Below, piece by piece: positions 1-64,000 of a stretch of DNA of 64,000 bases; the first letter of the stretch is position 1, and every line of letters begins with the position of its first letter. The stretch lies in the NCBI GenBank assembly GCA_964215915.1, contig CAXPEB010000066.1:34349-98348 (forward strand). The letters run 5' to 3'. A model generated the notes under the pieces. The model made no database searches and was not told the origin of the DNA. It saw only the letters and a program-made list of their open reading frames with translations. Source of the stretch: Bacteroidia bacterium (GTDB lineage Bacteria; Bacteroidota; Bacteroidia; UBA8524). The translations under genes were made by a program, and so were the position numbers.

Positions 1-1085
1 AACGTGGAACTCCCACCATGGGCGGGATCATTATCCTCATGGCCATCATCATTCCCACCCTGCTATTTGCCCGTATCGAGAACCTCTATATCACTTTGAT
101 CCTCGTAAGTACGGTGTGGCTGGGTTTTATCGGGTTTCTTGATGACTATATCAAAGTATTCAAAAAGGACAAGCGCGGGCTTGCCGGCCGGTTCAAGATC
201 ATGGGCCAGGTGGGCCTGGGACTTATCGTAGGAAGCACCCTGTACTTCAGTGAGGTGGTGCGTGTCCGGAATTACATCACCAAGGAGCAGGCGATCGAAC
301 AAGCTGGTCCGGAGGTGTTTTCCGAAACCTATACGTTCGATGCCAGCAAGGGAGAAGTGGGGCGCTTCATTGACCAGGGCGATACGCTTTACTACCTGGA
401 TGCCAAATCCATGGCCACCACCATTCCCTTTATCAAGGAAAATGAGTTCAACTATGCCGCCATCACCCATGCAATGGGGGATAACAATGGTCGTATGAAC
501 TGGCTGCTGTATGTATTGATCGTCACCTTCATCATCACGGCGGTATCTAACGGAGCCAATATTACAGATGGTATTGACGGGCTGGCTGCAGGAACTTCGG
601 CCATCATCGGGCTGATCCTCGGGGTATTTGCTTACCTCTCCGGGAATATCCTCTTTTCCAATTACCTGAACATCATGTATATCCCCAACCTGGGAGAACT
701 GGTGATCTTCTCCGGGGCTTTTGTCGGTGCCTGTATCGGGTTTCTGTGGTATAACTCCTTTCCGGCACAGGTGTTTATGGGCGATACCGGAAGCCTTGCC
801 CTGGGTGGAGTGATCGCCACGCTGGCTATCATGGTTCGTAAGGAACTGCTTATTCCTATTCTCTGCGGCATTTTCCTCGTGGAAAATCTCAGTGTGATGA
901 TACAGGTAAGCTACTTCAAGTACACGAAAAAGAAATACGGTGAAGGCCGGCGCATATTCCTCATGTCGCCGCTGCACCACCATTACCAGAAGAAAGGATA
1001 CCACGAAGCCAAGATCGTAACCCGCTTCTGGATCATCGGGATCTTCCTGGCCATACTCACCGTAATCACCCTAAAACTGCGCTGA
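1..1085 (+). CDS. mraY: Phospho-N-acetylmuramoyl-pentapeptide transferase (5' end outside the window)
   Basis: Frame open from the window edge (GTPTMGG). Motifs [39 protein letters not shown]. First gene of the dcw run. Confidence 0.97.
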
Positions 1086-2440
1086 TGGAAAAAAGGCTGG
1101 TCATATTGGGGGCAGGCGAAAGCGGAACAGGTACCGCCATCCTGGGCAAAGCCCGGGGTTGGGAGGTGTTTGTTTCCGACCTGGGAACCATTCAGTCCCG
1201 GTATAAAACCGAACTGGACGGGGAAGGTATCGCCTGGGAGGAAGGCCGGCATAGCGAGGAAAAGATATTGAATGCCAGCGAGGTGGTGAAAAGTCCGGGA
1301 ATCCCCGATAAGGCCCCGCTGGTAAGAAAACTGAAAGAAGCCGGGATACCCGTTATCTCCGAGCTGGAGTTTGCTTCCCGCTATACGGATGCCAGGCTGA
1401 TCGGCATTACCGGTACCAACGGTAAAACCACCACTACTTCACTTATCCATCACATTTTTACTAAGGCCGGACTGAATGCCGGGCTGGCCGGGAATATCGG
1501 CGCCAGCTTCGCCCGGCAGGTGGCCCGGGAAAACCGCGATTACTATATCCTGGAGATCAGCAGCTTTCAGCTTGACGGCTGTTACGATATGCGCCTTCAC
1601 GGGGCAGTATTGTGCAACATCACCCCCGATCACCTCGACCGCTACGATTACAAACTGGAGAACTACATCGCTTCCAAGTTCCGGATCACCCGGAACCAGA
1701 CGGCAGAAGATGTTTTCGTGTACTGTGGAGACGATCCCATCACCCTGGAATGGATGGACCGATTTCCCATTAATGCTCAAAAGATCCCTTTCACCCTCAA
1801 TGCACAAAGCCCACAACATAATGGGGCTGGAGCCTGGCTGGAAGGGGAATATATCCATATACAAACCCAAAAACCGGAAAACACATTTACCATGGCAATA
1901 CAAGAACTCTCGCTAAGAGGCAAGCACAACACTTACAACTCCATGGCTGCCGCCATCATCTCCAATGCTTTCAGCATTCGTAAGGAGGTGATTCGTGAAA
2001 GCCTTTCCGATTTCCAGAATGTGGAGCACCGCCTGGAAAGCCTCGGAAAGGTGAAAGGAGTGGAATTCATTAATGACTCCAAGGCTACCAATGTCAACTC
2101 GGCCTGGTATGCCCTGGAAAGTATGGATCGCCCTGTGATCTGGATTGCCGGGGGAGTGGACAAAGGCAATGATTACAGCCTGCTCCAGAACCTGGTGAAG
2201 GAAAAGGTACGCATCATCGTATGCCTGGGTACCGACAACCGTAAGATTCATGAGGCCTTTTCCAAAGATGTGGACATGATCCTCAATACCACTTCCATGC
2301 AGGAAGCGGTGAACGTGGCGTACCACATGGCCAATAAAGAGGAAGCGGTGCTGCTTTCGCCGGCCTGTGCCAGCTTCGACCTTTTTGAGAACTATGAAGA
2401 CCGCGGCCGGCAGTTTAAAAAATTTGTGAAAAACCTGTAA
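1085..2440 (+). CDS. murD: UDP-N-acetylmuramoyl-L-alanine--D-glutamate ligase
   Basis: GAGESG, GITGTNGKTTT P-loop, EISSFQL, NITPDHLDRY, NDSKATN, LSPACASFD. Confidence 0.97.
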   Translation: MEKRLVILGAGESGTGTAILGKARGWEVFVSDLGTIQSRYKTELDGEGIAWEEGRHSEEKILNASEVVKSPGIPDKAPLVRKLKEAGIPVISELEFASRYTDARLIGITGTNGKTTTTSLIHHIFTKAGLNAGLAGNIGASFARQVARENRDYYILEISSFQLDGCYDMRLHGAVLCNITPDHLDRYDYKLENYIASKFRITRNQTAEDVFVYCGDDPITLEWMDRFPINAQKIPFTLNAQSPQHNGAGAWLEGEYIHIQTQKPENTFTMAIQELSLRGKHNTYNSMAAAIISNAFSIRKEVIRESLSDFQNVEHRLESLGKVKGVEFINDSKATNVNSAWYALESMDRPVIWIAGGVDKGNDYSLLQNLVKEKVRIIVCLGTDNRKIHEAFSKDVDMILNTTSMQEAVNVAYHMANKEEAVLLSPACASFDLFENYEDRGRQFKKFVKNL

Positions 2441-2443
2441 ACG

Positions 2444-3634
2444 ATGAACTGGCTGTTCAATAGAGTAAAAGGAGACCGCTTCATCTGGGCGATCGTCATT
2501 GTGCTGTACCTATTCGGCCTGCTGGCCGTTTACAGTGCAACGGGGTCGCTTGCGTTCAAACGCGACGGAAATACGGAATTCTTTTTCTTCAAACAGCTGG
2601 CCTTTATCCTGATCGGTTTGGGCATGATGTGGTTGTGCCATCTGCTCGATTACCGATACTATTCGCGTATTGCCCAACTCCTGCTTTACCTGTCTTTTCC
2701 GTTGCTGGCGTATACCCTGTTCTTTGGGGTGGAAATCAATAATGCGGCACGCTGGCTGGCTATTCCCGGTACCGGACTGACTTTTCAGACTTCCGATCTG
2801 GCCAAACTTGCGTTGATCATGTATGTGGCGCGCTTTCTCTCAAAAAGCCAGGATTATATCCACGATTTCCGCAAGGCCTTTATCCCCATCCTTGCTTCTG
2901 TTACCCTGATCTGCCTGCTCATTGCCCCGGCAAACCTTTCTACGGCCCTGGTGCTGTTTTCCACCTGCCTGTTGCTGATGTTCCTGGGGCGTATCCCCGT
3001 GCGCTATATCCTGTTGGTGGTAGGTACGGGAGTGGCTGGCTTTGTTCTGGCGGCAACACTGGTGCTCAATATTCCCGATGAGAAACTGGAAGGCTTTGCC
3101 CGCCTTCCTACCTGGAAAAACCGTATCGAGAGCTTCCTGAGTGATGAAGAGAACATCAACGAAGATTACCAAAATATTCAGGCGAAGATTGCCATTGCTC
3201 GCGGCGGGCTGATGGGAAAAGGACCCGGAAACTCCGTACAGCGTAATTTCCTGCCGGAGTCGTATTCGGATTTTATCTATGCCATTATCCTGGAAGAATA
3301 CGGCCTGATGGGAGGGGCCTTCCTGATCGTGATCTACCTGCTTTTGCTGTTCCGCTCTATCCGTATTGTCATACGCAGCCCGCGTGCTTTTGGGGCACTG
3401 TTGGCGGTAGGGTTAAGTTTCAGTCTGGTGGTTCAGGCCTTTATTAATATGGGGGTAGCCGTGAATGTTTTCCCGGTTACGGGCCTGGCACTGCCGCTTA
3501 TCAGTATGGGAGGAACCTCTACCTTGTTTACCAGTATTGCATTCGGGATCATACTTAGTGTCAGCCGCGACTCGGAGCCCGAGGAAGAAGAACCGGCGGC
3601 AAAAGAGGAAGGAGGTAACGTTGTCGTTGCGTAG
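2444..3634 (+). CDS. ftsW: SEDS-family peptidoglycan polymerase FtsW
   Basis: Multi-TM protein; AARWL, FQTSDLAKL, FLPESYSDFIYAIILEEYG, PVTGLALPLISMGGTS; lies between murD and murG. Confidence 0.95.
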   Translation: MNWLFNRVKGDRFIWAIVIVLYLFGLLAVYSATGSLAFKRDGNTEFFFFKQLAFILIGLGMMWLCHLLDYRYYSRIAQLLLYLSFPLLAYTLFFGVEINNAARWLAIPGTGLTFQTSDLAKLALIMYVARFLSKSQDYIHDFRKAFIPILASVTLICLLIAPANLSTALVLFSTCLLLMFLGRIPVRYILLVVGTGVAGFVLAATLVLNIPDEKLEGFARLPTWKNRIESFLSDEENINEDYQNIQAKIAIARGGLMGKGPGNSVQRNFLPESYSDFIYAIILEEYGLMGGAFLIVIYLLLLFRSIRIVIRSPRAFGALLAVGLSFSLVVQAFINMGVAVNVFPVTGLALPLISMGGTSTLFTSIAFGIILSVSRDSEPEEEEPAAKEEGGNVVVA

Positions 3635-4712
3635 TGTGATTATATCGGGTGGAGGAACCGGAGGTCATATCTTCCCTGCGGTGGCCATCGCCAATGAGAT
3701 CCGGGAGCAGTACCCGGAATGCAATATCCTTTTCGTGGGTGCAAAGGGGCGAATGGAAATGACTCGTGTACCGGAGGCAGGCTATGATATAGAAGGGCTG
3801 GATATTGCCGGGCTTCAGCGTAAACTCGATCCATCCAATTTCCTCTTGCCATTCAAAGTATTGAAAAGTTACCGCCAGGCTTCTGCCATACTGAACCGGT
3901 TCAAACCGCAGGTGGCCGTTGGGGTAGGAGGCTATGCCAGCGGGCCGCTGCTTTTTGCAGCCCAGATGAAAGGCATTCCCACGCTGATCCAGGAACAGAA
4001 CAGTTATGCCGGCCTGACCAACAAAATGCTCGCCCGAAATGCCAGTCGCATTTGTGTGGCCTATCCGGGTATGGAAAGCTATTTCCCTGCCCATAAGCTG
4101 GTGCTTACCGGTAATCCGGTTCGTGATGAGATGGTGGATACGGAAGGCAAAAAAGCGGAGGCGCTTCAGTTCTTCGGCCTGAGTCCGGATCAGCCCGTGG
4201 TTCTTTCCATTGGCGGAAGCCTGGGAGCCCGAAGCCTGAACAGGGCTTTACACGAACATATTAACCGTTTTCCGGACAGTGGGGTGCAACTGATCTGGCA
4301 AACCGGAAAGCACTATGCGGAAAAGGCTGCCGGAGAGAAACAACCGGGCATAGCCGTAGAGGCTTTTATCAAAAGAATGGACTTGGCCTATGCCGCTGCG
4401 GATGTAATTATTTCCCGGGCCGGTGCCATGTCCATTTCAGAGCTCTGCCTTGTGGGGAAACCCTGTATCCTGGTTCCTTCTCCCAATGTAGCCGAAGACC
4501 ATCAGACCAAGAATGCCAGGGCATTGGTGGATGCAGGAGCAGCACGTATGATCCCCGATGCAGAAGCACAGGAACACCTGGTGGAGGAAGTGCTGCAGTT
4601 GCTGAAAAAAACGGAAGATGCCCGGGCTTTGTCCGAGCATATTCGCCGCCTGGCTATTCCCGATGCGGCCGCCCGGATTGTTGAGGAGCTAAAAAAACTA
4701 ACCGATGCGTGA
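3621..4712 (+). CDS. murG: Undecaprenyl-PP-MurNAc-pentapeptide GlcNAc transferase
   Basis: SGGGTGGHIFP, GGYASGP, EQNS, GGSLGA, SRAGA, HQTKNA. Start moved from the ORF-track 3465 to an in-frame TTG at 3621, preceded by GGAGG and just before the conserved N-terminal motif. Confidence 0.95.
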   Translation: MSLRSVIISGGGTGGHIFPAVAIANEIREQYPECNILFVGAKGRMEMTRVPEAGYDIEGLDIAGLQRKLDPSNFLLPFKVLKSYRQASAILNRFKPQVAVGVGGYASGPLLFAAQMKGIPTLIQEQNSYAGLTNKMLARNASRICVAYPGMESYFPAHKLVLTGNPVRDEMVDTEGKKAEALQFFGLSPDQPVVLSIGGSLGARSLNRALHEHINRFPDSGVQLIWQTGKHYAEKAAGEKQPGIAVEAFIKRMDLAYAAADVIISRAGAMSISELCLVGKPCILVPSPNVAEDHQTKNARALVDAGAARMIPDAEAQEHLVEEVLQLLKKTEDARALSEHIRRLAIPDAAARIVEELKKLTDA

Positions 4713-6078
4713 GTCCTTTTCCCATAGCGCCATCTATTTTCTGGGTATCGGGGGTATCGGTATGAGTGCACTCGCCAGGTATTTTCAGGCCCTGGGATAT
4801 ACGGTGGCGGGGTACGACAAAACGCCGTCTCCACTTACCCGTGAGTTGGAGGAGTCGGGAATTGAAATCGTATACCGCGAAGAGGTAGAAGCCCTGCCTG
4901 CAGCAATACGTGATCTTGATCCGGATAAAGTACTCTGGGTCTATACGCCTGCGGTGCCTGCTGCAATGAAACAGCTTGCCTGGTTGCGGGAGCAAGGAAT
5001 AATGCCCGTTAAAAGAGCCAGGTTGCTGGGTATGGTTACCCAAGGGCGTTATGCCCTGGCAGTAGCCGGTACCCACGGTAAAACCACAACCAGCGCTCTG
5101 CTGGCACACCTGCTCAGGGCAGCGGGGAAAGACTGTACCGCATTTTTGGGGGGCATTTCCGTAAACTATGGTACCAACTACCTGGAAGCTACCGATGTGG
5201 AAGACGCCCCGGTAGTGGTGGAAGCCGATGAATTCGACCGTTCCTTTTTACAGCTTCGGCCCAATTGTGCGATTGTGACCTCGGTGGACGCAGATCACCT
5301 GGACATTTACGGAGGAGCTGAAAGCTTCCGGCAGGGTTTTGAAGATTTTGTTACGTTGTTGCCTGAGGAAGGACTGTTATTGCAGCGCAAAGGACTGAAT
5401 CTGGTCACCGGCGCCACGCAGTATACATACGCTGCCGGAGAAGAAGCCGATTATGCCGCACTCAATATTCGTATTGGCGACGGTGCCTATCTCTGGGACC
5501 TGAAAACTCCCGATGGCACGCTTCATGACCTGCGTCTGGGTTTGCCCGGAAGGCACAATATGGAGAATGCCGTAGCGGCTTCTGCCCTGGCATTGTATCG
5601 GGGGGTGAAGGAAGAGGAACTTCGGGCCGGACTGGCTTCATTCCTCGGAGTAAAACGACGCTTTGAAAAGATTGTGGAGCGCCCGGATTGTGTGTATATC
5701 GATGACTATGCCCATCATCCCAGGGAGCTCAGTGCCTGTATCGAAAGTGTGCGGGAACTTTATCCCGGTAAAAAGATCACCGGAATATTTCAGCCGCACC
5801 TGTATTCCCGTACCCGTGATTTTATGGATGACTTTGCCAGGAGCCTGAGCCTGCTGGATGTTTGTGTATTGATGGATATCTACCCGGCCAGAGAACTGCC
5901 CGTTGAGGGAGTCAGTTCTGCAGCGTTACTGAAAAGAATTACCTGTGCCGAAAAAGAGCTGTTGTCTGCGGAAGCGATACCCGCGTGGGTGCGCAGAGAG
6001 CAGCCGGAGCTTTTACTTACTCTGGGTGCCGGCGATATTGATCGACTGGTGCCGCAACTCAGGGAGGTGTTGGTATGA
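4705..6078 (+). CDS. murC: UDP-N-acetylmuramate--L-alanine ligase
   Basis: GIGGIGMSALA, AGTHGKTTTS, EADEFDRSFL, DHLDIYG, DDYAHHP, FQPHLYSRT, LGAGDI. Confidence 0.97.
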   Translation: MRESFSHSAIYFLGIGGIGMSALARYFQALGYTVAGYDKTPSPLTRELEESGIEIVYREEVEALPAAIRDLDPDKVLWVYTPAVPAAMKQLAWLREQGIMPVKRARLLGMVTQGRYALAVAGTHGKTTTSALLAHLLRAAGKDCTAFLGGISVNYGTNYLEATDVEDAPVVVEADEFDRSFLQLRPNCAIVTSVDADHLDIYGGAESFRQGFEDFVTLLPEEGLLLQRKGLNLVTGATQYTYAAGEEADYAALNIRIGDGAYLWDLKTPDGTLHDLRLGLPGRHNMENAVAASALALYRGVKEEELRAGLASFLGVKRRFEKIVERPDCVYIDDYAHHPRELSACIESVRELYPGKKITGIFQPHLYSRTRDFMDDFARSLSLLDVCVLMDIYPARELPVEGVSSAALLKRITCAEKELLSAEAIPAWVRREQPELLLTLGAGDIDRLVPQLREVLV

Positions 6079-6857
6079 AAATACGCGGCTGGTCATTGAT
6101 TCGTATCCTGCAGCTGAGCCTGTGGACACTATTGATCCTGGGAATCCTGATCATTTGGGGCTTTGCCCGTTCGGGTCAGGACAGCATGTTGGTTAGGGAG
6201 GTCAGTATCCGCTTCACGCCAAATACCGAAATGGTGTTTACAGACTGGAATGATGTGGCGCTGATGCTTACAGGCGATGGCAATGTTGCCGCAATGCAGG
6301 GCAAACCCGTTTCGTTGTATGATGTAGGGAAGCTGGAACGAACCCTGGAAGAGAGCCCTTATATCCGTAATGCCGAAGTATACACGGAATTGGATGGGGT
6401 GTTGAAGATCGATGTGGAACAACGCAGGCCCATCCTTCGGGTATTCAGGCAAGACAGTAAGGGGTTTTATGTGGATGAAGAAGGGTGGAAGATGCCCCTG
6501 TCACCCCGGTATTCCGCAAGGGTGCCTGTGGTTAGGGGAGCCATTGCCGAAGGGTATGAGGGAAACGACAGTATACGCACGGAACAACTGGCCGATGTGT
6601 ATGGATTGGTTCTTAAGCTGAAGGCAGATGATTTTTGGGACAGGCAGATTGATGAGATCCATATTGACAGCAAGGGCGAATATGTATTGATCCCGAAAAT
6701 CGGGAGTCAGCGTATTCTTTTGGGAGACAGTAAGGACCTGGAAGAAAAGTTATACCGCCTTAAGATGTTTTACCGCCATGCCATGAACCGCGTGGGCTGG
6801 ACGACCTATAGAGTGATTAATTTAAAGTACAGTGGGCAGGTTGTGTGCGAAAAATAG
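6075..6857 (+). CDS. ftsQ: Cell division protein FtsQ/DivIB
   Basis: Single N-terminal TM, POTRA-like segment (LERTLEESPYIRNAEVY), C-terminal INLKYSGQVVC; position between murC and ftsA. Confidence 0.88.
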   Translation: MKIRGWSLIRILQLSLWTLLILGILIIWGFARSGQDSMLVREVSIRFTPNTEMVFTDWNDVALMLTGDGNVAAMQGKPVSLYDVGKLERTLEESPYIRNAEVYTELDGVLKIDVEQRRPILRVFRQDSKGFYVDEEGWKMPLSPRYSARVPVVRGAIAEGYEGNDSIRTEQLADVYGLVLKLKADDFWDRQIDEIHIDSKGEYVLIPKIGSQRILLGDSKDLEEKLYRLKMFYRHAMNRVGWTTYRVINLKYSGQVVCEK

Positions 6858-6890
6858 CCACATCCATGCCGGATAAATCGATATAATTGG

Positions 6891-8210
6891 ATGAGTATGC
6901 AGAACTCCAAAATCATAGTCGGACTGGATATAGGCACCACCAAGGTGTGTGCGATCGTTGGTCGTTACAACGAATTCGGAAAAGTAGATGTGCTGGGCAT
7001 GGGAAAAGCCGATTCCCACGGGGTTTCGCGTGGAGTGGTCAGCAATATCAACAAAACCGTGGATGCCATCCACAAAGCGGTGGAAGAAGCTTCCGAGCGC
7101 TCCGGAGTGGATATCAAGACGGTGCATGTAGGGATTGCCGGACAGCATATCCGCAGCCTTCAGCACCGTGGTATCATCGCTCGTAGCAATGTGGATAACG
7201 AGATTGATGCGGCGGATCTGGCCAAACTGGAGGCCGATATGCATAAGCTGGCCATTGCGCCGGGAGATCAGATACTGCATGTATTGCCACAGGAGTATAT
7301 GGTAGACAATGAGCCGGGGATCAAAGACCCGGTAGGAATGAGTGGGGTAAGGCTGGAAGGAAACTTCCATGTGATCACGGCATCCATCAATGCAGCACGT
7401 AATATATATAAGTGTGTAAGGCTTGCCGGGCTCGAAGTTGCCGACCTCATCCTGGAACCGCTTGCTTCTTCCGAGGCGGTGCTCAGTCCCGAAGAACTGG
7501 AAGCAGGAGTTGCCCTGGTTGACATTGGTGGCGGTACCACAGACATAGCCATCTTCCATGACGGTATTATCCGCCATACTGCCGTTATTCCTTATGGAGG
7601 TAACGTAATTACCGAAGATATCCGGGAAGGCTGCAATGTAATGCGCGATCATGCAGAACTGCTCAAACTGAAATTCGGTTCCGCACTGGCGGAAGAGACC
7701 AAACAGAACGAGATTATTTCCATACCGGGGCTACGCGGCCGGGAGCCTAAAGAGATCGGGGTACGCAACCTGGCCAGGATCATACAGGCCCGTGTCGAAG
7801 AAATTTTCGAACTGGTTTATTGTGAGGTTAAGAATAGCGGGCTGGAGAAAAAACTCATCGGGGGCATTGTGGTTACCGGTGGCGGGTCACAGCTGAAACA
7901 CATCACACACCTTATAGAATACATTACCGGACTGGATGCCCGAATCGGTTATCCGAACGAACACCTGGCCAAAGGAATGGTGGAAGAGGTGAAGAGCCCG
8001 ATGTATGCCACGGGTATCGGTTTGCTGATCAAAGGACTTAAAACCCAGGATCGCGAAGAGAAAAAAGCGAACGGAACGGGCCCGCAGACCCAGGCCGAAA
8101 AAAGAGAGGCTACCAGCCAACGGCAGCGCCTCGGGTTCCTCAATAACATTAAGAACAAGTTTGAGGAGTTCATGAAAAACGACGGAGATTTTGAAGATTA
8201 TAAAAACTAA
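6891..8210 (+). CDS. ftsA: Cell division protein FtsA
   Basis: GLDIGTTKV, VDIGGGTTD, GGIVVTGGGSQL actin-like ATPase motifs; amphipathic C-terminal helix. Confidence 0.97.
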   Translation: MSMQNSKIIVGLDIGTTKVCAIVGRYNEFGKVDVLGMGKADSHGVSRGVVSNINKTVDAIHKAVEEASERSGVDIKTVHVGIAGQHIRSLQHRGIIARSNVDNEIDAADLAKLEADMHKLAIAPGDQILHVLPQEYMVDNEPGIKDPVGMSGVRLEGNFHVITASINAARNIYKCVRLAGLEVADLILEPLASSEAVLSPEELEAGVALVDIGGGTTDIAIFHDGIIRHTAVIPYGGNVITEDIREGCNVMRDHAELLKLKFGSALAEETKQNEIISIPGLRGREPKEIGVRNLARIIQARVEEIFELVYCEVKNSGLEKKLIGGIVVTGGGSQLKHITHLIEYITGLDARIGYPNEHLAKGMVEEVKSPMYATGIGLLIKGLKTQDREEKKANGTGPQTQAEKREATSQRQRLGFLNNIKNKFEEFMKNDGDFEDYKN

Positions 8211-9635
8211 GTGCCAGATACCATGACGAAAGAGCCGAAATTTATCGTAGACCTTCCCAAAGAACGTTCGTCGATCATCAAAGTGATCGGTGTGGGAGGA
8301 GGAGGCAGCAATGCCGTCAATCACATGTTCCGTCAGGGTATTGCCGGCGTGGATTTTTTTGTCTGCAATACCGACTCACAGGCATTGGAACTGAGTCCGG
8401 TGCCCAATAAAATTGCAATAGGAAATCACCTTACAGAAGGACTCGGTGCCGGACAGGAACCGGAGATCGGGAAAAAGGCGGCACTGGAAAGTATCGAAGA
8501 CATCATCGATCGTCTCGGGGTAAATACCAAAATGCTCTTTGTAACGGCTGGCCTCGGAGGGGGTACCGGAACCGGTGCTGCTCCTGTTATTGCAGCTACA
8601 GCCAAAGAGTTGGGGATTCTTACCGTGGCGATCATCACTACTCCTTTCCGTTTTGAAGGAAAGAAAAAGACCGAGCAGGCTCAGCGCGGATTGGAAGAGA
8701 TCCGTCGTTGTGTGGATGCGCTTCTGGTTATCTCCAATGATAAGCTGATCGAGATGTACGGGAATCTGTCGCTGAGTAATGCCTTTTCTCATGCCGATAA
8801 TGTCCTGACCATTGCCGCCAAAGGTATTGCGGAGATCATTACCCTGAAGGGAATTATGAACGTGGACTTTGCCGACGTAAAGACGGCCATGACGGATAGC
8901 GGAGTAGCCATTATGGGGAACGGAGTGGCCGAAGGAGAGAACAGGGCTATTGATGCTGCCCGCACTGCGTTGGAGTCTCCCTTACTGGATGAAAACCGTA
9001 TCCGTGGCGCTAAGAATATCCTGCTAAATATTACGTATGGCACCGAAGAGATTTTGATGGAGGAAGCTGCTTCCATCAATGAATTCTTCCAGGACCAGGC
9101 CGGCATGACTGCCAACCTCAAATGGGGTTATTGCAAGGATGAGAATCTGGGAAAGAAACTTTCCGTTACGATCATAGCTACCGGTTTCGAATCTAAGGAG
9201 AATACACTGCGTCAGCAGGAGGAGAGTAAAGTACGTATCAATCTCGAGACTTCTGAAAAGGAGGAGAAGAGTGAAACTGCAACCGGTACGGAAAAAACCG
9301 GCGATTTGTTCACCGGAGCGGAAGAAAAACAGCCTGTAGCCGAAGAGCAAGCGGATGCCGTTGAAGCCGCGAGTCAGGAGGATATGGATGCGGAACGAAT
9401 TCGGCGGATCAAGGAAAGAATGCAGCAGTTGCGCAATTTGAGCAACACCTACAATTCTCCCAATGGGGTGGATGAGTTGCACGATGAACCTGCCTATATG
9501 CGAAGGAAGGTGGATTTTGAGGAAGTCAAGCCATCTTCTGAAAACAGTATCTCACGCTATTCCCTTTTTGAAGACGAAGAGAAAAAACCCGAAATTCGGA
9601 AGAACAACAGTTTCCTGCATGACAATGTAGACTGA
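8211..9635 (+). CDS. ftsZ: Cell division GTPase FtsZ (start GTG 8211 or ATG 8223)
   Basis: IKVIGVGGGGSNAV, GLGGGTGTG tubulin signature, NVDFADV; C-terminus EPAYMRR...NNSFLHDNVD as in Bacteroidota. Confidence 0.98.
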   Translation: MPDTMTKEPKFIVDLPKERSSIIKVIGVGGGGSNAVNHMFRQGIAGVDFFVCNTDSQALELSPVPNKIAIGNHLTEGLGAGQEPEIGKKAALESIEDIIDRLGVNTKMLFVTAGLGGGTGTGAAPVIAATAKELGILTVAIITTPFRFEGKKKTEQAQRGLEEIRRCVDALLVISNDKLIEMYGNLSLSNAFSHADNVLTIAAKGIAEIITLKGIMNVDFADVKTAMTDSGVAIMGNGVAEGENRAIDAARTALESPLLDENRIRGAKNILLNITYGTEEILMEEAASINEFFQDQAGMTANLKWGYCKDENLGKKLSVTIIATGFESKENTLRQQEESKVRINLETSEKEEKSETATGTEKTGDLFTGAEEKQPVAEEQADAVEAASQEDMDAERIRRIKERMQQLRNLSNTYNSPNGVDELHDEPAYMRRKVDFEEVKPSSENSISRYSLFEDEEKKPEIRKNNSFLHDNVD

Positions 9636-9660
9636 TCCGAAATCCCGTAGAATTTATTGA

Positions 9661-9694
9661 AAGCCGCGTCCCTAAAGGGATGTGGCTTTTTTTA
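9661..9694 (+). terminator. Intrinsic terminator of the dcw cluster
   Basis: AGCCGCGTCCC-taaa-GGGATGTGGCT stem-loop followed by a T run, about 25 nt after the ftsZ stop. Confidence 0.85.
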
Positions 9695-9885
9695 TGATCC
9701 GGAGAAATGGACGGAAAACGGCCCTTTTATCAGCTTTTTCGCCATGAAGAAAAGTCCGGGATTTTGTAAAAAGCTGATAATCAGAGGTGATTTTCTGAGT
9801 GGTGGATTTCGGTTGGTAAACGGAACGCGCAAAATATCAGCTAGTTGTGCGTTTTATCGACGAATGAGTACGGGCCCTCATAGAA

Positions 9886-9893
9886 TATATTTG
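9886..9893 (+). promoter_or_regulatory. Possible Bacteroidota sigma-A -7 element upstream of the large T9SS genes
   Basis: TATATTTG matches TAnnTTTG; no clear -33 TTTG partner seen. Confidence 0.35.
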
Positions 9894-10066
9894 ACATATA
9901 GTTAAGAGTAATTATAACTTCGGGTAATACTAAATCTTTGTACAAGCCAGAAGTACAGTAAAGATAAGGGTTCAGGGGAAAGGCTATTAGCCATTAATGG
10001 GAAAGGTCTACGTGTGCCTCTGTAGGGGAGATACGGCTTGTCTAGAAGCGAATACAAAGCGTATAA

Positions 10067-13000
10067 ATGATAATTAACTTAGAAATGGAAAGAAGACTAC
10101 TTAGTTTTTGGCAAATCACCCGACGGCGATTTAAAGTGCCTCTAACCTTTATGGTTTTGATGGCCTTTGGTTACGCGGTGAATGCGCAGAGTTATTGCAC
10201 GCCGACTGTAACCAACCAGGCCTATTATTACATGGGCATCGTCCAATTTAACATGGGAGCCATATCCAACAATACTGGCCAGCCCAACCCTAACACGTAT
10301 TACAATGATTACTCAGGTACCTTCTCCGCAGCCTTCCAGGCAGGGGATTATGTGAGTTATTCGGTTTTGATGGGGCAGAGTAATAATACCCAGGTTACCA
10401 TATATATAGATTGGAACCAGGACAGGGTGTTTTCGCAATCGGAGCTGATGAGTAATACCGGCTCGGTGAATGCGAGCAACTGGTATAATGGAGGGTTCCA
10501 ATTACCGGCCAGCCAGCGTGAAGGTGTTTACCGCATGCGTGTGGTAGGTGATTACGGAAGTGCCCCGGCCAATAGCCCCTGTCACCTGAATTATACAGGT
10601 GAAGTGGAGGACTATACGTTTGTAGTAAGATCTAATAGTCTGGATGTGGTGGCAAATGACGCTCCTTTAAAACTGGAGATGGGTTCTAATATAATTACCA
10701 CTGCCATTGGTAATGTTAGCCCTTCCACGACTGTAACCAGCTGTGAGATCGGGTACCGGTTGGACAACGGAACTGTAACCACGCAAAATATCAGCGGGGT
10801 GAATCTGAGTCCGCTGACAGCTACACCGGTTAACTTTTCGACTCCTTTGAATATTTCCACTCCGGGAGTCTATACGCTGAAAATCTGGGCTAGAAACCCG
10901 AATGGTACCGGTGCAGGTATTGATGACAATGACACGATTTACCGCACCCTTGATGTATGTTATTCTCTTTCCGGAAATTATACCATCAATCCTTCCGGAA
11001 GCGGACCCACAAACTTTACCAGTTTTGCAGCAGCCATAGCAAAGTTGCATACTTGCGGAGTGAGCGGACCGGTTCGCTTTACGGTATCTCCGGGTACTTA
11101 TAATGAACAACTGGAGATCAATTCCATTGACGGAGCATCGGCCAGCAATCCGGTTATTTTTGATGGAGTAAATGCTGCCAGCCGAACGCTTTCTTACAAT
11201 TCTACCGATGCCAATAACCGTCATGTGATCCGTTTCAATGGAGCTAGTTTCGTTGAATTCCGTAACCTGACCATTAACGCAACCGGTTCTTCATACGGAT
11301 GGGCGGTGCACATGTATTCCAATACCCATAACATCCGTTTGGCTAAAAATATAATCCGTACCTGGGATTACAATACCACTACCGGATCAACCAACTTTAT
11401 CCCCGTGGTTTTAGCAAACTCTGCTACGAGCTATACATTTGGTTTGCAGAACACCTACGATATCGAAATCGATAGCAATACCATCCAGGGTGGGTACATC
11501 GGTGTATCCTGTTATGGATCAGGATCCAACTCCGGTGTATACGAGGTTAAAGTTCGGAATAACCGCATTGAGAACTTCTACTACTTCGGTACTTACATGG
11601 GGAATTGTGCTAACATGCAAGTTGAGCACAACAGGATTTCTCAGCGAACCAGCACAACTACCGGAGGATACGGTATTTATATGTCGGGTGTTTATGCTTC
11701 CGGCTCCTACCAGACCCGCGTTGTAGAGAACATCATTGAACGTAGCTACCAATACGGAATTTACCTGAATAGTGTAGACAACAATTCGCTGCGCGGACTG
11801 GTTGCCAATAACATTACCGGACAAGGGCTGATCAATGTGAATGCTTACGGTATCTATTCCGGGAACTCTGATAATATTGATTACTGGCATAATACCATTC
11901 TTAACCCATCGGCTACGACAAATACCGATGCTGCAGCACTGTTCCTGAATAACTCTTCGGGTTCCGACGTTCGGAACAATATATTCTATGCCAACTCGGT
12001 TGGTGCAACGGCTTATGCCCTGCATGTGAGCAACGCGTCACAGATTTCCGTACTCGATTACAATAACTACTATAAGGTTGGTGCGGATAAGTCTTCTCCT
12101 ATCATCAAAATTGAGAATGACCTTTTTTCAGCCAATGACCTGAAAGGCGGTGGCGGTTTTAATACCAATAGTGTGAGCGAAGCCCCGCTCTTCCTTTCGC
12201 AAACCGATTACCACCTGTCGTCTATTGCCGCATCTCCTTTTGGAGAAGGCAGCCTCGGGCTTACCAAGGATGTAGATGGCAATGCACGTTGTAGCCTGTT
12301 CCCGACAATCGGTGCGGATGAGTCTACCTTTATCTCAGCCAATAATCCACAGATCTTTGTGGATGACACGGTGTTTGTGGATGCTCCTACCCGGTTCTTT
12401 AATTCTGCCGCTCCCGGCGAACCAAAGAAACACAGCTGGGATGTAAATAATGGTGCCGCAACCTTCAGTACCCTGCATATTACGTATACCTTTAATCAAG
12501 CCGGTACGTATGCAGTGAAACTGGAAACAGAATCCTGCCAGGGTGTGGCCACTGATACCAAACAAGTAATTGCGGTAGTTCCGGTTGTTCCTCCTGTTTC
12601 CGACTTTATTTCCAGTGCCAACAATGTTGACCAGGGTTACACTCTGAATCTGGTTGATCAGAGTACAGGCGGACCATCTTCCTGGGTATGGACGATTACT
12701 CCGGCCGCCGGTGTGCAGTTTACAAACGGAAACACCGTACAGAACCCCGAAGTGGTATTTACGGAAACCGGTAGCTATGAAGTTTGTCTGACTGCTTCCA
12801 ACAGTGCCGGACAAGGAAACCAGATTTGTAAAACCGATTACATCCAGGTTACCGAAGCCAACAATATGTGCGCATCTAACAAGGTGAGCAAAACCTCTTC
12901 AGGTAAATTGTTTGACGCGGGCGGACGCTTCGGCGATTATTCAAACGGATCCAACTGCGGATTCCTGATCGATCCTTGTGCAAGCTCCGTTACTCTGAGC

Positions 13001-15625
13001 TTTACCAGCTTCAATGTTGACCTCGGTGATTACCTGCGTGTTTATGACGGAAGCGATGCAAACGGGACTCCATTGCATACCGGAGCCGGATTTACCGGAA
13101 CCATTGTACCTACCGACCTTACCGCTTCTACCGGTAAAATGTATGTACAGTTTGTAAGCAATTCTACCTCAACACGTTCAGGATTCGAAGCTTCCTGGAC
13201 TTCAGTAAGTAAGAGCTTTAATGCCCCTGTGGCAGCCTTCCGTGCACCGGATACGCTTTATACCGGTACTGATTTTACCTTTATCAGTAACTCTACCGGT
13301 ACCGATCCGGAAATCTCCTGGGACTTTAACGGTGATGATATTACCGATGCCATGGGTGAAATAGCGAGTTACCAGTTCAATAACCCGGGAACATACCTGG
13401 TGCGTTTGGAAATTGAAGATTGCGGCGGTATAGACGGCGCCCTCAAATCAATTGTGGTAATTGACCCCAATGCGAAACCCGATCCTGATTTTGTGAGCGA
13501 TGTACGGACAATCGTACCGGGACAAACGGTTCGTTTCTATGACCGCTCAACTCAAGCGCCTCAAAACTGGCAGTGGAAAATCACTCCGGGAACCATCACG
13601 TATAAAAATGGTACGGATGAATACTCTCAAAACCCGATCATCTCTTTTAATCAGGTTGGTAACTACGATGTGAAACTTATCGCAACCAATGCTTTTGGAA
13701 CCGATAGTGTGCTGAAGACTTCTGCCATCAACGTAGTGGAATACTGCTTCCCGGGAGCCGGACTTAATACGGACCTTGGAATTACCCGTGTGACTTTTGC
13801 CGGTATTGATAATGTATCGGTAATCGGACCGCAAACGTATTCCGATTATTCAACCAGCGTAAAATCTGCAGCCGTTCAAAAAGGTACCAAATACCCGATC
13901 ACCATCCTGCGTGCTACCAATAATGAGGATATGTCACGTAAGGTATGGATTGATTATAACGGTGACGGAGTATTCTCCGCTAATGAAGAAGTCGCTGGTC
14001 ATGTAGCAGATAAATCCATCAGCTGGACGGATTCCATCGCTATACCGACAACAGTATCGGAAGGTTCTACACGGATGCGTATCGGAACCAGTTACGGAAT
14101 TACCAATAACAGCCCATGCGGCGTGAATCCTTACGGGGAGTTTGAAGACTATACCATCACCATTTATGAAAACCTCACCCGTCCGGTGATTACACTCATC
14201 GGCTCTGAAGTGGTGAATATCGAAGTGGGTCAGTCTTATTCTGACTCAGGAGCCACCGCTACGGATGATCTCGACGGTAACCTGACTGCCAACCTGATTA
14301 GCAGCACCAACCTGAACACCCAAGTGGTAGGTACTTATTATTACCGCTACAGTGTAACAGACAACAACGGTAACAGTGCTGAAGAAACACGTATCATTAA
14401 TGTAACACCTGATATCACTCCTCCTCAAATCACCCTGTTGGGCAACAACCCCTTCAATGTGGTATTGGGTAGCCAGTTTGTAGATCCGGGTGCTACCGCC
14501 GTGGATAATCTTGACGGTGTAATTACTTCCCGCATCCAGGTAACCGGTTTTGTGAACAGTTTCCAGATCGGACAGTACACCCTGACTTACAGTGTGAGCG
14601 ATTTGGCAGGTAACCTTACCACCGATCAGCGTACAGTGATCGTGGGAGATACCACACTTCCGAATATCTACCTGAAAGGCGCGGATACCGTATACATCGC
14701 TCTTGGCGCTGCGTACAATGATCCGGGTGCTATCGTGATCGACAATGGCTCTGCCAACCTACCGTATAATGTTGACCTGAGTGTTATCGATAATACCGTG
14801 GTAGGTGACTATACATTGACCTATACAGCTACTGATAGTTCAGGTAACCAAGCTCTTCCGGTTTACCGTGTAGTAGGAGTACGTGACATTACTGCTCCTA
14901 TGCTGACCCTTCTGGGAGACACGGTTCGTATGGAAGTACATACCTTCTATAATGAGCCGGGTTATCTGGTAAGTGATAACTACGATGCAACTGTACCGGT
15001 TGTGATTTCCGGATCGGTAGATACGGCGCATACCGGCCTCTACCTCCTGATCTACAGTGCAACCGATGCCGGTGGTAACAGCTCCGCCGTGCGCTACCGG
15101 ATTGTGCAGGTTATGGATACAAAAGCACCGGTTATCGAACTGAATGGCGATAAGATACTTACCCTTTGCCGCTGGGAGAAATACACAGATCCCGGTTATG
15201 TGGTAACCGACAACTACGATCAAAATATCGAAGTGGAAGTGGAAAGCAACCTGAACACCAGCTGGGAAGGTCTGTATTCTATCCGCTACACTGCTGAGGA
15301 TGAAGCCGGCAACAAAGCTCTTGCCCAGGAACGCCTGATCCGTGTGATTGCCTGTGTAACAGGTATAGACGATCAGGAAGACATGAAGCTGAGCCTGTAT
15401 CCGAACCCAAGCACGGGTGAAGTTCACCTCAGATCTGAGACCGGATTCCGGTCTGAGCCGGAGATCCTGATCACCGATGCTCAAGGCAAAACGGTCAACT
15501 TCCACAGCGAAAAAACTTCCGATGAGGTCCATATCGACCTTGGAAATAGTGCTCCCGGAATCTATTTCGTTCGCGTTAATCTGAACGGAAACCTAAGCAC
15601 ATTTAAGATTCAACTTACACGTTGA
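10067..15625 (+). CDS. Large T9SS cargo / putative adhesin 1: GEVED - Ig-like - parallel beta-helix - PKD-PKD-CUB-PKD-PKD - GEVED - 5x DUF5011 - type A CTD
   Basis: Signal peptide ending VNA-Q; GEVEDY and GEFEDY; GIY-rich beta-helix ending DVDGNAR..GADE; PKD WDF/W motifs; CUB (YSNGSNCGFLI...DYLRVYDG...GFEASW); five P-x-I-x-L-x-G...DPG repeats; CTD LYPNPSTG...GIYFVRV. Alternative ATG at 10085. Confidence 0.85.
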   Translation: MIINLEMERRLLSFWQITRRRFKVPLTFMVLMAFGYAVNAQSYCTPTVTNQAYYYMGIVQFNMGAISNNTGQPNPNTYYNDYSGTFSAAFQAGDYVSYSVLMGQSNNTQVTIYIDWNQDRVFSQSELMSNTGSVNASNWYNGGFQLPASQREGVYRMRVVGDYGSAPANSPCHLNYTGEVEDYTFVVRSNSLDVVANDAPLKLEMGSNIITTAIGNVSPSTTVTSCEIGYRLDNGTVTTQNISGVNLSPLTATPVNFSTPLNISTPGVYTLKIWARNPNGTGAGIDDNDTIYRTLDVCYSLSGNYTINPSGSGPTNFTSFAAAIAKLHTCGVSGPVRFTVSPGTYNEQLEINSIDGASASNPVIFDGVNAASRTLSYNSTDANNRHVIRFNGASFVEFRNLTINATGSSYGWAVHMYSNTHNIRLAKNIIRTWDYNTTTGSTNFIPVVLANSATSYTFGLQNTYDIEIDSNTIQGGYIGVSCYGSGSNSGVYEVKVRNNRIENFYYFGTYMGNCANMQVEHNRISQRTSTTTGGYGIYMSGVYASGSYQTRVVENIIERSYQYGIYLNSVDNNSLRGLVANNITGQGLINVNAYGIYSGNSDNIDYWHNTILNPSATTNTDAAALFLNNSSGSDVRNNIFYANSVGATAYALHVSNASQISVLDYNNYYKVGADKSSPIIKIENDLFSANDLKGGGGFNTNSVSEAPLFLSQTDYHLSSIAASPFGEGSLGLTKDVDGNARCSLFPTIGADESTFISANNPQIFVDDTVFVDAPTRFFNSAAPGEPKKHSWDVNNGAATFSTLHITYTFNQAGTYAVKLETESCQGVATDTKQVIAVVPVVPPVSDFISSANNVDQGYTLNLVDQSTGGPSSWVWTITPAAGVQFTNGNTVQNPEVVFTETGSYEVCLTASNSAGQGNQICKTDYIQVTEANNMCASNKVSKTSSGKLFDAGGRFGDYSNGSNCGFLIDPCASSVTLSFTSFNVDLGDYLRVYDGSDANGTPLHTGAGFTGTIVPTDLTASTGKMYVQFVSNSTSTRSGFEASWTSVSKSFNAPVAAFRAPDTLYTGTDFTFISNSTGTDPEISWDFNGDDITDAMGEIASYQFNNPGTYLVRLEIEDCGGIDGALKSIVVIDPNAKPDPDFVSDVRTIVPGQTVRFYDRSTQAPQNWQWKITPGTITYKNGTDEYSQNPIISFNQVGNYDVKLIATNAFGTDSVLKTSAINVVEYCFPGAGLNTDLGITRVTFAGIDNVSVIGPQTYSDYSTSVKSAAVQKGTKYPITILRATNNEDMSRKVWIDYNGDGVFSANEEVAGHVADKSISWTDSIAIPTTVSEGSTRMRIGTSYGITNNSPCGVNPYGEFEDYTITIYENLTRPVITLIGSEVVNIEVGQSYSDSGATATDDLDGNLTANLISSTNLNTQVVGTYYYRYSVTDNNGNSAEETRIINVTPDITPPQITLLGNNPFNVVLGSQFVDPGATAVDNLDGVITSRIQVTGFVNSFQIGQYTLTYSVSDLAGNLTTDQRTVIVGDTTLPNIYLKGADTVYIALGAAYNDPGAIVIDNGSANLPYNVDLSVIDNTVVGDYTLTYTATDSSGNQALPVYRVVGVRDITAPMLTLLGDTVRMEVHTFYNEPGYLVSDNYDATVPVVISGSVDTAHTGLYLLIYSATDAGGNSSAVRYRIVQVMDTKAPVIELNGDKILTLCRWEKYTDPGYVVTDNYDQNIEVEVESNLNTSWEGLYSIRYTAEDEAGNKALAQERLIRVIACVTGIDDQEDMKLSLYPNPSTGEVHLRSETGFRSEPEILITDAQGKTVNFHSEKTSDEVHIDLGNSAPGIYFVRVNLNGNLSTFKIQLTR

Positions 15626-15638
15626 GATTTGGTTTGGC

Positions 15639-15670
15639 AGGCTGGCGGACTTCGGTCCGCCGGCCTCTTT
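15639..15670 (+). terminator. Intergenic GC-rich hairpin with a C(UUCG)G tetraloop (terminator or mRNA stabiliser)
   Basis: AGGCTGGCGGAC-TTCG-GTCCGCCGGCCT followed by CTTTT. Confidence 0.7.
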
Positions 15671-15711
15671 TAAAGTGTAGACATTCAATGAAAAACAAAT
15701 ACCCAAAACAC

Positions 15712-18700
15712 ATGAAAGCCAGAGTTTTATTACAAAGCCTGTTCTTTCTTATTGCCCTAACGGCAGGGCCATGGGCAAGAGGACAATCCTATTGTACGCC
15801 TTCCTTCACCAATTTGAATTCCTACAACTGCGGTATCAGTGCCCTTACCATGGGGTCTCTGTACAACAGTACAGGAACGAACTATCAGCAACCTTACACT
15901 GATTTTTCTGCTTCCATGTTTGTCAGCTACACCGCTGGAGCTACCGTGAATTATTCGGTGCTTGCCGGGCCAAGTAACTCGACAAACGTTGCGGTGTACA
16001 TTGATTGGAACAACGATTACAACTTCTCGGCTTCCGAGAAAATGGATGAATCCGGTCAGTTTAACTCAAACAGCACCTACAACGGTTCATTCGATGTGCC
16101 CATTACCCAAACCCCCGGTGTTTACCGGATGCGGGTTGCCGGTGATATCGGGTTCATTTCTCCTCCCGGACCTTGTAGTATGACTTATTCCGGAGATGTG
16201 GAGGACTACAGCTTTGTGGTTCTGAACAACTCTCTGGATGTTATGGCCATCGATGCCAATAAAACGCTGAATATCGGTAACAATACCATTTCACTGACTT
16301 TTGCTAACGTAACCCAGGGAACAACGGTAAATACCGTTGACATCGGTTATAGCCTGAATAACGGGACTCCTGTTACCCAATCCCTGAGCAGCCTTGGGCT
16401 GACGCAGGGTGGTATTCAATCGGTAAATTTCAGCCAACTGCTGAATATCTCTACTCCGGGTATCTATACCCTGAAGGTGTGGGTGCGTAACCCTAACGGA
16501 CAGGGTGGAGGTATCAATACCAATGATACCATTACCCGGGTTATCCAGGCCTGTTACCCCCTGAATGGTACGTATACCATTGACCCAAATGGTTCAGGTG
16601 GATCCAACTTCACCACATTTGAAGATGCGGTTAGTCAACTGATCACCTGCGGGGTGAATGGCCCTGTGGATTTCCAGATTGCTTCCGGCACTTATGCCGA
16701 GCAGATCAGTATCCCGGAAATTTCCGGTGCTTCTTCCACCAATACGATTCGTTTCGTAGGTGCCGGAAGAAGTTCAACCACGCTTACCTATGCCAATCAG
16801 GATAATGATAAACGGCACACGCTGCAATTCAACGGAGCTTCTTATATCTCTTTTGAAAACATGACGATCCGCTCCACAAACGGTTCGTTTGGCTGGACTG
16901 TGCATCTGACCGGTTCCGGCGGGGTGCATGACATCAAACTGAGAAAGCTGGATATTCTTTGTGACGGAGGAGGAACCAGTACCACCAATAATAATTTTAT
17001 CGGGGTGGCATTCTCTGCTTCTTCATCCAACAATACCTCTAACGTACTGGCATACAACAACCTTGTGGATAGTTGTTTGATTACCGGTGGTTATTGCGGA
17101 ATTTCCTTCTATGGGGTAACCAGCAATAACTCCAACTACGGAAACTACTTCACGAACAATACTATCCAGGACGCCTATTACTACGGGATCTATACCGGCT
17201 ATCTCCATGAGATGAAAATCATGGGCAATGTGATTACCCCGAGAACTACCGGTAATACAACTACAAACTCACAAGGTATCTACTCTGCAAATAGCAGTAA
17301 CAGTTACCCACTTCTGCATGAAATCAGCGGAAACCGCATATATAACTGCGGTACTTATGGCATCTACCTTACTTCTTCAAGTGGTTCGGTGGGTTCCCGC
17401 GGTGTGATCAAAAACAACATGATCGGTGGGGACTTCCGCAGTACTTCCAATAACTACGGTATCTACATGAATTACAGTTACTGGTGGAATGTGTACAACA
17501 ACTCCATTAACATGAATTCTAACCCGAGTGGAGATAATGTTGGCTTCTATACTACCAATAACTCCAACCAGTTCAACCTGGATGTGCGGAATAACATGAT
17601 TCAGGTAACAGGTACTTCAGGGAATTTACTGGCGCTTTTTGCCTCTGATGCAACCGTATTCTCCAACCTTGACTACAATAACTATGTGGTTAAGAACGGA
17701 CCTAACCTGATCAATATCGGTCAGTCTCTGAGCGCGGCGAACTTCAAAGGAGCGTATTCTTTTAACAGCAATTCCTTTTCTATTGAGTCTCCGTTCCAGA
17801 GCAGCACGAACCTGAGATATTCTAACGGTTGTGTAACCGGTATCCAGCTTGCAGAAGTAACTAAGGATATCGATGGGGACACCCGTACCTCCACTCCGAA
17901 TGTGGGTGCCGATGAGTTTATCAATGCCTCTACCAATGACATTGGTATATTGAGCATCGTTTCACCTTCCACCCAGGTTTCTCCAGGGGCTCAGGATGTG
18001 GTGGTTCGTCTGAAAAACTTCGGAACCAATACCATCACTTCCGCACAGATTTCCTATATGCATAACGGAGGAACTCCTGTAACGATTTCCTGGTCAGGTG
18101 TTCTGTTACCCTGCGGTGAGGTGGATATTACTTTCACCGGAAGCAATCAGGTAACCATTGTTGCGGGTATCAATAATATCCATGCATACACAACACTTCC
18201 TAACGGTGCTGCCGATAACTTCCCGGGTAATGACGGAACGGAAACACAGGTTTGTCCTGCCATGAGCGGAAACTTTACCATTGATCAGAACGGATCCGGT
18301 GGTAGTAACTTCAAAAGCTTCAAAGCGGCAGTAGATGCCCTTTCCTGTTCCGGTCTTAATGGCCCGGTTTATTTTAGCGTTGCAGCCGGTAATTACAACG
18401 AGCAAATTGAAATCCGCAATATCCAGGGATCGTCTTCTGTTAACACGATCACTTTTGACGGAGGCGACGGTAATGCGGCCAGCCGTGTTCTGACATTCTC
18501 CAATGCGCAGAACACCAATCGCCATACCTTGCTTTTGGACAATGTTAAGTATCTGACGCTTAGAAATATCAGTGTTCTGGGCCAAAGCCCCAACTATGGC
18601 TGGGTTATCCACCTGTTTGGAAACGGTAACGAGAACATCAGTATCGAAAATTGCCGTGTAGGTTTGTCCGGTTCACCGGCAAGCTCCACCAGCAGCAACT

Positions 18701-21700
18701 TCATTCCTATCGTTGCATGTAACAACAGCACCTCGCAGTATAACAATGCGACGTTCAAGAACATCACGGTTGATAGTTGTGAGATCCTGCGCGGATATTT
18801 CGGAATATTCTTCTACGGTAACAACAACAGCAACAACACAGACATTTTTGTTACCAATAACTATTTCGATCAGCCTTATTACTATGGCTACTACCATTAC
18901 TACACCAATGCGGTAAAGGTTGAAAACAATGTGGTAAGAATGCGTCCCGGGAATACCAATAGCTACGGGTTCTACATGACCAGTACATATGCTACCGGTT
19001 CTTCCTTTACCAGCTTTGCCAACAACATCATTACCAATGCCGGTCGTTATGGTATCTACCTGTCCTCAGTTGATAATAACAGCTCATCCAAAAAAGGGGA
19101 GATCGTAAACAACATGATCGGAGGTGGTTTTACCCATTCTTCAAGTGTTGGTCTGTACATGTCTTCTTGCGATGCCTGGAACATTTATCATAACAGCATC
19201 AACATCGATTACAGGATTACCTCTTCTACTTCAGCAGCCTGGTACGCCAGCAGTTGTACGCAGTTGGATGCAAGGAACAACGTTTTTGCGTTGACCAATC
19301 CTTCACAAAACAGCGGTTCGGTATTCCCGGTATATATGAACGGAAGCTCCGGACTTGTATGTGATTATAACAACTACTACAAGCCTGGATCTACCAGCAA
19401 CTTTATCCGGATTAACGGATCGAACTACAATGCCAGCAACTTCATCGGTGGCGGAGGATTTAACAACAATTCTTATTTCCGCTATCCGGAGTTCATCAGT
19501 TCAATGGATCTGCACTCCAATAATGGTTGTTTGATCGGAACACAGCTTGCTTCCGTAACAAAGGATATCGATGGCGATAACCGCCCATCTAACCCAAGCC
19601 TGGGTGCCGATGAGGGGTATAGCCTTGATGCCAATGTCAGTGCAATCATCGCTCCTTCCGGAACTACTGTTACCGGCACACAGGATGTGATTTACAGAGT
19701 GAAGAATGGCGGCAAAACCACCATCACTTCCTTTACGGCCTACTACTCCATTAACGGTGGCGCGCCGGTAAGTCAAAACTGGACTGGCACCATGGATCCT
19801 TGTGATTCCGTGACCATCACCTTTACCGGTGGACAAGCTGCAGCCATCCCGAACAGCGGTGTGGTTACACTGGCTGCCTACATCGGCGGTGTAAACGGAG
19901 GTAATGACGACAACCAGTTGAATGACTCCACTTCCAACGCTTATTGCAACGGTCCGATGAGCGGTGTTTACACCGTAATTCCGGGTAATGCGGCTAACCG
20001 TAACTTCCCTGATCTGGCCACAGTAATGAATGTGCTCAACTCTTGTGGTATGAGTGGCGATGTGGAACTGCAAATTGGCACCGGAGTATTCCAAAACCAG
20101 GTTCTGCTTGACCCCAACCAGATCAGTGGTTTGGCTAGTTACCGCCTGTCCTTCATCGGGGTTGATTCTGCCAGTTCAATCATTACCTACAACAGCGGAG
20201 GATATACAGTACGGCTTAACGGTGCAGACAATGTAACCTTCCGCAACCTGGGTATTCATAACACAGGTACCAGCAGTGCCTTTGCGGTTCACCTGACCAA
20301 TGGTGCGGATAACAACCTGTTTGAGCATTGTCATATCTCTGCTCCCTCGGTTTCCAATACTTCCGTAATCGCATTCGGAATTATGGGACCGAGCTATACC
20401 AATACCGGTCAGATCTGGGGTCAGAACAACACCCTGCAGGATAGCCGTATAGAAGGCGGTTACCGTACCGTACATATCTACGGATCAGGTAACTCCAGCC
20501 TGCTTGCGCCAAGCAACCGCGTACTTCGCAACTACATTGTTGACGGATACAACTATAGTGTTTACTTCTACTTCCAGTCTTCACCGGAATTAGTTGACAA
20601 CTATATTACCGCTCCCTCAACGGCTTCTGCGGTTAGCTACTACAGTTACTGCGAATCCATTAAAGTTGAGCGGAACTTCATTTATGGAGCAAACCAGTAT
20701 GGTCTCTACCTGACACAGTGTAACCCCAGTACCAGTTACCCAACCGGTGTGGTTACCAATAACATGATCGGTGGGCAGAGCAACACAGGTACTCCTTATG
20801 GTATTTACACCATCAATACCTACAACATGAACTTCTTCCACAACTCGATCTATATGAACGGTAACGGAAATACTTCCCGTGCCTTCTATCAGAGTAACGG
20901 ATCAGGTAACCAGTTGGTGAACAATATCTTTGTAAGTGATGCTCCGAACGGGCATGCCATGTACTTGAACTCCAACAACGCGTTCAATACCGTGGATTAC
21001 AACATACTCTACTCAGCCTCTGCCAACCTGGCTTATACCTGGGGGACAACGTTCTATGACATGGCTTCTCTGCAAGCCTCGAACGCTAACTTCAACGTAA
21101 ATTCCCTGTCTCAGTTCCCGAACTTCATCAATGTAGCGGGTGTAGAACCTAACCTGCACCTTACCAGTGATGTAGCTGCTCCGCAGGGTGATAATACCCT
21201 GGGTGTAAATGTGGACATTGACAATGATAGCCGTTGCCCGGTTTCCAAAACCATTGGGGCGGATGAGTCCGAGTACATTGATGCCGTGACCATTCGTTTC
21301 ACCATGTCCGATACCGTATTCGTGAACGCTCCCTTTACCGCTATCAATGCGGATATCCCGGGAAGCCTGCGTAGCTACGAATGGGACTTCGGTAACGACG
21401 GATCCATTGATGCGACCACGTTCAACGCTACTTATGCCTTTAACACCACCGGTGTTAAAGAAGTAAAACTGAAAAGTTCTTCCTGTAACGGTGCAGACAG
21501 TCTGATTCTGACTGTTGTCGTGATCAACCCGACCGCCATCCCGCAGGCTGACTTTATCTCTGATAAATACACCCTGGCTCCGTTTGAGACCATGAAGTTG
21601 CAGGATCTCAGTACCAACGGACCTACCGCCTGGACCTGGAGCATTACACCTAACCCGAACGGATTGGTGTTCTATGATCCATACGCACAGAACCCTGAAG

Positions 21701-24594
21701 TATTCTTCGGAGAGCCTGGTGTTTATGATGTCTGCCTGACTGCCGAAAACGGCCTGGGTACTTCTGCACAAAAATGTAAGTCGCTTTACATCACCGTACG
21801 TGACGTGAACAATATGTGTATCGGTAACCTGAGCTCTGAAGCAGCTACCGGTGAGATCTACGATTCGGGTGGTCCTGACGGTCCTTACGGAAACAACGAA
21901 AACTGTTTCTTCCTCATCGAGCCTTGTGCCTCTTCGGTAACCCTTAAGTTCTCTGAGTTCAATCTGGCTAACTCCGGTCACTTCCTGAAAGTGTATGACG
22001 GTGTGGATCAGAACGGAACCCTGCTGGGAACATTCAGCAGCAGTTCCGGACTTCCCGGAGGAACCAACGGTTTGACTGCAAACAGTGGATCCATGTACCT
22101 CAGCTGGACAACTTCAGCTACCGGAAGTGCAGGCGGATTTGCCGCTACCTGGACCAGCGTTCCGAAAAGCGGAAATACACTTACAGCAGGTTTTGACCTG
22201 CCGGATAGTGCTTTCGTTCTTGAAACCGTTGATTTCACCAATACTTCTACCGGCAGTGGTTTGACCTACAGCTGGGATGTTGATGGAGACGGAAACGAAG
22301 ATGCTCAGTCCAGAGACGTACAGTATATCTTCAGCTTTGACGGCACTTACTACCCACGCCTTACCATTAGCGATGCCTGTGGAAACAGCCAGTCCATCGT
22401 AGACACGATCGTAGTAGTTACTCCTACTACGGCTCCTGTTGCTGACTTCACTGCAGATGCACGTGTGGTAAACGTAGGGGATACGGTTAAACTGAAAGAC
22501 CTGAGCACTAATGGTGCAATTAGCTGGAACTACACTTTCTCACCGGGTAACGCTTCCATCGTAGGAGGTACTTCCCGTGATCCTTTTGTGACTTTCTCAG
22601 CAGTGGGCACTTATGATGTAACACTTGATGCCGATAACGCCGCCGGTACCGGTAGCGTAACCAAAACAGCCTATATCAATGTGGTGAACTACTGTGAGCC
22701 TGATGTGAGCACCCTGGTGCCGGATATCGGAATTAACAGAGTTAGCCTGACCACTATGGCCAATAACTCTGCATCCGGAGTACGTGCATTTACCAGCTAT
22801 TTCGGAGATCCTTCCATAACTCCTGCTCAACTGGATGCGGGTGGAACTTACGACCTGCAGGTATCTCGTAACACTACGCTGAATGCCATGAACCGTAAGG
22901 TGTGGATTGATTACAACGGCGACGGTGACTTTGATGATGCCAACGAATTGGTTGGTCATGAAACAGCGGCTAACACCGCTACCTGGACCCTTAACTTTAC
23001 CGTTCCGGTATCTGCCCTTCGCGGTGCTACCCGGATGCGCGTGGGTACGGCCTTTGCCGATTCAACCAACGAGCCTTGCGGTACCAACTTCTTCGGTGAA
23101 GTAGAGGAATACCGTGTAGTGATCAATGATGATATCACACCTCCGGTAATCACCCGTATCGGCGGTTCTCCGCAGTACATTGATCTGGGTCAGACTTATA
23201 CCGATTCGGGAGCTACTGCGACTGACGCTGTTGATGGAAACCTGACTTCAGCCATTGTCGTGACTAACAATGTCAACATCAATGTGTCGGGTACCTATTA
23301 TGTGTACTACAACGTAACGGATGCTGCCGGTAATGCTGCCGCAGAAGTAAGCCGTGAAGTCATTGTTAGACCTGACCTCACACCGCCTATCCTGCAATTG
23401 GCTTCACCGACTGTGATCACAATTCCATTGCTTGGAACCTTTGCCGAGCCGGGTTATTCCGCTCAGGATGCGATTTCCGGAAATGTAACCGGAAGCGTAC
23501 AGGTTGATCGCTCTGCCTTCGATAGCACCAAAGTGGGAACTTACGCCATCGTTTATGTGGCTTCCGATGCCTTTGGCAACACCGATACCGCTTACCGTAT
23601 AGTAAACGTGATCGATGACATTGCACCGGTAATTACCCTCAACGGAACTGACCCGATGAATATTGAAGTGTTCAATACCTTCAACGACCCGGGTGTAACC
23701 GTTTCCGATAACTACGATGCCGTTGTGAATGCAAGTGTCAGCAGCAATGTGGACGAAAATGTGGTAGGAACGTATACCATCACATACGAGGCTAAGGATT
23801 CCAGCGGAAACATCAGCTTCCTTACCCGTACCGTAAATGTGCATGACACTACTGCACCGGTTCTCATGGTAGCCAATACCGATACCATTGTGGTGGAAGT
23901 ATTCGGTAACATCGTTCTGCCGGACAACAGCGCTACGGATAACTACGATACCGATCCGCAAGTAAATATTACCGGAACTTATGACCTGGATGTTCTTGGT
24001 GAATACACCATTACACTGGTTGCAGAAGATGCTGAAGGTAATCAGTCTGCAGGTGTTGACATCGTGATTCAGGTAGTAGATACCGAAGCACCGGTAATTA
24101 CCCTGAACGGAAGTTACCTGACCACCATCATGCGCTGGAGCACCTTCAATGACCCGGGTGTTACCATTACCGATAACTACTATACCGGACTTACCGCCAC
24201 TACAGGAGGAAACTTTGTAACTACCTCCGAAGAAGGCCTGTACTATATTACCTATGATGTAACTGATCCTTCCGGAAACGTTGCAATGCAGGTAACACGA
24301 GCCATCAATGTAGTGGAAAACACCACTGGCGTGGAAGAGGTGAATGGATTGAACATCTCCATGTATCCGAACCCGGCTAACAGTAGTGTGGAAATATCAC
24401 TGAGCAATGCTTCCGTTGCTTTGGATGATGTTGTGATCGTAAACAGCCTCGGCCAGCAGGTAATGCTGCACAAAGTAGCCGCCGGAGCACGTAAGACCAC
24501 CATCGATCTCCAATCACTTACACCTGGTGTATACTATGTGAAAGTGAGCAGTGCCGGTAAAACTGCAGTGAAAAAACTGGTGATAAGCAGATAA
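15712..24594 (+). CDS. Large T9SS cargo / putative adhesin 2 (~2960 aa): GEVED - 3x(Ig-like + beta-helix module) - PKD-PKD-CUB-PKD-PKD - GEVED - 5x DUF5011 - type A CTD
   Basis: Start placed at ATG 15712 (MKARVLLQ...WARG-Q signal peptide; ATG 15688 also possible) because the ORF-track start runs through the hairpin. GDVEDY and GEVEEY; three modules each ending DID(G/N)DxR..GADE; CTD MYPNPANS...GVYYVKV...KKLVI. Confidence 0.85.
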   Translation: MKARVLLQSLFFLIALTAGPWARGQSYCTPSFTNLNSYNCGISALTMGSLYNSTGTNYQQPYTDFSASMFVSYTAGATVNYSVLAGPSNSTNVAVYIDWNNDYNFSASEKMDESGQFNSNSTYNGSFDVPITQTPGVYRMRVAGDIGFISPPGPCSMTYSGDVEDYSFVVLNNSLDVMAIDANKTLNIGNNTISLTFANVTQGTTVNTVDIGYSLNNGTPVTQSLSSLGLTQGGIQSVNFSQLLNISTPGIYTLKVWVRNPNGQGGGINTNDTITRVIQACYPLNGTYTIDPNGSGGSNFTTFEDAVSQLITCGVNGPVDFQIASGTYAEQISIPEISGASSTNTIRFVGAGRSSTTLTYANQDNDKRHTLQFNGASYISFENMTIRSTNGSFGWTVHLTGSGGVHDIKLRKLDILCDGGGTSTTNNNFIGVAFSASSSNNTSNVLAYNNLVDSCLITGGYCGISFYGVTSNNSNYGNYFTNNTIQDAYYYGIYTGYLHEMKIMGNVITPRTTGNTTTNSQGIYSANSSNSYPLLHEISGNRIYNCGTYGIYLTSSSGSVGSRGVIKNNMIGGDFRSTSNNYGIYMNYSYWWNVYNNSINMNSNPSGDNVGFYTTNNSNQFNLDVRNNMIQVTGTSGNLLALFASDATVFSNLDYNNYVVKNGPNLINIGQSLSAANFKGAYSFNSNSFSIESPFQSSTNLRYSNGCVTGIQLAEVTKDIDGDTRTSTPNVGADEFINASTNDIGILSIVSPSTQVSPGAQDVVVRLKNFGTNTITSAQISYMHNGGTPVTISWSGVLLPCGEVDITFTGSNQVTIVAGINNIHAYTTLPNGAADNFPGNDGTETQVCPAMSGNFTIDQNGSGGSNFKSFKAAVDALSCSGLNGPVYFSVAAGNYNEQIEIRNIQGSSSVNTITFDGGDGNAASRVLTFSNAQNTNRHTLLLDNVKYLTLRNISVLGQSPNYGWVIHLFGNGNENISIENCRVGLSGSPASSTSSNFIPIVACNNSTSQYNNATFKNITVDSCEILRGYFGIFFYGNNNSNNTDIFVTNNYFDQPYYYGYYHYYTNAVKVENNVVRMRPGNTNSYGFYMTSTYATGSSFTSFANNIITNAGRYGIYLSSVDNNSSSKKGEIVNNMIGGGFTHSSSVGLYMSSCDAWNIYHNSINIDYRITSSTSAAWYASSCTQLDARNNVFALTNPSQNSGSVFPVYMNGSSGLVCDYNNYYKPGSTSNFIRINGSNYNASNFIGGGGFNNNSYFRYPEFISSMDLHSNNGCLIGTQLASVTKDIDGDNRPSNPSLGADEGYSLDANVSAIIAPSGTTVTGTQDVIYRVKNGGKTTITSFTAYYSINGGAPVSQNWTGTMDPCDSVTITFTGGQAAAIPNSGVVTLAAYIGGVNGGNDDNQLNDSTSNAYCNGPMSGVYTVIPGNAANRNFPDLATVMNVLNSCGMSGDVELQIGTGVFQNQVLLDPNQISGLASYRLSFIGVDSASSIITYNSGGYTVRLNGADNVTFRNLGIHNTGTSSAFAVHLTNGADNNLFEHCHISAPSVSNTSVIAFGIMGPSYTNTGQIWGQNNTLQDSRIEGGYRTVHIYGSGNSSLLAPSNRVLRNYIVDGYNYSVYFYFQSSPELVDNYITAPSTASAVSYYSYCESIKVERNFIYGANQYGLYLTQCNPSTSYPTGVVTNNMIGGQSNTGTPYGIYTINTYNMNFFHNSIYMNGNGNTSRAFYQSNGSGNQLVNNIFVSDAPNGHAMYLNSNNAFNTVDYNILYSASANLAYTWGTTFYDMASLQASNANFNVNSLSQFPNFINVAGVEPNLHLTSDVAAPQGDNTLGVNVDIDNDSRCPVSKTIGADESEYIDAVTIRFTMSDTVFVNAPFTAINADIPGSLRSYEWDFGNDGSIDATTFNATYAFNTTGVKEVKLKSSSCNGADSLILTVVVINPTAIPQADFISDKYTLAPFETMKLQDLSTNGPTAWTWSITPNPNGLVFYDPYAQNPEVFFGEPGVYDVCLTAENGLGTSAQKCKSLYITVRDVNNMCIGNLSSEAATGEIYDSGGPDGPYGNNENCFFLIEPCASSVTLKFSEFNLANSGHFLKVYDGVDQNGTLLGTFSSSSGLPGGTNGLTANSGSMYLSWTTSATGSAGGFAATWTSVPKSGNTLTAGFDLPDSAFVLETVDFTNTSTGSGLTYSWDVDGDGNEDAQSRDVQYIFSFDGTYYPRLTISDACGNSQSIVDTIVVVTPTTAPVADFTADARVVNVGDTVKLKDLSTNGAISWNYTFSPGNASIVGGTSRDPFVTFSAVGTYDVTLDADNAAGTGSVTKTAYINVVNYCEPDVSTLVPDIGINRVSLTTMANNSASGVRAFTSYFGDPSITPAQLDAGGTYDLQVSRNTTLNAMNRKVWIDYNGDGDFDDANELVGHETAANTATWTLNFTVPVSALRGATRMRVGTAFADSTNEPCGTNFFGEVEEYRVVINDDITPPVITRIGGSPQYIDLGQTYTDSGATATDAVDGNLTSAIVVTNNVNINVSGTYYVYYNVTDAAGNAAAEVSREVIVRPDLTPPILQLASPTVITIPLLGTFAEPGYSAQDAISGNVTGSVQVDRSAFDSTKVGTYAIVYVASDAFGNTDTAYRIVNVIDDIAPVITLNGTDPMNIEVFNTFNDPGVTVSDNYDAVVNASVSSNVDENVVGTYTITYEAKDSSGNISFLTRTVNVHDTTAPVLMVANTDTIVVEVFGNIVLPDNSATDNYDTDPQVNITGTYDLDVLGEYTITLVAEDAEGNQSAGVDIVIQVVDTEAPVITLNGSYLTTIMRWSTFNDPGVTITDNYYTGLTATTGGNFVTTSEEGLYYITYDVTDPSGNVAMQVTRAINVVENTTGVEEVNGLNISMYPNPANSSVEISLSNASVALDDVVIVNSLGQQVMLHKVAAGARKTTIDLQSLTPGVYYVKVSSAGKTAVKKLVISR

Positions 24595-24610
24595 TTAATA
24601 AGGGAAATAA

Positions 24611-24637
24611 GGGGAGGCGTAATGCCTCCCCGTTTTT
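24611..24637 (+). terminator. Intergenic hairpin
   Basis: GGGGAGGC-gtaat-GCCTCCCC followed by GTTTTT. Confidence 0.7.
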
Positions 24638-24649
24638 AAATAATTAGCG

Positions 24650-27600
24650 ATGACCACATCAATACACAAAAAAATTACAAAAGGCTTCCGGAACGGGTTG
24701 CTGTTTGCCGCATTGGGAGTGGGACTCCCTGTGTTTGCTCAGTACTCTTCTTCCGAAGCTATTCAGAATACCCAGGATTGTTTTCCCGGAATGAATAATG
24801 CTTCCGTACTGGAAGTACAGGTAGTGACTTCGGGAAGTTCTTCTGTGTTGACTGCCATGCAGTTCAATACCAATGGAACCAACAATACATCCAACCTGGA
24901 GTCTGCAAAGTTATACTACTATAACGGCGGCTCCTTCAATGCTCCGTTGACAAACGCCACCCAGGTTGGTTCGGTGGTAAACAGCCCGAATGGCTCCTTT
25001 AGCTTTACCGGGATGAGTGTCAACCTGAGTTCTGGGACCAACCGTTTCTACCTGGTATACGATCTTCCGTATACGGCTAGTGTCGGAGATTACATCGATG
25101 CCGAATGTACTTCTATCACTGTTGACGGAAATTCGGAAACACCTTCGGTTACCGCACCGAGCGGGGAACGCGAAATCGTGAAAAACGGAGTGGCGTATAA
25201 CTACTGTCCGTATAACGCGTTGGTGTTGGGAAACTACCAAATTGGTATTTCCCGTCTTCAGCTGGGATCCATGGTTATCACCAATGTGATCGCTACGTCC
25301 GGTACGGTGCAGACCATCGATACTCCGGTTATGACGCTCATCAAAGGCGTTACCTATGACCTGAGTTATCGTGGAGGTTCCGGGAATAACCAGAACGAAA
25401 AGATCTATGTGGATTTCAATAATGACGGTTTCTACGAAGAATCAGAAGCTATCTTCTCCGGAGTAACACCGGCAAGTACGGAAACAACCGGAACGATTGA
25501 CGTTGACTGCGGTCTGGAAAACGGTATCCACCGGGTACGTATTGCCACAGACTTGAACGGAGTTGTACCGTATGCCTGCGGTCAGAACTTTTACGGTACT
25601 GCCTTTGAGGTGCTGGTTGACTTCCAGGATGCTCCTCAGCCGACAGCGGCTTTTGATGCACCGGCAACTGCCTACAGAGGTGCTTATATTCCATTACCGA
25701 ACAACTCTCAGGGACTTAGCTACGACTACCGCTGGGATTATGACAACGACGGAACGGTTGATGCCACCACAATTGACGGAGAAGCACAGTATACTACTGC
25801 CGGCAATAAAACCGTGGAACTTGCCATGAGCAAGAACAGCTGCGGTAACATGCTTAGCGACAGTACAACCAAGCAGATCAATGTAATTGACCCTCCCGCG
25901 GTTCCGTCCTGCGAGTTCATCGCTAACCGTAACGTTACCAACCAGACGCTGGAAGTTCGTTTTAAGGATCTGAGTACCAACGGTGCCAACAAATGGCACT
26001 GGAAAATTACACCGGAAAACGTAAACGGTAACGTTGCCTATGTATACGCCAATGGAACCGATTCCACTTCGCAGAACCCTGTTGTTCTGTTCCTGGAACT
26101 GGGAGCTTATAACGTAGAATTCTATTCCGAAAACGTAATTGGTGCAGGAAACTATATTTCCAAACCCGATTATATCCGGAATATTGCCATTAATGATTTC
26201 TGTTCTATTACCAGCACTACATCTGAATCAGGATTTATTGCCGACGAAGGCGGGGTATTCTCTAACTACCCCAATTATGCCACCGTGGGTAACCTTTGCG
26301 GGTTCCTGATCAAACCGACTTGTGCGTCGACCATCAGTTTCAATTTCCTGGATTTTGACATGAGTTCATACCAGGTAACAAACTGTAATATCCCCGGAAG
26401 CAATCCTCCAGTATTGCAGCCCAGTGACCATGTGAAGATCTATGATGGAGTAGATAATACAGGAATCCCGCTTCACGTTGCTGCTGGTTTCCCTAATGGA
26501 TTTACCAACGGACCTGCCAATACGCCGCTGCCTTCTCTTCCTCCAACTGTAACCGCAACTTCAGGCTCTATGTATATTGAGTACTCTGTAAACTGCGCGT
26601 TCAACGGAAGAGGATTCCTCGGAGAATGGTCAAGTACGCCGAAAACACTCCCCACACCGGTGGCCTCTTTTGATGGCCCGGATACGGTATACACGGATGC
26701 CCCTTACATCTTTACCAATACCAGTACCGGTGATTTTGACGAAAGCTCCTGGGATTATGACAACAATGGTCTCAATGATTTCAGCGGTAAGGATGCCGAG
26801 ATTACCTTTACTCAACCTGGTGTTCAAACCATAAAACTGTACGTGGCCCGTTGCGGAAACGGAAGCGACTTTACCAAAGATGTGGTAGTTCTTGCTCCTA
26901 CTTCTGCTCCTGTTGTGGAGTTTGAAGCTACACGTACTGCCTGTATCGTACAGGACACCATTCGTTTGATTGACCGTTCGGATAACGGCCCGAACAGCTG
27001 GAAATGGACCATTACGCCTTCTGCTGACGTAGAATATGTAAGCGGATCTAACAGTACTTCCCGGAATCCTTTCGTGAAATTTAAAAAGACCGGAATGTAT
27101 GAGGTCAAACTGGTTGCCTCCAACTCGCTTGGTGCTGACAGCCTCGTGAAAAGCAGCTACATCGGAGTATTTGCTTATTGTACACCGAATAGCATTAACC
27201 TCAGTGCGGATATCGGCATGTCGCAAGTAGAATTTGCAGGAATTAACCGCAGCAGTGATGTTGGTGTGAACAGCTACATTCAATTCGACGACGAAGCAAC
27301 AGTACAACAAGGAGCTACTTACCCTATCACCCTTAACCGTACTACCAACTTCAATAACATCAGTTATAAAGTATGGATAGATTTCAATAAGAACGGTTCG
27401 TTTAACGATGCGGGTGAAGAGGTGTTCTTCGAACCCTCCTCATCTGCGTTGACTGTTAACGGTTCCATCCGTATCCCGAAATCGGCATCTGAAGGCGTTA
27501 CCAGAATGCGTGTGGGAGCCAATACTGCCGGTAATATGAATATGTCTTGCGGACCTAACCAGTTCGGTGAATTCGAAGATTACAGGATCTCTATCCTGAC

Positions 27601-29068
27601 CGATACCGAAAAACCGGTTATTAGCCTGATTGGTAACCCGATTATTTATATCGAGCGAGGGTTCACTTACAATGACCAGGGTGCTACTGCATTCGATAAT
27701 TCTGACGGTGATATCACTTCCCTGATCCAGGTGAACGATAACCTGGATGTTACACAAACAGGAGAATACTGGTATTCTTACAACGTAACCGATTCTGCAG
27801 GTAATAAAGCCGACAGTGTAATCCGCAGAATAATTGTACAACCTGACGGTTCCGGACCGGTAATTACACTAACGGGAGGAGATACCATCTTCCATGAAGT
27901 AAATACCACATGGAATGATCCTGGTGTGAATGCTGTTGACTTTGTAGACGGAGTGATTAGCGTGATCAATACTTCCGGTTCCGTGAATTCTTCACAACTG
28001 GGAACCTATTACATCACCTATTCTGCTTCTGACCTGCAGGGTAATACTTCTACCGGACAACGGGTTGTGAAGGTAGTGGATCAGACCGCACCAACACTGA
28101 CATTGCTGGGAGCTGACCCGCTGATCCTGGATTACGGAACTCCTTTTGCCGACCCCGGTGTGACCGTTAATGACAACTACTATGCAGGTCTCAACTACAC
28201 ACGTACCGGTGTTGTGAATACCAAAATAATCGGTCAGGTAGTAGTTACCTACGGAGCTAAAGATCCTTCCGGTAATGTGGCCAACACCATCACCCGTACC
28301 ATTGAAGTGAAGGATGTGTCCGCTCCGAAAATTGTACTCTTCGGAAGAGATACCATGACTATCGATGTATTCGATAAGTATGTGGAGCCGGGATACAGTG
28401 TGAGCGATAACCACACCAAAGGACTGAGCGTAAACGTAACCGGTGTCGTAAACTCTTCGGTACTGGGTGAGTATACCCTGACCTATACATCCACCGATTC
28501 CAGTGGAAATGTGGCTACCCTTGACCGCGTAGTTAATGTTGTTGACCGTGAAGCTCCGGTGATTATCCTTAAAGGCTCTTCGCTGATCTACATCAACCGT
28601 TTTGATGATATCCTTGATCCCGGAGTTACCATCCAGGACAACTATGATTCCGAGGCTTCACTGCAAGCGAATCTGATTATCCTTGACGGGGTAGTTACCG
28701 ATCAGGAAGGCCTGTACCAATACTGCTACGAAGTCACTGACAACTCTGGTAATAGAGCCGTTCAGGTATGCAGACTGGTGAATGTAGGACCGGCTGACCC
28801 GAATGGAGTCAACCTGGCAGCTGATGGAAACATCCGTGTATATCCGAACCCGAGCAACGGCCCGGTATGGGTAGAACTGGATGCCAACATGCAGGCTACC
28901 CAGGTAAAAGTATACGATGCACGTGGCGCAGTGGTGAAAACCCAAACTGTTGATAAACAAATTGATAAGGTTCGTTTGGATATGGAAGGTATTGAGCCGG
29001 GTATTTATTATATTGTAGTAAATGCCGGAGACAAGACCTATACTGCTAAACTCAACTTCATGGAATAA
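24650..29068 (+). CDS. Large T9SS cargo / putative adhesin 3: BNR-associated N-terminal-like domain - GEVED-like - PKD-PKD-CUB-PKD-PKD - GEVED - 5x DUF5011 - type A CTD
   Basis: Signal peptide ending VFA-Q; N-terminal VLEVQVVTSG...NLESAKLYY...LSSGTNRFYLVYDL...GDYIDA resembles the domain N-terminal to Bacteroides BNR sialidases; no beta-helix; GEFEDY; CTD VYPNPSNG...GIYYIVV. Confidence 0.82.
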   Translation: MTTSIHKKITKGFRNGLLFAALGVGLPVFAQYSSSEAIQNTQDCFPGMNNASVLEVQVVTSGSSSVLTAMQFNTNGTNNTSNLESAKLYYYNGGSFNAPLTNATQVGSVVNSPNGSFSFTGMSVNLSSGTNRFYLVYDLPYTASVGDYIDAECTSITVDGNSETPSVTAPSGEREIVKNGVAYNYCPYNALVLGNYQIGISRLQLGSMVITNVIATSGTVQTIDTPVMTLIKGVTYDLSYRGGSGNNQNEKIYVDFNNDGFYEESEAIFSGVTPASTETTGTIDVDCGLENGIHRVRIATDLNGVVPYACGQNFYGTAFEVLVDFQDAPQPTAAFDAPATAYRGAYIPLPNNSQGLSYDYRWDYDNDGTVDATTIDGEAQYTTAGNKTVELAMSKNSCGNMLSDSTTKQINVIDPPAVPSCEFIANRNVTNQTLEVRFKDLSTNGANKWHWKITPENVNGNVAYVYANGTDSTSQNPVVLFLELGAYNVEFYSENVIGAGNYISKPDYIRNIAINDFCSITSTTSESGFIADEGGVFSNYPNYATVGNLCGFLIKPTCASTISFNFLDFDMSSYQVTNCNIPGSNPPVLQPSDHVKIYDGVDNTGIPLHVAAGFPNGFTNGPANTPLPSLPPTVTATSGSMYIEYSVNCAFNGRGFLGEWSSTPKTLPTPVASFDGPDTVYTDAPYIFTNTSTGDFDESSWDYDNNGLNDFSGKDAEITFTQPGVQTIKLYVARCGNGSDFTKDVVVLAPTSAPVVEFEATRTACIVQDTIRLIDRSDNGPNSWKWTITPSADVEYVSGSNSTSRNPFVKFKKTGMYEVKLVASNSLGADSLVKSSYIGVFAYCTPNSINLSADIGMSQVEFAGINRSSDVGVNSYIQFDDEATVQQGATYPITLNRTTNFNNISYKVWIDFNKNGSFNDAGEEVFFEPSSSALTVNGSIRIPKSASEGVTRMRVGANTAGNMNMSCGPNQFGEFEDYRISILTDTEKPVISLIGNPIIYIERGFTYNDQGATAFDNSDGDITSLIQVNDNLDVTQTGEYWYSYNVTDSAGNKADSVIRRIIVQPDGSGPVITLTGGDTIFHEVNTTWNDPGVNAVDFVDGVISVINTSGSVNSSQLGTYYITYSASDLQGNTSTGQRVVKVVDQTAPTLTLLGADPLILDYGTPFADPGVTVNDNYYAGLNYTRTGVVNTKIIGQVVVTYGAKDPSGNVANTITRTIEVKDVSAPKIVLFGRDTMTIDVFDKYVEPGYSVSDNHTKGLSVNVTGVVNSSVLGEYTLTYTSTDSSGNVATLDRVVNVVDREAPVIILKGSSLIYINRFDDILDPGVTIQDNYDSEASLQANLIILDGVVTDQEGLYQYCYEVTDNSGNRAVQVCRLVNVGPADPNGVNLAADGNIRVYPNPSNGPVWVELDANMQATQVKVYDARGAVVKTQTVDKQIDKVRLDMEGIEPGIYYIVVNAGDKTYTAKLNFME

Positions 29069-29092
29069 TCAATTCAAATGGGAACAATAGAG

Positions 29093-29122
29093 AATGTCCC
29101 CCGGCAATCCGGGGGGCATTTT
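29093..29122 (+). terminator. Intergenic hairpin
   Basis: AATGTCCCCCGG-caat-CCGGGGGGCATT followed by TT. Confidence 0.6.
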
Positions 29123-29141
29123 CCTGTTTAAAAGGGAGGAC

Positions 29142-32100
29142 ATGAAAAGGAACAATTTACCAGGGGTACGAATCACAATTTGGCTATTGGGAATTGTTTT
29201 CTTTTTGCCCGGGTTTTCACAGCGCCTGGAATGGAGCGAGTTGGATGAAAACCAGGCGGAGTTTGGCTTTATTGGCTATAAAGGAGCCAGGAAAAATGTT
29301 ACCATAGATGGCAGCGGAAACATTATCAGTTGTGCTCCATTCGGGAATCAGGTCTATGTAGGGGCCAATGTTCACAATGCGGCTTTTGAGACCTTGATTG
29401 TTAAAAGAAGCCCTGATGGTCAGGTAATCTGGTCACGTACCCTGAATGGAACCGGCTTTAAATCCGGGCACAGTATTCACGCAGATTCCGTCGGTAATAT
29501 TTATGTGTTAGGTTGGTACTACGGCAACTCCTCTATCCAGGGAACCAACCTTTATTCTTACGGCAATTACGATTGCTTTGTAGTGAAGCTAAATGCAGCG
29601 GGCCAAATTATTTATACCCGCACTTTCGGGGGCTCTGGCTACGATTATCCGATTGCCATAACAAGCGATCCGGACGGGCATGCCTACATCGCCGGCAGAC
29701 TCTCCCTCACGTTGCAATGCGGCCCGATGACGTTGGTCACCATGTCTGCTTCCAGTCATTTTTTGCTTTGTTTGGATGCTACGGGAAGTCCCGTCTACTT
29801 AAGGAATGTTTGCCAAAAGGCCGGGACCGATTGGGGAAAAGGAGACCTTAGCAGAAGTTACCAGGGCAAGCTCGCCATGGTTTCTACCTATTTAAATAAT
29901 TCCGGTTTTCAGGGTTTTTCGCTGAACGGTTCAGGAGGTTATCTGGCGATAATCGATGAAACCAATGGCGACATTGAACACGTGGTGAAGGCTGGAGCCG
30001 AAGCCTGGGTGGTTGACCATGAACCGGGTGGCAATGTGGTGGTACTTGGATTACAGCAGTCTTCTACTGACAGTGTAGGGGGAAATGAATTACCCGTTCT
30101 CAACACAGCCAACCAGTTGTTTCTGGCACGAGTCAGTGGCAATGGGGTAACAAGCCGTATCAGGGTCATGCCCAAGATTAACGGAAATTATCAAAACAAT
30201 GAAGGTATCCGGGGTTTGCATATCAGTCAGGCTGGTGAGCTTTTTCTCTCCGGAGAGATGACATCACCGTTCCTGGCTTCTCCGAATAAAACCGTCAATA
30301 TGAATCTGGCGCATAACAGCAGCAAACCCCAGGCGGTATTGTTCAAGATGAACGAACAGTTCGAATGCCTTTGGTTTGTCGGAGTTGGTTCTGTTGATAC
30401 CCTGGCTCAACCGAACTCAAACCTTGGTTGTGGAGTCTATACCGATCCGTTGGGCAATATTGTGTGGTGTACGATGAATGAAGCCAACTCCGTAGTACGA
30501 AGTAAACTGCTGTTGAATAATGATACCTTCATTACGGATAGCCTGCGGTCACGTTTTGAAGCCTATGGCATTCATTACTGGAAGTTCAGTGAACCGTTTA
30601 TCCGTACCCTGGACCCGACGAACAATGCTTACTGTCCGGGAGATACCCTAACCGCCAATTTTGTTAAAAATGGCATTTTCAATCAGGGAAACCGTTTTTA
30701 CCTGGAATTATCAGACAGTGTGGGCTCTTTTGAGTACCCCTTAGTGCTTGATTCCCTGCAGGATACCGGTGTGGTAACGTTAAAGGGGGCGATACCTTTG
30801 TTCCAAACTCCTTCCGGACAGTACCGTTACCGTGTTCGTTCGGATAATCCGGCCGTTTATGGTTCTATTTCCTCCCTGCCCATAGAAGTCAGAGGGAAAC
30901 CCAATGCCGATGCTGGCCCTGACTTTCTTTTTTGTCTCGGTGATACAGTGTATATCGAGGGTAGTGGCGGAGGCAGTTATCGGTGGGAACCGCATGCCGG
31001 TTCAATTCAAACGGATTCGGCTATGCTGATCACCCTGCCGAATAACCATTCAACCTACATACTCCGTGTTACTGACTCGGTCAGTACTTGTATTAATTAC
31101 GATACCGTCAGTATTCAGTACCGTCAGGCAGTTAAGCTGAAACCGATGAACGATTCGTTGCTTTGTGCCGGGCAAAGGGCGGTTTTTTATGGGGGAATCC
31201 TGGAAGGGGATACTTCCCGGGCGGCTTATACCTGGCTGGATTCGTCAGGCAACATACTTGCTCAGGCAGATTCCCTGGTGTTGTTTGCTAACAATCCGCA
31301 AAGGATAACACTCATTGCCTGGGATTCCTGTTCGATTCTTCGGGATACCTTGCATTTCCATACTTCCATCCGGGATCCGCTTTCCATCCGGGTAACTCCC
31401 GACACCCTGCTCTGTTTCAATAGCCAGTCGCAAATCACGGCTACTGCTTCCGGAGGCGAACAATCCGGCTATCGCTTTCTCTGGTATGATGCACAAAGCA
31501 ATGCGCTCAGGAAAGTAGGTGCTACAATGGATACCCTCCTTACCGATTCTCTTCGCCTGAGGGTGAAGGTGGAAGACGGGTGTTCGGCTGTTCCCGACAG
31601 TTCGGAAGTACTGTTGCGCGTGTCGCAAATTCCTGCTGTAGACCTTCCGGATACGGTATTTGCCTGTTATGGAGATAGCATTTACCTGCATGCCACTACC
31701 TCCGGAGGTTACCCGGCACCTTTCAATTATTCATGGAAATCAGGTCCCTATGGGACAAGTGATAGTTTCCTCATAGTGGCCTCGGCCAATGAAACCGTGG
31801 GACTTAGGGTAAGAGATGCCTGTGGTATTTTGGCTTCTACAAAGACCCTGTTGCAGGTTAGGGTGCCAAAGAATATCCAGATTCGTCAGGATACACTGGT
31901 ATGCGTAGGTGAACAGGTGCTGATTTATGCTTCCGGTGCGGAACAGGATACCGGTCAATACGGTTTTTACTGGGAGGGAGACACCCTCTCTTCCAATTAT
32001 TTTTACCGTACATTTTATGAAGATCAGGTGCTCCATCTGCGTATTGTGGATCAATGCGATGAGAGTGAGCAACTGGATTCTGTACGGATAGATGTTCGTG

Positions 32101-33593
32101 ATAGCCTAAGGCTTCAGTTACCTCTGGATACTCCGTATTGTTATGGCGAAACGGTGAACCTTCAGGCTCAGGCATCTGGTGGATTGCCAGCTGGATACGA
32201 TTTTGTCTGGAAAGATCCGGCGGATAATATTCTGTCTTCCACATCGGATATTCAGTTCCGTATCACTACGGTTACCGACCTCAGGCTGTTTCTTGAAGAC
32301 GGTTGCTCCGTTTTTGGGGATTCCCTGAGTCTGCAACTGAAACCTGGCCCGGAACTGAAAATTGCGCCTCAATCGGATACCACCTTGTGTTACGATGAAA
32401 TATTCCGGTTTACTCCATGGATTACCGAAGGAAACGGAGGACCATACGGGTATACTTCTTCGCCCCATGACAGTGCTGCTTTGTACAACGGTATTGTGGC
32501 GCAGAGTGATGAGATCATACGGATAATAGCCCATGACGGCTGCAGCGATGACGATACGATTGAGTTCCGTATAGATGTTCTGGATCCTATCCAGGTCATA
32601 TTCCCGAATGATACCCAGGTATGCCAGGGTGTGAGTATGGATTTGCAGCCTCAGGTTTCCGGAGGCCTTACAGATTCGATCCGCTATTACTGGAACGGAG
32701 TCGAAAGTCAGTTGAATCAGCAATTGCTTCTGGAGAGGGATACGTCTTTGGAGTTTTGTGTGCGAGATGGATGCAGCCAGGATTATTGCGACTCCCTGTA
32801 TGTGGGAGTATACCCGCTTCAATCTGCTTTGTTTGATCTCCTGGATTCTCCGCTTTGTGTGCCGGGGAATATCCGCATGCAAGTGCGCTTCCCGTCAGCA
32901 GGCTCTGTATATCATTGGACCATTTCTCCGGGGACTTCGGATTCCCTGACTTCCGACCCTGACTTTGAATATGTGCTAACGGCTCCGGGCAATTACCTGC
33001 TGGAGTTATTCGTGGAAGACGCGAACGGTTGTATTTCTCCGACGGAAACCGAAGCAGGTCGTGCTTATCCATACCCAAGTGCTCTATTCACCTTGTCGGA
33101 TACGGTACCTAAAATTGAACAGACCCTGGAAATACATGTGGCTGACCAAAGTGTGGTTCAACTGCAATGGAGTCTTGACGGTATCGATAGCGTCGGAGTC
33201 CAAAATTATTTATGGATGAGTGAGGATACCGGCCACTTTGAACTGGAGCTGATAGGAGCCAATCGTTGGGGATGTTACGACACCTTTATGATGCCCTTCC
33301 GGGTTCGGTATCCGATGAATTGTTTTGTTCCGAATGCATTCTCTCCATTCGGATTGGAGTCGAACAGAGAATTTCGCCCTGTTTGTGAATCGGTTTATGA
33401 ATCGGAACTGATTATCTATAACCGTTGGGGAGAAATCATTTTCAGGACAAATGATCCTGAGGGCTCCTGGGATGGAAAGGATCCGAAGACCGGTGAATAC
33501 TTCCAATCAGGAGTATACTTGTACCTTTTCAGAGCCAGGGATGGTTTCGGAGAAATATTCCAGCAATCCGGTACGGTGACGCTATTATTATGA
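29142..33593 (+). CDS. T9SS type B CTD (gliding-motility-associated C-terminal domain) surface protein with N-terminal SBBP-like beta-propeller and Cys-containing Ig-like repeats
   Basis: ATG 29142 after AGGGAGGA; signal peptide; DxxGNIYxxG propeller blades; repeated DTLLC..SGG..Y.W..D.CS units; C-terminus FVPNAFSP..N..F...IYNRWGEIIF...WDG...GVYLY...GTVTLL is the type B CTD signature. Confidence 0.85.
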   Translation: MKRNNLPGVRITIWLLGIVFFLPGFSQRLEWSELDENQAEFGFIGYKGARKNVTIDGSGNIISCAPFGNQVYVGANVHNAAFETLIVKRSPDGQVIWSRTLNGTGFKSGHSIHADSVGNIYVLGWYYGNSSIQGTNLYSYGNYDCFVVKLNAAGQIIYTRTFGGSGYDYPIAITSDPDGHAYIAGRLSLTLQCGPMTLVTMSASSHFLLCLDATGSPVYLRNVCQKAGTDWGKGDLSRSYQGKLAMVSTYLNNSGFQGFSLNGSGGYLAIIDETNGDIEHVVKAGAEAWVVDHEPGGNVVVLGLQQSSTDSVGGNELPVLNTANQLFLARVSGNGVTSRIRVMPKINGNYQNNEGIRGLHISQAGELFLSGEMTSPFLASPNKTVNMNLAHNSSKPQAVLFKMNEQFECLWFVGVGSVDTLAQPNSNLGCGVYTDPLGNIVWCTMNEANSVVRSKLLLNNDTFITDSLRSRFEAYGIHYWKFSEPFIRTLDPTNNAYCPGDTLTANFVKNGIFNQGNRFYLELSDSVGSFEYPLVLDSLQDTGVVTLKGAIPLFQTPSGQYRYRVRSDNPAVYGSISSLPIEVRGKPNADAGPDFLFCLGDTVYIEGSGGGSYRWEPHAGSIQTDSAMLITLPNNHSTYILRVTDSVSTCINYDTVSIQYRQAVKLKPMNDSLLCAGQRAVFYGGILEGDTSRAAYTWLDSSGNILAQADSLVLFANNPQRITLIAWDSCSILRDTLHFHTSIRDPLSIRVTPDTLLCFNSQSQITATASGGEQSGYRFLWYDAQSNALRKVGATMDTLLTDSLRLRVKVEDGCSAVPDSSEVLLRVSQIPAVDLPDTVFACYGDSIYLHATTSGGYPAPFNYSWKSGPYGTSDSFLIVASANETVGLRVRDACGILASTKTLLQVRVPKNIQIRQDTLVCVGEQVLIYASGAEQDTGQYGFYWEGDTLSSNYFYRTFYEDQVLHLRIVDQCDESEQLDSVRIDVRDSLRLQLPLDTPYCYGETVNLQAQASGGLPAGYDFVWKDPADNILSSTSDIQFRITTVTDLRLFLEDGCSVFGDSLSLQLKPGPELKIAPQSDTTLCYDEIFRFTPWITEGNGGPYGYTSSPHDSAALYNGIVAQSDEIIRIIAHDGCSDDDTIEFRIDVLDPIQVIFPNDTQVCQGVSMDLQPQVSGGLTDSIRYYWNGVESQLNQQLLLERDTSLEFCVRDGCSQDYCDSLYVGVYPLQSALFDLLDSPLCVPGNIRMQVRFPSAGSVYHWTISPGTSDSLTSDPDFEYVLTAPGNYLLELFVEDANGCISPTETEAGRAYPYPSALFTLSDTVPKIEQTLEIHVADQSVVQLQWSLDGIDSVGVQNYLWMSEDTGHFELELIGANRWGCYDTFMMPFRVRYPMNCFVPNAFSPFGLESNREFRPVCESVYESELIIYNRWGEIIFRTNDPEGSWDGKDPKTGEYFQSGVYLYLFRARDGFGEIFQQSGTVTLLL

Positions 33594-33624
33594 ATGCCCC
33601 AGCCCAATTAAGGACCGGGGCATA
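33594..33624. terminator. Possible terminator hairpin after the type B CTD gene
   Basis: ATGCCCC...GGGGCAT inverted repeat directly after the stop codon; no clear U-tract. Confidence 0.35.
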
Positions 33625-33797
33625 TCACCAAACCAAATAATGAGTATTCTACCCGAATATAGATATATATACCTAGTTGGGAAAGTATTTAATCGATCTC
33701 GAAAACCTTTTCGATAAAAGGCTTTCAGGGGATGAAAAGTGATAAATTATTAAGGATAAATCTGGATTCTTATCGGCTATTTCGGTAATTCGTTGTC

Positions 33798-34361
33798 ATG
33801 ATCGATTGGTCTTCATTTCGTCCCGAAAAAGGATGCCTTTTACTTTCCGAGCCGACTCTCGCCGATCCCAATTTTGCCCGGACTGTTGTGCTGTTGGTTG
33901 CCCATAATGAGGAAGGTTCTGTCGGGTTTGTGTTGAACCGGAGCCTGGAACTGGGTTTGTCTGATTTTGGCGAGTCTTTTTCCGGTATAGAGGAGAAGGT
34001 GTATGAGGGAGGGCCGGTAGAACTGGAAACCCTGCATTATCTGCATGATTCCGGTGAGCAGATCCCCGGGGCAGAGCGGGTGATGGATGGCCTGTATTGG
34101 GGCGGAGATTTTGAACTGATGATGCAGCTGCAACGTGGTGGGGAAGGAAAGGTGCATTCCCGTTATTTCCTGGGATACAGCGGTTGGGGGCCTGGTCAGC
34201 TTGAGGCAGAAATGCAGGAGCAAACCTGGCTGACCATACGAGTCGAAGCGCCATTGATTTGGGACACACCGGCAACACAGTTGTGGGAAACCTGTATCCG
34301 CCGTCTTGGCGGTGAAGCGGCACGCCTTGCAGGTTATCCCATGGATCCCCGCTGGAACTGA
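33798..34361 (+). CDS. YqgE/AlgH (UPF0301, DUF179) family protein
   Basis: DPNFARTVVLL, GFVLNR, VYEGGPV, FLGYSGWGPGQLEAE, terminal DPRWN. Confidence 0.92.
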   Translation: MIDWSSFRPEKGCLLLSEPTLADPNFARTVVLLVAHNEEGSVGFVLNRSLELGLSDFGESFSGIEEKVYEGGPVELETLHYLHDSGEQIPGAERVMDGLYWGGDFELMMQLQRGGEGKVHSRYFLGYSGWGPGQLEAEMQEQTWLTIRVEAPLIWDTPATQLWETCIRRLGGEAARLAGYPMDPRWN

Positions 34362-35372
34362 TCAAGGATAACCGTTCACTTTATCATAGCACAATCCAGC
34401 GCATTGCTGCAGAGCACTACGAAGCAAATTGATATCGTTGCCCTTGCTCATAACTGATAGCAGGAAGGGATGCCTCGGATGATATACAATGGCTACCTGG
34501 TGTAGCTGTACCGGAAATTCCGGATTCATTTCACTTACATTAAAACGTACTCCGAATTTGTGTGCCATGGATATGCCGGCGGGGATACTCTTGCGAAATC
34601 CCTGGCCGTAACGACTTCGGCTTAGCATCTGCAAGGCCCGGTTGGAATGATCGGGATTCAGATAGCTGCCCTGGTATAGTGCTTCCATCATAGCGGCAAA
34701 ATGACCGATCCGAACAATATCTTCCAGGTTATTTGAGGTGGGCGGCAGGGTGGCCTTCAGGTCGTTTTCTACCCGAACAAGCAAATAAGGGTCCTGTTGT
34801 TCAAGGAACTGGAGCAGGGCGAGAGTGGCGTTATTGTCCGAATGGCTCACCATAATCTGCATCAACTCCGTAACGGGGTATGCCTTTCCGGATTCAAAGG
34901 TCCAGGATTCGTTTTCTTCCAGGTTTTTATCGATCAGTCCCGGGTCAGCTTGGCCCGGAATCAACATTTGATTGAGGATATTTCCTTTTTCTTCTTCCAG
35001 CTTAAAACAGGCAATCAGAATGGGGATTTTCAGTAAAGAAGCTGGGACGTAGCGCGTAGTGGAATCCAGCTGAAAACCCAGTCCGGTATTAAGATCGACC
35101 CATTGAATGGAAAGAGCCCGGATGCTTCCGTTGTGGCATAGTGCAAGCCGGAGAGAATCCAGATCATGCTCAAGTCCTGTAACAAATGCCGTGTTAAGCT
35201 TTTCCCGTTTCAAGCCGGATAGGCTGTCATTCAGGAGAGGAAACAGAGATGCCTCCGAAGGGATGTTTGGCTTGTGACTGTTGTCCGGTTGTTTCTTCCT
35301 TTCCCCACAGGAAACCAGAAAAGGAATAAGAAAAAGGATCAGGTAATGGACAGTTCTTTTATTGGGTTTCAC
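34362..35372 (-). CDS. Lipoprotein serine hydrolase, class A beta-lactamase/PBP-like fold
   Basis: Lipobox LVS-C; SxxK (ASLLK), SDN (SHSDNNAT) and a KTG variant (HKFG). No recognisable ExxLN omega loop. GTG start. Confidence 0.8.
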   Translation of the reverse strand: MKPNKRTVHYLILFLIPFLVSCGERKKQPDNSHKPNIPSEASLFPLLNDSLSGLKREKLNTAFVTGLEHDLDSLRLALCHNGSIRALSIQWVDLNTGLGFQLDSTTRYVPASLLKIPILIACFKLEEEKGNILNQMLIPGQADPGLIDKNLEENESWTFESGKAYPVTELMQIMVSHSDNNATLALLQFLEQQDPYLLVRVENDLKATLPPTSNNLEDIVRIGHFAAMMEALYQGSYLNPDHSNRALQMLSRSRYGQGFRKSIPAGISMAHKFGVRFNVSEMNPEFPVQLHQVAIVYHPRHPFLLSVMSKGNDINLLRSALQQCAGLCYDKVNGYP

Positions 35373-36073
35373 GCTGTTGCAATCATAAGAATATAACTAG
35401 TAAAATACAATCTTAATTGAGGCTATTTTCAAGAGGTCTTGTTTTCAGGGAAATTGATGTGAATGCTGAGTATACGGGCTTTATGAGGGATAGGTAGTGT
35501 TATTTATGTGTGTTACATAGGTATAATAGCTAGGTGTAGATATTAATCGAAAACACGGATATGCTTGAACTATGTAGTTGTTAATAATAGGTATATTGCA
35601 TGCGGATTTGAATGTAAACCAAACCGTAATCATAGTCTGCCGGCAGCAAATTTAATTGCCGTCAGTTGGATTGCAGACCAGACATCCAACTCCTATCATC
35701 AAACCCAAAGTTATCAAGTAATGAGTATGCGTATCTCGCTGTGGACAACAGGTGTTGTCCGGCAGTTTGCGGGTGTTCGCGGGTATCCGGTTATTTCTTC
35801 CGGTGTTCCGTGGTGGAGTTTGGTTTCTTCCATGAAGCCCTTACTTCCTCATAGCATTCCTGTGTCTTTTGGGTTTTTATCACTGCAAACCGGGCTTTTG
35901 CCGGTTTCATCTTCAGGCTCATCCTTTGGGCCCGATCGCGAATTTTCGGGGTCATTTATCCTGCTTCAGCCACTATTTCTCTTTTCAGACAGTGGCTTGA
36001 ACGGGTTCCCCGGCTATTCCCTGCTTTCGCAATCAGAATCCAAATCACAATAGAAAACAAACCAGAGAATGTA

Positions 36074-39000
36074 ATGAGAAACATGTTACTCAAACGAGCG
36101 TGGCCAGTTCTGGCCGCATGTGTGCTGTTTATTACTACCACGCATGCCCAGACGTACACGTTCACGAATGCAGGTGCAGCGGGTCAGTATGGACCGACCC
36201 AGGCACAAGTGAACACAGCCTATACCGGTACTCCCCTTGCCGGACAGGTATTAGTCAGCGGGGGGATTCAGTACTGGATCGTTCCGCAAACCGGACTTTA
36301 CAGTATTGCGGCTACCGGTGCCAAAGGTTATGGCACCTATGGAGGCCGCGGGGCCTATATGTCGGGTGAATTTATCCTGAATGCCGGTGATACGCTTAAG
36401 ATCCTGGTAGGACAAAAAGGAGCTCCTCCTGTCGGGTCAGGTACCAATCAGTACGGTGGGGGAGGCGGTTCCTTCCTTACCTATTTCAACAATACGCCTA
36501 TCCTGATCGCAGGTGGCGGCGGTGGTTCCTGGGCTTCTTCCCATACCTCCACAACAGATGCCTCTACCGGAACATCCGGTAACACGGCAGCCAACGGTCC
36601 TACCAACGGGGCCGGTGGTACCAATGGCGCCGGTGGCGTTGACGGCGGGATCGCCGGTGGCGGTGGTGGTCTCCTTGGAGATGGAGGAGACGTATCCGGA
36701 GGAAAAGCATTCATTAACGGTGGTGCCGGCGGACGTGCGGCAACCAACGGTGGTGAAGGTGGCTTTGGCGGCGGCGGCGGTGCCAACAGCTGGGATAACC
36801 GGCGTGGCGGCGGTGGCGGTGGCTACAGCGGTGGCGGTGGTGCCGGAAGCACCACAACAGGCTTCCCCGAAGGCGGCGGTGGCGGTTCCTACAATATCGG
36901 AATGAACCAGACCAACATGGCCGGTATAGGTACCGGAGACGGTATCATCGTAATCAAAGTGCTCTCCTCAGGAGCAACCAACGACGTGGGTGTGATCTCT
37001 ATCGATTCCCCGAATGTATACTGTGCCGGCATTCACAATGTGGTGGCCACTATCCAGAACTTCGGGAAGAATGTGGTAGATAGCGTAACACTTAACTGGA
37101 GTATGAACGGAGTAGCCCAGACACCCTTCAAATTTATCGGAACCATTGATACCATCGGAGGAACAGGCGGCCCAACCCGCCAGGTGACCGTTGGATCCTT
37201 TAACTTTACCTCTGCGGCCTATACCGTTAAAATTTGGTCCTCCAACCCTAACGGGGGTAATGACACCGTCAATACCAACGACACTTTGACCCGGGTAAAA
37301 CAAGCCAACCTGCCGGCGCCCGGAGGCCTTAAAGCGCTGACCGTAAATCCATACAATGCTACCCTGGCATGGAGTGGCGGTTCGGTATCCAATACCTGGG
37401 CTTATGTAAATGCAACCAGTGCAATTACCCCGACAGGACCCGGTACCGTAGTAGCGCATGATAGCGTATACCTAACCGGCCTGAACGAAAGAACCACCTA
37501 CTATTTTTATGTAAGGGAGATCTGCCAGACAGGCGACAGCTCTACCTGGGCCGGGCCACTCGTATACCGCACACCCTGTGCAACAATTCTAAATGGTAAC
37601 TACACGCTGAACCCGGCTTTGCCCGCTTCGGCTACCAACTTCAGAACATTTGCCAATGCCGTACTTGCCCTTACCGAATGCGGGGTAAGCGGACCGGTAA
37701 ACATCCATGTGGCTTCCGGCACGTTTAACGAACGTATCGAGATCACGGAAATCCCGGGAGCAAGCAGCACCAACCTCATCCGTTTTGTCGGTGCCGGACG
37801 TACTTCTACCATTCTCAGCAACGCCGGAACCAGTACCGCGAACTTTGTGACCCTTATGTTTGACGGAGCCGACTTCGTGGAATTCCGTGATATGACCATT
37901 AGGGGTACCGGCGCAAGTAACGGTATCGGGGTTATGTTCATCAATAAAGCGGACAGCAATGCGCTGCGCAATGTGAATGTAACCGTGAATACCACAGCTA
38001 CCGGTGCTACCGTAACAGGCATTACCTTCTCCGGAAGTAAGACCAGTGCCAGCACCTATGCCGACAATGGTAACTACAACCACATCGATAGCGTAACCGT
38101 TACCGGAGGATACTACGGAATCCGTTTGAACGGAGGAAGCACCACACTGCCTATCGTAGGGAACAAAATCACCAATACCACGATCCGGGATCATTATTAC
38201 TACGGCATCTATGCCTACTACAACAGCCAACTGGTGGTAGACAACTGCTACATGGAAAACACCCGGAATACGGCCAATGCCGACGGTTTATATACCACCT
38301 ACATGGGTAACCCCCGGTTTACGAACAATACCATTATTTCCGGCGATTATGCGCTGTACATGAGCAACCTTAACACTGCTTATTACGATGCCAACCTCGT
38401 TTCGGAAGTAGCCAATAACAAGATCGTAAGTACTGCGGATTATGGGGTTTATGCATCAGGTTCCGGAAATTTCCGCTTTGTACACAACAGTGTCAGCGTG
38501 AGCTCTGCCTATGCGCTTTATTTCACCGGTGGATCGAGTGTCAGGATGTTTAACAACCACATCCAGAACTACCGAACAAGCGCTAACTCCTATTCGATGT
38601 ATGCGACCTGCGGCTTTGATTCGCTGGATTACAACAACTACTGGACCCTCGGTACAGGTATCATGTTCAATTTCCAGGGAACCACGTACAACGATTTTGC
38701 AAGTTACCAGGGCGTTGCCGCCGGTTTAGGTTTTGATGTGAATAGCTACAACCAGGATCCCGGCTTCCTTAGCCCGACCAACCTGGCTCTGGATCAATCC
38801 ATCATCAACCTCCGCGGAAAATTTGCCGGATGGTACTACGACATCGACGGAAACGAACGTTGCGAGTTTGCCCCCACTCTCGGAGCGGATGAGTCTTATT
38901 TCGCTACGCCTAGCCCCGATGCCATCCTGGTGCAGGAAGACAGCGTATTTGTGTCTTCTCCGGCTAAATTCTATTCGGCCTTTACCCCGCTCGCCAACGT

Positions 39001-42000
39001 GTTGCTGGATTATACCTGGTATGTAGACAATGCCGTAGTCTCCAAAGAACGCAACTACCGCCATGTATTCGGTACAACCGGTAATTATGAGGTGAAACTC
39101 CGTGTAAGGAGCTGTACCGGTGTGGACAGAGACAGCGTGATGGTGAATGTCATCAATCCCTCCAGCATTCCTAATACCGACTTTACAGCCAGCAAACTGG
39201 TGGTGGATGTTCTGGAACCCAGTCAACTCAGCGACCTTTCCGATCATGGAGCGACTCAATGGGAATGGACGGCTGAACCCAGCTATGATGTGATCTTCTC
39301 CGATGCTTTCATCAGCGATCCGCAGGTGCTGTTCCTTAGCCCGGGTGAATACAAAATCTGCCTGACTACATGGAATAGTTTCGGACAGGGCAATATGCTT
39401 TGTAAAACCGCTTACATCAAAGTGAACGACGACGCCAGCCTGTGTTCGGCTACCGAAAGCACACTCCCAGCCGGTCGCCTGACCGATGAAGGGGGAGCGA
39501 ACGGTAACTACACGGCAAACAGCAACTGCAGCTTCCTGATCCATCCCTGCGCCGGCGAAGTAACCCTGCGTTTCACACAATGGCTGTTGAGCGATGCGGA
39601 TGATGAATTGAGAGTATATGACGGTACCGATAATTCCGGTACGCTGATCGGAACTTTCAACGGCAACTCCAACCTCCCCGGCGGAACAAACGGACTTGTC
39701 GCCAGCAGCGGTAAAATGTTTATCGAATGGTCTACCAGTCCGGCCGGACAAACCGCCGGATTCGTGGCTTACTGGACTTCCACTCCCGACCCGAATACGC
39801 CCAAACCGGTTGCGGATTTTGTGACCCAGGATTCGGTGTTTATCGGCCAGGTTGCCAGCTTCGTTTCCACCAGTACCGGTGACGCACTGAGCTACCAGTG
39901 GGATTTTGATGTTCCATTCCTGCAAGCCGGAATTGACGGTGGTAAGAAAGAAAGCGATCGTTACCAGTGGAATACCCCCGGCACCTATCCCGTAGCCCTT
40001 ATGGTATATAACTGCGGTGGAGGAGATACCCTTCAGAAACAGATAACCGTTTATGCTCCGGTAAGTGCTCCGGTAGTTGGTTTTACAGCCAGCCGCACGA
40101 AGGTGCCTGTGCTCAGCACCATTACCCTTTTTGATAGCAGCTTACAGGGTGGAACGGCCTGGGAATGGACGATTACTCCGGAGGTGACCGTGAACATGAT
40201 CGGATTGCCTACTGACAAAGACCTGAAAGTAAGCTTCCTGAAAAGCGGTCAATATACCGTGCAGCTGAAAGTAACCAACTCGGTGGGATCCGATAGTCTT
40301 ATCAAGACCGCTTATATCGATGTGTTCGATTATTGCAGCCCTGTAGTCGGAAGCGCCAGCAGCGATGTGGCCATCAGCCGTGTGAAATTCGGAACGATAG
40401 ACAATGCCAGCAGCAGCGGCGCGGAAACCTACACCAGCTATGTTGACCTGCTTCCTGCAGTGGACCTTGCCCTCCGCGACAGCTTTGATATCCGTATCGA
40501 ACGTCAGAGCACCGTGGATCCGATGAGTAGAAAAGTATGGATCGATTGGAACAACGACGGTGATTTTACTGATGCCGGAGAAGAAGTGGCCTTCGAAGCT
40601 TCCACCAAAAGCCTGTACTATACGGCACGGATCGGTGTTCCGTCAACCGCTAACCTGGGCTTTACCACCCTGCGTGTAGGGGTGAGCTACGGACAAGATG
40701 CCAATAAACCTTGCGGAATCAACCCGACCGGCGAGTTTGAGGATTACCCGGTACGTATCACGGTAGACAAACAAGCCCCGGTTATTACCCTCATGGGTAT
40801 GGATACCGTTTGGGTGGAACAAGGTTATTCCTATACCGATGCAGGGGCTGTTGCCATGGATAACGTGGACGGCAACCTCACTCCGGTTATGACCACCCTG
40901 AACCCTGTGGACACTGCTATGGTAGGTGTGTATACGGTAAGGTACAATGTGGCGGATAATGATGGAAATCAGGCAACCGAACGTATACGTGTGGTAGTAG
41001 TTACCCCGGATGTTACCAAACCGGTGATTATCCTTACCGGACCGGCCTCCGTTACCGTAACGGCCATGACCAACTATACCGACAGTGGAGCTACGGCATC
41101 GGATTACTACCTGAAAGACCTGACCCCACAACTTCAGTTCGGAGATAATGTCGACCTGAACAGCCTGGGAACATACTACTACTGGTACACGGTTGTAGAT
41201 GCTGTCGGAAACAAAGATTCCGTGGCAAGGGAAGTGGTTGTGGTGGATGATGTGGCTCCGGTACTGCAACTGGCAGGAGCGAACCCGTTGGTAATGGAAG
41301 TCCATACTTCCATCAATGAACCCGGATATACCGTGGGGGATAACTACTACAGCACCGTTTTGGTAGAGATCGACTCCAGTATGGTGAACAAACACGTTAT
41401 CGGGGTTTACCCAATGACCTATACCGTAACAGACGGTTCCGGTAATGTGACAGTGGTAACCCGGTTGGTAAGTGTGGAAGATCATACCTTACCTCTCGTG
41501 ATCCTTACCGGTGCAGATACCGTGGTGGTGGATGTATTCAATACCTACATTGAGCAAGGCGTTCAGGTAACCGATAACTACTGTTCAGCCCTGACCTGGT
41601 CCGTGAATCAGAAGCCGAACACCTCGGTGCTGGGTGAGTATACCCTGATCTATACCAGTGTGGATTGTAACGGCAATACGGCTGTTCCGGTTACCCGTAT
41701 AGTTCGGGTAGTGGATCGCCAGGCTCCGGTACTGACCCTTAACGGCACTGCCGCTGTGAGCATGATGCGTTGGGAAAGTTTCACCGACCCGGGTGTGACT
41801 ATCCGCGACAACTACTACGATGAGAGCATCCTGCAGACAGTTCTGCAAATCAGCGGAAACTTTGATCCGAATTGGGTTGGCTTTTACAGCATCTGTTACC
41901 AGGTAACCGATCCTTCCGGAAACGTTTCCGCACAGGTATGCCGTACCATCGAAGTGCTGGAAAATACCACCGGAGTTCAGGATATGAACGGATCGGCAAT

Positions 42001-42235
42001 TGTGCTCTATCCGAACCCTGCCACCGGTTTGGTTACCGTGGATTTCGGAAGTGTTCTGACCGAGTCAGCTACCGTGCAGGTTTATGATATGACCGGAAAA
42101 CGGGTACATAGTCAACAGGCCTCTTCCGGTTCCGCTTCCATGAAGCTGAACCTGGATCTGGCACCTGGTACCTATCAGGTACACCTGGTGTCCGGAAAAC
42201 TCAATAAAGTGCTTTCTCTTCAGATTACACGCTGA
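36074..42235 (+). CDS. Large T9SS cargo / putative adhesin 4: ALK/LTK-like glycine-rich domain - Ig-like - fn3 - beta-helix - PKD-PKD-CUB-PKD-PKD - GEVED - 5x DUF5011 - type A CTD
   Basis: Signal peptide ending THA-Q; FTNAGAAGQYGPTQAQ...WIVPQTGLY...ILVGQKG plus poly-Gly runs; fn3 LTGLNERTTYYFYVR; DIDGNERC..GADES; GEFEDY; CTD LYPNPATG...GTYQV. Confidence 0.85.
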   Translation: MRNMLLKRAWPVLAACVLFITTTHAQTYTFTNAGAAGQYGPTQAQVNTAYTGTPLAGQVLVSGGIQYWIVPQTGLYSIAATGAKGYGTYGGRGAYMSGEFILNAGDTLKILVGQKGAPPVGSGTNQYGGGGGSFLTYFNNTPILIAGGGGGSWASSHTSTTDASTGTSGNTAANGPTNGAGGTNGAGGVDGGIAGGGGGLLGDGGDVSGGKAFINGGAGGRAATNGGEGGFGGGGGANSWDNRRGGGGGGYSGGGGAGSTTTGFPEGGGGGSYNIGMNQTNMAGIGTGDGIIVIKVLSSGATNDVGVISIDSPNVYCAGIHNVVATIQNFGKNVVDSVTLNWSMNGVAQTPFKFIGTIDTIGGTGGPTRQVTVGSFNFTSAAYTVKIWSSNPNGGNDTVNTNDTLTRVKQANLPAPGGLKALTVNPYNATLAWSGGSVSNTWAYVNATSAITPTGPGTVVAHDSVYLTGLNERTTYYFYVREICQTGDSSTWAGPLVYRTPCATILNGNYTLNPALPASATNFRTFANAVLALTECGVSGPVNIHVASGTFNERIEITEIPGASSTNLIRFVGAGRTSTILSNAGTSTANFVTLMFDGADFVEFRDMTIRGTGASNGIGVMFINKADSNALRNVNVTVNTTATGATVTGITFSGSKTSASTYADNGNYNHIDSVTVTGGYYGIRLNGGSTTLPIVGNKITNTTIRDHYYYGIYAYYNSQLVVDNCYMENTRNTANADGLYTTYMGNPRFTNNTIISGDYALYMSNLNTAYYDANLVSEVANNKIVSTADYGVYASGSGNFRFVHNSVSVSSAYALYFTGGSSVRMFNNHIQNYRTSANSYSMYATCGFDSLDYNNYWTLGTGIMFNFQGTTYNDFASYQGVAAGLGFDVNSYNQDPGFLSPTNLALDQSIINLRGKFAGWYYDIDGNERCEFAPTLGADESYFATPSPDAILVQEDSVFVSSPAKFYSAFTPLANVLLDYTWYVDNAVVSKERNYRHVFGTTGNYEVKLRVRSCTGVDRDSVMVNVINPSSIPNTDFTASKLVVDVLEPSQLSDLSDHGATQWEWTAEPSYDVIFSDAFISDPQVLFLSPGEYKICLTTWNSFGQGNMLCKTAYIKVNDDASLCSATESTLPAGRLTDEGGANGNYTANSNCSFLIHPCAGEVTLRFTQWLLSDADDELRVYDGTDNSGTLIGTFNGNSNLPGGTNGLVASSGKMFIEWSTSPAGQTAGFVAYWTSTPDPNTPKPVADFVTQDSVFIGQVASFVSTSTGDALSYQWDFDVPFLQAGIDGGKKESDRYQWNTPGTYPVALMVYNCGGGDTLQKQITVYAPVSAPVVGFTASRTKVPVLSTITLFDSSLQGGTAWEWTITPEVTVNMIGLPTDKDLKVSFLKSGQYTVQLKVTNSVGSDSLIKTAYIDVFDYCSPVVGSASSDVAISRVKFGTIDNASSSGAETYTSYVDLLPAVDLALRDSFDIRIERQSTVDPMSRKVWIDWNNDGDFTDAGEEVAFEASTKSLYYTARIGVPSTANLGFTTLRVGVSYGQDANKPCGINPTGEFEDYPVRITVDKQAPVITLMGMDTVWVEQGYSYTDAGAVAMDNVDGNLTPVMTTLNPVDTAMVGVYTVRYNVADNDGNQATERIRVVVVTPDVTKPVIILTGPASVTVTAMTNYTDSGATASDYYLKDLTPQLQFGDNVDLNSLGTYYYWYTVVDAVGNKDSVAREVVVVDDVAPVLQLAGANPLVMEVHTSINEPGYTVGDNYYSTVLVEIDSSMVNKHVIGVYPMTYTVTDGSGNVTVVTRLVSVEDHTLPLVILTGADTVVVDVFNTYIEQGVQVTDNYCSALTWSVNQKPNTSVLGEYTLIYTSVDCNGNTAVPVTRIVRVVDRQAPVLTLNGTAAVSMMRWESFTDPGVTIRDNYYDESILQTVLQISGNFDPNWVGFYSICYQVTDPSGNVSAQVCRTIEVLENTTGVQDMNGSAIVLYPNPATGLVTVDFGSVLTESATVQVYDMTGKRVHSQQASSGSASMKLNLDLAPGTYQVHLVSGKLNKVLSLQITR

Positions 42236-42254
42236 AAGTAAATGAACAAAGAAG

Positions 42255-42286
42255 AAGCGGGCTCCCTCCGGGGTCCGCTTTTTTTA
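42255..42286 (+). terminator. Intrinsic terminator
   Basis: AAGCGGGCTCC-ctcc-GGGGTCCGCTT followed by a T run. Confidence 0.8.
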
Positions 42287-42353
42287 TTCGAAGAAGCGAA
42301 GGGATGGATAGGGAGAATTGCCTATTTTCGGGCTTCAATCCGAAATTATGAAT

Positions 42354-43178
42354 ATGAAAAAACTTACTCTGATCCTTTCAGCAATCGCGTTGCTCCCCAG
42401 CCTGGCCTGGGTGAACGTGGCGTCGAACAAAGAACTGGTTGACCTGGAATGCTACCAGGAAAAAGGCCGGTTCTATTACCGCGGTATCTGGAATAAGGGA
42501 AAAGGTGGCCAGACCCTGAAACGTTATGAAAGTCCGGAAGCCTTTGAGGCTGATGCAGAAGCCATGTCCGGCCAAGGATATGCGCTCCGGGATATCGCTC
42601 TCAAAGAACAGGATGATGCCGTAGAAGTGGTGGCAGTCTATGATAAAAACGGCGAAACTTCTACTCTGGTAAGGATCAATTCCTGGGACGAATTCGAATC
42701 CGATTGGCAAGGCAAACAAAAGGAAGGCCTGCAAATCCAGGATTTTGATTTCTATACCTTATTCGGCGAAGAAGTGTATTACGGCATTTACCGTAAAATG
42801 GATAAGAAGTCGGAATACTTTGCTACAGCCAGCTGGACGGAAATGTCGGAAGAGATTGAGTCCAGAGGGAAAAAGAAATATTGCCTGATGGATGTGGACC
42901 GTGCCATGGTGGATGGTTCCTGGCACTATGTGGCATTTTTCAATGAGACGGAAAAAGAGTTGGAATACAAAGCCTTCAAGGTTACCGGCAACGACGCCGT
43001 AGAGCGTCAGGCCGGAGCCAATGCCAAAAAAGGCGTTATCCTGGTAGAGTCCGATGGTTTCATCCAGGGGAATGCCGTTGCGCATTTGACCGTTTATGTG
43101 AAGCAACCGCAACCCAACGCTTTGTTTGCTGCCGAAGAGTGGGAAGAATTTGAGAAAAAATTTATGGAATTCAATTGA
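42354..43178 (+). CDS. Secreted tandem-repeat protein, BTRD1 / polyglycine-hydrolase-like structural repeats
   Basis: Signal peptide MKKLTLIL...; about five ~50-aa repeats of the pattern W-x-E-F...(G/K)(Y/L)-x-(L/I)-x-D...Y-x-(G/A)-(I/V)-(W/Y/F)-x-K. Family assignment is by recalled pattern. Confidence 0.6.
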   Translation: MKKLTLILSAIALLPSLAWVNVASNKELVDLECYQEKGRFYYRGIWNKGKGGQTLKRYESPEAFEADAEAMSGQGYALRDIALKEQDDAVEVVAVYDKNGETSTLVRINSWDEFESDWQGKQKEGLQIQDFDFYTLFGEEVYYGIYRKMDKKSEYFATASWTEMSEEIESRGKKKYCLMDVDRAMVDGSWHYVAFFNETEKELEYKAFKVTGNDAVERQAGANAKKGVILVESDGFIQGNAVAHLTVYVKQPQPNALFAAEEWEEFEKKFMEFN

Positions 43179-43192
43179 TTGAAATTCCGTTA

Positions 43193-43240
43193 AAAAGGCG
43201 TCGTATTCCGGTCAATTTTGGCAGGAGTGCGGCGCTTTTC
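43193..43240 (+). terminator. Possible terminator hairpin
   Basis: AAAGGCGTCGTATTCC...GGAGTGCGGCGCTTTT, a long stem with several G-U pairs. Confidence 0.5.
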
Positions 43241-43264
43241 TGTTTATGCATTTAACTTGCCTTC

Positions 43265-44971
43265 ATGGAGAAACGCTGGATACAACGCAGGATACCCGAT
43301 GCTGCATTGCTGGACGGATTGAAGCGTATCCCCGGAGTGAGTGGCGCTCTGGCGGTACTGCTCGGGCAACGCGGTATCCGTGATTTTGACGAGGCCAAAG
43401 CGTTTTTCAACCCTGAGCTATCCGGTCTTCATGATCCGTTTCTTATGGCAGGGATGGAAGAGGCTGTGGACCGTATCGGCTTGGCAATAAACAAAGGAGA
43501 AAAGATTTTGGTATATGGCGATTATGACGTTGACGGTACCACGGCAGTTAGCGTATTCTATTCCTTCCTGAGGGAACACCATGATAGGGTTGATTACTAT
43601 ATCCCCGATCGTTATCTGGAAGGGTATGGTATATCGGGGAAGGGAATAGAAACAGCGCGCGATCAGGGCTTCTCTTTAATGGTTTCCCTCGATTGCGGGG
43701 TGAAGTCGGTAGAGCTGATCCGGCAGGCTAAAGAATGGGGCATTGATTTTATCGTCTGTGACCACCACCAGCCCGGGGAACAATTACCTCCGGCCGTTGC
43801 CGTGCTTGATCCAAAAAGGAAGGACTGTTCCTATCCCTACAAAGAACTGTCGGGTTGCGGAGTGGGCTTCAAGCTGGCTCAGGCTTTATGCATGAAGTAT
43901 GATTGGGACCCTGAAGGCCTTTTTCGTTACCTCGACCTGCTGGCGGTAAGCATTGCCTGCGATATTGTAGAGATCCGGGGTGAAAACCGGATACTGGCTT
44001 ATCAGGGCATGAAAAAACTGAACAGCAACCCGAATACCGGCCTTAAGGCATTGTTGGAAATAGCCTTTGCAGGGAAAGAAAAAAAACGCTACGATGTCAG
44101 TGATGTCCTGTTCTATGCCGGGCCACGGATCAATGCTGCCGGCAGGCTGGAACATGCTTATGGAGCGGTGGATTTGCTAATTGAGCAGGATGAACAAAAA
44201 GCCCGCGAATTTGCTTCCCGTCTGCACACTACAAACGATGTCAGGAAAGAGCTGGAGGCGGAGATCACCAAGGCAGCTATTGCCCAGTGCAACAGCATGC
44301 CGGGCTTTGACGAGATGAAAAGTACGGTGGTCTATCACCCCGAATGGAACAAAGGAGTAATCGGGATTGTAGCTTCCAGGCTGGTAGAGGAATTTTACCG
44401 CCCCACCATCGTGCTTACCCGCAGCGGTGAAAAAGTAGCCGGTTCTGCAAGATCCGTTCAGGGATTTGATATTCATGCAGCCATTGAAGCCTGCGAGCAA
44501 CACCTGCTACAGTTCGGAGGACATACCCATGCAGCAGGACTGACCATGGAGCCGGAGAGGGTGGACGACTTCCGTAAAGCATTTGACGAAGTGGTGCAGG
44601 CAAGCATCCGGGAGGAATCGCTGCAACCGATTGTGGAGTTTGACCTACCCCTTGACCTGGGTACGCTGCAACCGAATTTTGTTAAGAACCTGCTGCGCAT
44701 GGCGCCTTTCGGACCGGGGAACCAGAACCCACTTTTTGTAAGCAGAAAAGTAAAGGATACCGGCATGGCCAAAAATTATGGAGAACACCTGTCACTCAAT
44801 TTTTTCACGGGTGCAGGGGTTGTCGGAGGCATGGCTTTTTTCCAGGGACAGCACCTGGAGGAGGTAAAGCAGGGCAAACTTTTTGATATTTGCTACCACA
44901 TTGATCTTACCGAGTTCAATGGCAAAGAACGCCTGCAACTCCGGATCGTAGACATGAAATTAGCGGACTGA
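43265..44971 (+). CDS. recJ: ssDNA-specific exonuclease RecJ
   Basis: [60 protein letters not shown]. Confidence 0.97.
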
Positions 44972-45759
44972 TGATACTTCGTACCGAGCAACTCATTAAA
45001 GAATACCGGAAAAGAAAAGTAGTGAATGAAGTCTCCATACAGGTGGCGCAGGGGGAGATCGTCGGGTTGCTGGGGCCGAACGGAGCCGGAAAAACCACGA
45101 CCTTTTATATGACCGTGGGCTTGGTCCAACCGGACGAAGGCCAGATCTTCCTGGATGAACAGGATATTACCCGCCTGCCTATGTATAAGCGGGCACAGAT
45201 GGGTATCGGTTACCTGCCACAGGAGTCTTCTGTGTTCCGAAAACTCAGTGTTGAGGACAATATCATGGCCATCCTTGAGATGACCACCCTCAGCAAAAAA
45301 GAACAAAAAGCCAAACTCGAAGAACTGATCGAGGAATTCAGCCTTGAAAAAGTCAGGAAGAGTGCCGGACAGGTGCTTTCCGGCGGTGAGCGTCGTCGCA
45401 CGGAAATAGCACGGGCATTGGCTACCGACCCGAAGTTCATCCTGCTGGATGAGCCGTTCGCCGGTGTGGACCCCATCGCCGTGGAGGATATTCAGGGTAT
45501 TATCGCCCGCTTGAAACAAAAGAATATCGGGGTACTGATCACAGACCATAACGTGGATGAGACCCTGGGAATCACAGACCGGGCCTACCTGCTCATCGAA
45601 GGGAAATTATTCAAGAGCGGAACGCCGGAAGAATTGGCCAATGATGAAACAGTCCGGCGTTTGTACCTGGGCCGGAACTTTGTACTGCGACGCAGTCATG
45701 TCGTTGCCGAAATGGACAGAAACGCAGCTTCGGGCACTTCGGAAGAAGAGGAAGTGTAA
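44971..45759 (+). CDS. lptB: LPS export ABC transporter ATP-binding protein
   Basis: [62 protein letters not shown]. Confidence 0.95.
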
Positions 45760-45798
45760 CTTTTGGGGAGTTTGTCGTTATAGGATAAACAACTTCCT

Positions 45799-47670
45799 AT
45801 GCGGCGTTCTTTCTTTTATCTTATTCTGGGCACAGGCTTATTAACAGCCGTTTATTTTCTTCGGGTTCATCAATTGGAAAAACAACCTGCGAACAGCGGG
45901 CAATCCGGGCAATCCGGACAATCCGGGCTTTCCCGTGAAGCATCCGTTTACGATCCCGGTACCCGAACGGAAAATGACGAAGAGCAGTCATTTACGGTTT
46001 TAATTCATCCGGACATGCCTTCCTGGCAAATGGAAAATCAGGACCCTGTTTCCATTTCCCCTCCCGAACTTTCCACGCCATCGCATCCGGAATATCTGAC
46101 TTGGTCAGACTGGGCTGCAAAGCCCGAATTCCGTGAAGTGAAGAACATCCATCCACCCATTCATGGATTGGAGCCTCCGGCCACTACCACCCTGGTTGAT
46201 CCCGTAATAATCCGTGAAGGAGGAGTGCTTGCCCTGGGAATGGGGTCCTTTCTCCATCTGCCTCCGGATGCCATGATCGATGCATCGGGCAAACCCGTTG
46301 ACGAACCGGTGAAGATCTCTTATTGTCCGCTGACCGATCCCGTAGATATTTACCTTTCCGGAGTCCCGATGGGGTATGACAGCGCCGGTACCACCAGTAC
46401 CTTTCGTACGGCCGGTATGTTTCGCCTGGAAGCCACTACTTATGATGGTCGCCAGGTGCAGTTAAAGCCCGGTAAGGAAATGAGGCTGGATATGCCCACC
46501 ATCGATTCGGCAGACACCTACAACTTTTACGCGTTCAACGAGAAAGAAGGAGGCTGGGAATGGAAACGGCCGGCACCGGCGGCCAGGCCAAAGATTGAGC
46601 TGATCATGGATACGCTGGATATCTCCTATGATTTCGATACGAACTCCTTTGCTACCAAATTCGATGATTTAGACTACCATGGCCTGGTCCATTCCAGGTT
46701 CCAAAAATCCGAAAGGTATTACGGGTTAAGAAGAACCTTTTTCAACCGGCACCGGGCACTGACCGAAAACCACCATTCTAAAACATACACCTACCGCAAG
46801 ACCCGGCTAATCAAATTAAGGGCCTATCAGATATACAAGGGCCAGGATGAAAACCATAAACCTCTCTATGAAGTTAGGTTCAATATCACCTTCTACGGAC
46901 AGGCTTATGAGTTGTTTCCGGAGATACGTTCACTCGGGAATCAGACCTATGTAGCCGAAGATTGCCGGAATATCCGGGAGTTTTATAGCCGCTATTTCAG
47001 GGGAAAGCGGTATCATGATATCCGCCTGAACTATTCTGAAGGCGACGAACAATGTGAGATTGTGCTGAAGGACGAGAAAGAGTTTGTACGGCTTCCGGCC
47101 AGGATTGCTTTTGGAAAGCATCGGGTTTCGGGTATGCAGGAAAAACTCTTCGCACGCAAGTATGCCCGTTACCGGAACACCCTGGGTGAGAAAGAGGTGT
47201 GGCATGATGAAACCGTGAAACGCAAAAAGAAGGAGTTTATCCTTCGGAATATTGTTAATTCGGCCACGGGATTTGTCAACCTGTACCAAAGTTACCGTCA
47301 GATCAGCCTCCCGGGATTTGCCACCTACAACTGCGATCAGATCGCGCGGATGCGGAAGCCGGAGAAAATCCTTACCCATTACCTGCGTCCTGACGGAACT
47401 AAGATTATTCCCGATGTGGTTACGGTATACGACAATGTGGCCAGGGCTTCGTTCTATTTCGATTATGCCCACCGGATGGCCCCAACTTGTAGCAAGGGTG
47501 GGTTCCGGTTTGCCCTGGTCAGCGATGGGGAGAACCACCGGAAATACGCCTTTACCCGAAATATGCTGGTCAAAGGTCAGTTCCCGGAATCCTGTGTGCT
47601 TATTCCGATACCGGAGAAAGCTACGGATGATGAAATCCGCAATATCCTGAATAACGGTTATCCGAACTGA
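45799..47670 (+). CDS. Hypothetical membrane-anchored protein
   Basis: 623-aa ORF with an N-terminal hydrophobic anchor, Pro-rich linker, and FRTAGMF and YNCD motifs of a type I recall from uncharacterised Bacteroidota proteins. Confidence 0.7.
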   Translation: MRRSFFYLILGTGLLTAVYFLRVHQLEKQPANSGQSGQSGQSGLSREASVYDPGTRTENDEEQSFTVLIHPDMPSWQMENQDPVSISPPELSTPSHPEYLTWSDWAAKPEFREVKNIHPPIHGLEPPATTTLVDPVIIREGGVLALGMGSFLHLPPDAMIDASGKPVDEPVKISYCPLTDPVDIYLSGVPMGYDSAGTTSTFRTAGMFRLEATTYDGRQVQLKPGKEMRLDMPTIDSADTYNFYAFNEKEGGWEWKRPAPAARPKIELIMDTLDISYDFDTNSFATKFDDLDYHGLVHSRFQKSERYYGLRRTFFNRHRALTENHHSKTYTYRKTRLIKLRAYQIYKGQDENHKPLYEVRFNITFYGQAYELFPEIRSLGNQTYVAEDCRNIREFYSRYFRGKRYHDIRLNYSEGDEQCEIVLKDEKEFVRLPARIAFGKHRVSGMQEKLFARKYARYRNTLGEKEVWHDETVKRKKKEFILRNIVNSATGFVNLYQSYRQISLPGFATYNCDQIARMRKPEKILTHYLRPDGTKIIPDVVTVYDNVARASFYFDYAHRMAPTCSKGGFRFALVSDGENHRKYAFTRNMLVKGQFPESCVLIPIPEKATDDEIRNILNNGYPN

Positions 47671-47673
47671 TCG

Positions 47674-49566
47674 TTAATAGGCCCTTTCATGAATGCCTTC
47701 CATATAATTCACGAAGGCCTTGTTCACTACCCGATACCCGCCAGGTGTCGGGTAGTTGCCGGAGAAGTACCAGTCGCCTAGATCGTTCGGACAGGCAATA
47801 TGCAGGTTGCTGAGACTTTGATAAATGATTTCTACCTCGGCGTCAATGTCTTCCGGAGTGAGGATCTCGGCGATCTTTTTTGAGATCTCCGCATTGCTGA
47901 ATAGAGCATAAACAGCCTGTAACGGGTTGCTCTGGCTGCCGTCGGGTTTTTTAAGTTCGGCCTTGGCCTGCTCATAGGCAGCTTCCAGTTTATCCTCTTG
48001 GTTCGTCTCTTCGATCAGCCTCATCAGTGCCTGGAAGGCCACAAAATCCTTCATCTTGCTCATGTCAATCCCGTAGCAATCCGGATAACGGATCTGGGGA
48101 GCTGAAGAAACCACAATAATCTTTTTCGGTTTCAGCCGGTCCAGGATGCGGAGAATACTAAGCTTGAGCGTAGTACCCCTTACGATGGAATCGTCAATTA
48201 CCACCAGGGTATCGATTCCGGGCCGGATCACTCCATAAGTCACATCATAAACATGCCCCACCATGTCATCCCGGTGCTGATCGGCGGTGATAAAGGTGCG
48301 GAGCTTCACGTCCTTGATGGCAATTTTTTCCCTTCTGGGGCGAAGCGAGAGAATATGCTCCAGTTCTTCCGGGGTCAGGCTGCTCCCCCTGCGGAGTATT
48401 TCCTCTTTCTTATAGGTATTCAGGTAATCCTGCAAGCCGTCGATAATTCCGTAAAAGGAGGTGCTGGCTGTATTGGGGATGTATGAAAAGACCGTATTCT
48501 CAAAATCGTTGCCGATACGGTCGCGGATACGGTGTGATAACAGCCGGCCCAACTCTTTCCTTTCCGTATAGATGCTGGCGTCATTGCCCCTTGAGAAATA
48601 GATGCGTTCAAAGGAGCAGCTCCTGCGTTCGGCGGGGGTAAGGATATTCTCTTCTTTTAAGTCGCCATTGCGTTTGATGATAAGCGCATTGCCGGGCCCG
48701 ATTTCTTTGATGGAATCAAGGGAAACATTGAAGGCTGTTTGGATAGCCGGCCTTTCGCTGGTAACCACTACCACTTCATCATCTTCATAGTAAAAAGCAG
48801 GGCGAATTCCTGCAGGGTCTCTTAGAACAAAAGCATCTCCCTGACCGATCATGCCTACCATGGCATAGCCGCCATCAATGTTTTTGAATGAACGGCGAAG
48901 AATTTGGGCGGTATCCAGGTTCTCCGCAATCAGTTTGCTCACCTCTTCGTTGCTGTAGCCCAGGGCATGGTATTCATTGAAGAGGCGTTCGTTCTCATCG
49001 TCCAGGAAATGCCCGATCTTCTCCAGCATGAGCACACTATCGGATTTTTCCTTAGGATGTTGTCCGATATCCAGCAATTGCTGGAACAATTCGTCGACAT
49101 TGGTGAGGTTAAAGTTACCGGCCAGAACAAGGTTGCGGTTCTGCCAGTTATTCTGCCGCAGAAAGGGGTGGCAGTTTTCTATGGTGTTCTTGGCATAAGT
49201 TCCGTAACGCAGGTGTCCCAGTATCAGCTCGCCGGTAAAGGGCACCTCATTTTTCAGATACGGAATATCCTTTCGTTGTTCCGGGCTTAGTTCATTGAAA
49301 TGCTTGTGCACTTCCTTAAAAACCGATGCAATGGGGTTATCGGAGTTGGATCTCTGCCGGCTGATATAGCGTTTACCAGGCTGTACATCCAGTTTGATCG
49401 TAGCCAGTCCGGCCCCATCCTGTCCGCGGTTGACCTGCTTGAGCATCAGCAGGTTCATTTTTTTTATGCCGTAAAATGCCGATCCATACTTATCAAGATA
49501 GTAGTCCAGAGGCTTTTTCAGGCGGATGAATGCGATGCCGCATTCGTGTTTGATGGAATCGCTCAT
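47674..49566 (-). CDS. purF: Amidophosphoribosyltransferase (long Bacteroidota type)
   Basis: Short propeptide then the Ntn Cys (HE-CG); NRGQDGAG, GHLRYGT, CSFERIYFSR, PRPP motif VIDDSIVRGTT, YPDCYGIDM. Confidence 0.95.
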   Translation of the reverse strand: MSDSIKHECGIAFIRLKKPLDYYLDKYGSAFYGIKKMNLLMLKQVNRGQDGAGLATIKLDVQPGKRYISRQRSNSDNPIASVFKEVHKHFNELSPEQRKDIPYLKNEVPFTGELILGHLRYGTYAKNTIENCHPFLRQNNWQNRNLVLAGNFNLTNVDELFQQLLDIGQHPKEKSDSVLMLEKIGHFLDDENERLFNEYHALGYSNEEVSKLIAENLDTAQILRRSFKNIDGGYAMVGMIGQGDAFVLRDPAGIRPAFYYEDDEVVVVTSERPAIQTAFNVSLDSIKEIGPGNALIIKRNGDLKEENILTPAERRSCSFERIYFSRGNDASIYTERKELGRLLSHRIRDRIGNDFENTVFSYIPNTASTSFYGIIDGLQDYLNTYKKEEILRRGSSLTPEELEHILSLRPRREKIAIKDVKLRTFITADQHRDDMVGHVYDVTYGVIRPGIDTLVVIDDSIVRGTTLKLSILRILDRLKPKKIIVVSSAPQIRYPDCYGIDMSKMKDFVAFQALMRLIEETNQEDKLEAAYEQAKAELKKPDGSQSNPLQAVYALFSNAEISKKIAEILTPEDIDAEVEIIYQSLSNLHIACPNDLGDWYFSGNYPTPGGYRVVNKAFVNYMEGIHERAY

Positions 49567-49580
49567 GTCGTTTGCTGCTG

Positions 49581-49588
49581 CAAAGTTA
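49581..49588 (-). promoter_or_regulatory. Bacteroidota -7 promoter element for purF
   Basis: Minus strand reads TAACTTTG(C), 14 nt upstream of the purF ATG. Confidence 0.7.
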
Positions 49589-49654
49589 ATAAATCCTTAA
49601 AGGTCCAATGGTTGCAGAGGCAGTAAAATCCTTACAAAATGAATACCCCTTTCG

Positions 49655-49662
49655 TATCTTTG
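49655..49662 (+). promoter_or_regulatory. Bacteroidota -7 promoter element for aroQ
   Basis: TATCTTTG immediately before G-ATG-ATG. Confidence 0.65.
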
Positions 49663-49663
49663 G

Positions 49664-50092
49664 ATGATGCGTATCGGTATTGTCAACGGGCCTAATTTGA
49701 ACCTGCTGGGAAAGCGGGAACAGGGCATTTATGGAAAAGTGAGCTTCGAGTCATTTCTGGATAAGCTGAAAGAGGAGTTTCCCGGTACGGAAATCCGGTA
49801 TTACCAGAGCAACGTGGAAGGGGAACTTATCAATAAACTTCATGAATGGGGGTTTACCATGGATGGCATTATCCTGAATGCGGGAGGCTATACCCATACT
49901 TCCGTGGCCCTCGGAGATGCCGTGGCATCCATCGATGCACCAGTGGTGGAAGTACACCTTTCCAATATCCTGAACAGAGAAGAGTTCAGGCAGATCAATC
50001 ATATCGCCCGTGCGTGTAAAGGATCTGTTTTAGGGTTCGGTATGGATTCCTATCGCCTAGGCCTTATTGCCCTTCAGGGAATATTGACCTGA
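49664..50092 (+). CDS. aroQ: Type II 3-dehydroquinate dehydratase (true start may be the second ATG, 49667)
   Basis: NGPNLNLLGKRE..IYG, QSNVEGELI, NAGGYTHTSVAL.DA, EVHLSN...REEFR. Confidence 0.97.
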   Translation: MMRIGIVNGPNLNLLGKREQGIYGKVSFESFLDKLKEEFPGTEIRYYQSNVEGELINKLHEWGFTMDGIILNAGGYTHTSVALGDAVASIDAPVVEVHLSNILNREEFRQINHIARACKGSVLGFGMDSYRLGLIALQGILT

Positions 50093-50224
50093 TCCGCTAT
50101 CAGTCAAAAGGTGTCATTTAACCATTCTGAAGTAGAATGTCCCTATTGTGGGCACGGGTAAACAAAATAATGGCCACTATATCTTTAACCAAAGTGCAAC
50201 TCGATAATAATTGCGAGATTTCAA

Positions 50225-50232
50225 TAACTTTG
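50225..50232 (+). promoter_or_regulatory. Bacteroidota -7 promoter element
   Basis: TAACTTTG 15 nt upstream of ATG 50248. Confidence 0.6.
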
Positions 50233-50247
50233 GCTTCCTAAAAAGAG

Positions 50248-50736
50248 ATGTCAATGCTCGAAGAAAGAGAAAGCTATAAACACCTATTCGCTAAGAACCT
50301 TCTCAAGAGATGGTTTCTTGAACAAGATACTAATAATGACTTTTGTAGCGTAGCACAATTCAATTGGCGTTCAAATTATGGAATATTTACGGAATTGGAG
50401 TTCTATGAGACTTCAAATCCATTCTATTTTGAATTATCGGATGGGCTGAGAGAATATTCGAGTGAAAGAAGTAAAAATCCTCTGGACTGGTTTGATCCAG
50501 ATTTTAATAGAGGAAAGATTCTGTTTGTGCCGGACATCACCCTTTTTCACAAGGGTTCGGCTGTTAAACTTTTGGAGGTTGTTCATACCAATTCAGTTCC
50601 CGATTGGAAAAAGCGACGGATAGAAAAGTTCTTTGCGGGAAATCATATCGAAGTATATGAAATCCAGGCTGAGGAAATACTTCGGCACGACAAGACCATA
50701 GTACCGGCTTATTTAGAATGTAGACAAATCATTTAG
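50248..50736 (+). CDS. Hypothetical protein, possible PD-(D/E)xK-like nuclease fold
   Basis: AT-rich 162-aa ORF with its own -7 box; ESYKH near the N-terminus and FVPDI...LEVVHTN motif. Confidence 0.6.
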   Translation: MSMLEERESYKHLFAKNLLKRWFLEQDTNNDFCSVAQFNWRSNYGIFTELEFYETSNPFYFELSDGLREYSSERSKNPLDWFDPDFNRGKILFVPDITLFHKGSAVKLLEVVHTNSVPDWKKRRIEKFFAGNHIEVYEIQAEEILRHDKTIVPAYLECRQII

Positions 50737-50744
50737 ACTTTTAA

Positions 50745-51394
50745 ACCCGTTGTGCTGTTAAAGAATTAGAATAGAAGTTGGTCAAACCAATGGAACTTAA
50801 TAAATCCATGGCTATGGAAATGACAAGTATACCGTAAACGGATTGTAGATTCTATTCCTTGTTTGATTATCAAGCCGGCCAGAGAGAAGAGATGCCGGAG
50901 TCTATTCAATCCATGATCAGGCATTACTGGTAAAGGGGTTTTCTGCGGTAAGTAAGTCGTATTTCTTCGGATACAAACTTTAACCAGTTATCAGCGAGAA
51001 AGGGGTATTTGATGAGATGCAGGTGACCCCTAGTAATGTATATGATATTAACTTTTGAAAACCTGGAAAACCACCAGTAGTCAGGGAAAGGTGCTCATCG
51101 GGGATACTTGTCAGCCAAAGTACAGCTGGGCTTGTTTGAATCATACAAAATCAAACTTGAAGTACAATACCGGAACAACATGAATGAATAGGTATAATCA
51201 ATCTTAAATACCGCAGATGACGCAATCGAACTGAAACCATGTTCTCCCGGTTCTGCAACCAGTTCATGTTCATGAGAAACTATGCAAAATCATATTTAGG
51301 TTGGCTTACAAGAGCTTGGTCTAAAATTACCTCCCTCCAATTGTTTGGAAGACCATTAAGCGGCATCAAACACACAGTCTATAATACAGCGGGT
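50745..51394 (+). mobile_element. Degenerate, internally deleted IS982-family insertion sequence with a transposase pseudogene
   Basis: Imperfect terminal IRs: ACCCGTTGTG at 50745 and TACAGCGGGT ending at 51394. Interrupted transposase fragments IVDSIP, YFFGYKL*PVISEKGVF...TPSNVYDI and ETMFSRFCNQFMFMRNYAKSYLG...SKIT, with stops and frameshifts. Confidence 0.8.
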
Positions 51395-51684
51395 TAAAGT
51401 ATAATGAAGGCGAATATATAGGGTTCACACAAAGTACAACCTAAGGATTTTGTTGCGGAGGGAGGTTGGTGCGGTAGGAAGGCGCCTTCAGGAAAACTGT
51501 CCTTTTTCACCCATTTTTAGAAAGAAAAATGGGTATGATCACAAAGGAACAAGCAAAGTGAAAGGTATTCAAAAGTATTGAAGCATCTTTTGTCAACAGG
51601 TATTGATCCAAACCTCTGAACATGGTTCCACTTTTTGGTACTGTAGAATGACCGGAGTTATATTCGGGAATCCATACGGACAGC

Positions 51685-52272
51685 ATGAAAAAAATCCTCT
51701 TTTCGATGATCCTGTTGTGCGGTCTAAGTTTCCGTGGTATTGCCCAGGAAAAGGGCGATTGGGAACTTGGGCTTGGTGCAGGGGTGCTGACCACCAACGA
51801 TGTATTCGAATTTCTTGATGAGTGGTACCAGGATAACGAAAACCCAGATACCATGGACATTCGACTCACCCAATATATTCCAGCTTTTACGGCTACTTAC
51901 CGTTACCTGGCTTCTCCCCGTCTCAGCCTGGGCTTTGATCTGAGCTACCAGTACTTTCGAGAGGAAGTGAGCCATGCCGGACAAGGTTACGGAGATATTC
52001 ATTTCAGTTTTGTCACTCTGGCCACAGGCTTTGATTACCACTATGTTGCCAGGCCCTGGTTTCGGATGTATTCCGGACTGACAGCCGCGGTGACCTTCAA
52101 TGAAAATTATTACCGGGGCAAGGACCCGCAAAGGGAAGAGCACTATACTACCCGCTTCAATTGGCAGTTGACACTTGCCGGTTTCCGCGTGGGAAGACAC
52201 TTTGCCGCTTTCGGGGAACTTGGCGTAGGTTATCGTGGCGTGGCTTGCCTGGGTGTGAATTATCGATTTTGA
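51685..52272 (+). CDS. Outer membrane beta-barrel protein
   Basis: Signal peptide ending GIA-Q, alternating amphipathic strands, C-terminal GELGVGYRG...GVNYRF with terminal Phe. Confidence 0.8.
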   Translation: MKKILFSMILLCGLSFRGIAQEKGDWELGLGAGVLTTNDVFEFLDEWYQDNENPDTMDIRLTQYIPAFTATYRYLASPRLSLGFDLSYQYFREEVSHAGQGYGDIHFSFVTLATGFDYHYVARPWFRMYSGLTAAVTFNENYYRGKDPQREEHYTTRFNWQLTLAGFRVGRHFAAFGELGVGYRGVACLGVNYRF

Positions 52273-52277
52273 TCAGT

Positions 52278-52850
52278 ATGGAACAAGTGTATATAGAAGG
52301 ACAACGCTTTGAAGGGGAAAACTTTACCGAGTCTTCCCTCAAAAAAGGGGAGTACGAGAACTGCAGCTTCTATCATTGTAGCATGCTGGAGAGCAATCTC
52401 CGCGAAATCCGCTTCAACAACTGCGAATTTGTGGGCTGTGATCTCAGCCTTTCCAAACTTAACCAGACTTTGTTCCGCGAGGTGCACTTCCGCGACTGCA
52501 AGATGCTTGGCCTCCATTTCCAGCCATATAGCAGCTTCGGCTTCCGGTTTGATTTTACGGGCTGCAACCTGAGTAACTGTACCTTTTACCAGGTAAAATC
52601 CCAGGGAACCCGGTTCACAGATTGCGTGCTTCACGAGGCTGTGTTCGACGAATGTGATTTCAGCGAAAGCGTTTTCAACCGCTGTGACCTGCTGAATGCC
52701 CGCTTTGAGAATTGCCGTTTGCTCTCCGCCGATTTCCGCACGGCTTTTAACTACCGCATTGATCCGGACCTCAACCAGGTGCGTGGAGCCCGGTTTTCCG
52801 GCCCGGGAGTAGCCGGTCTTCTGGATAAATACGGCATCGTGGTGGAATGA
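52278..52850 (+). CDS. Pentapeptide repeat protein
   Basis: Start moved to ATG 52278 (MEQVYIEG). Continuous pentapeptide repeats (NCSFY, NCEFV, GCDLS, ECDFS, RCDLL, SADFR). Confidence 0.9.
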   Translation: MEQVYIEGQRFEGENFTESSLKKGEYENCSFYHCSMLESNLREIRFNNCEFVGCDLSLSKLNQTLFREVHFRDCKMLGLHFQPYSSFGFRFDFTGCNLSNCTFYQVKSQGTRFTDCVLHEAVFDECDFSESVFNRCDLLNARFENCRLLSADFRTAFNYRIDPDLNQVRGARFSGPGVAGLLDKYGIVVE

Positions 52851-53239
52851 TGGACAGGCCAATAAGGATTCTGGTTCTCTGCAGCCGCAACAAACGCCGA
52901 AGCCGTACGGCGGAAACACTCTTCCGGAATGATCCGCGTATGGAGATTCGTTCGGCCGGGCTGAGTCCCGATAGTACCCGAAGAGTTACCGAAACGGATT
53001 TACGCTGGGCAGATCGCATCCTGGTTATGGAAGACAAGCATGCACGTCGTCTAAGGGAAGAATGGCAGCACCTGCAATTGAACCGGTTGGAGGTTCTCCA
53101 TATCGAAGATGAATATGCGTATATGGATGATGAACTGGTCTCCCTGCTTAATGACTTAATTCCGCTTATCTGTAATCATGCAAGCCAATATCACCCCGGA
53201 AGCAGAGGCTTCACAGCTCAAAGTGCTGGTATTTGTTAG
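52847..53239 (+). CDS. Low-molecular-weight protein-tyrosine-phosphatase-like protein
   Basis: P-loop C-x5-R (LCSRNKRRSRTAE), RSAG, WADRILVME, IEDEYAYMD. Confidence 0.85.
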   Translation: MMDRPIRILVLCSRNKRRSRTAETLFRNDPRMEIRSAGLSPDSTRRVTETDLRWADRILVMEDKHARRLREEWQHLQLNRLEVLHIEDEYAYMDDELVSLLNDLIPLICNHASQYHPGSRGFTAQSAGIC

Positions 53240-53825
53240 AAGCAGTGCCTGGGTTATGATCATCCTGGCGGTATTCCTGTTGTTTCGCGACGGGATTGCC
53301 ATTTTCAGTTTGCTGAATTGGCGGCTCTTCACCGAATCCATTTCCTTCCCATCCGAATTTTCATACCGCCAAAAGGACATGGATATGTCACGGGTACTAA
53401 TTATTGGGTTTTACCTGAGAAGCATGCTGGCCTTACTCATTCTGCCAATTGGAGTGGGTTTATTGTATCGGAAGAACTGGGCGAGGATTGCTTACCTGGT
53501 GCTTTGCGTCATGCTATTTGTGGGTCTATGCCTGGGCTTACTCGTGTACTATGGGGAGCTTTTAGAGGTCATTCAGGATAAAATGTCCATGATTTATGGG
53601 TTGGAGGAAGAGAAAAGTACGGTCTATGGAAGGATGGAACTTATAAGTGAAACGGTTAAGGTCGTACTCATAGGAAATGCCACGTTAATAACCCTGTTGA
53701 TCTGGCTGATGGTTCGCGTAGCCGTTCGATTTACCCGTAGTGAGGTTCGGGCGGTATTTCATGAGTCGGTTACCGTTGCTTACCCCGCTGGGGATATCAA
53801 AGACGAACAAACGAAAACCCCTTGA
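53178..53825 (+). CDS. Hypothetical integral membrane protein (about 4 TM; start could be ATG 53256)
   Basis: Four hydrophobic segments; GLLYRKNWAR motif. Confidence 0.65.
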   Translation: MQANITPEAEASQLKVLVFVRSSAWVMIILAVFLLFRDGIAIFSLLNWRLFTESISFPSEFSYRQKDMDMSRVLIIGFYLRSMLALLILPIGVGLLYRKNWARIAYLVLCVMLFVGLCLGLLVYYGELLEVIQDKMSMIYGLEEEKSTVYGRMELISETVKVVLIGNATLITLLIWLMVRVAVRFTRSEVRAVFHESVTVAYPAGDIKDEQTKTP

Positions 53826-53834
53826 CCCCATTTC

Positions 53835-54491
53835 GTGAGAATTCACCATCTTTATAAAGTGAATTTCAGAAAACTAATTCTCATCCTGTTACTGAGCGTA
53901 TTCAGCCGCTCATTATTTGCCGAATACAAAGTATTGTCTACCGAACTCCTCATGGAGACAAATGAAGGGAGGCTTATCCATGGCTATGCCATCATTAGTA
54001 GCCTGCCTGTTTCCATGGATTCCCTGAATTCGGAAAATTGGTTACTGAACAATTTAAGTAACGGTTGGATGGACTCTGTAACCTATTCTTCAGATCGGCT
54101 GGCCTACTATTTTGTGGAGGAAGGAAGTGCTGAACTCAGGCATGAATACCTGCTGTTGGGAGAACAAAGGTTTCCCGTGAATCGGATACGCAGGATAAAG
54201 CTGATTATCTGGGAATGGGAGAGTTCTTCAAACGAGATAAGCTCAGACCTGAAAATGCAGGACGAGGTCTGGATGCGAGAGAAACCATTGCGTTCGGTAC
54301 ACTACTACGGTACATATTGTGATTTCCTGATCTTCATCCATAAAGAATCCTCACAAACAGATCAGTTGCTTGCAGAACTGAAGGTACTGACCGATGCAGC
54401 TGCGGTATCCGGGGAACCGGGCGATTACCGGGCCGTCCTGAAGAAATTCAACGGACAAAAGGTGGTGATCATTACTACCTGCATCTGTTAG
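53835..54491 (+). CDS. Hypothetical secreted protein
   Basis: GTG start, signal-peptide-like N-terminus (SLFA-EY), no recognised motif. Confidence 0.6.
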   Translation: MRIHHLYKVNFRKLILILLLSVFSRSLFAEYKVLSTELLMETNEGRLIHGYAIISSLPVSMDSLNSENWLLNNLSNGWMDSVTYSSDRLAYYFVEEGSAELRHEYLLLGEQRFPVNRIRRIKLIIWEWESSSNEISSDLKMQDEVWMREKPLRSVHYYGTYCDFLIFIHKESSQTDQLLAELKVLTDAAAVSGEPGDYRAVLKKFNGQKVVIITTCIC

Positions 54492-54582
54492 GTTATTGAT
54501 TTTAGGTATTTTTCGGAAAGTGTGAGCGGGATTTTCGCGGACTCCTGCAGAATCCCTATTTTGGGACTCCATTCGTCAGAAT

Positions 54583-55770
54583 ATGTCCAATTCACTCTTC
54601 AGGGATAAAGCACTGAAAAAGATCACCGCTCCGGAGGAGCTGGAAAAACCCCTTCGCATAGTGGGTCCCGGATACCGTTTTGTATTGCTGGCACTCGCGC
54701 TGCTCGTGCTTTTTGCCGTGATCTGGTCCTTTGCAGGCAGGCTTCCCATGAGTGTGAATGCCAATGGGATAGTTACCAGCCAGCGGGGCCTGCAACTGGT
54801 CAGGATACCATTTGGGGGTGTTATCAATGAGATAAAGGTAAAAACAGGGGATACCGTTCAACAGGGTGACCTGATCGCTACGGTAGAGCAACTTGACCTC
54901 CAGTTTGAGATCCGGCGGTTACAGAGTGAGTTCAACGACCTGAAAGAAACCTATGCCCGTTATTCGGAATACGCTGATCCGGTTTCTCGTGCACGAAGAA
55001 CCCAGGAACTGAATCGCTCGGTTCAGGCATGGGAAGACAGTGTGCGCCGTATAGAAGGTGAATTGAGTCGGTTAGGACCGGATGAAGACGGTTTGCGGCA
55101 GTCGCGTTTGGACATAGCCCGGCAATTCCGGGAAGAGTTTTCCTGGAAGTATACCGAAGCCACCAATTTTAAGGTAGCCGAACTGCTTACGCTGAAAAAC
55201 AACATGGACGAAATCCGCCATCTCCTCAACCAGAAACGAAGCGAGTACCAGATGAAAACACAACTGGTCAGTCCGTATGATGGCGTGGTCGTGGAACTGA
55301 GTCTCGGGGAAGGCGATGTGTTTGAAGCTTCTCACCCTGTTGCTACCCTGGAAAACCTTCAGGTGGAGTCTACTGACCTCGAAGGCGTATTATTTGCCGA
55401 TGCCGCACAAGCCAAAAATATACATGCCGGAATGGAAGTGTTTGTCCACCCGAGTACTGTGGCGGTGGAAGAATACGGGTACCTGAAAGCCAGCGTGGTG
55501 GAAGTGGGAAAATACCCGGCCTCCAGAGCGGGTCTTTTCAACCTCCTAAAAAACGAGGAACTCATTGACCGGCTAAGCCGTAACAACCTCCCGGTGTACG
55601 TTCGGGTAAAACTGATCCCCGACAAACAGGCGCCATCGGGCTTTGCCTGGACTTCCGGAACCGGCCCCGATTTTAAGGTGCTCAGCGGAACCCTGGTTGA
55701 TGCGCGTATCATCCTGGCTGAAAAACGACCGGTTGAATTGATTTTTCCATCCGTAAAGCTGAGCCATTGA
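54583..55770 (+). CDS. NHLM/NHLP bacteriocin-system secretion protein (HlyD-family membrane fusion protein)
   Basis: LFRDKALKKITAPEELE N-terminus, one TM, lipoyl-like halves (GDTVQQGDLIA; SPYDGVV), PSTV..EEYGYL and FAWTSGTGP, as in the NHLM secretion family. Confidence 0.9.
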   Translation: MSNSLFRDKALKKITAPEELEKPLRIVGPGYRFVLLALALLVLFAVIWSFAGRLPMSVNANGIVTSQRGLQLVRIPFGGVINEIKVKTGDTVQQGDLIATVEQLDLQFEIRRLQSEFNDLKETYARYSEYADPVSRARRTQELNRSVQAWEDSVRRIEGELSRLGPDEDGLRQSRLDIARQFREEFSWKYTEATNFKVAELLTLKNNMDEIRHLLNQKRSEYQMKTQLVSPYDGVVVELSLGEGDVFEASHPVATLENLQVESTDLEGVLFADAAQAKNIHAGMEVFVHPSTVAVEEYGYLKASVVEVGKYPASRAGLFNLLKNEELIDRLSRNNLPVYVRVKLIPDKQAPSGFAWTSGTGPDFKVLSGTLVDARIILAEKRPVELIFPSVKLSH

Positions 55771-57914
55771 AAGGGTCCGGGCAGCATAAACCGGTGAAAA
55801 CGCCGATCCTTTTCCAGATGGAAACCGTAGAATGTGGTGCCGCTTCCCTGGGGATCATCCTGGGGTATTTCGGCAAATTCGTTCCCCTGGATGAATTACG
55901 GACAGCCTGCGGAATCTCCCGCGATGGATCCAAAGCCAGTTACCTGGTGAAGGCAGCCAAGGCCTACGGCCTGGAATACAAAGCATATAAAAGCAATTTG
56001 GAAAAACTGCTTCTGGAAAAGGGGCCGTTTATCGTCTTCTGGAAATTCAACCACTTCCTGGTGGTGGAGGGTTTCTCCCGCAACCAGGCCTACCTCAATG
56101 ACCCAGCCTCGGGCAGAAGAAGGGTAAGCCTGGATGAATTTGACGAGAGCTTCACAGGTGTAGTACTGAAGTTTGAAAAGGGCCACGGCTTTCAACCGGG
56201 AGGAAAACCTTTCAGCGCTGCCGGCTCCCTGAAAAAATGGATACATACGGGAAAAAGGGAGTTCCGGATGTTGGCAGCACTGGGTATCCTGGCCATTTTC
56301 CCGGGGATGGTGCTACCTGTATTTTCCAAAGTTTTTGTCGACCAGCTGATCGTGGCGGGATTGAGCAACTGGATCTGGCCCTTTTTCTGGGGCATGCTGG
56401 GATGCATCCTGATCAAATCGGCGATGGAATGGATGCAGATCAGTATCCTGGAAAAACTGGAGATAAAGTTCAGTGCCCTTTTCGGAAGCGCTTTCCTGCA
56501 TAAAATACTCAGTCTTCCCTCTCAGTTCTATCTCAACAGAAGCAGTACCGAAGTAGCGGGACGCATGCAGGCGCTTCGCGAAGTCAGTACTTTTATCACC
56601 GGGGATTTTGCCAGCACTCTGTTGGGATTGACGGGTCTTCTGTTCTATTTTCTTATCCTGCTATTCTATAACCTGCCCCTGGCTCTGATCAGTGCGGTAC
56701 TTGCCCTGACTTCCTTTTTTCTCCTGTATTACATGGCGAAGAAAAAACAGAACGACAGCCAGCTCCTGGCCCAGGATGAAGGAAAACTGGCGGCGGTCAC
56801 CGTCAACGGCTTTTCCATGCTGGAGACCCTGAGAGCCGGAGGGCGCGAATACGAATTTCTCAAAAAATGGAACGGCCTGCTGGCCAGGGTGGTCGGCATT
56901 CAGCAGGGAATAGCCCGTTTGAACAGCAGGCTGAATATTCTGCCTCAGTTGCTGTTTACGCTCAATATGATCGTGATTCTTTATTGGGGTGGACACCTGG
57001 TGATGCAGGGCGCGATGACCATGGGGGTATTGCTCGCTTTTACGGTATTTATCCATGCCTTTTACAAGCCGATTCTCGACCTCGTAAGGCTGGGCACCGG
57101 TATACAGGAATTGCAGGGAAAATTGGTCCGGGTGGATGAAATGTTTGAAAAAGAACTTCCTGAAACGGCAAGCGGGAACGAAACCCGGGCAGGAGAAAAA
57201 GGACTCCGGATAAGAGGCCTTGACTTCGGGTATAACCGCATGCAGGAGCCCTTATTCCGGGAACTTGAAATTACCATCAACCCCGGTGAACAGGTAGCTT
57301 TCGTGGGAAGCTCGGGATCCGGGAAATCCACACTCGCAAAACTCATCACCGGTATCTACCGGCCCTGGTCCGGGGATATACGACTGGATGGAGAAGATAT
57401 CCATAGCCTGCCCGAATCGGCGTTGGCCGGACGCCTGGCCGTAGTCGATCAGGATCTGTTCTTTTTTGAAGGGAAGATTCGCGACATCCTTACTTTATGG
57501 AACCAGGAGATCAGCGAAGAAGAAATTATCCGGGCCTGCAAAGACGCTTGTATACACGATGCCATCATCAGCCGACCGCTCGGATATTACGGTTACCTGA
57601 AGGAAGGCGGCAGCAATTTTAGCGGCGGACAGCGACAAAGGCTGGAAATTGCCAGGGCGCTGATGCGTAACCCCGATTACCTGATCCTGGATGAAGCCAC
57701 CAGCGCCCTGGATCCCATGACGGAAAAGAATATCCTGGAGAAGCTCCGGGAAAGGGCTTGTACCATCATCCATATCGCCCACCGGCTGAGTACCATCCGC
57801 GACTGCGACCGCATATTTGTGCTGGAGAAAGGCCGCATCGTCGAAGAAGGAACGCATGACCAATTGATCAAACTTAACGGACGATACACCACCCTGGTAA
57901 AAAGCGGAGAATGA
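55767..57914 (+). CDS. NHLM-type peptidase-containing ABC transporter (C39 peptidase + TMD + NBD)
   Basis: VKTPILFQMETVECGAASL (Cys), FNHFLVVEG (His), LNDPASG (Asp); GSSGSGKST, FSGGQRQRL, LDEATSALD. Start TTG 55767 or GTG 55794. Confidence 0.93.
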   Translation: MKGSGQHKPVKTPILFQMETVECGAASLGIILGYFGKFVPLDELRTACGISRDGSKASYLVKAAKAYGLEYKAYKSNLEKLLLEKGPFIVFWKFNHFLVVEGFSRNQAYLNDPASGRRRVSLDEFDESFTGVVLKFEKGHGFQPGGKPFSAAGSLKKWIHTGKREFRMLAALGILAIFPGMVLPVFSKVFVDQLIVAGLSNWIWPFFWGMLGCILIKSAMEWMQISILEKLEIKFSALFGSAFLHKILSLPSQFYLNRSSTEVAGRMQALREVSTFITGDFASTLLGLTGLLFYFLILLFYNLPLALISAVLALTSFFLLYYMAKKKQNDSQLLAQDEGKLAAVTVNGFSMLETLRAGGREYEFLKKWNGLLARVVGIQQGIARLNSRLNILPQLLFTLNMIVILYWGGHLVMQGAMTMGVLLAFTVFIHAFYKPILDLVRLGTGIQELQGKLVRVDEMFEKELPETASGNETRAGEKGLRIRGLDFGYNRMQEPLFRELEITINPGEQVAFVGSSGSGKSTLAKLITGIYRPWSGDIRLDGEDIHSLPESALAGRLAVVDQDLFFFEGKIRDILTLWNQEISEEEIIRACKDACIHDAIISRPLGYYGYLKEGGSNFSGGQRQRLEIARALMRNPDYLILDEATSALDPMTEKNILEKLRERACTIIHIAHRLSTIRDCDRIFVLEKGRIVEEGTHDQLIKLNGRYTTLVKSGE

Positions 57915-60070
57915 CGATGCAGGATTTCAAAAGCAGAACATACGCCAGTCTGGCCGGGGTGTTTCGGAATAAGAACATGAAAGGAGAGCGCGACTTTGAC
58001 CTGCCCCATGACCCTCTTGTGGATGCGCTCACCCGGGTCTGTGAACGCCTGAAAATTAAAGCACAGTTTCCTCCCGACTGGCCCCTGCTTTCAGGGCAGG
58101 AAGAAAAACTGGAAGCCTTTGCCGACAGCACATCCTGTGCTTTTCGCGAGGTTGAACTGAACAGCGATTGGTACCGCAATGATTTTGGGATACTGCTCTG
58201 GTTCGACAAAGAAGGGGAGATTTACCTGACGGAAAAAGGTCGGGGAAATCAACCGCGGGTATGGAATGCCGGGAAAAAGGAAACCGAATTCTGGTCGGTG
58301 CATGAAATTGAAGAAAAGGCAGAGCTCTGTCTGATGTTCTTTCCCCGGTTCGGAAGTGAAGCACTGCGGTTTTCCGGTCTTGTTAAACGGGTACTGAAGA
58401 ACCGCGGAAAAGAATACCTGGGAATTGGGCTGGTTTCTGCTTTGGCAGGATTGATTTCCATCCTGTTTCCCGTCGGAGTGGGGCTTTTATTCGGACAAGT
58501 TATCCCATCCGCCAATCAGAACCTGCTTTTGCAACTTGCTCTGGTGCTGCTTGTGGTAGCTTTTTCCGGTGGGTTGTTCCAGCTGGGGAAAAATCTGCTT
58601 AGTGCCCGGCTGCAGGGTTGGGTTGACTGGGACCTGCAAACTTCCCTAATGGACCGTATCCTGCGCCTTCCCTTGCAGGAACTCAACAAAGAAAACGCAG
58701 GCACCTTAGCCAGGAAGGTCTTCTCGTTCCGTCAGATATTACGTTTCATCAGCTCCGGGATCGCGGATCTGGGCTTTAGCTTCCTGTACATACTTTTCAA
58801 TCTTTTCAGCCTGTTCTTTTTCAGTCCTGAACTGGCCTGGCTGGTTATGGGCGCTGGCTTGCTGTATGCCCTGTTTCTGGCTTATACGGTCAGGCAGGAA
58901 ATCAGCCTGCACCGGGAGATCAAGCGGCGGAACATCTGGCTGGATGCCATGGTCATTCAGTTTATGAAAGGTCTGAACAAGATCAAACAGGCCGCCGCCG
59001 AATGGCAGATCATGGCCTTCTGGAGTCATCATTTTTCAGGGATACTTTCACTGGAACGGCAGTCGGGCAGGCACCGTCTGTATATGGGTTTGCTGAATGC
59101 CAACCTCGTTTGGCTGGTTCAGGCAGTTTTGTTCGTGGTATTTCTGTTCCGGTATTCGGATCTCGGGAGCGGTGCCTTCCTGGGCTTGAATGCGGCATTC
59201 CTCAACGTGTTCCTGGCACTGGGCACGCTGAGTGGCGGAATCCGTCAGCTGAGAGAATTGGTGCCCGTTTATTCGGAGTTGAAGCCCTTTCTGGAAACTC
59301 CCACGGAACACTATGACAGTGGAAAGCTCAAGCTGGGTCTGACCGGACGGATTGAGGTAGAAAGGTTGCATTTCCGCTATTACCCGGATGGTCCGTTGAT
59401 CCTCGATGACTTCAGCCTTACTGTGGAACCCGGTGAAAGTGTGGCCCTGGTTGGTCCCTCAGGTTCCGGTAAATCCACCTTGTTGAGGCTGCTTCTTGGC
59501 TTTGACAAAGCCGAGTCGGGAGATGTTTTGTATGACGGACAAAGTATGGATACCCTGCACCTGCGGCATTTGCGGCAGCAGTTCGGGGTGGTGCTCCAAA
59601 ATGACCAGCTGCTGGCCGGGAGTATTTATGAGAACATTGCAGGCACCAAGAACCTAAGTATGGATTTGGCCTGGGAGGCTGCCGGCAAGGCATCCATACG
59701 TGAAGAGATAGAAGCCATGCCCATGCAAATGCATACCCTGATCTCCGATCATGCAAGTACATTATCCGGCGGACAGAAACAGCGCCTGCTGATTGCACGA
59801 GCCCTGGCCGGTAACCCGGCACTGCTGTTTTTTGATGAGGCTACCAGCGCTCTGGACAATGTCTCCCAGAAACACGTGAGCGATACCCTGGACCAGCTTT
59901 CTATTACCCGTATTGTGATTGCACACAGGCTGAGCACTATAAAGGGCATGGATAAGATCGTGTATATGGAAAACGGAAAGGTGCGGGAATGCGGAACCTA
60001 TGAAGCCTTGATGGAAAAAAACGGGTTGTTTAAAAAGCTGGCAGAGAGGCAGATGGCAGAATCCGTGTAA
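57911..60070 (+). CDS. NHLM-type ABC transporter, second subunit (degenerate peptidase-like N-terminus)
   Basis: REVELNSDWYRNDFG N-terminal region without the C39 Cys motif; TMD; GPSGSGKST, LSGGQKQRL, FDEATSALD; ATGA overlap with the previous gene. Confidence 0.9.
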   Translation: MTMQDFKSRTYASLAGVFRNKNMKGERDFDLPHDPLVDALTRVCERLKIKAQFPPDWPLLSGQEEKLEAFADSTSCAFREVELNSDWYRNDFGILLWFDKEGEIYLTEKGRGNQPRVWNAGKKETEFWSVHEIEEKAELCLMFFPRFGSEALRFSGLVKRVLKNRGKEYLGIGLVSALAGLISILFPVGVGLLFGQVIPSANQNLLLQLALVLLVVAFSGGLFQLGKNLLSARLQGWVDWDLQTSLMDRILRLPLQELNKENAGTLARKVFSFRQILRFISSGIADLGFSFLYILFNLFSLFFFSPELAWLVMGAGLLYALFLAYTVRQEISLHREIKRRNIWLDAMVIQFMKGLNKIKQAAAEWQIMAFWSHHFSGILSLERQSGRHRLYMGLLNANLVWLVQAVLFVVFLFRYSDLGSGAFLGLNAAFLNVFLALGTLSGGIRQLRELVPVYSELKPFLETPTEHYDSGKLKLGLTGRIEVERLHFRYYPDGPLILDDFSLTVEPGESVALVGPSGSGKSTLLRLLLGFDKAESGDVLYDGQSMDTLHLRHLRQQFGVVLQNDQLLAGSIYENIAGTKNLSMDLAWEAAGKASIREEIEAMPMQMHTLISDHASTLSGGQKQRLLIARALAGNPALLFFDEATSALDNVSQKHVSDTLDQLSITRIVIAHRLSTIKGMDKIVYMENGKVRECGTYEALMEKNGLFKKLAERQMAESV

Positions 60071-60123
60071 TCCGGTATTTACTTTATGGAAAACACTAGT
60101 ATCAACGCAAAACAATAAAAATC

Positions 60124-60372
60124 ATGGAAAACAAAATCAATGAATTTCTCAGTCGTGTCCAGTCGGACCAATCTCTGGCCGGCAAGTACAAATCCGCAAA
60201 AGACCTCAAAGAGGTTTCAGAGATTGCGGGTAGTCTCGGTTTTCAGATCTCTCCGGCAGATTTTCAGAAGCATTTTGCCGAGAACCTCAGCGAAGATGAC
60301 CTGGATAATATCTCCGGCGGTGCATCTCCTGTAAACCGCACAAGCCACGGAGGCTGGTATTCCGGCGACTAA
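60124..60372 (+). CDS. Nif11-like leader RiPP precursor; predicted core ASPVNRTSHGGWYSGD
   Basis: Nif11 pattern (FL..V.SD..L...........V..IA...GF.I...D) then the double-glycine motif NLSEDDLDNISGG ending at residue 66; sits between a C39 exporter and modifying enzymes. Confidence 0.9.
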   Translation: MENKINEFLSRVQSDQSLAGKYKSAKDLKEVSEIAGSLGFQISPADFQKHFAENLSEDDLDNISGGASPVNRTSHGGWYSGD

Positions 60373-60384
60373 ACTGCAAAAATC

Positions 60385-61491
60385 ATGATGCCGCGCTATG
60401 CTTACGATTTGCTGAAAGCGCTGGAAATTGGCGGTAAAACGCCTGTCCTGCCTTTCGGAGGCTTGTGGTATGCCTGTTCCACAGAAGCAGTGAAGAAGAT
60501 CCTGCATGAGGATGCTCCGCTGTTTGAAAGGGACACGCAGCTTACCCGCTGGGCGGAAGTAGAATCATACTTCCCTCAACAGCCTTTGAACCTGCTGAAA
60601 CATTTCGGCAGACAGGGACGGGTGAAAGAACCTGCTCCGGAATACCCGGACTGGTCAAAACGACCGGAAAAGGAATTGCTTAAGGAGGAGAACCTTGCCG
60701 GAATGCTTCTGGCAAGCTTGCTTCAGCCTTATACCGAAGCCATACCGGAGCAGGTTATTACCGCTTTTCATCAGGCATCTGTTTACCTGGAAGACCGCCG
60801 AAGCGGCCGGGTAGAGGCCTCCCTTCACCTGGATCACTGGCATCAGTCTGCAAGAGAAGCCCTGAGCCAGGCTCTTGGGGAAGTAATGCAGGAGAACGCT
60901 CCGATACCCGACGAGAAACTGTTCAGTGCCGTACTTCACAGCGCTTACCGTTCCGTGCTTAACCTGCTGGGTTGGTCGGCTTACTGGCTGTCTGAAGACC
61001 TTGCTTATGTGGATAACCTGTACGAAGCGGAAGATGCCGTTCAGCTTGAGCGGAAAGTGCATTTGTTCCTGTATGAAGTACTTCGTGTTCATCCCTCAGC
61101 CTGGGTGCTGAGCCGGAGATTAAAAGGGGAATGGAGCCTTGGAGACCGGCATTTCTCCAATGGAGAAGAACTCTTCATACCTATTCTGTGCTTCCACAGA
61201 AGTCCACGGTACTTTGAACAGCCCGAAGCATTCCTTCCTTCCCGCTTTGAAAGCAGGATGAAAGACCCCTGGTCTTACCTTCCCTTCGGAAGGGGAGTAC
61301 ATGCCTGTCCGGGTTCTACCGCCGGCCTGGGTATTGCCGCCTCCTTTGTACGGTTCCTTGTACGGGAGAAACTGCGTCCCGAAAAGTCGTTAATCAATCC
61401 GGGGCAGGAGGATACCACCATGCCCATCTCCCTGAATCCCTTTATCCCTTATCAGTTTAACCTGGTCAAACAATCAACCCTCGTATCATGA
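60385..61491 (+). CDS. Cytochrome P450, putative RiPP-modifying
   Basis: K-helix EVLR, PSRF meander, heme motif YLPFGRGVHACPG; starts 12 nt after the precursor stop. Confidence 0.88.
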   Translation: MMPRYAYDLLKALEIGGKTPVLPFGGLWYACSTEAVKKILHEDAPLFERDTQLTRWAEVESYFPQQPLNLLKHFGRQGRVKEPAPEYPDWSKRPEKELLKEENLAGMLLASLLQPYTEAIPEQVITAFHQASVYLEDRRSGRVEASLHLDHWHQSAREALSQALGEVMQENAPIPDEKLFSAVLHSAYRSVLNLLGWSAYWLSEDLAYVDNLYEAEDAVQLERKVHLFLYEVLRVHPSAWVLSRRLKGEWSLGDRHFSNGEELFIPILCFHRSPRYFEQPEAFLPSRFESRMKDPWSYLPFGRGVHACPGSTAGLGIAASFVRFLVREKLRPEKSLINPGQEDTTMPISLNPFIPYQFNLVKQSTLVS

Positions 61492-62792
61492 CACTGTTCT
61501 CCGATTACTGCGAAACACCCGACCTCGTCCGTATCAATACCTTCGAAGACGAAAAAAACCGCTATTACCTCCTTCCGGATTACCTGGAATGGTATTACCA
61601 GGATATTGATAAACCGCGTAAGTGGTACATCAAGCCGAAAAACAACAAGACCCTGGATTACGATTTCGGGAAGGGAGAGTTCGATCAGTTGCTGGTCTGT
61701 GTCACCAACCGCTGCAATATCGTTTGCGACTATTGCTTCCGGGGTTACAATTTCAGCAAGACCAAAGAAATTCAGTTTGAAGACTTCACCCGCGTTGCAG
61801 ACCACTTCCTGGCCAATTCCGGACCCGGTCGTACTATGCAGTTTACCGGAGGCGAAGTCTTTGTAAAAGAAGGGATAGAGCACTGGTTCAAATACCTGAA
61901 TGATCGTGGTTTTCGTATATGGATGACTACAAACGGGGTACACCGGAAGATTCGGGAGAATGAGCTGATCCGGGAAATTTTTGCCAATACCGGTGCCGAA
62001 CGCTACAAAACCAACGGCCACCATATCCGTGTTTCCCTGGACGGCCCTCGGGCAGAGATCCATGAAAGATACCGGCAGAAAGGCAGCTTTGACAAAGTCA
62101 TCGAGAACATACGCTACCTCAAATCCATAGGGGCATCGGTTTCCGTGAAGTCGGTGATGACCCATGAGAATGCACAGTACCTCGAAGAAATGCTGGAGTT
62201 TTGTCATGAGCTAGGACTCGATGGATGGAATTACAACGTCATCCGCTATACCGGTGCCTTGTCAGACAATCCACCCGAAGATTCCACTCCGAAGATGAAA
62301 GGCACCCTGGATTACTTCGGGTACTATGAACTGGGCCTTATGCTTGTAGATATTCTGGAACGGAAGCCCCATCTGGCCCCCTTGCTGGGTATCAGCCGCT
62401 TTTCCAAAATTCTCAACACCTTGTATATGGACCGGCCCAGTTCCGTCCCCATGTCCTATTACCTGCTGAAATTTGACGGAAATGTGTATTACAACGATAA
62501 CCTGCAATACAGCCGCTATTCACCCGGTAATATCTGGGAAAACGGAATGGATGCCTTTCGGGGGTTAAAGGAATTCAGGCAGCATTTTGATTACGATATG
62601 CCTGCCTGCAAAACCTGCCCGATCCACCGTTTCTGCTTTCAAAAGGGTGACTATGGCGAGTTGTACGAAAAGGACAAAACCCTGTCAAGTGAGTTCCCCA
62701 ATTGCGATGACATCCGAAAGCACTATTTCTACCTGATAGGGTTGAAAGAAAGGGGATTGAAGCTTACGAAAAGTATCTTCCATTATGACTGA
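61488..62792 (+). CDS. Radical SAM enzyme with SPASM-like C-terminus, putative peptide maturase
   Basis: CNIVCDYC (CxxxCxxC), FTGGE, TTNG, VSLDG..EIH..YR; C-terminal CKTCPIHRFC...FPNC. Confidence 0.9.
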   Translation: MTLFSDYCETPDLVRINTFEDEKNRYYLLPDYLEWYYQDIDKPRKWYIKPKNNKTLDYDFGKGEFDQLLVCVTNRCNIVCDYCFRGYNFSKTKEIQFEDFTRVADHFLANSGPGRTMQFTGGEVFVKEGIEHWFKYLNDRGFRIWMTTNGVHRKIRENELIREIFANTGAERYKTNGHHIRVSLDGPRAEIHERYRQKGSFDKVIENIRYLKSIGASVSVKSVMTHENAQYLEEMLEFCHELGLDGWNYNVIRYTGALSDNPPEDSTPKMKGTLDYFGYYELGLMLVDILERKPHLAPLLGISRFSKILNTLYMDRPSSVPMSYYLLKFDGNVYYNDNLQYSRYSPGNIWENGMDAFRGLKEFRQHFDYDMPACKTCPIHRFCFQKGDYGELYEKDKTLSSEFPNCDDIRKHYFYLIGLKERGLKLTKSIFHYD

Positions 62793-63456
62793 GTCTTTGG
62801 CCAACCGTTATCGGGAGGAGGGGTTTATCCTGCTCAAAGGGGTGTATGATCAGTCCGGTCTGCAACGGATCGATCGTGAGATAGACCGGCTGCGCTTCAT
62901 CCATCCCGAACTCTGCACCTTTGAAGATGAAAATGAGGGAAACCGGGAAAAGGTGCTTCATAAAATCTCGCACTTCTGCGAATACAGCAGCACTTTTCTT
63001 GAGGCTGCGTTCCATCCGGGGCTGAAGCAGGCCATAAATGAGTTGTCGGGGGAAGTGTACCTCTGTACCGACAAGATCAATTTCAAAGTGCCCGGTGCAC
63101 GAGGGTTTTACCCGCATCAGGATATGAGTGGCGAATGGCAGTTCTATGTTCCGAACATCATCAATGTATTCATCGCTCTTGACAGAAGCGATACGGAGAA
63201 CTCCTGCCTGGAAGTATCTCCGGGAAATCATCGGCGCGGATTACTGGGCCCCTACATGGGGGCAATTGAAGAGAAACACCTGGAGGGTATGGAATGGATT
63301 CCCATTATTCAGGAGCCGGGGGATGTTCTGATATTCGACGGTTTTCTGCCGCACCGTTCTGCACCTAACACCTCAGACCGCACCCGCAGAATTCTTATCT
63401 ATACCTACACCCGAAAGGAAGACGGGGATATCCGCAATAAGTTCCTGGGAAAATAG
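62785..63456 (+). CDS. PhyH-family Fe(II)/2-oxoglutarate dioxygenase
   Basis: YREEGFILL, DKINFKVPG, PHQD (HxD), PGDVLIFDG..PHRS.PN.S..RR; 8-nt overlap with the rSAM gene. Confidence 0.9.
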   Translation: MTESLANRYREEGFILLKGVYDQSGLQRIDREIDRLRFIHPELCTFEDENEGNREKVLHKISHFCEYSSTFLEAAFHPGLKQAINELSGEVYLCTDKINFKVPGARGFYPHQDMSGEWQFYVPNIINVFIALDRSDTENSCLEVSPGNHRRGLLGPYMGAIEEKHLEGMEWIPIIQEPGDVLIFDGFLPHRSAPNTSDRTRRILIYTYTRKEDGDIRNKFLGK

Positions 63457-63458
63457 AT

Positions 63459-64000
63459 TCAGAAGAAGGCCATTCCTGTCAGGACCAGTTTCAGCTGAGG
63501 ACTATGGTTGGCAGAAGAGGCATGGATCGCCTTTTCATTGAAAAATACCACGGAATAACGCTTTACGGCAAGTGCAATATGATTCGGATCATCCGGTGAA
63601 ATTGTGCGGATCATCCTGGAAAAATAATCCCGGATTCCGGAAGGTGTATGTTCCAGCAATTCCGGTGTATTGTGGGTATGGATCTTTAAATGTCCCGCTC
63701 CGTCAGAAAAATCATCCAGCGGAATCCATACCCGAACAATTTTCCGGCCTTCCCAATAGGCCGCATCCTGGTGCCAGGGAGTGTACTGTTCGGAAGGACC
63801 GGGTTTTACCACCAGTCTGTCCATAATCAGCTCCCTGCACAATGGAAAAGCCCGATGCACGCTCCGGTTCAGGGTGAGCAACTCGTTTGACGTAAGCAGC
63901 CGGTCGAGCTTGAGCAGCTTCACTCTTCCACGGTTTTGTTCCCTGAAATAAGGGTGCTTTATTAATGTTTCCCGAAGAGCAAGCAACCGAAGCGGATCAG
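63459..64000 (-). CDS. Second PhyH-family Fe(II)/2OG dioxygenase (5' end probably outside the window)
   Basis: WHQDAAYW, VWIPLDD, IHASSAN; reading frame stays open to the window edge. Confidence 0.8.
   Translation of the reverse strand, partial: DPLRLLALRETLIKHPYFREQNRGRVKLLKLDRLLTSNELLTLNRSVHRAFPLCRELIMDRLVVKPGPSEQYTPWHQDAAYWEGRKIVRVWIPLDDFSDGAGHLKIHTHNTPELLEHTPSGIRDYFSRMIRTISPDDPNHIALAVKRYSVVFFNEKAIHASSANHSPQLKLVLTGMAFF

Follow-up and report, generated by a model that had tools for sequence, protein, structure and literature searches.

Which residues of a short RiPP core matter for its maturation, when the core is followed by genes for a cytochrome P450, a radical-SAM (rSAM) enzyme and Fe(II)/2-oxoglutarate (Fe/2OG) oxygenases? 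This question is raised by a 16-residue core encoded near the end of the window, i.e. the whole 64,000-nucleotide stretch of DNA analysed here. The original prediction centred on an aromatic His-Gly-Gly-Trp-Tyr cluster. As judged from sequence, the best explanation is that the functional heart of the core is its free C-terminal Trp-Tyr-Ser-Gly-Asp rather than that cluster. In the reading that we favour, with a probability of roughly 0.6, a Nif11-leader core with WYSGD as its functional heart would be matured by the rSAM enzyme at this tail, tailored by oxygenases and exported by a C39 system.

A Nif11-type precursor within an export and maturation cluster

A RiPP precursor with a Nif11 leader has its core in bases 60322-60372 of the + strand. 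The 16 codons of this core (60322-60369, encoding ASPVNRTSHGGWYSGD) and the stop codon (60370-60372) read gca tct cct gta aac cgc aca agc cac gga ggc tgg tat tcc ggc gac taa. The core is the C-terminal end of an 82-residue precursor (ORF 60124-60372, +), MENKINEFLSRVQSDQSLAGKYKSAKDLKEVSEIAGSLGFQISPADFQKHFAENLSEDDLDNISGG followed by ASPVNRTSHGGWYSGD. The first 66 residues (60124..60321, +), which end in LSEDDLDNISGG, form a Nif11-type leader peptide (PF07862, 4.1e-10) that scores above the curated cut-offs of both TIGR03798 (52.6 bits against 32.3) and PF07862 (40.2 bits against 23.8). Translation of the ORF bears out the composition noted at the outset: no Cys, His9, Trp12 and Tyr13 as the only aromatic residues, Gly10-Gly11 inside the core and a terminal Asp. 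The composition of a single 16-mer is no proof alone; comparison with relatives carries the weight. Rfam and tRNA scans of 49.5-64 kb gave no match, and no GC anomaly over the cluster was seen in the composition profile.

The operon runs in the order HlyD, C39-ABC, ABC, precursor, P450, rSAM, PhyH. It is taken to begin at a HlyD-type periplasmic adaptor of the exporter (54583..55770, +; TIGR03794 NHLM_micro_HlyD, 271.8 bits against a cut-off of 156.2), because nothing in the related loci corresponds to the genes before it (50248-54491); orthologs of the adaptor are found in loci L009, L010 and L017 at 30-43% identity. A C39 peptidase/ABC exporter follows (55767..57914, +; PF03412 Peptidase_C39, 8.8e-34; TIGR03796, 878.6 bits against a cut-off of 853.3), which is predicted to cut the leader after Gly-Gly. 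The second ABC permease/ATPase subunit (57911..60070, +) has no C39 match, only ABC_tran and ABC_membrane in Pfam, and its best match by far is TIGR03797, at 631.3 bits yet under the 709.4 cut-off. Leader, Gly-Gly site, C39-ABC, second ABC and HlyD are all like those of the Nif11/NHLP bacteriocin export system (TIGR03798 with TIGR03794/TIGR03796/TIGR03797). This system is here the delivery chassis only. To our knowledge, neither the core nor any of its maturases is related to the lanthipeptide, proteusin and spliceotide cores that this chassis usually bears. Downstream, the P450 gene starts after a gap of 12 bases, and the reading frames of P450 and rSAM overlap by 4 bases and those of rSAM and PhyH by 8.

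Conservation of the C-terminal pentapeptide

We compared 21 related precursors, 11 from the 10 loci with an orthologous rSAM (the window's included) and 10 from a profile search; they do not amount to 21 independent observations, since the latter 10 are protein-library entries without genomic context and some are close relatives (P0129 resembles L017, P0132 resembles L011). The profile was built on 7 Nif11-type precursors and searched against 1.84 billion representatives, and 10 of the best 150 matches end in W[YF]SGD. A word-based search with the precursor returned two candidates only, itself and P0128.

In all 21 precursors the pentapeptide is the extreme C-terminus. W is found in 21/21, Y in 20/21 (F once), S in 19/21, G in 20/21 and D in 20/21 (E once). 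After W-Y comes Ser in 18/21, Ala in 1/21 and Gly in 1/21 (WYGGD of L012), the remaining core having W-Phe (P0135). As Tyr is replaced by Phe in P0135 and Gly-Asp by Arg-Glu in L020 (WYSRE), only the Trp side chain is strictly invariant. Upstream of Trp, information is at most 2 bits per position (12 sequences); no residue of the core outside the tail is conserved family-wide, and the N-terminal half is free to vary. The shortest core, ASVVAQWYSGD (P0165), has 11 residues. Tail codons vary synonymously (TCN/AGY for Ser, TAT/TAC for Tyr, GAC/GAT for Asp), which indicates selection on the + strand protein frame.

Thus, W12-Y13-S14-G15-D16 (60355..60369, +) is family-defining by its conservation in related precursors, while H9-G10-G11 (60346..60354, +) is specific to a sub-clade. 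HGG occurs in 6/21 cores, all of one sub-clade (the window's own, two in L009, P0128, P0130 and P0131), and is replaced elsewhere by TQC, NDG, PVQ, PYQ, DYT, SAP and others. The proposal of a RiPP core with a conserved, presumably modified C-terminal half and a variable N-terminal half therefore stands (Trp12 21/21, Tyr13 20/21, Asp16 20/21). The importance given to the aromatic residues holds for Trp12 and Tyr13 and fails for His9 (6/21). Conservation here could also reflect recognition or bioactivity instead of sites of modification.

The tail co-occurs with one type of rSAM enzyme

Loci were drawn from genome and metagenome contigs; an orthologous rSAM is present in 4/8 of the former and 5/16 of the latter, the rest having rSAMs of at most 30% identity. 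The tail adjoins the orthologous rSAM in 10/10 loci, the window's and 9 others; the link between the two is strong. In 9/9 of the other loci, a small ORF on the same strand as the rSAM, 9 to ~1,150 bases away, ends in WY[SGA]GD or, once, WYSRE. We counted stop-to-stop frames of at least 30 residues ending in WY.[GR][DE], a pattern widened after the data were seen. The window's own genome has one such frame among 64,883, which is the window's precursor. The 9 other rSAM loci have 10 among 1,572, with at least one in 9/9 loci, and the 19 loci without an orthologous rSAM have none among 2,879. The strict pattern WY.GD, taken from the window alone, is matched in 8 of the 9 other loci.

Leaders of three sorts precede the same tail: the Nif11 type, an unclassified type unlike it, and a very short type of 39-41 residues. 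Its constancy under differing leaders indicates that rSAM and tail co-vary and the leader does not. The Olleya locus (L011) has the rSAM, a JmjC protein and PhyH-1, lacks P450, GG and exporter, and has only WYSGD in common with the window's core. At the acidobacterial locus L012, the tail is WYGGD and the rSAM is intact at 52% identity. The rSAM/tail family spans Bacteroidota and Acidobacteriota, with at least two leader types. Among these loci we found neither an extra conserved protease nor a conserved small partner gene.

A distinct rSAM clade and the reaction it may catalyse

The maturase by which the family would be defined is a 434-residue rSAM enzyme (61488..62792, +; PF04055, 3.6e-21) whose C-terminal domain is SPASM-like but reduced. 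Together with 33 relatives of 44-78% identity it makes up a clade of 34 proteins, beyond which E-values jump from 4e-115 to 1.5e-17. The invariant cysteines are C76, C80, C83, C374, C377, C383 and C406: the CX3CX2C cluster is kept in the clade, and only four C-terminal cysteines are present (CX2CX5CX3G...C). These predict one auxiliary cluster instead of two, which by the anSME motif we take to be the second. The SPASM family PF13186 is absent from the window's enzyme and from the precomputed Pfam annotation of all 34 clade members, where PF04055 is the only entry; more distant matches beyond the clade do carry it. The window's enzyme thus lacks the seven-Cys SPASM motif, yet its overall fold still resembles SPASM enzymes, with anSME, CteB and SuiB as the closest folds (TMq 0.53-0.62; predicted model pLDDT 90.6). 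In the model the N-terminus consists of three β-strands with no helices, which argues that it is not a full RRE.

Homology is silent on the reaction, given that the enzyme belongs to no curated peptide-maturase model (best score 68.8 bits against a cut-off of 625, among the best 25 of 68 NCBIfam families) and that its matches to solved rSAMs are limited to the core domain (best E 1.7e-12). A search of the ESM Atlas returned generic rSAM/SPASM clusters only. Complex prediction for rSAM and precursor gave a score of 0.48 against 0.00 for the best of 3 controls, a weak pass from which no contacts are given. Whereas 0.48 is reached by 116/157 solved complexes and 2/215 mismatched pairs, the range up to 0.60 holds only 18/157 solved complexes and both passing mismatches. 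The runs agreed in at least 68% of contacts, with a partner pLDDT of at least 77. From the co-variation of enzyme and tail, we infer that the rSAM probably acts on WYSGD, cross-linking Trp to a C-terminal sp3 carbon.

The alternative that survives best, though we consider it rather unlikely, is a triceptide-type reaction, in which the rSAM would join the Trp12 ring to the Ser14 Cβ in a three-residue cyclophane and Gly-Asp would serve recognition only. W-Y-S fits the aromatic-X2-X3 definition as worded in PMC11499958, where the rSAM cyclophane enzymes described act on three- to five-residue motifs and Ala is a proven acceptor in HaaB. Trp is found in 21/21 cores and Ser or Ala at the third position in 20/21. 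The cyclophane synthase ChlB is also among the structural neighbours (9gm3, 9gmc, TMq 0.56-0.61). Against it, L012 has Gly, which has no Cβ, at the third position, and its rSAM is intact at 52% identity. In triceptides X2 is free; in this family, Tyr/Phe, Gly and Asp match Trp in conservation and the motif invariably closes the peptide. AmcB, the only cyclophane-synthase model among the best 25 of 68 NCBIfam families, scores 44 bits against 425, which leaves the window's enzyme outside that model. More generally, the window resembles rSAM cyclophane RiPPs (the triceptides of HtkB/HaaB, and streptide and darobactin with longer rings) in having a leader, an rSAM that carries an Fe-S domain at its C-terminus, and a short aromatic motif conserved in the core; SuiB and ChlB are among the nearest folds. 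It differs from them in a maturase outside the curated models (best 25 of 68 families) with four C-terminal cysteines and no Pfam SPASM, and in a five-residue block at the free C-terminus with an invariant acidic end; the Cβ required of a triceptide is missing from one member, which has Gly there. If the chemistry were an ordinary Trp-to-Cβ cyclophane, the result would still be a new sub-family resembling triceptides, and a revised picture of the important residues.

The short P450 and His9

Immediately downstream of the precursor lies a short, very divergent P450 of 368 residues (60385..61491, +; PF00067, 1.2e-17, over the C-terminal third only). Its Cys308 (FGRGVHACPG) and E231-x-x-R234 are invariant in 4 homologs, and heme Cys and ExxR are intact. 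Relatives are few: in a search of 5.8 billion proteins, only 4 of 4,433 candidates reached E<=1e-3, the query included, and the P450 as locus anchor retrieved 4 weak partial loci (27-44% identity over 80-160 residues), so that loci were compared by way of the rSAM. Matches to PDB sequences cover only the C-terminal third. Its predicted structure is of mediocre quality (pLDDT 70.4, with 4 rows in the alignment), and Foldseek returned generic P450s only (CYP97A3, BM3 and CYP51, TMq ~0.5), with no pointer to cross-linking P450s.

The original prediction had named a P450-made biaryl, His9-Trp12 or His9-Tyr13 across Gly-Gly. As the defining modification of the family this is improbable, despite a P450 with intact heme Cys and ExxR only 12 bases from the precursor and the precedent of ShyB, a P450 described as joining His to Tyr. 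His is found in only 6/21 cores, and the Olleya locus keeps tail and rSAM without a P450. Moreover, the RiPP P450 motifs in the descriptions that we consulted (YLY, WxW, YPW, YxWxH) are all i,i+2. Aromatic residues 9, 12 and 13 of the window's core offer no such pair, His9-Trp12 being i+3 and Trp12-Tyr13 adjacent. The closest curated match is the RiPP cross-linking P450 ApyO, at 60.7 bits far under the cut-off of 525, which places the enzyme outside the ApyO equivalog. As a general feature the His9 biaryl is not supported. In its favour within the sub-clade, His9 is present in 2/2 loci with the orthologous short P450, the window's and L009 (42% identical), whose three precursors all have cores ending in [ST]-HGGWYSGD. 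Against it, the L010 and L017 P450s, at 25-28% identity, go with TQC instead of HGG. With His9 in only 6/21 cores, a His-centred biaryl would be at most a sub-clade tailoring step, and even there we regard it as a tentative proposal, more doubtful than not.

Other readings of the tail

WYSGD might also serve as a recognition tag of the follower type, read by the rSAM or during export and itself unmodified or trimmed, with the chemistry in the variable part of the core. Recognition tags are typically terminal, and the tail is kept under different leaders, some only 39-41 residues long, so the enzyme may read the tail and not the leader. We nonetheless give this reading little credence: the rest of the core has no family-wide conserved residue (at most 2 bits per position in 12 sequences), the 11-residue core of P0165 leaves almost nothing else to modify, and no extra conserved protease was found among the loci.

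C39 peptidases that cut after Gly-Gly follow a rule of hydrophobic residues at -4/-7/-12. The internal Gly10-Gly11 had been proposed as a second C39 site releasing WYSGD, and the released product would be exactly the conserved pentapeptide; this is very improbable, as GG precedes Trp in only 6/21 cores (QC, DG, VQ, YQ, YT, AP, GS, QE, KT, NY, SA or AQ in the others) and positions -4/-7/-12 are Ser, Asn and Gly, none of them hydrophobic, whereas the leader GG is preceded at these positions by Ile, Leu and Leu.

Spliceases are known to act on Nif11-type precursors. That the rSAM is a splicease excising a tyramine unit at the nearly invariant Tyr13, as in spliceotides, is very improbable: such enzymes act on XYG motifs in the systems described in PMC11414181, the window has W-Y-S, Tyr-Gly occurs in only 1/21 cores (Tyr-Ser in 18, Tyr-Ala in 1, Phe for Tyr in 1), and no splicease model is among the best 25 of 68 NCBIfam families matching the rSAM.

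Fe/2OG oxygenases and their candidate target

PhyH-1 is a Fe(II)/2-oxoglutarate oxygenase (62785..63456, +; PF05721, 2.5e-24) with orthologs in 5/5 Bacteroidota loci at 41-51% identity, in which H111-x-D113, H190 and R201 are invariant. PhyH-2 (201 residues; 63459..64000, -; PF05721, 2.2e-11 and 3.1e-11) starts 64 bases past the window end, and has an ortholog in L009 only (38% identity). The metal-binding triads of the Fe/2OG enzymes are intact. JmjC proteins and P450s are each found in 4/5 Bacteroidota loci. The window's version, with P450, two PhyH, JmjC and a dedicated exporter, is the most decorated among the loci compared. Asp, Asn, His, Arg and Pro had all been suggested as hydroxylation targets. 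Asp16 lies in the conserved set; since W, Y, S, G and D are the only residues common to the 5 PhyH-1 loci, Asn5, Arg6, Pro3 and His9 are each an unlikely conserved target of PhyH-1.

A proposed pathway

Starting from the gene identities, the conservation pattern and the tail/rSAM co-occurrence as observed, we infer a pathway of which every chemical step is conditional, including whether a cross-link forms and which atoms it would join. The 82-residue precursor would be made from the operon precursor-P450-rSAM-PhyH. The rSAM would then bind the peptide and take a hydrogen from an sp3 carbon of the tail, the resulting radical adding to the Trp12 indole or, less likely, to the Tyr13 ring. The favoured sp3 site would be the side chain of the C-terminal Asp, giving a five-residue C-terminal cyclophane (-2 Da), with Ser14 Cβ as the alternative. 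PhyH-1, together with JmjC and PhyH-2 where present, would hydroxylate the tail, β-hydroxylation of Asp16 being the most economical guess. The P450 may add a lineage-specific oxidation or aryl cross-link, perhaps involving His9 in the HGG sub-clade. Finally, the C39-ABC/ABC/HlyD exporter would cut after the leader Gly-Gly and secrete the 16-mer.

A bolder extension, which we consider possible and hold only tentatively, is that a new RiPP class is constituted by the W-[Y/F]-x-G-[D/E]-COOH tail together with an rSAM clade of its own, and that its founding reaction lies outside the known rSAM peptide cross-links. Such a reaction might link the Trp indole to the C-terminal Asp, or need the free C-terminal carboxylate. 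As many as four oxygenases (PhyH-1, PhyH-2, JmjC, P450) would then oxidise the product further in Bacteroidota. The outcome could be a C-terminal warhead that is compact and heavily hydroxylated and may bind metal or be redox-active, with β-hydroxy-Asp next to oxidised aromatic rings on an otherwise freely varying peptide.

Significance and relation to known systems

New peptide chemistry and antibiotic leads, e.g. darobactin, come in large part from radical-SAM-modified RiPPs. Our results point to WYSGD-tail precursors and their rSAM as a family of enzyme-modified peptides of which we found no description in the literature searched. Neither the tail motif nor the rSAM clade is described in the full-text papers and supplements covered; one supplement from each of two rSAM surveys contains neither this motif nor the names of the genera Olleya, Pseudoflavitalea and Chitinophaga. 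The clade may sit unnamed in a published rSAM similarity network. For genome mining, a five-residue C-terminal signature paired with a small isolated rSAM clade is an unusually clean handle, one that occurs in two phyla or more and with several types of leader. Cores as short as 11 residues imply a small minimal substrate, so the reaction should be easy to reconstitute and map, and the window's decorated cluster could give several new tailoring reactions on one 16-mer.

In mycofactocin biosynthesis, too, the motif acted upon lies at the extreme C-terminus of a small peptide. The mycofactocin (MftA/MftC) and PQQ (PqqA/PqqE) systems are like the window in that a SPASM-family rSAM acts on a short invariant motif. 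The likeness of PqqE to the window's enzyme is confined to the common rSAM core (E 3.6e-4 in PDB; fold rank 39), and neither the MftC nor the PqqE equivalog is among its best 25 of 68 NCBIfam families. Window-type loci differ from both systems in having no conserved RRE partner gene of the MftB/PqqD type. Exporter and leader peptidase argue for a secreted peptide and not a cofactor.

A precedent for JmjC is the biphenomycin pathway, where, as described in PMC12707348, an rSAM is accompanied by BipG, a JmjC Fe/2OG enzyme by which one residue of the RiPP precursor is hydroxylated. Biphenomycin differs in its precursor and in the use of an MNIO and a B12-rSAM. The aminopyruvatide pathway (ApyA, P450 ApyO, B12-rSAM ApyD, MNIO ApyHI), as described in 10.1101/2023.10.30.564719, is alike in combining P450 and rSAM and in its chemistry on a C-terminal Asp. 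It differs in that no YxY motif is present here and the tail co-varies with a SPASM-like and not a B12-type rSAM. No MNIO/DUF692 protein was found in the ORFs scanned from 47.6 kb to the contig end. Just past the window lies a class-B-like rSAM, among whose weak matches is ApyD (30.9 bits against 750).

A pentapeptide tail conserved with a radical-SAM clade

The precursor ORF (82 aa, 60124-60372, forward strand) carries a Nif11-type leader in its first 66 residues (PF07862, 4.1e-10; TIGR03798, 52.6 bits versus a cut-off of 32.3), which ends in ...LSEDDLDNISGG. Its C-terminal end is the 16-aa core at 60322-60369, ASPVNRTSHGGWYSGD, followed by TAA. The core lacks Cys, has aromatic residues at positions 9, 12 and 13 only, contains Gly-Gly internally and ends in Asp, exactly as the original prediction described it. 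Upstream on the same strand lie genes for an HlyD adaptor (54583-55770; TIGR03794, 271.8 versus 156.2), a C39-peptidase ABC exporter (55767-57914; PF03412, 8.8e-34; TIGR03796, 878.6 versus 853.3) and a second ABC subunit (57911-60070; TIGR03797, 631.3, slightly below the cut-off of 709.4). Downstream, also on the forward strand, follow a cytochrome P450 (368 aa, 60385-61491), a radical-SAM (rSAM) protein (434 aa, 61488-62792) and a PhyH-family oxygenase, PhyH-1 (62785-63456). Because the reading frame of the rSAM overlaps those of both the P450 and PhyH-1, we consider the genes from HlyD to PhyH as one operon. The genes at 50248-54491, upstream of HlyD, have no counterpart in related loci and the cluster therefore starts at about 54.6 kb; its GC content is nothing unusual.

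While the P450 is nearly an orphan (of 4,433 candidates, 4 matched at E≤1e-3, itself counted), the rSAM belongs to a sharply bounded clade of 34 proteins, itself included, with 44-100% identity and E≤4e-115, the next match being at 1.5e-17. A profile of 33 of these (the 344-aa fragment P0038 was excluded) was used to scan genome_contigs and metagenome_contigs. The first scan yielded 8 loci, 4 of which contain a clade member (52-77% identity): L009, from a MAG labelled Chitinophaga pinensis, L010 from Pseudoflavitalea rhizosphaerae, L011 from Olleya sp. and L012 from an Acidobacteriota MAG; the remaining 4 rSAMs are at most 28% identical. The second yielded 16 loci, with a clade member (46-70%) in 5, L017-L021, and at most 35% identity in the other 11. 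In the order, 14 other genomes (5 congeneric, 9 from the same family; 71-98% completeness) all lack the rSAM, and the cluster is therefore an accessory element of patchy distribution.

All nine other loci with a clade rSAM encode, on the same strand and 9 to about 1,150 bases from it, a small ORF with a C-terminus like that of the window's core. L009 has two tandem copies ending NSAVVKQ[T/S]HGGWYSGD; the other ends are ...TNKPTQCWYSGD (L010), ...SSKPTQCWYSGD (L017), ...SFINDGWYSGD (L011), ...SPGPVQWYGGD (L012), ...PNPYQWYAGD (L018), ...TNDYTWYSGD (L019), ...WSAPWYSGD (L021) and ...KSGSWYSRE (L020). A second profile, built from 7 Nif11-type precursors, was searched against 1.84 billion representatives and matched 1,598 proteins at E≤1e-3, and 10 of the best 150 end in W[YF]SGD: P0128 (also found in a separate search), P0129, P0130, P0131, P0132, P0133, P0134, P0135 (WFSGD), P0137 and P0165, whose core has merely 11 residues.

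Together, these are 21 distinct precursors, several of them close kin and 10 known from protein sequence alone, without genomic context. Counted from the end, position -5 is W in 21, -4 is Y in 20 and F in 1, -3 is S in 19, G in 1 and A in 1, -2 is G in 20 and R in 1, and -1 is D in 20 and E in 1. The motif is the peptide C-terminus in 21/21, and information upstream of the Trp falls to at most 2 bits per position (12 sequences). Thus, of the aromatic residues on which the original prediction centred, Trp12 and Tyr13 are conserved but His9 is not, His-Gly-Gly directly preceding the Trp in 6/21 (the window, both L009 copies, P0128, P0130 and P0131). Frames of at least 30 aa ending WY.[GR][DE], a pattern broadened after L020 had been seen, were counted as a control: the window's own genome has 1 among 64,883, the 9 family loci together have 10 among 1,572, and 19 non-family loci have none among 2,879. 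Tail codons vary synonymously, including TCN/AGY for Ser, which shows selection on the protein.

The tail follows the enzyme and not the leader

Bacteroidota precursors have Nif11 leaders, that of Olleya scoring under the cut-offs and lacking the GG. Those of L012 (7664-7975), L018 (586-765) and L021 (203-409), outside Bacteroidota, share another leader, beginning MP(V/L)I/L-R-D..G..(F/Y).IP..(E/D)L.(R/K)(F/Y)(K/Q)VT.EE, for which no Pfam or NCBIfam match was found, and the L019 and L020 precursors are just 41 and 39 aa long. The same tail under differing leaders indicates that it follows the rSAM. We conclude that the class is defined by the pairing of the rSAM with a peptide whose C-terminus is W-[Y/F]-x-G-[D/E]. 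In addition, the L012 precursor contains ...LDQIAGG as an internal site, and its core is 47 aa long.

At the other end of the core (60322-60333 in the window), GG-cleaved Nif11-type precursors begin x-Ser-(Met/Val/Ala/Pro)-(Met/Val), with Ser at position 2 in 14/14, followed by MM in 8, VV in 3, AV in 2 and PV in 1. This motif, which may be part of cleavage-site recognition, is missing in Olleya, as are the GG and the exporter.

The system is an rSAM RiPP on a Nif11 export chassis, the chemistry of which we infer below. Chassis and RiPP type are known, whereas the literature and survey supplements searched, incomplete in coverage and without the large network tables, contain no account of the tail motif or the rSAM clade.

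Architecture of the radical-SAM enzyme

Invariant Cys residues in the clade are C76, C80 and C83, of the SAM cluster, and C374, C377, C383 and C406. Residues 374-406 follow the pattern CX2CX5CX3G...C, in which an invariant Gly replaces the fourth Cys of a SPASM motif. The Pfam SPASM match is absent from all clade members and present in more distant rSAMs. Judged against the anSME motif, the Gly and the lack of this match suggest a SPASM-like fold with a single auxiliary cluster. The confident AlphaFold model (pLDDT 90.6) has anSME, CteB, SuiB, SkfB and ChlB as its nearest folds (TMq 0.51-0.62), although in sequence no solved rSAM aligns outside the core domain; its N-terminus forms three beta-strands (residues 17-39) and falls short of a full RRE. 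Among curated maturase models, none came near its cut-off, the best being StsB (68.8 versus 625). Prediction of the rSAM-precursor complex scored 0.48 versus 0.00 for the best of 3 controls, with at least 68% contact agreement between runs and partner pLDDT of at least 77. This lends the pairing weak support: 0.48 is reached by 116/157 solved complexes and 2/215 mismatches, and scores of 0.60 or below occur in only 18/157 solved complexes and in both passing mismatches.

Proposed chemistry at the tail

We propose that the rSAM modifies the WYSGD tail, most likely by joining the Trp ring to an sp3 carbon through a carbon-carbon bond. In L012, a Trp-halogenase-family protein (PF04820, 1.4e-116, 649 aa, 9327-11276, reverse strand) is encoded directly downstream of the rSAM, which fits the invariant Trp as a site of chemistry. 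The bond could be to the side chain of the C-terminal Asp or Glu, compatible with 21/21 cores; PMC11499958 describes cyclophanes closed over three to five residues. The three-residue W-Y-S cyclophane of the original prediction, a triceptide with the Trp ring joined to the Ser14 C-beta, suits 20/21 cores but fails for WYGGD of L012, and leaves unexplained why Gly, a terminal acidic residue and placement at the C-terminus are conserved equally with the Trp.

Accessory genes were compared by all-against-all BLAST of the loci; counts out of 5 refer to those from Bacteroidota. PhyH-1 has orthologs in 5/5 (41-51% identity) with H111-x-D113, H190 and R201 intact. It must act on something common to the window and Olleya cores, and these share WYSGD alone, so its target would lie within the tail; beta-hydroxylation of the Asp is our guess. 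A JmjC_2 protein (287 aa, 5.6e-15; H119-x-D121 and H191 intact), on the reverse strand past the window end, is found in 4/5, missing in L009; a second PhyH protein (201 aa), likewise on the reverse strand and starting past the window end, is found in the window and L009 only.

The P450 (Cys308 and E231/R234 intact) is present in 4/5, at 42% identity in L009, 25-28% in L010 and L017 and nowhere in Olleya, and would provide lineage-specific tailoring. A P450 cross-link at His9, as originally suggested, keeps some ground: both loci with an orthologous P450 have the His, which may thus be the P450 partner in the HGG sub-clade. Its spacing is unlike the i,i+2 aromatic motifs of the characterised RiPP P450s compared. 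The internal Gly-Gly is not a conserved cleavage site, and a second cut there finds no support.

Outside Bacteroidota, only rSAM and precursor are common. The neighbours otherwise differ, with Methyltransf_33 in L019, another rSAM/SPASM protein in L020 and, besides the halogenase, a PhyH-like protein under threshold in L012.

Surroundings of the cluster

On the same contig, 3.6 kb past the window end (about 101.9-102.2 kb; L003:9928-10191, reverse strand), lies a second Nif11-leader precursor (87 aa; TIGR03798, 46.7 bits) whose core, AAGNPSPPTVMGVRG, is unrelated to the first. It adjoins forward-strand genes for a class-B-like rSAM of 582 aa, which matches PhpK and ApyD weakly and far under cut-off, and for an NAD-epimerase-family protein. 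All three occur in the window's genome only and, having no counterparts in related loci, may form a second RiPP system using the same exporter.

At the edge of 3/5 Bacteroidota clusters lies a conserved secreted protein (230-264 aa, 24-25% identity) that matches no family: L003:10210-10902 (230 aa, reverse strand), L010:502-1296 and L017:530-1294. A low-GC stretch at 50737-51684 (0.41 versus about 0.49) contains no ORF above 60 aa, tRNA or Rfam match. Further upstream, on the forward strand, are part of the dcw cell-division cluster (1-9635; Mur ligases, FtsW, MurG, FtsA, FtsZ) and five giant ORFs of 1,472-2,990 aa (10067-33593 and 36074-42235), which are T9SS-secreted surface proteins whose sorting domains place the organism in Bacteroidota; Ig-like, GEVED and PKD domains together with Por_Secre_tail occur in four of them and a CHU_C domain in one.
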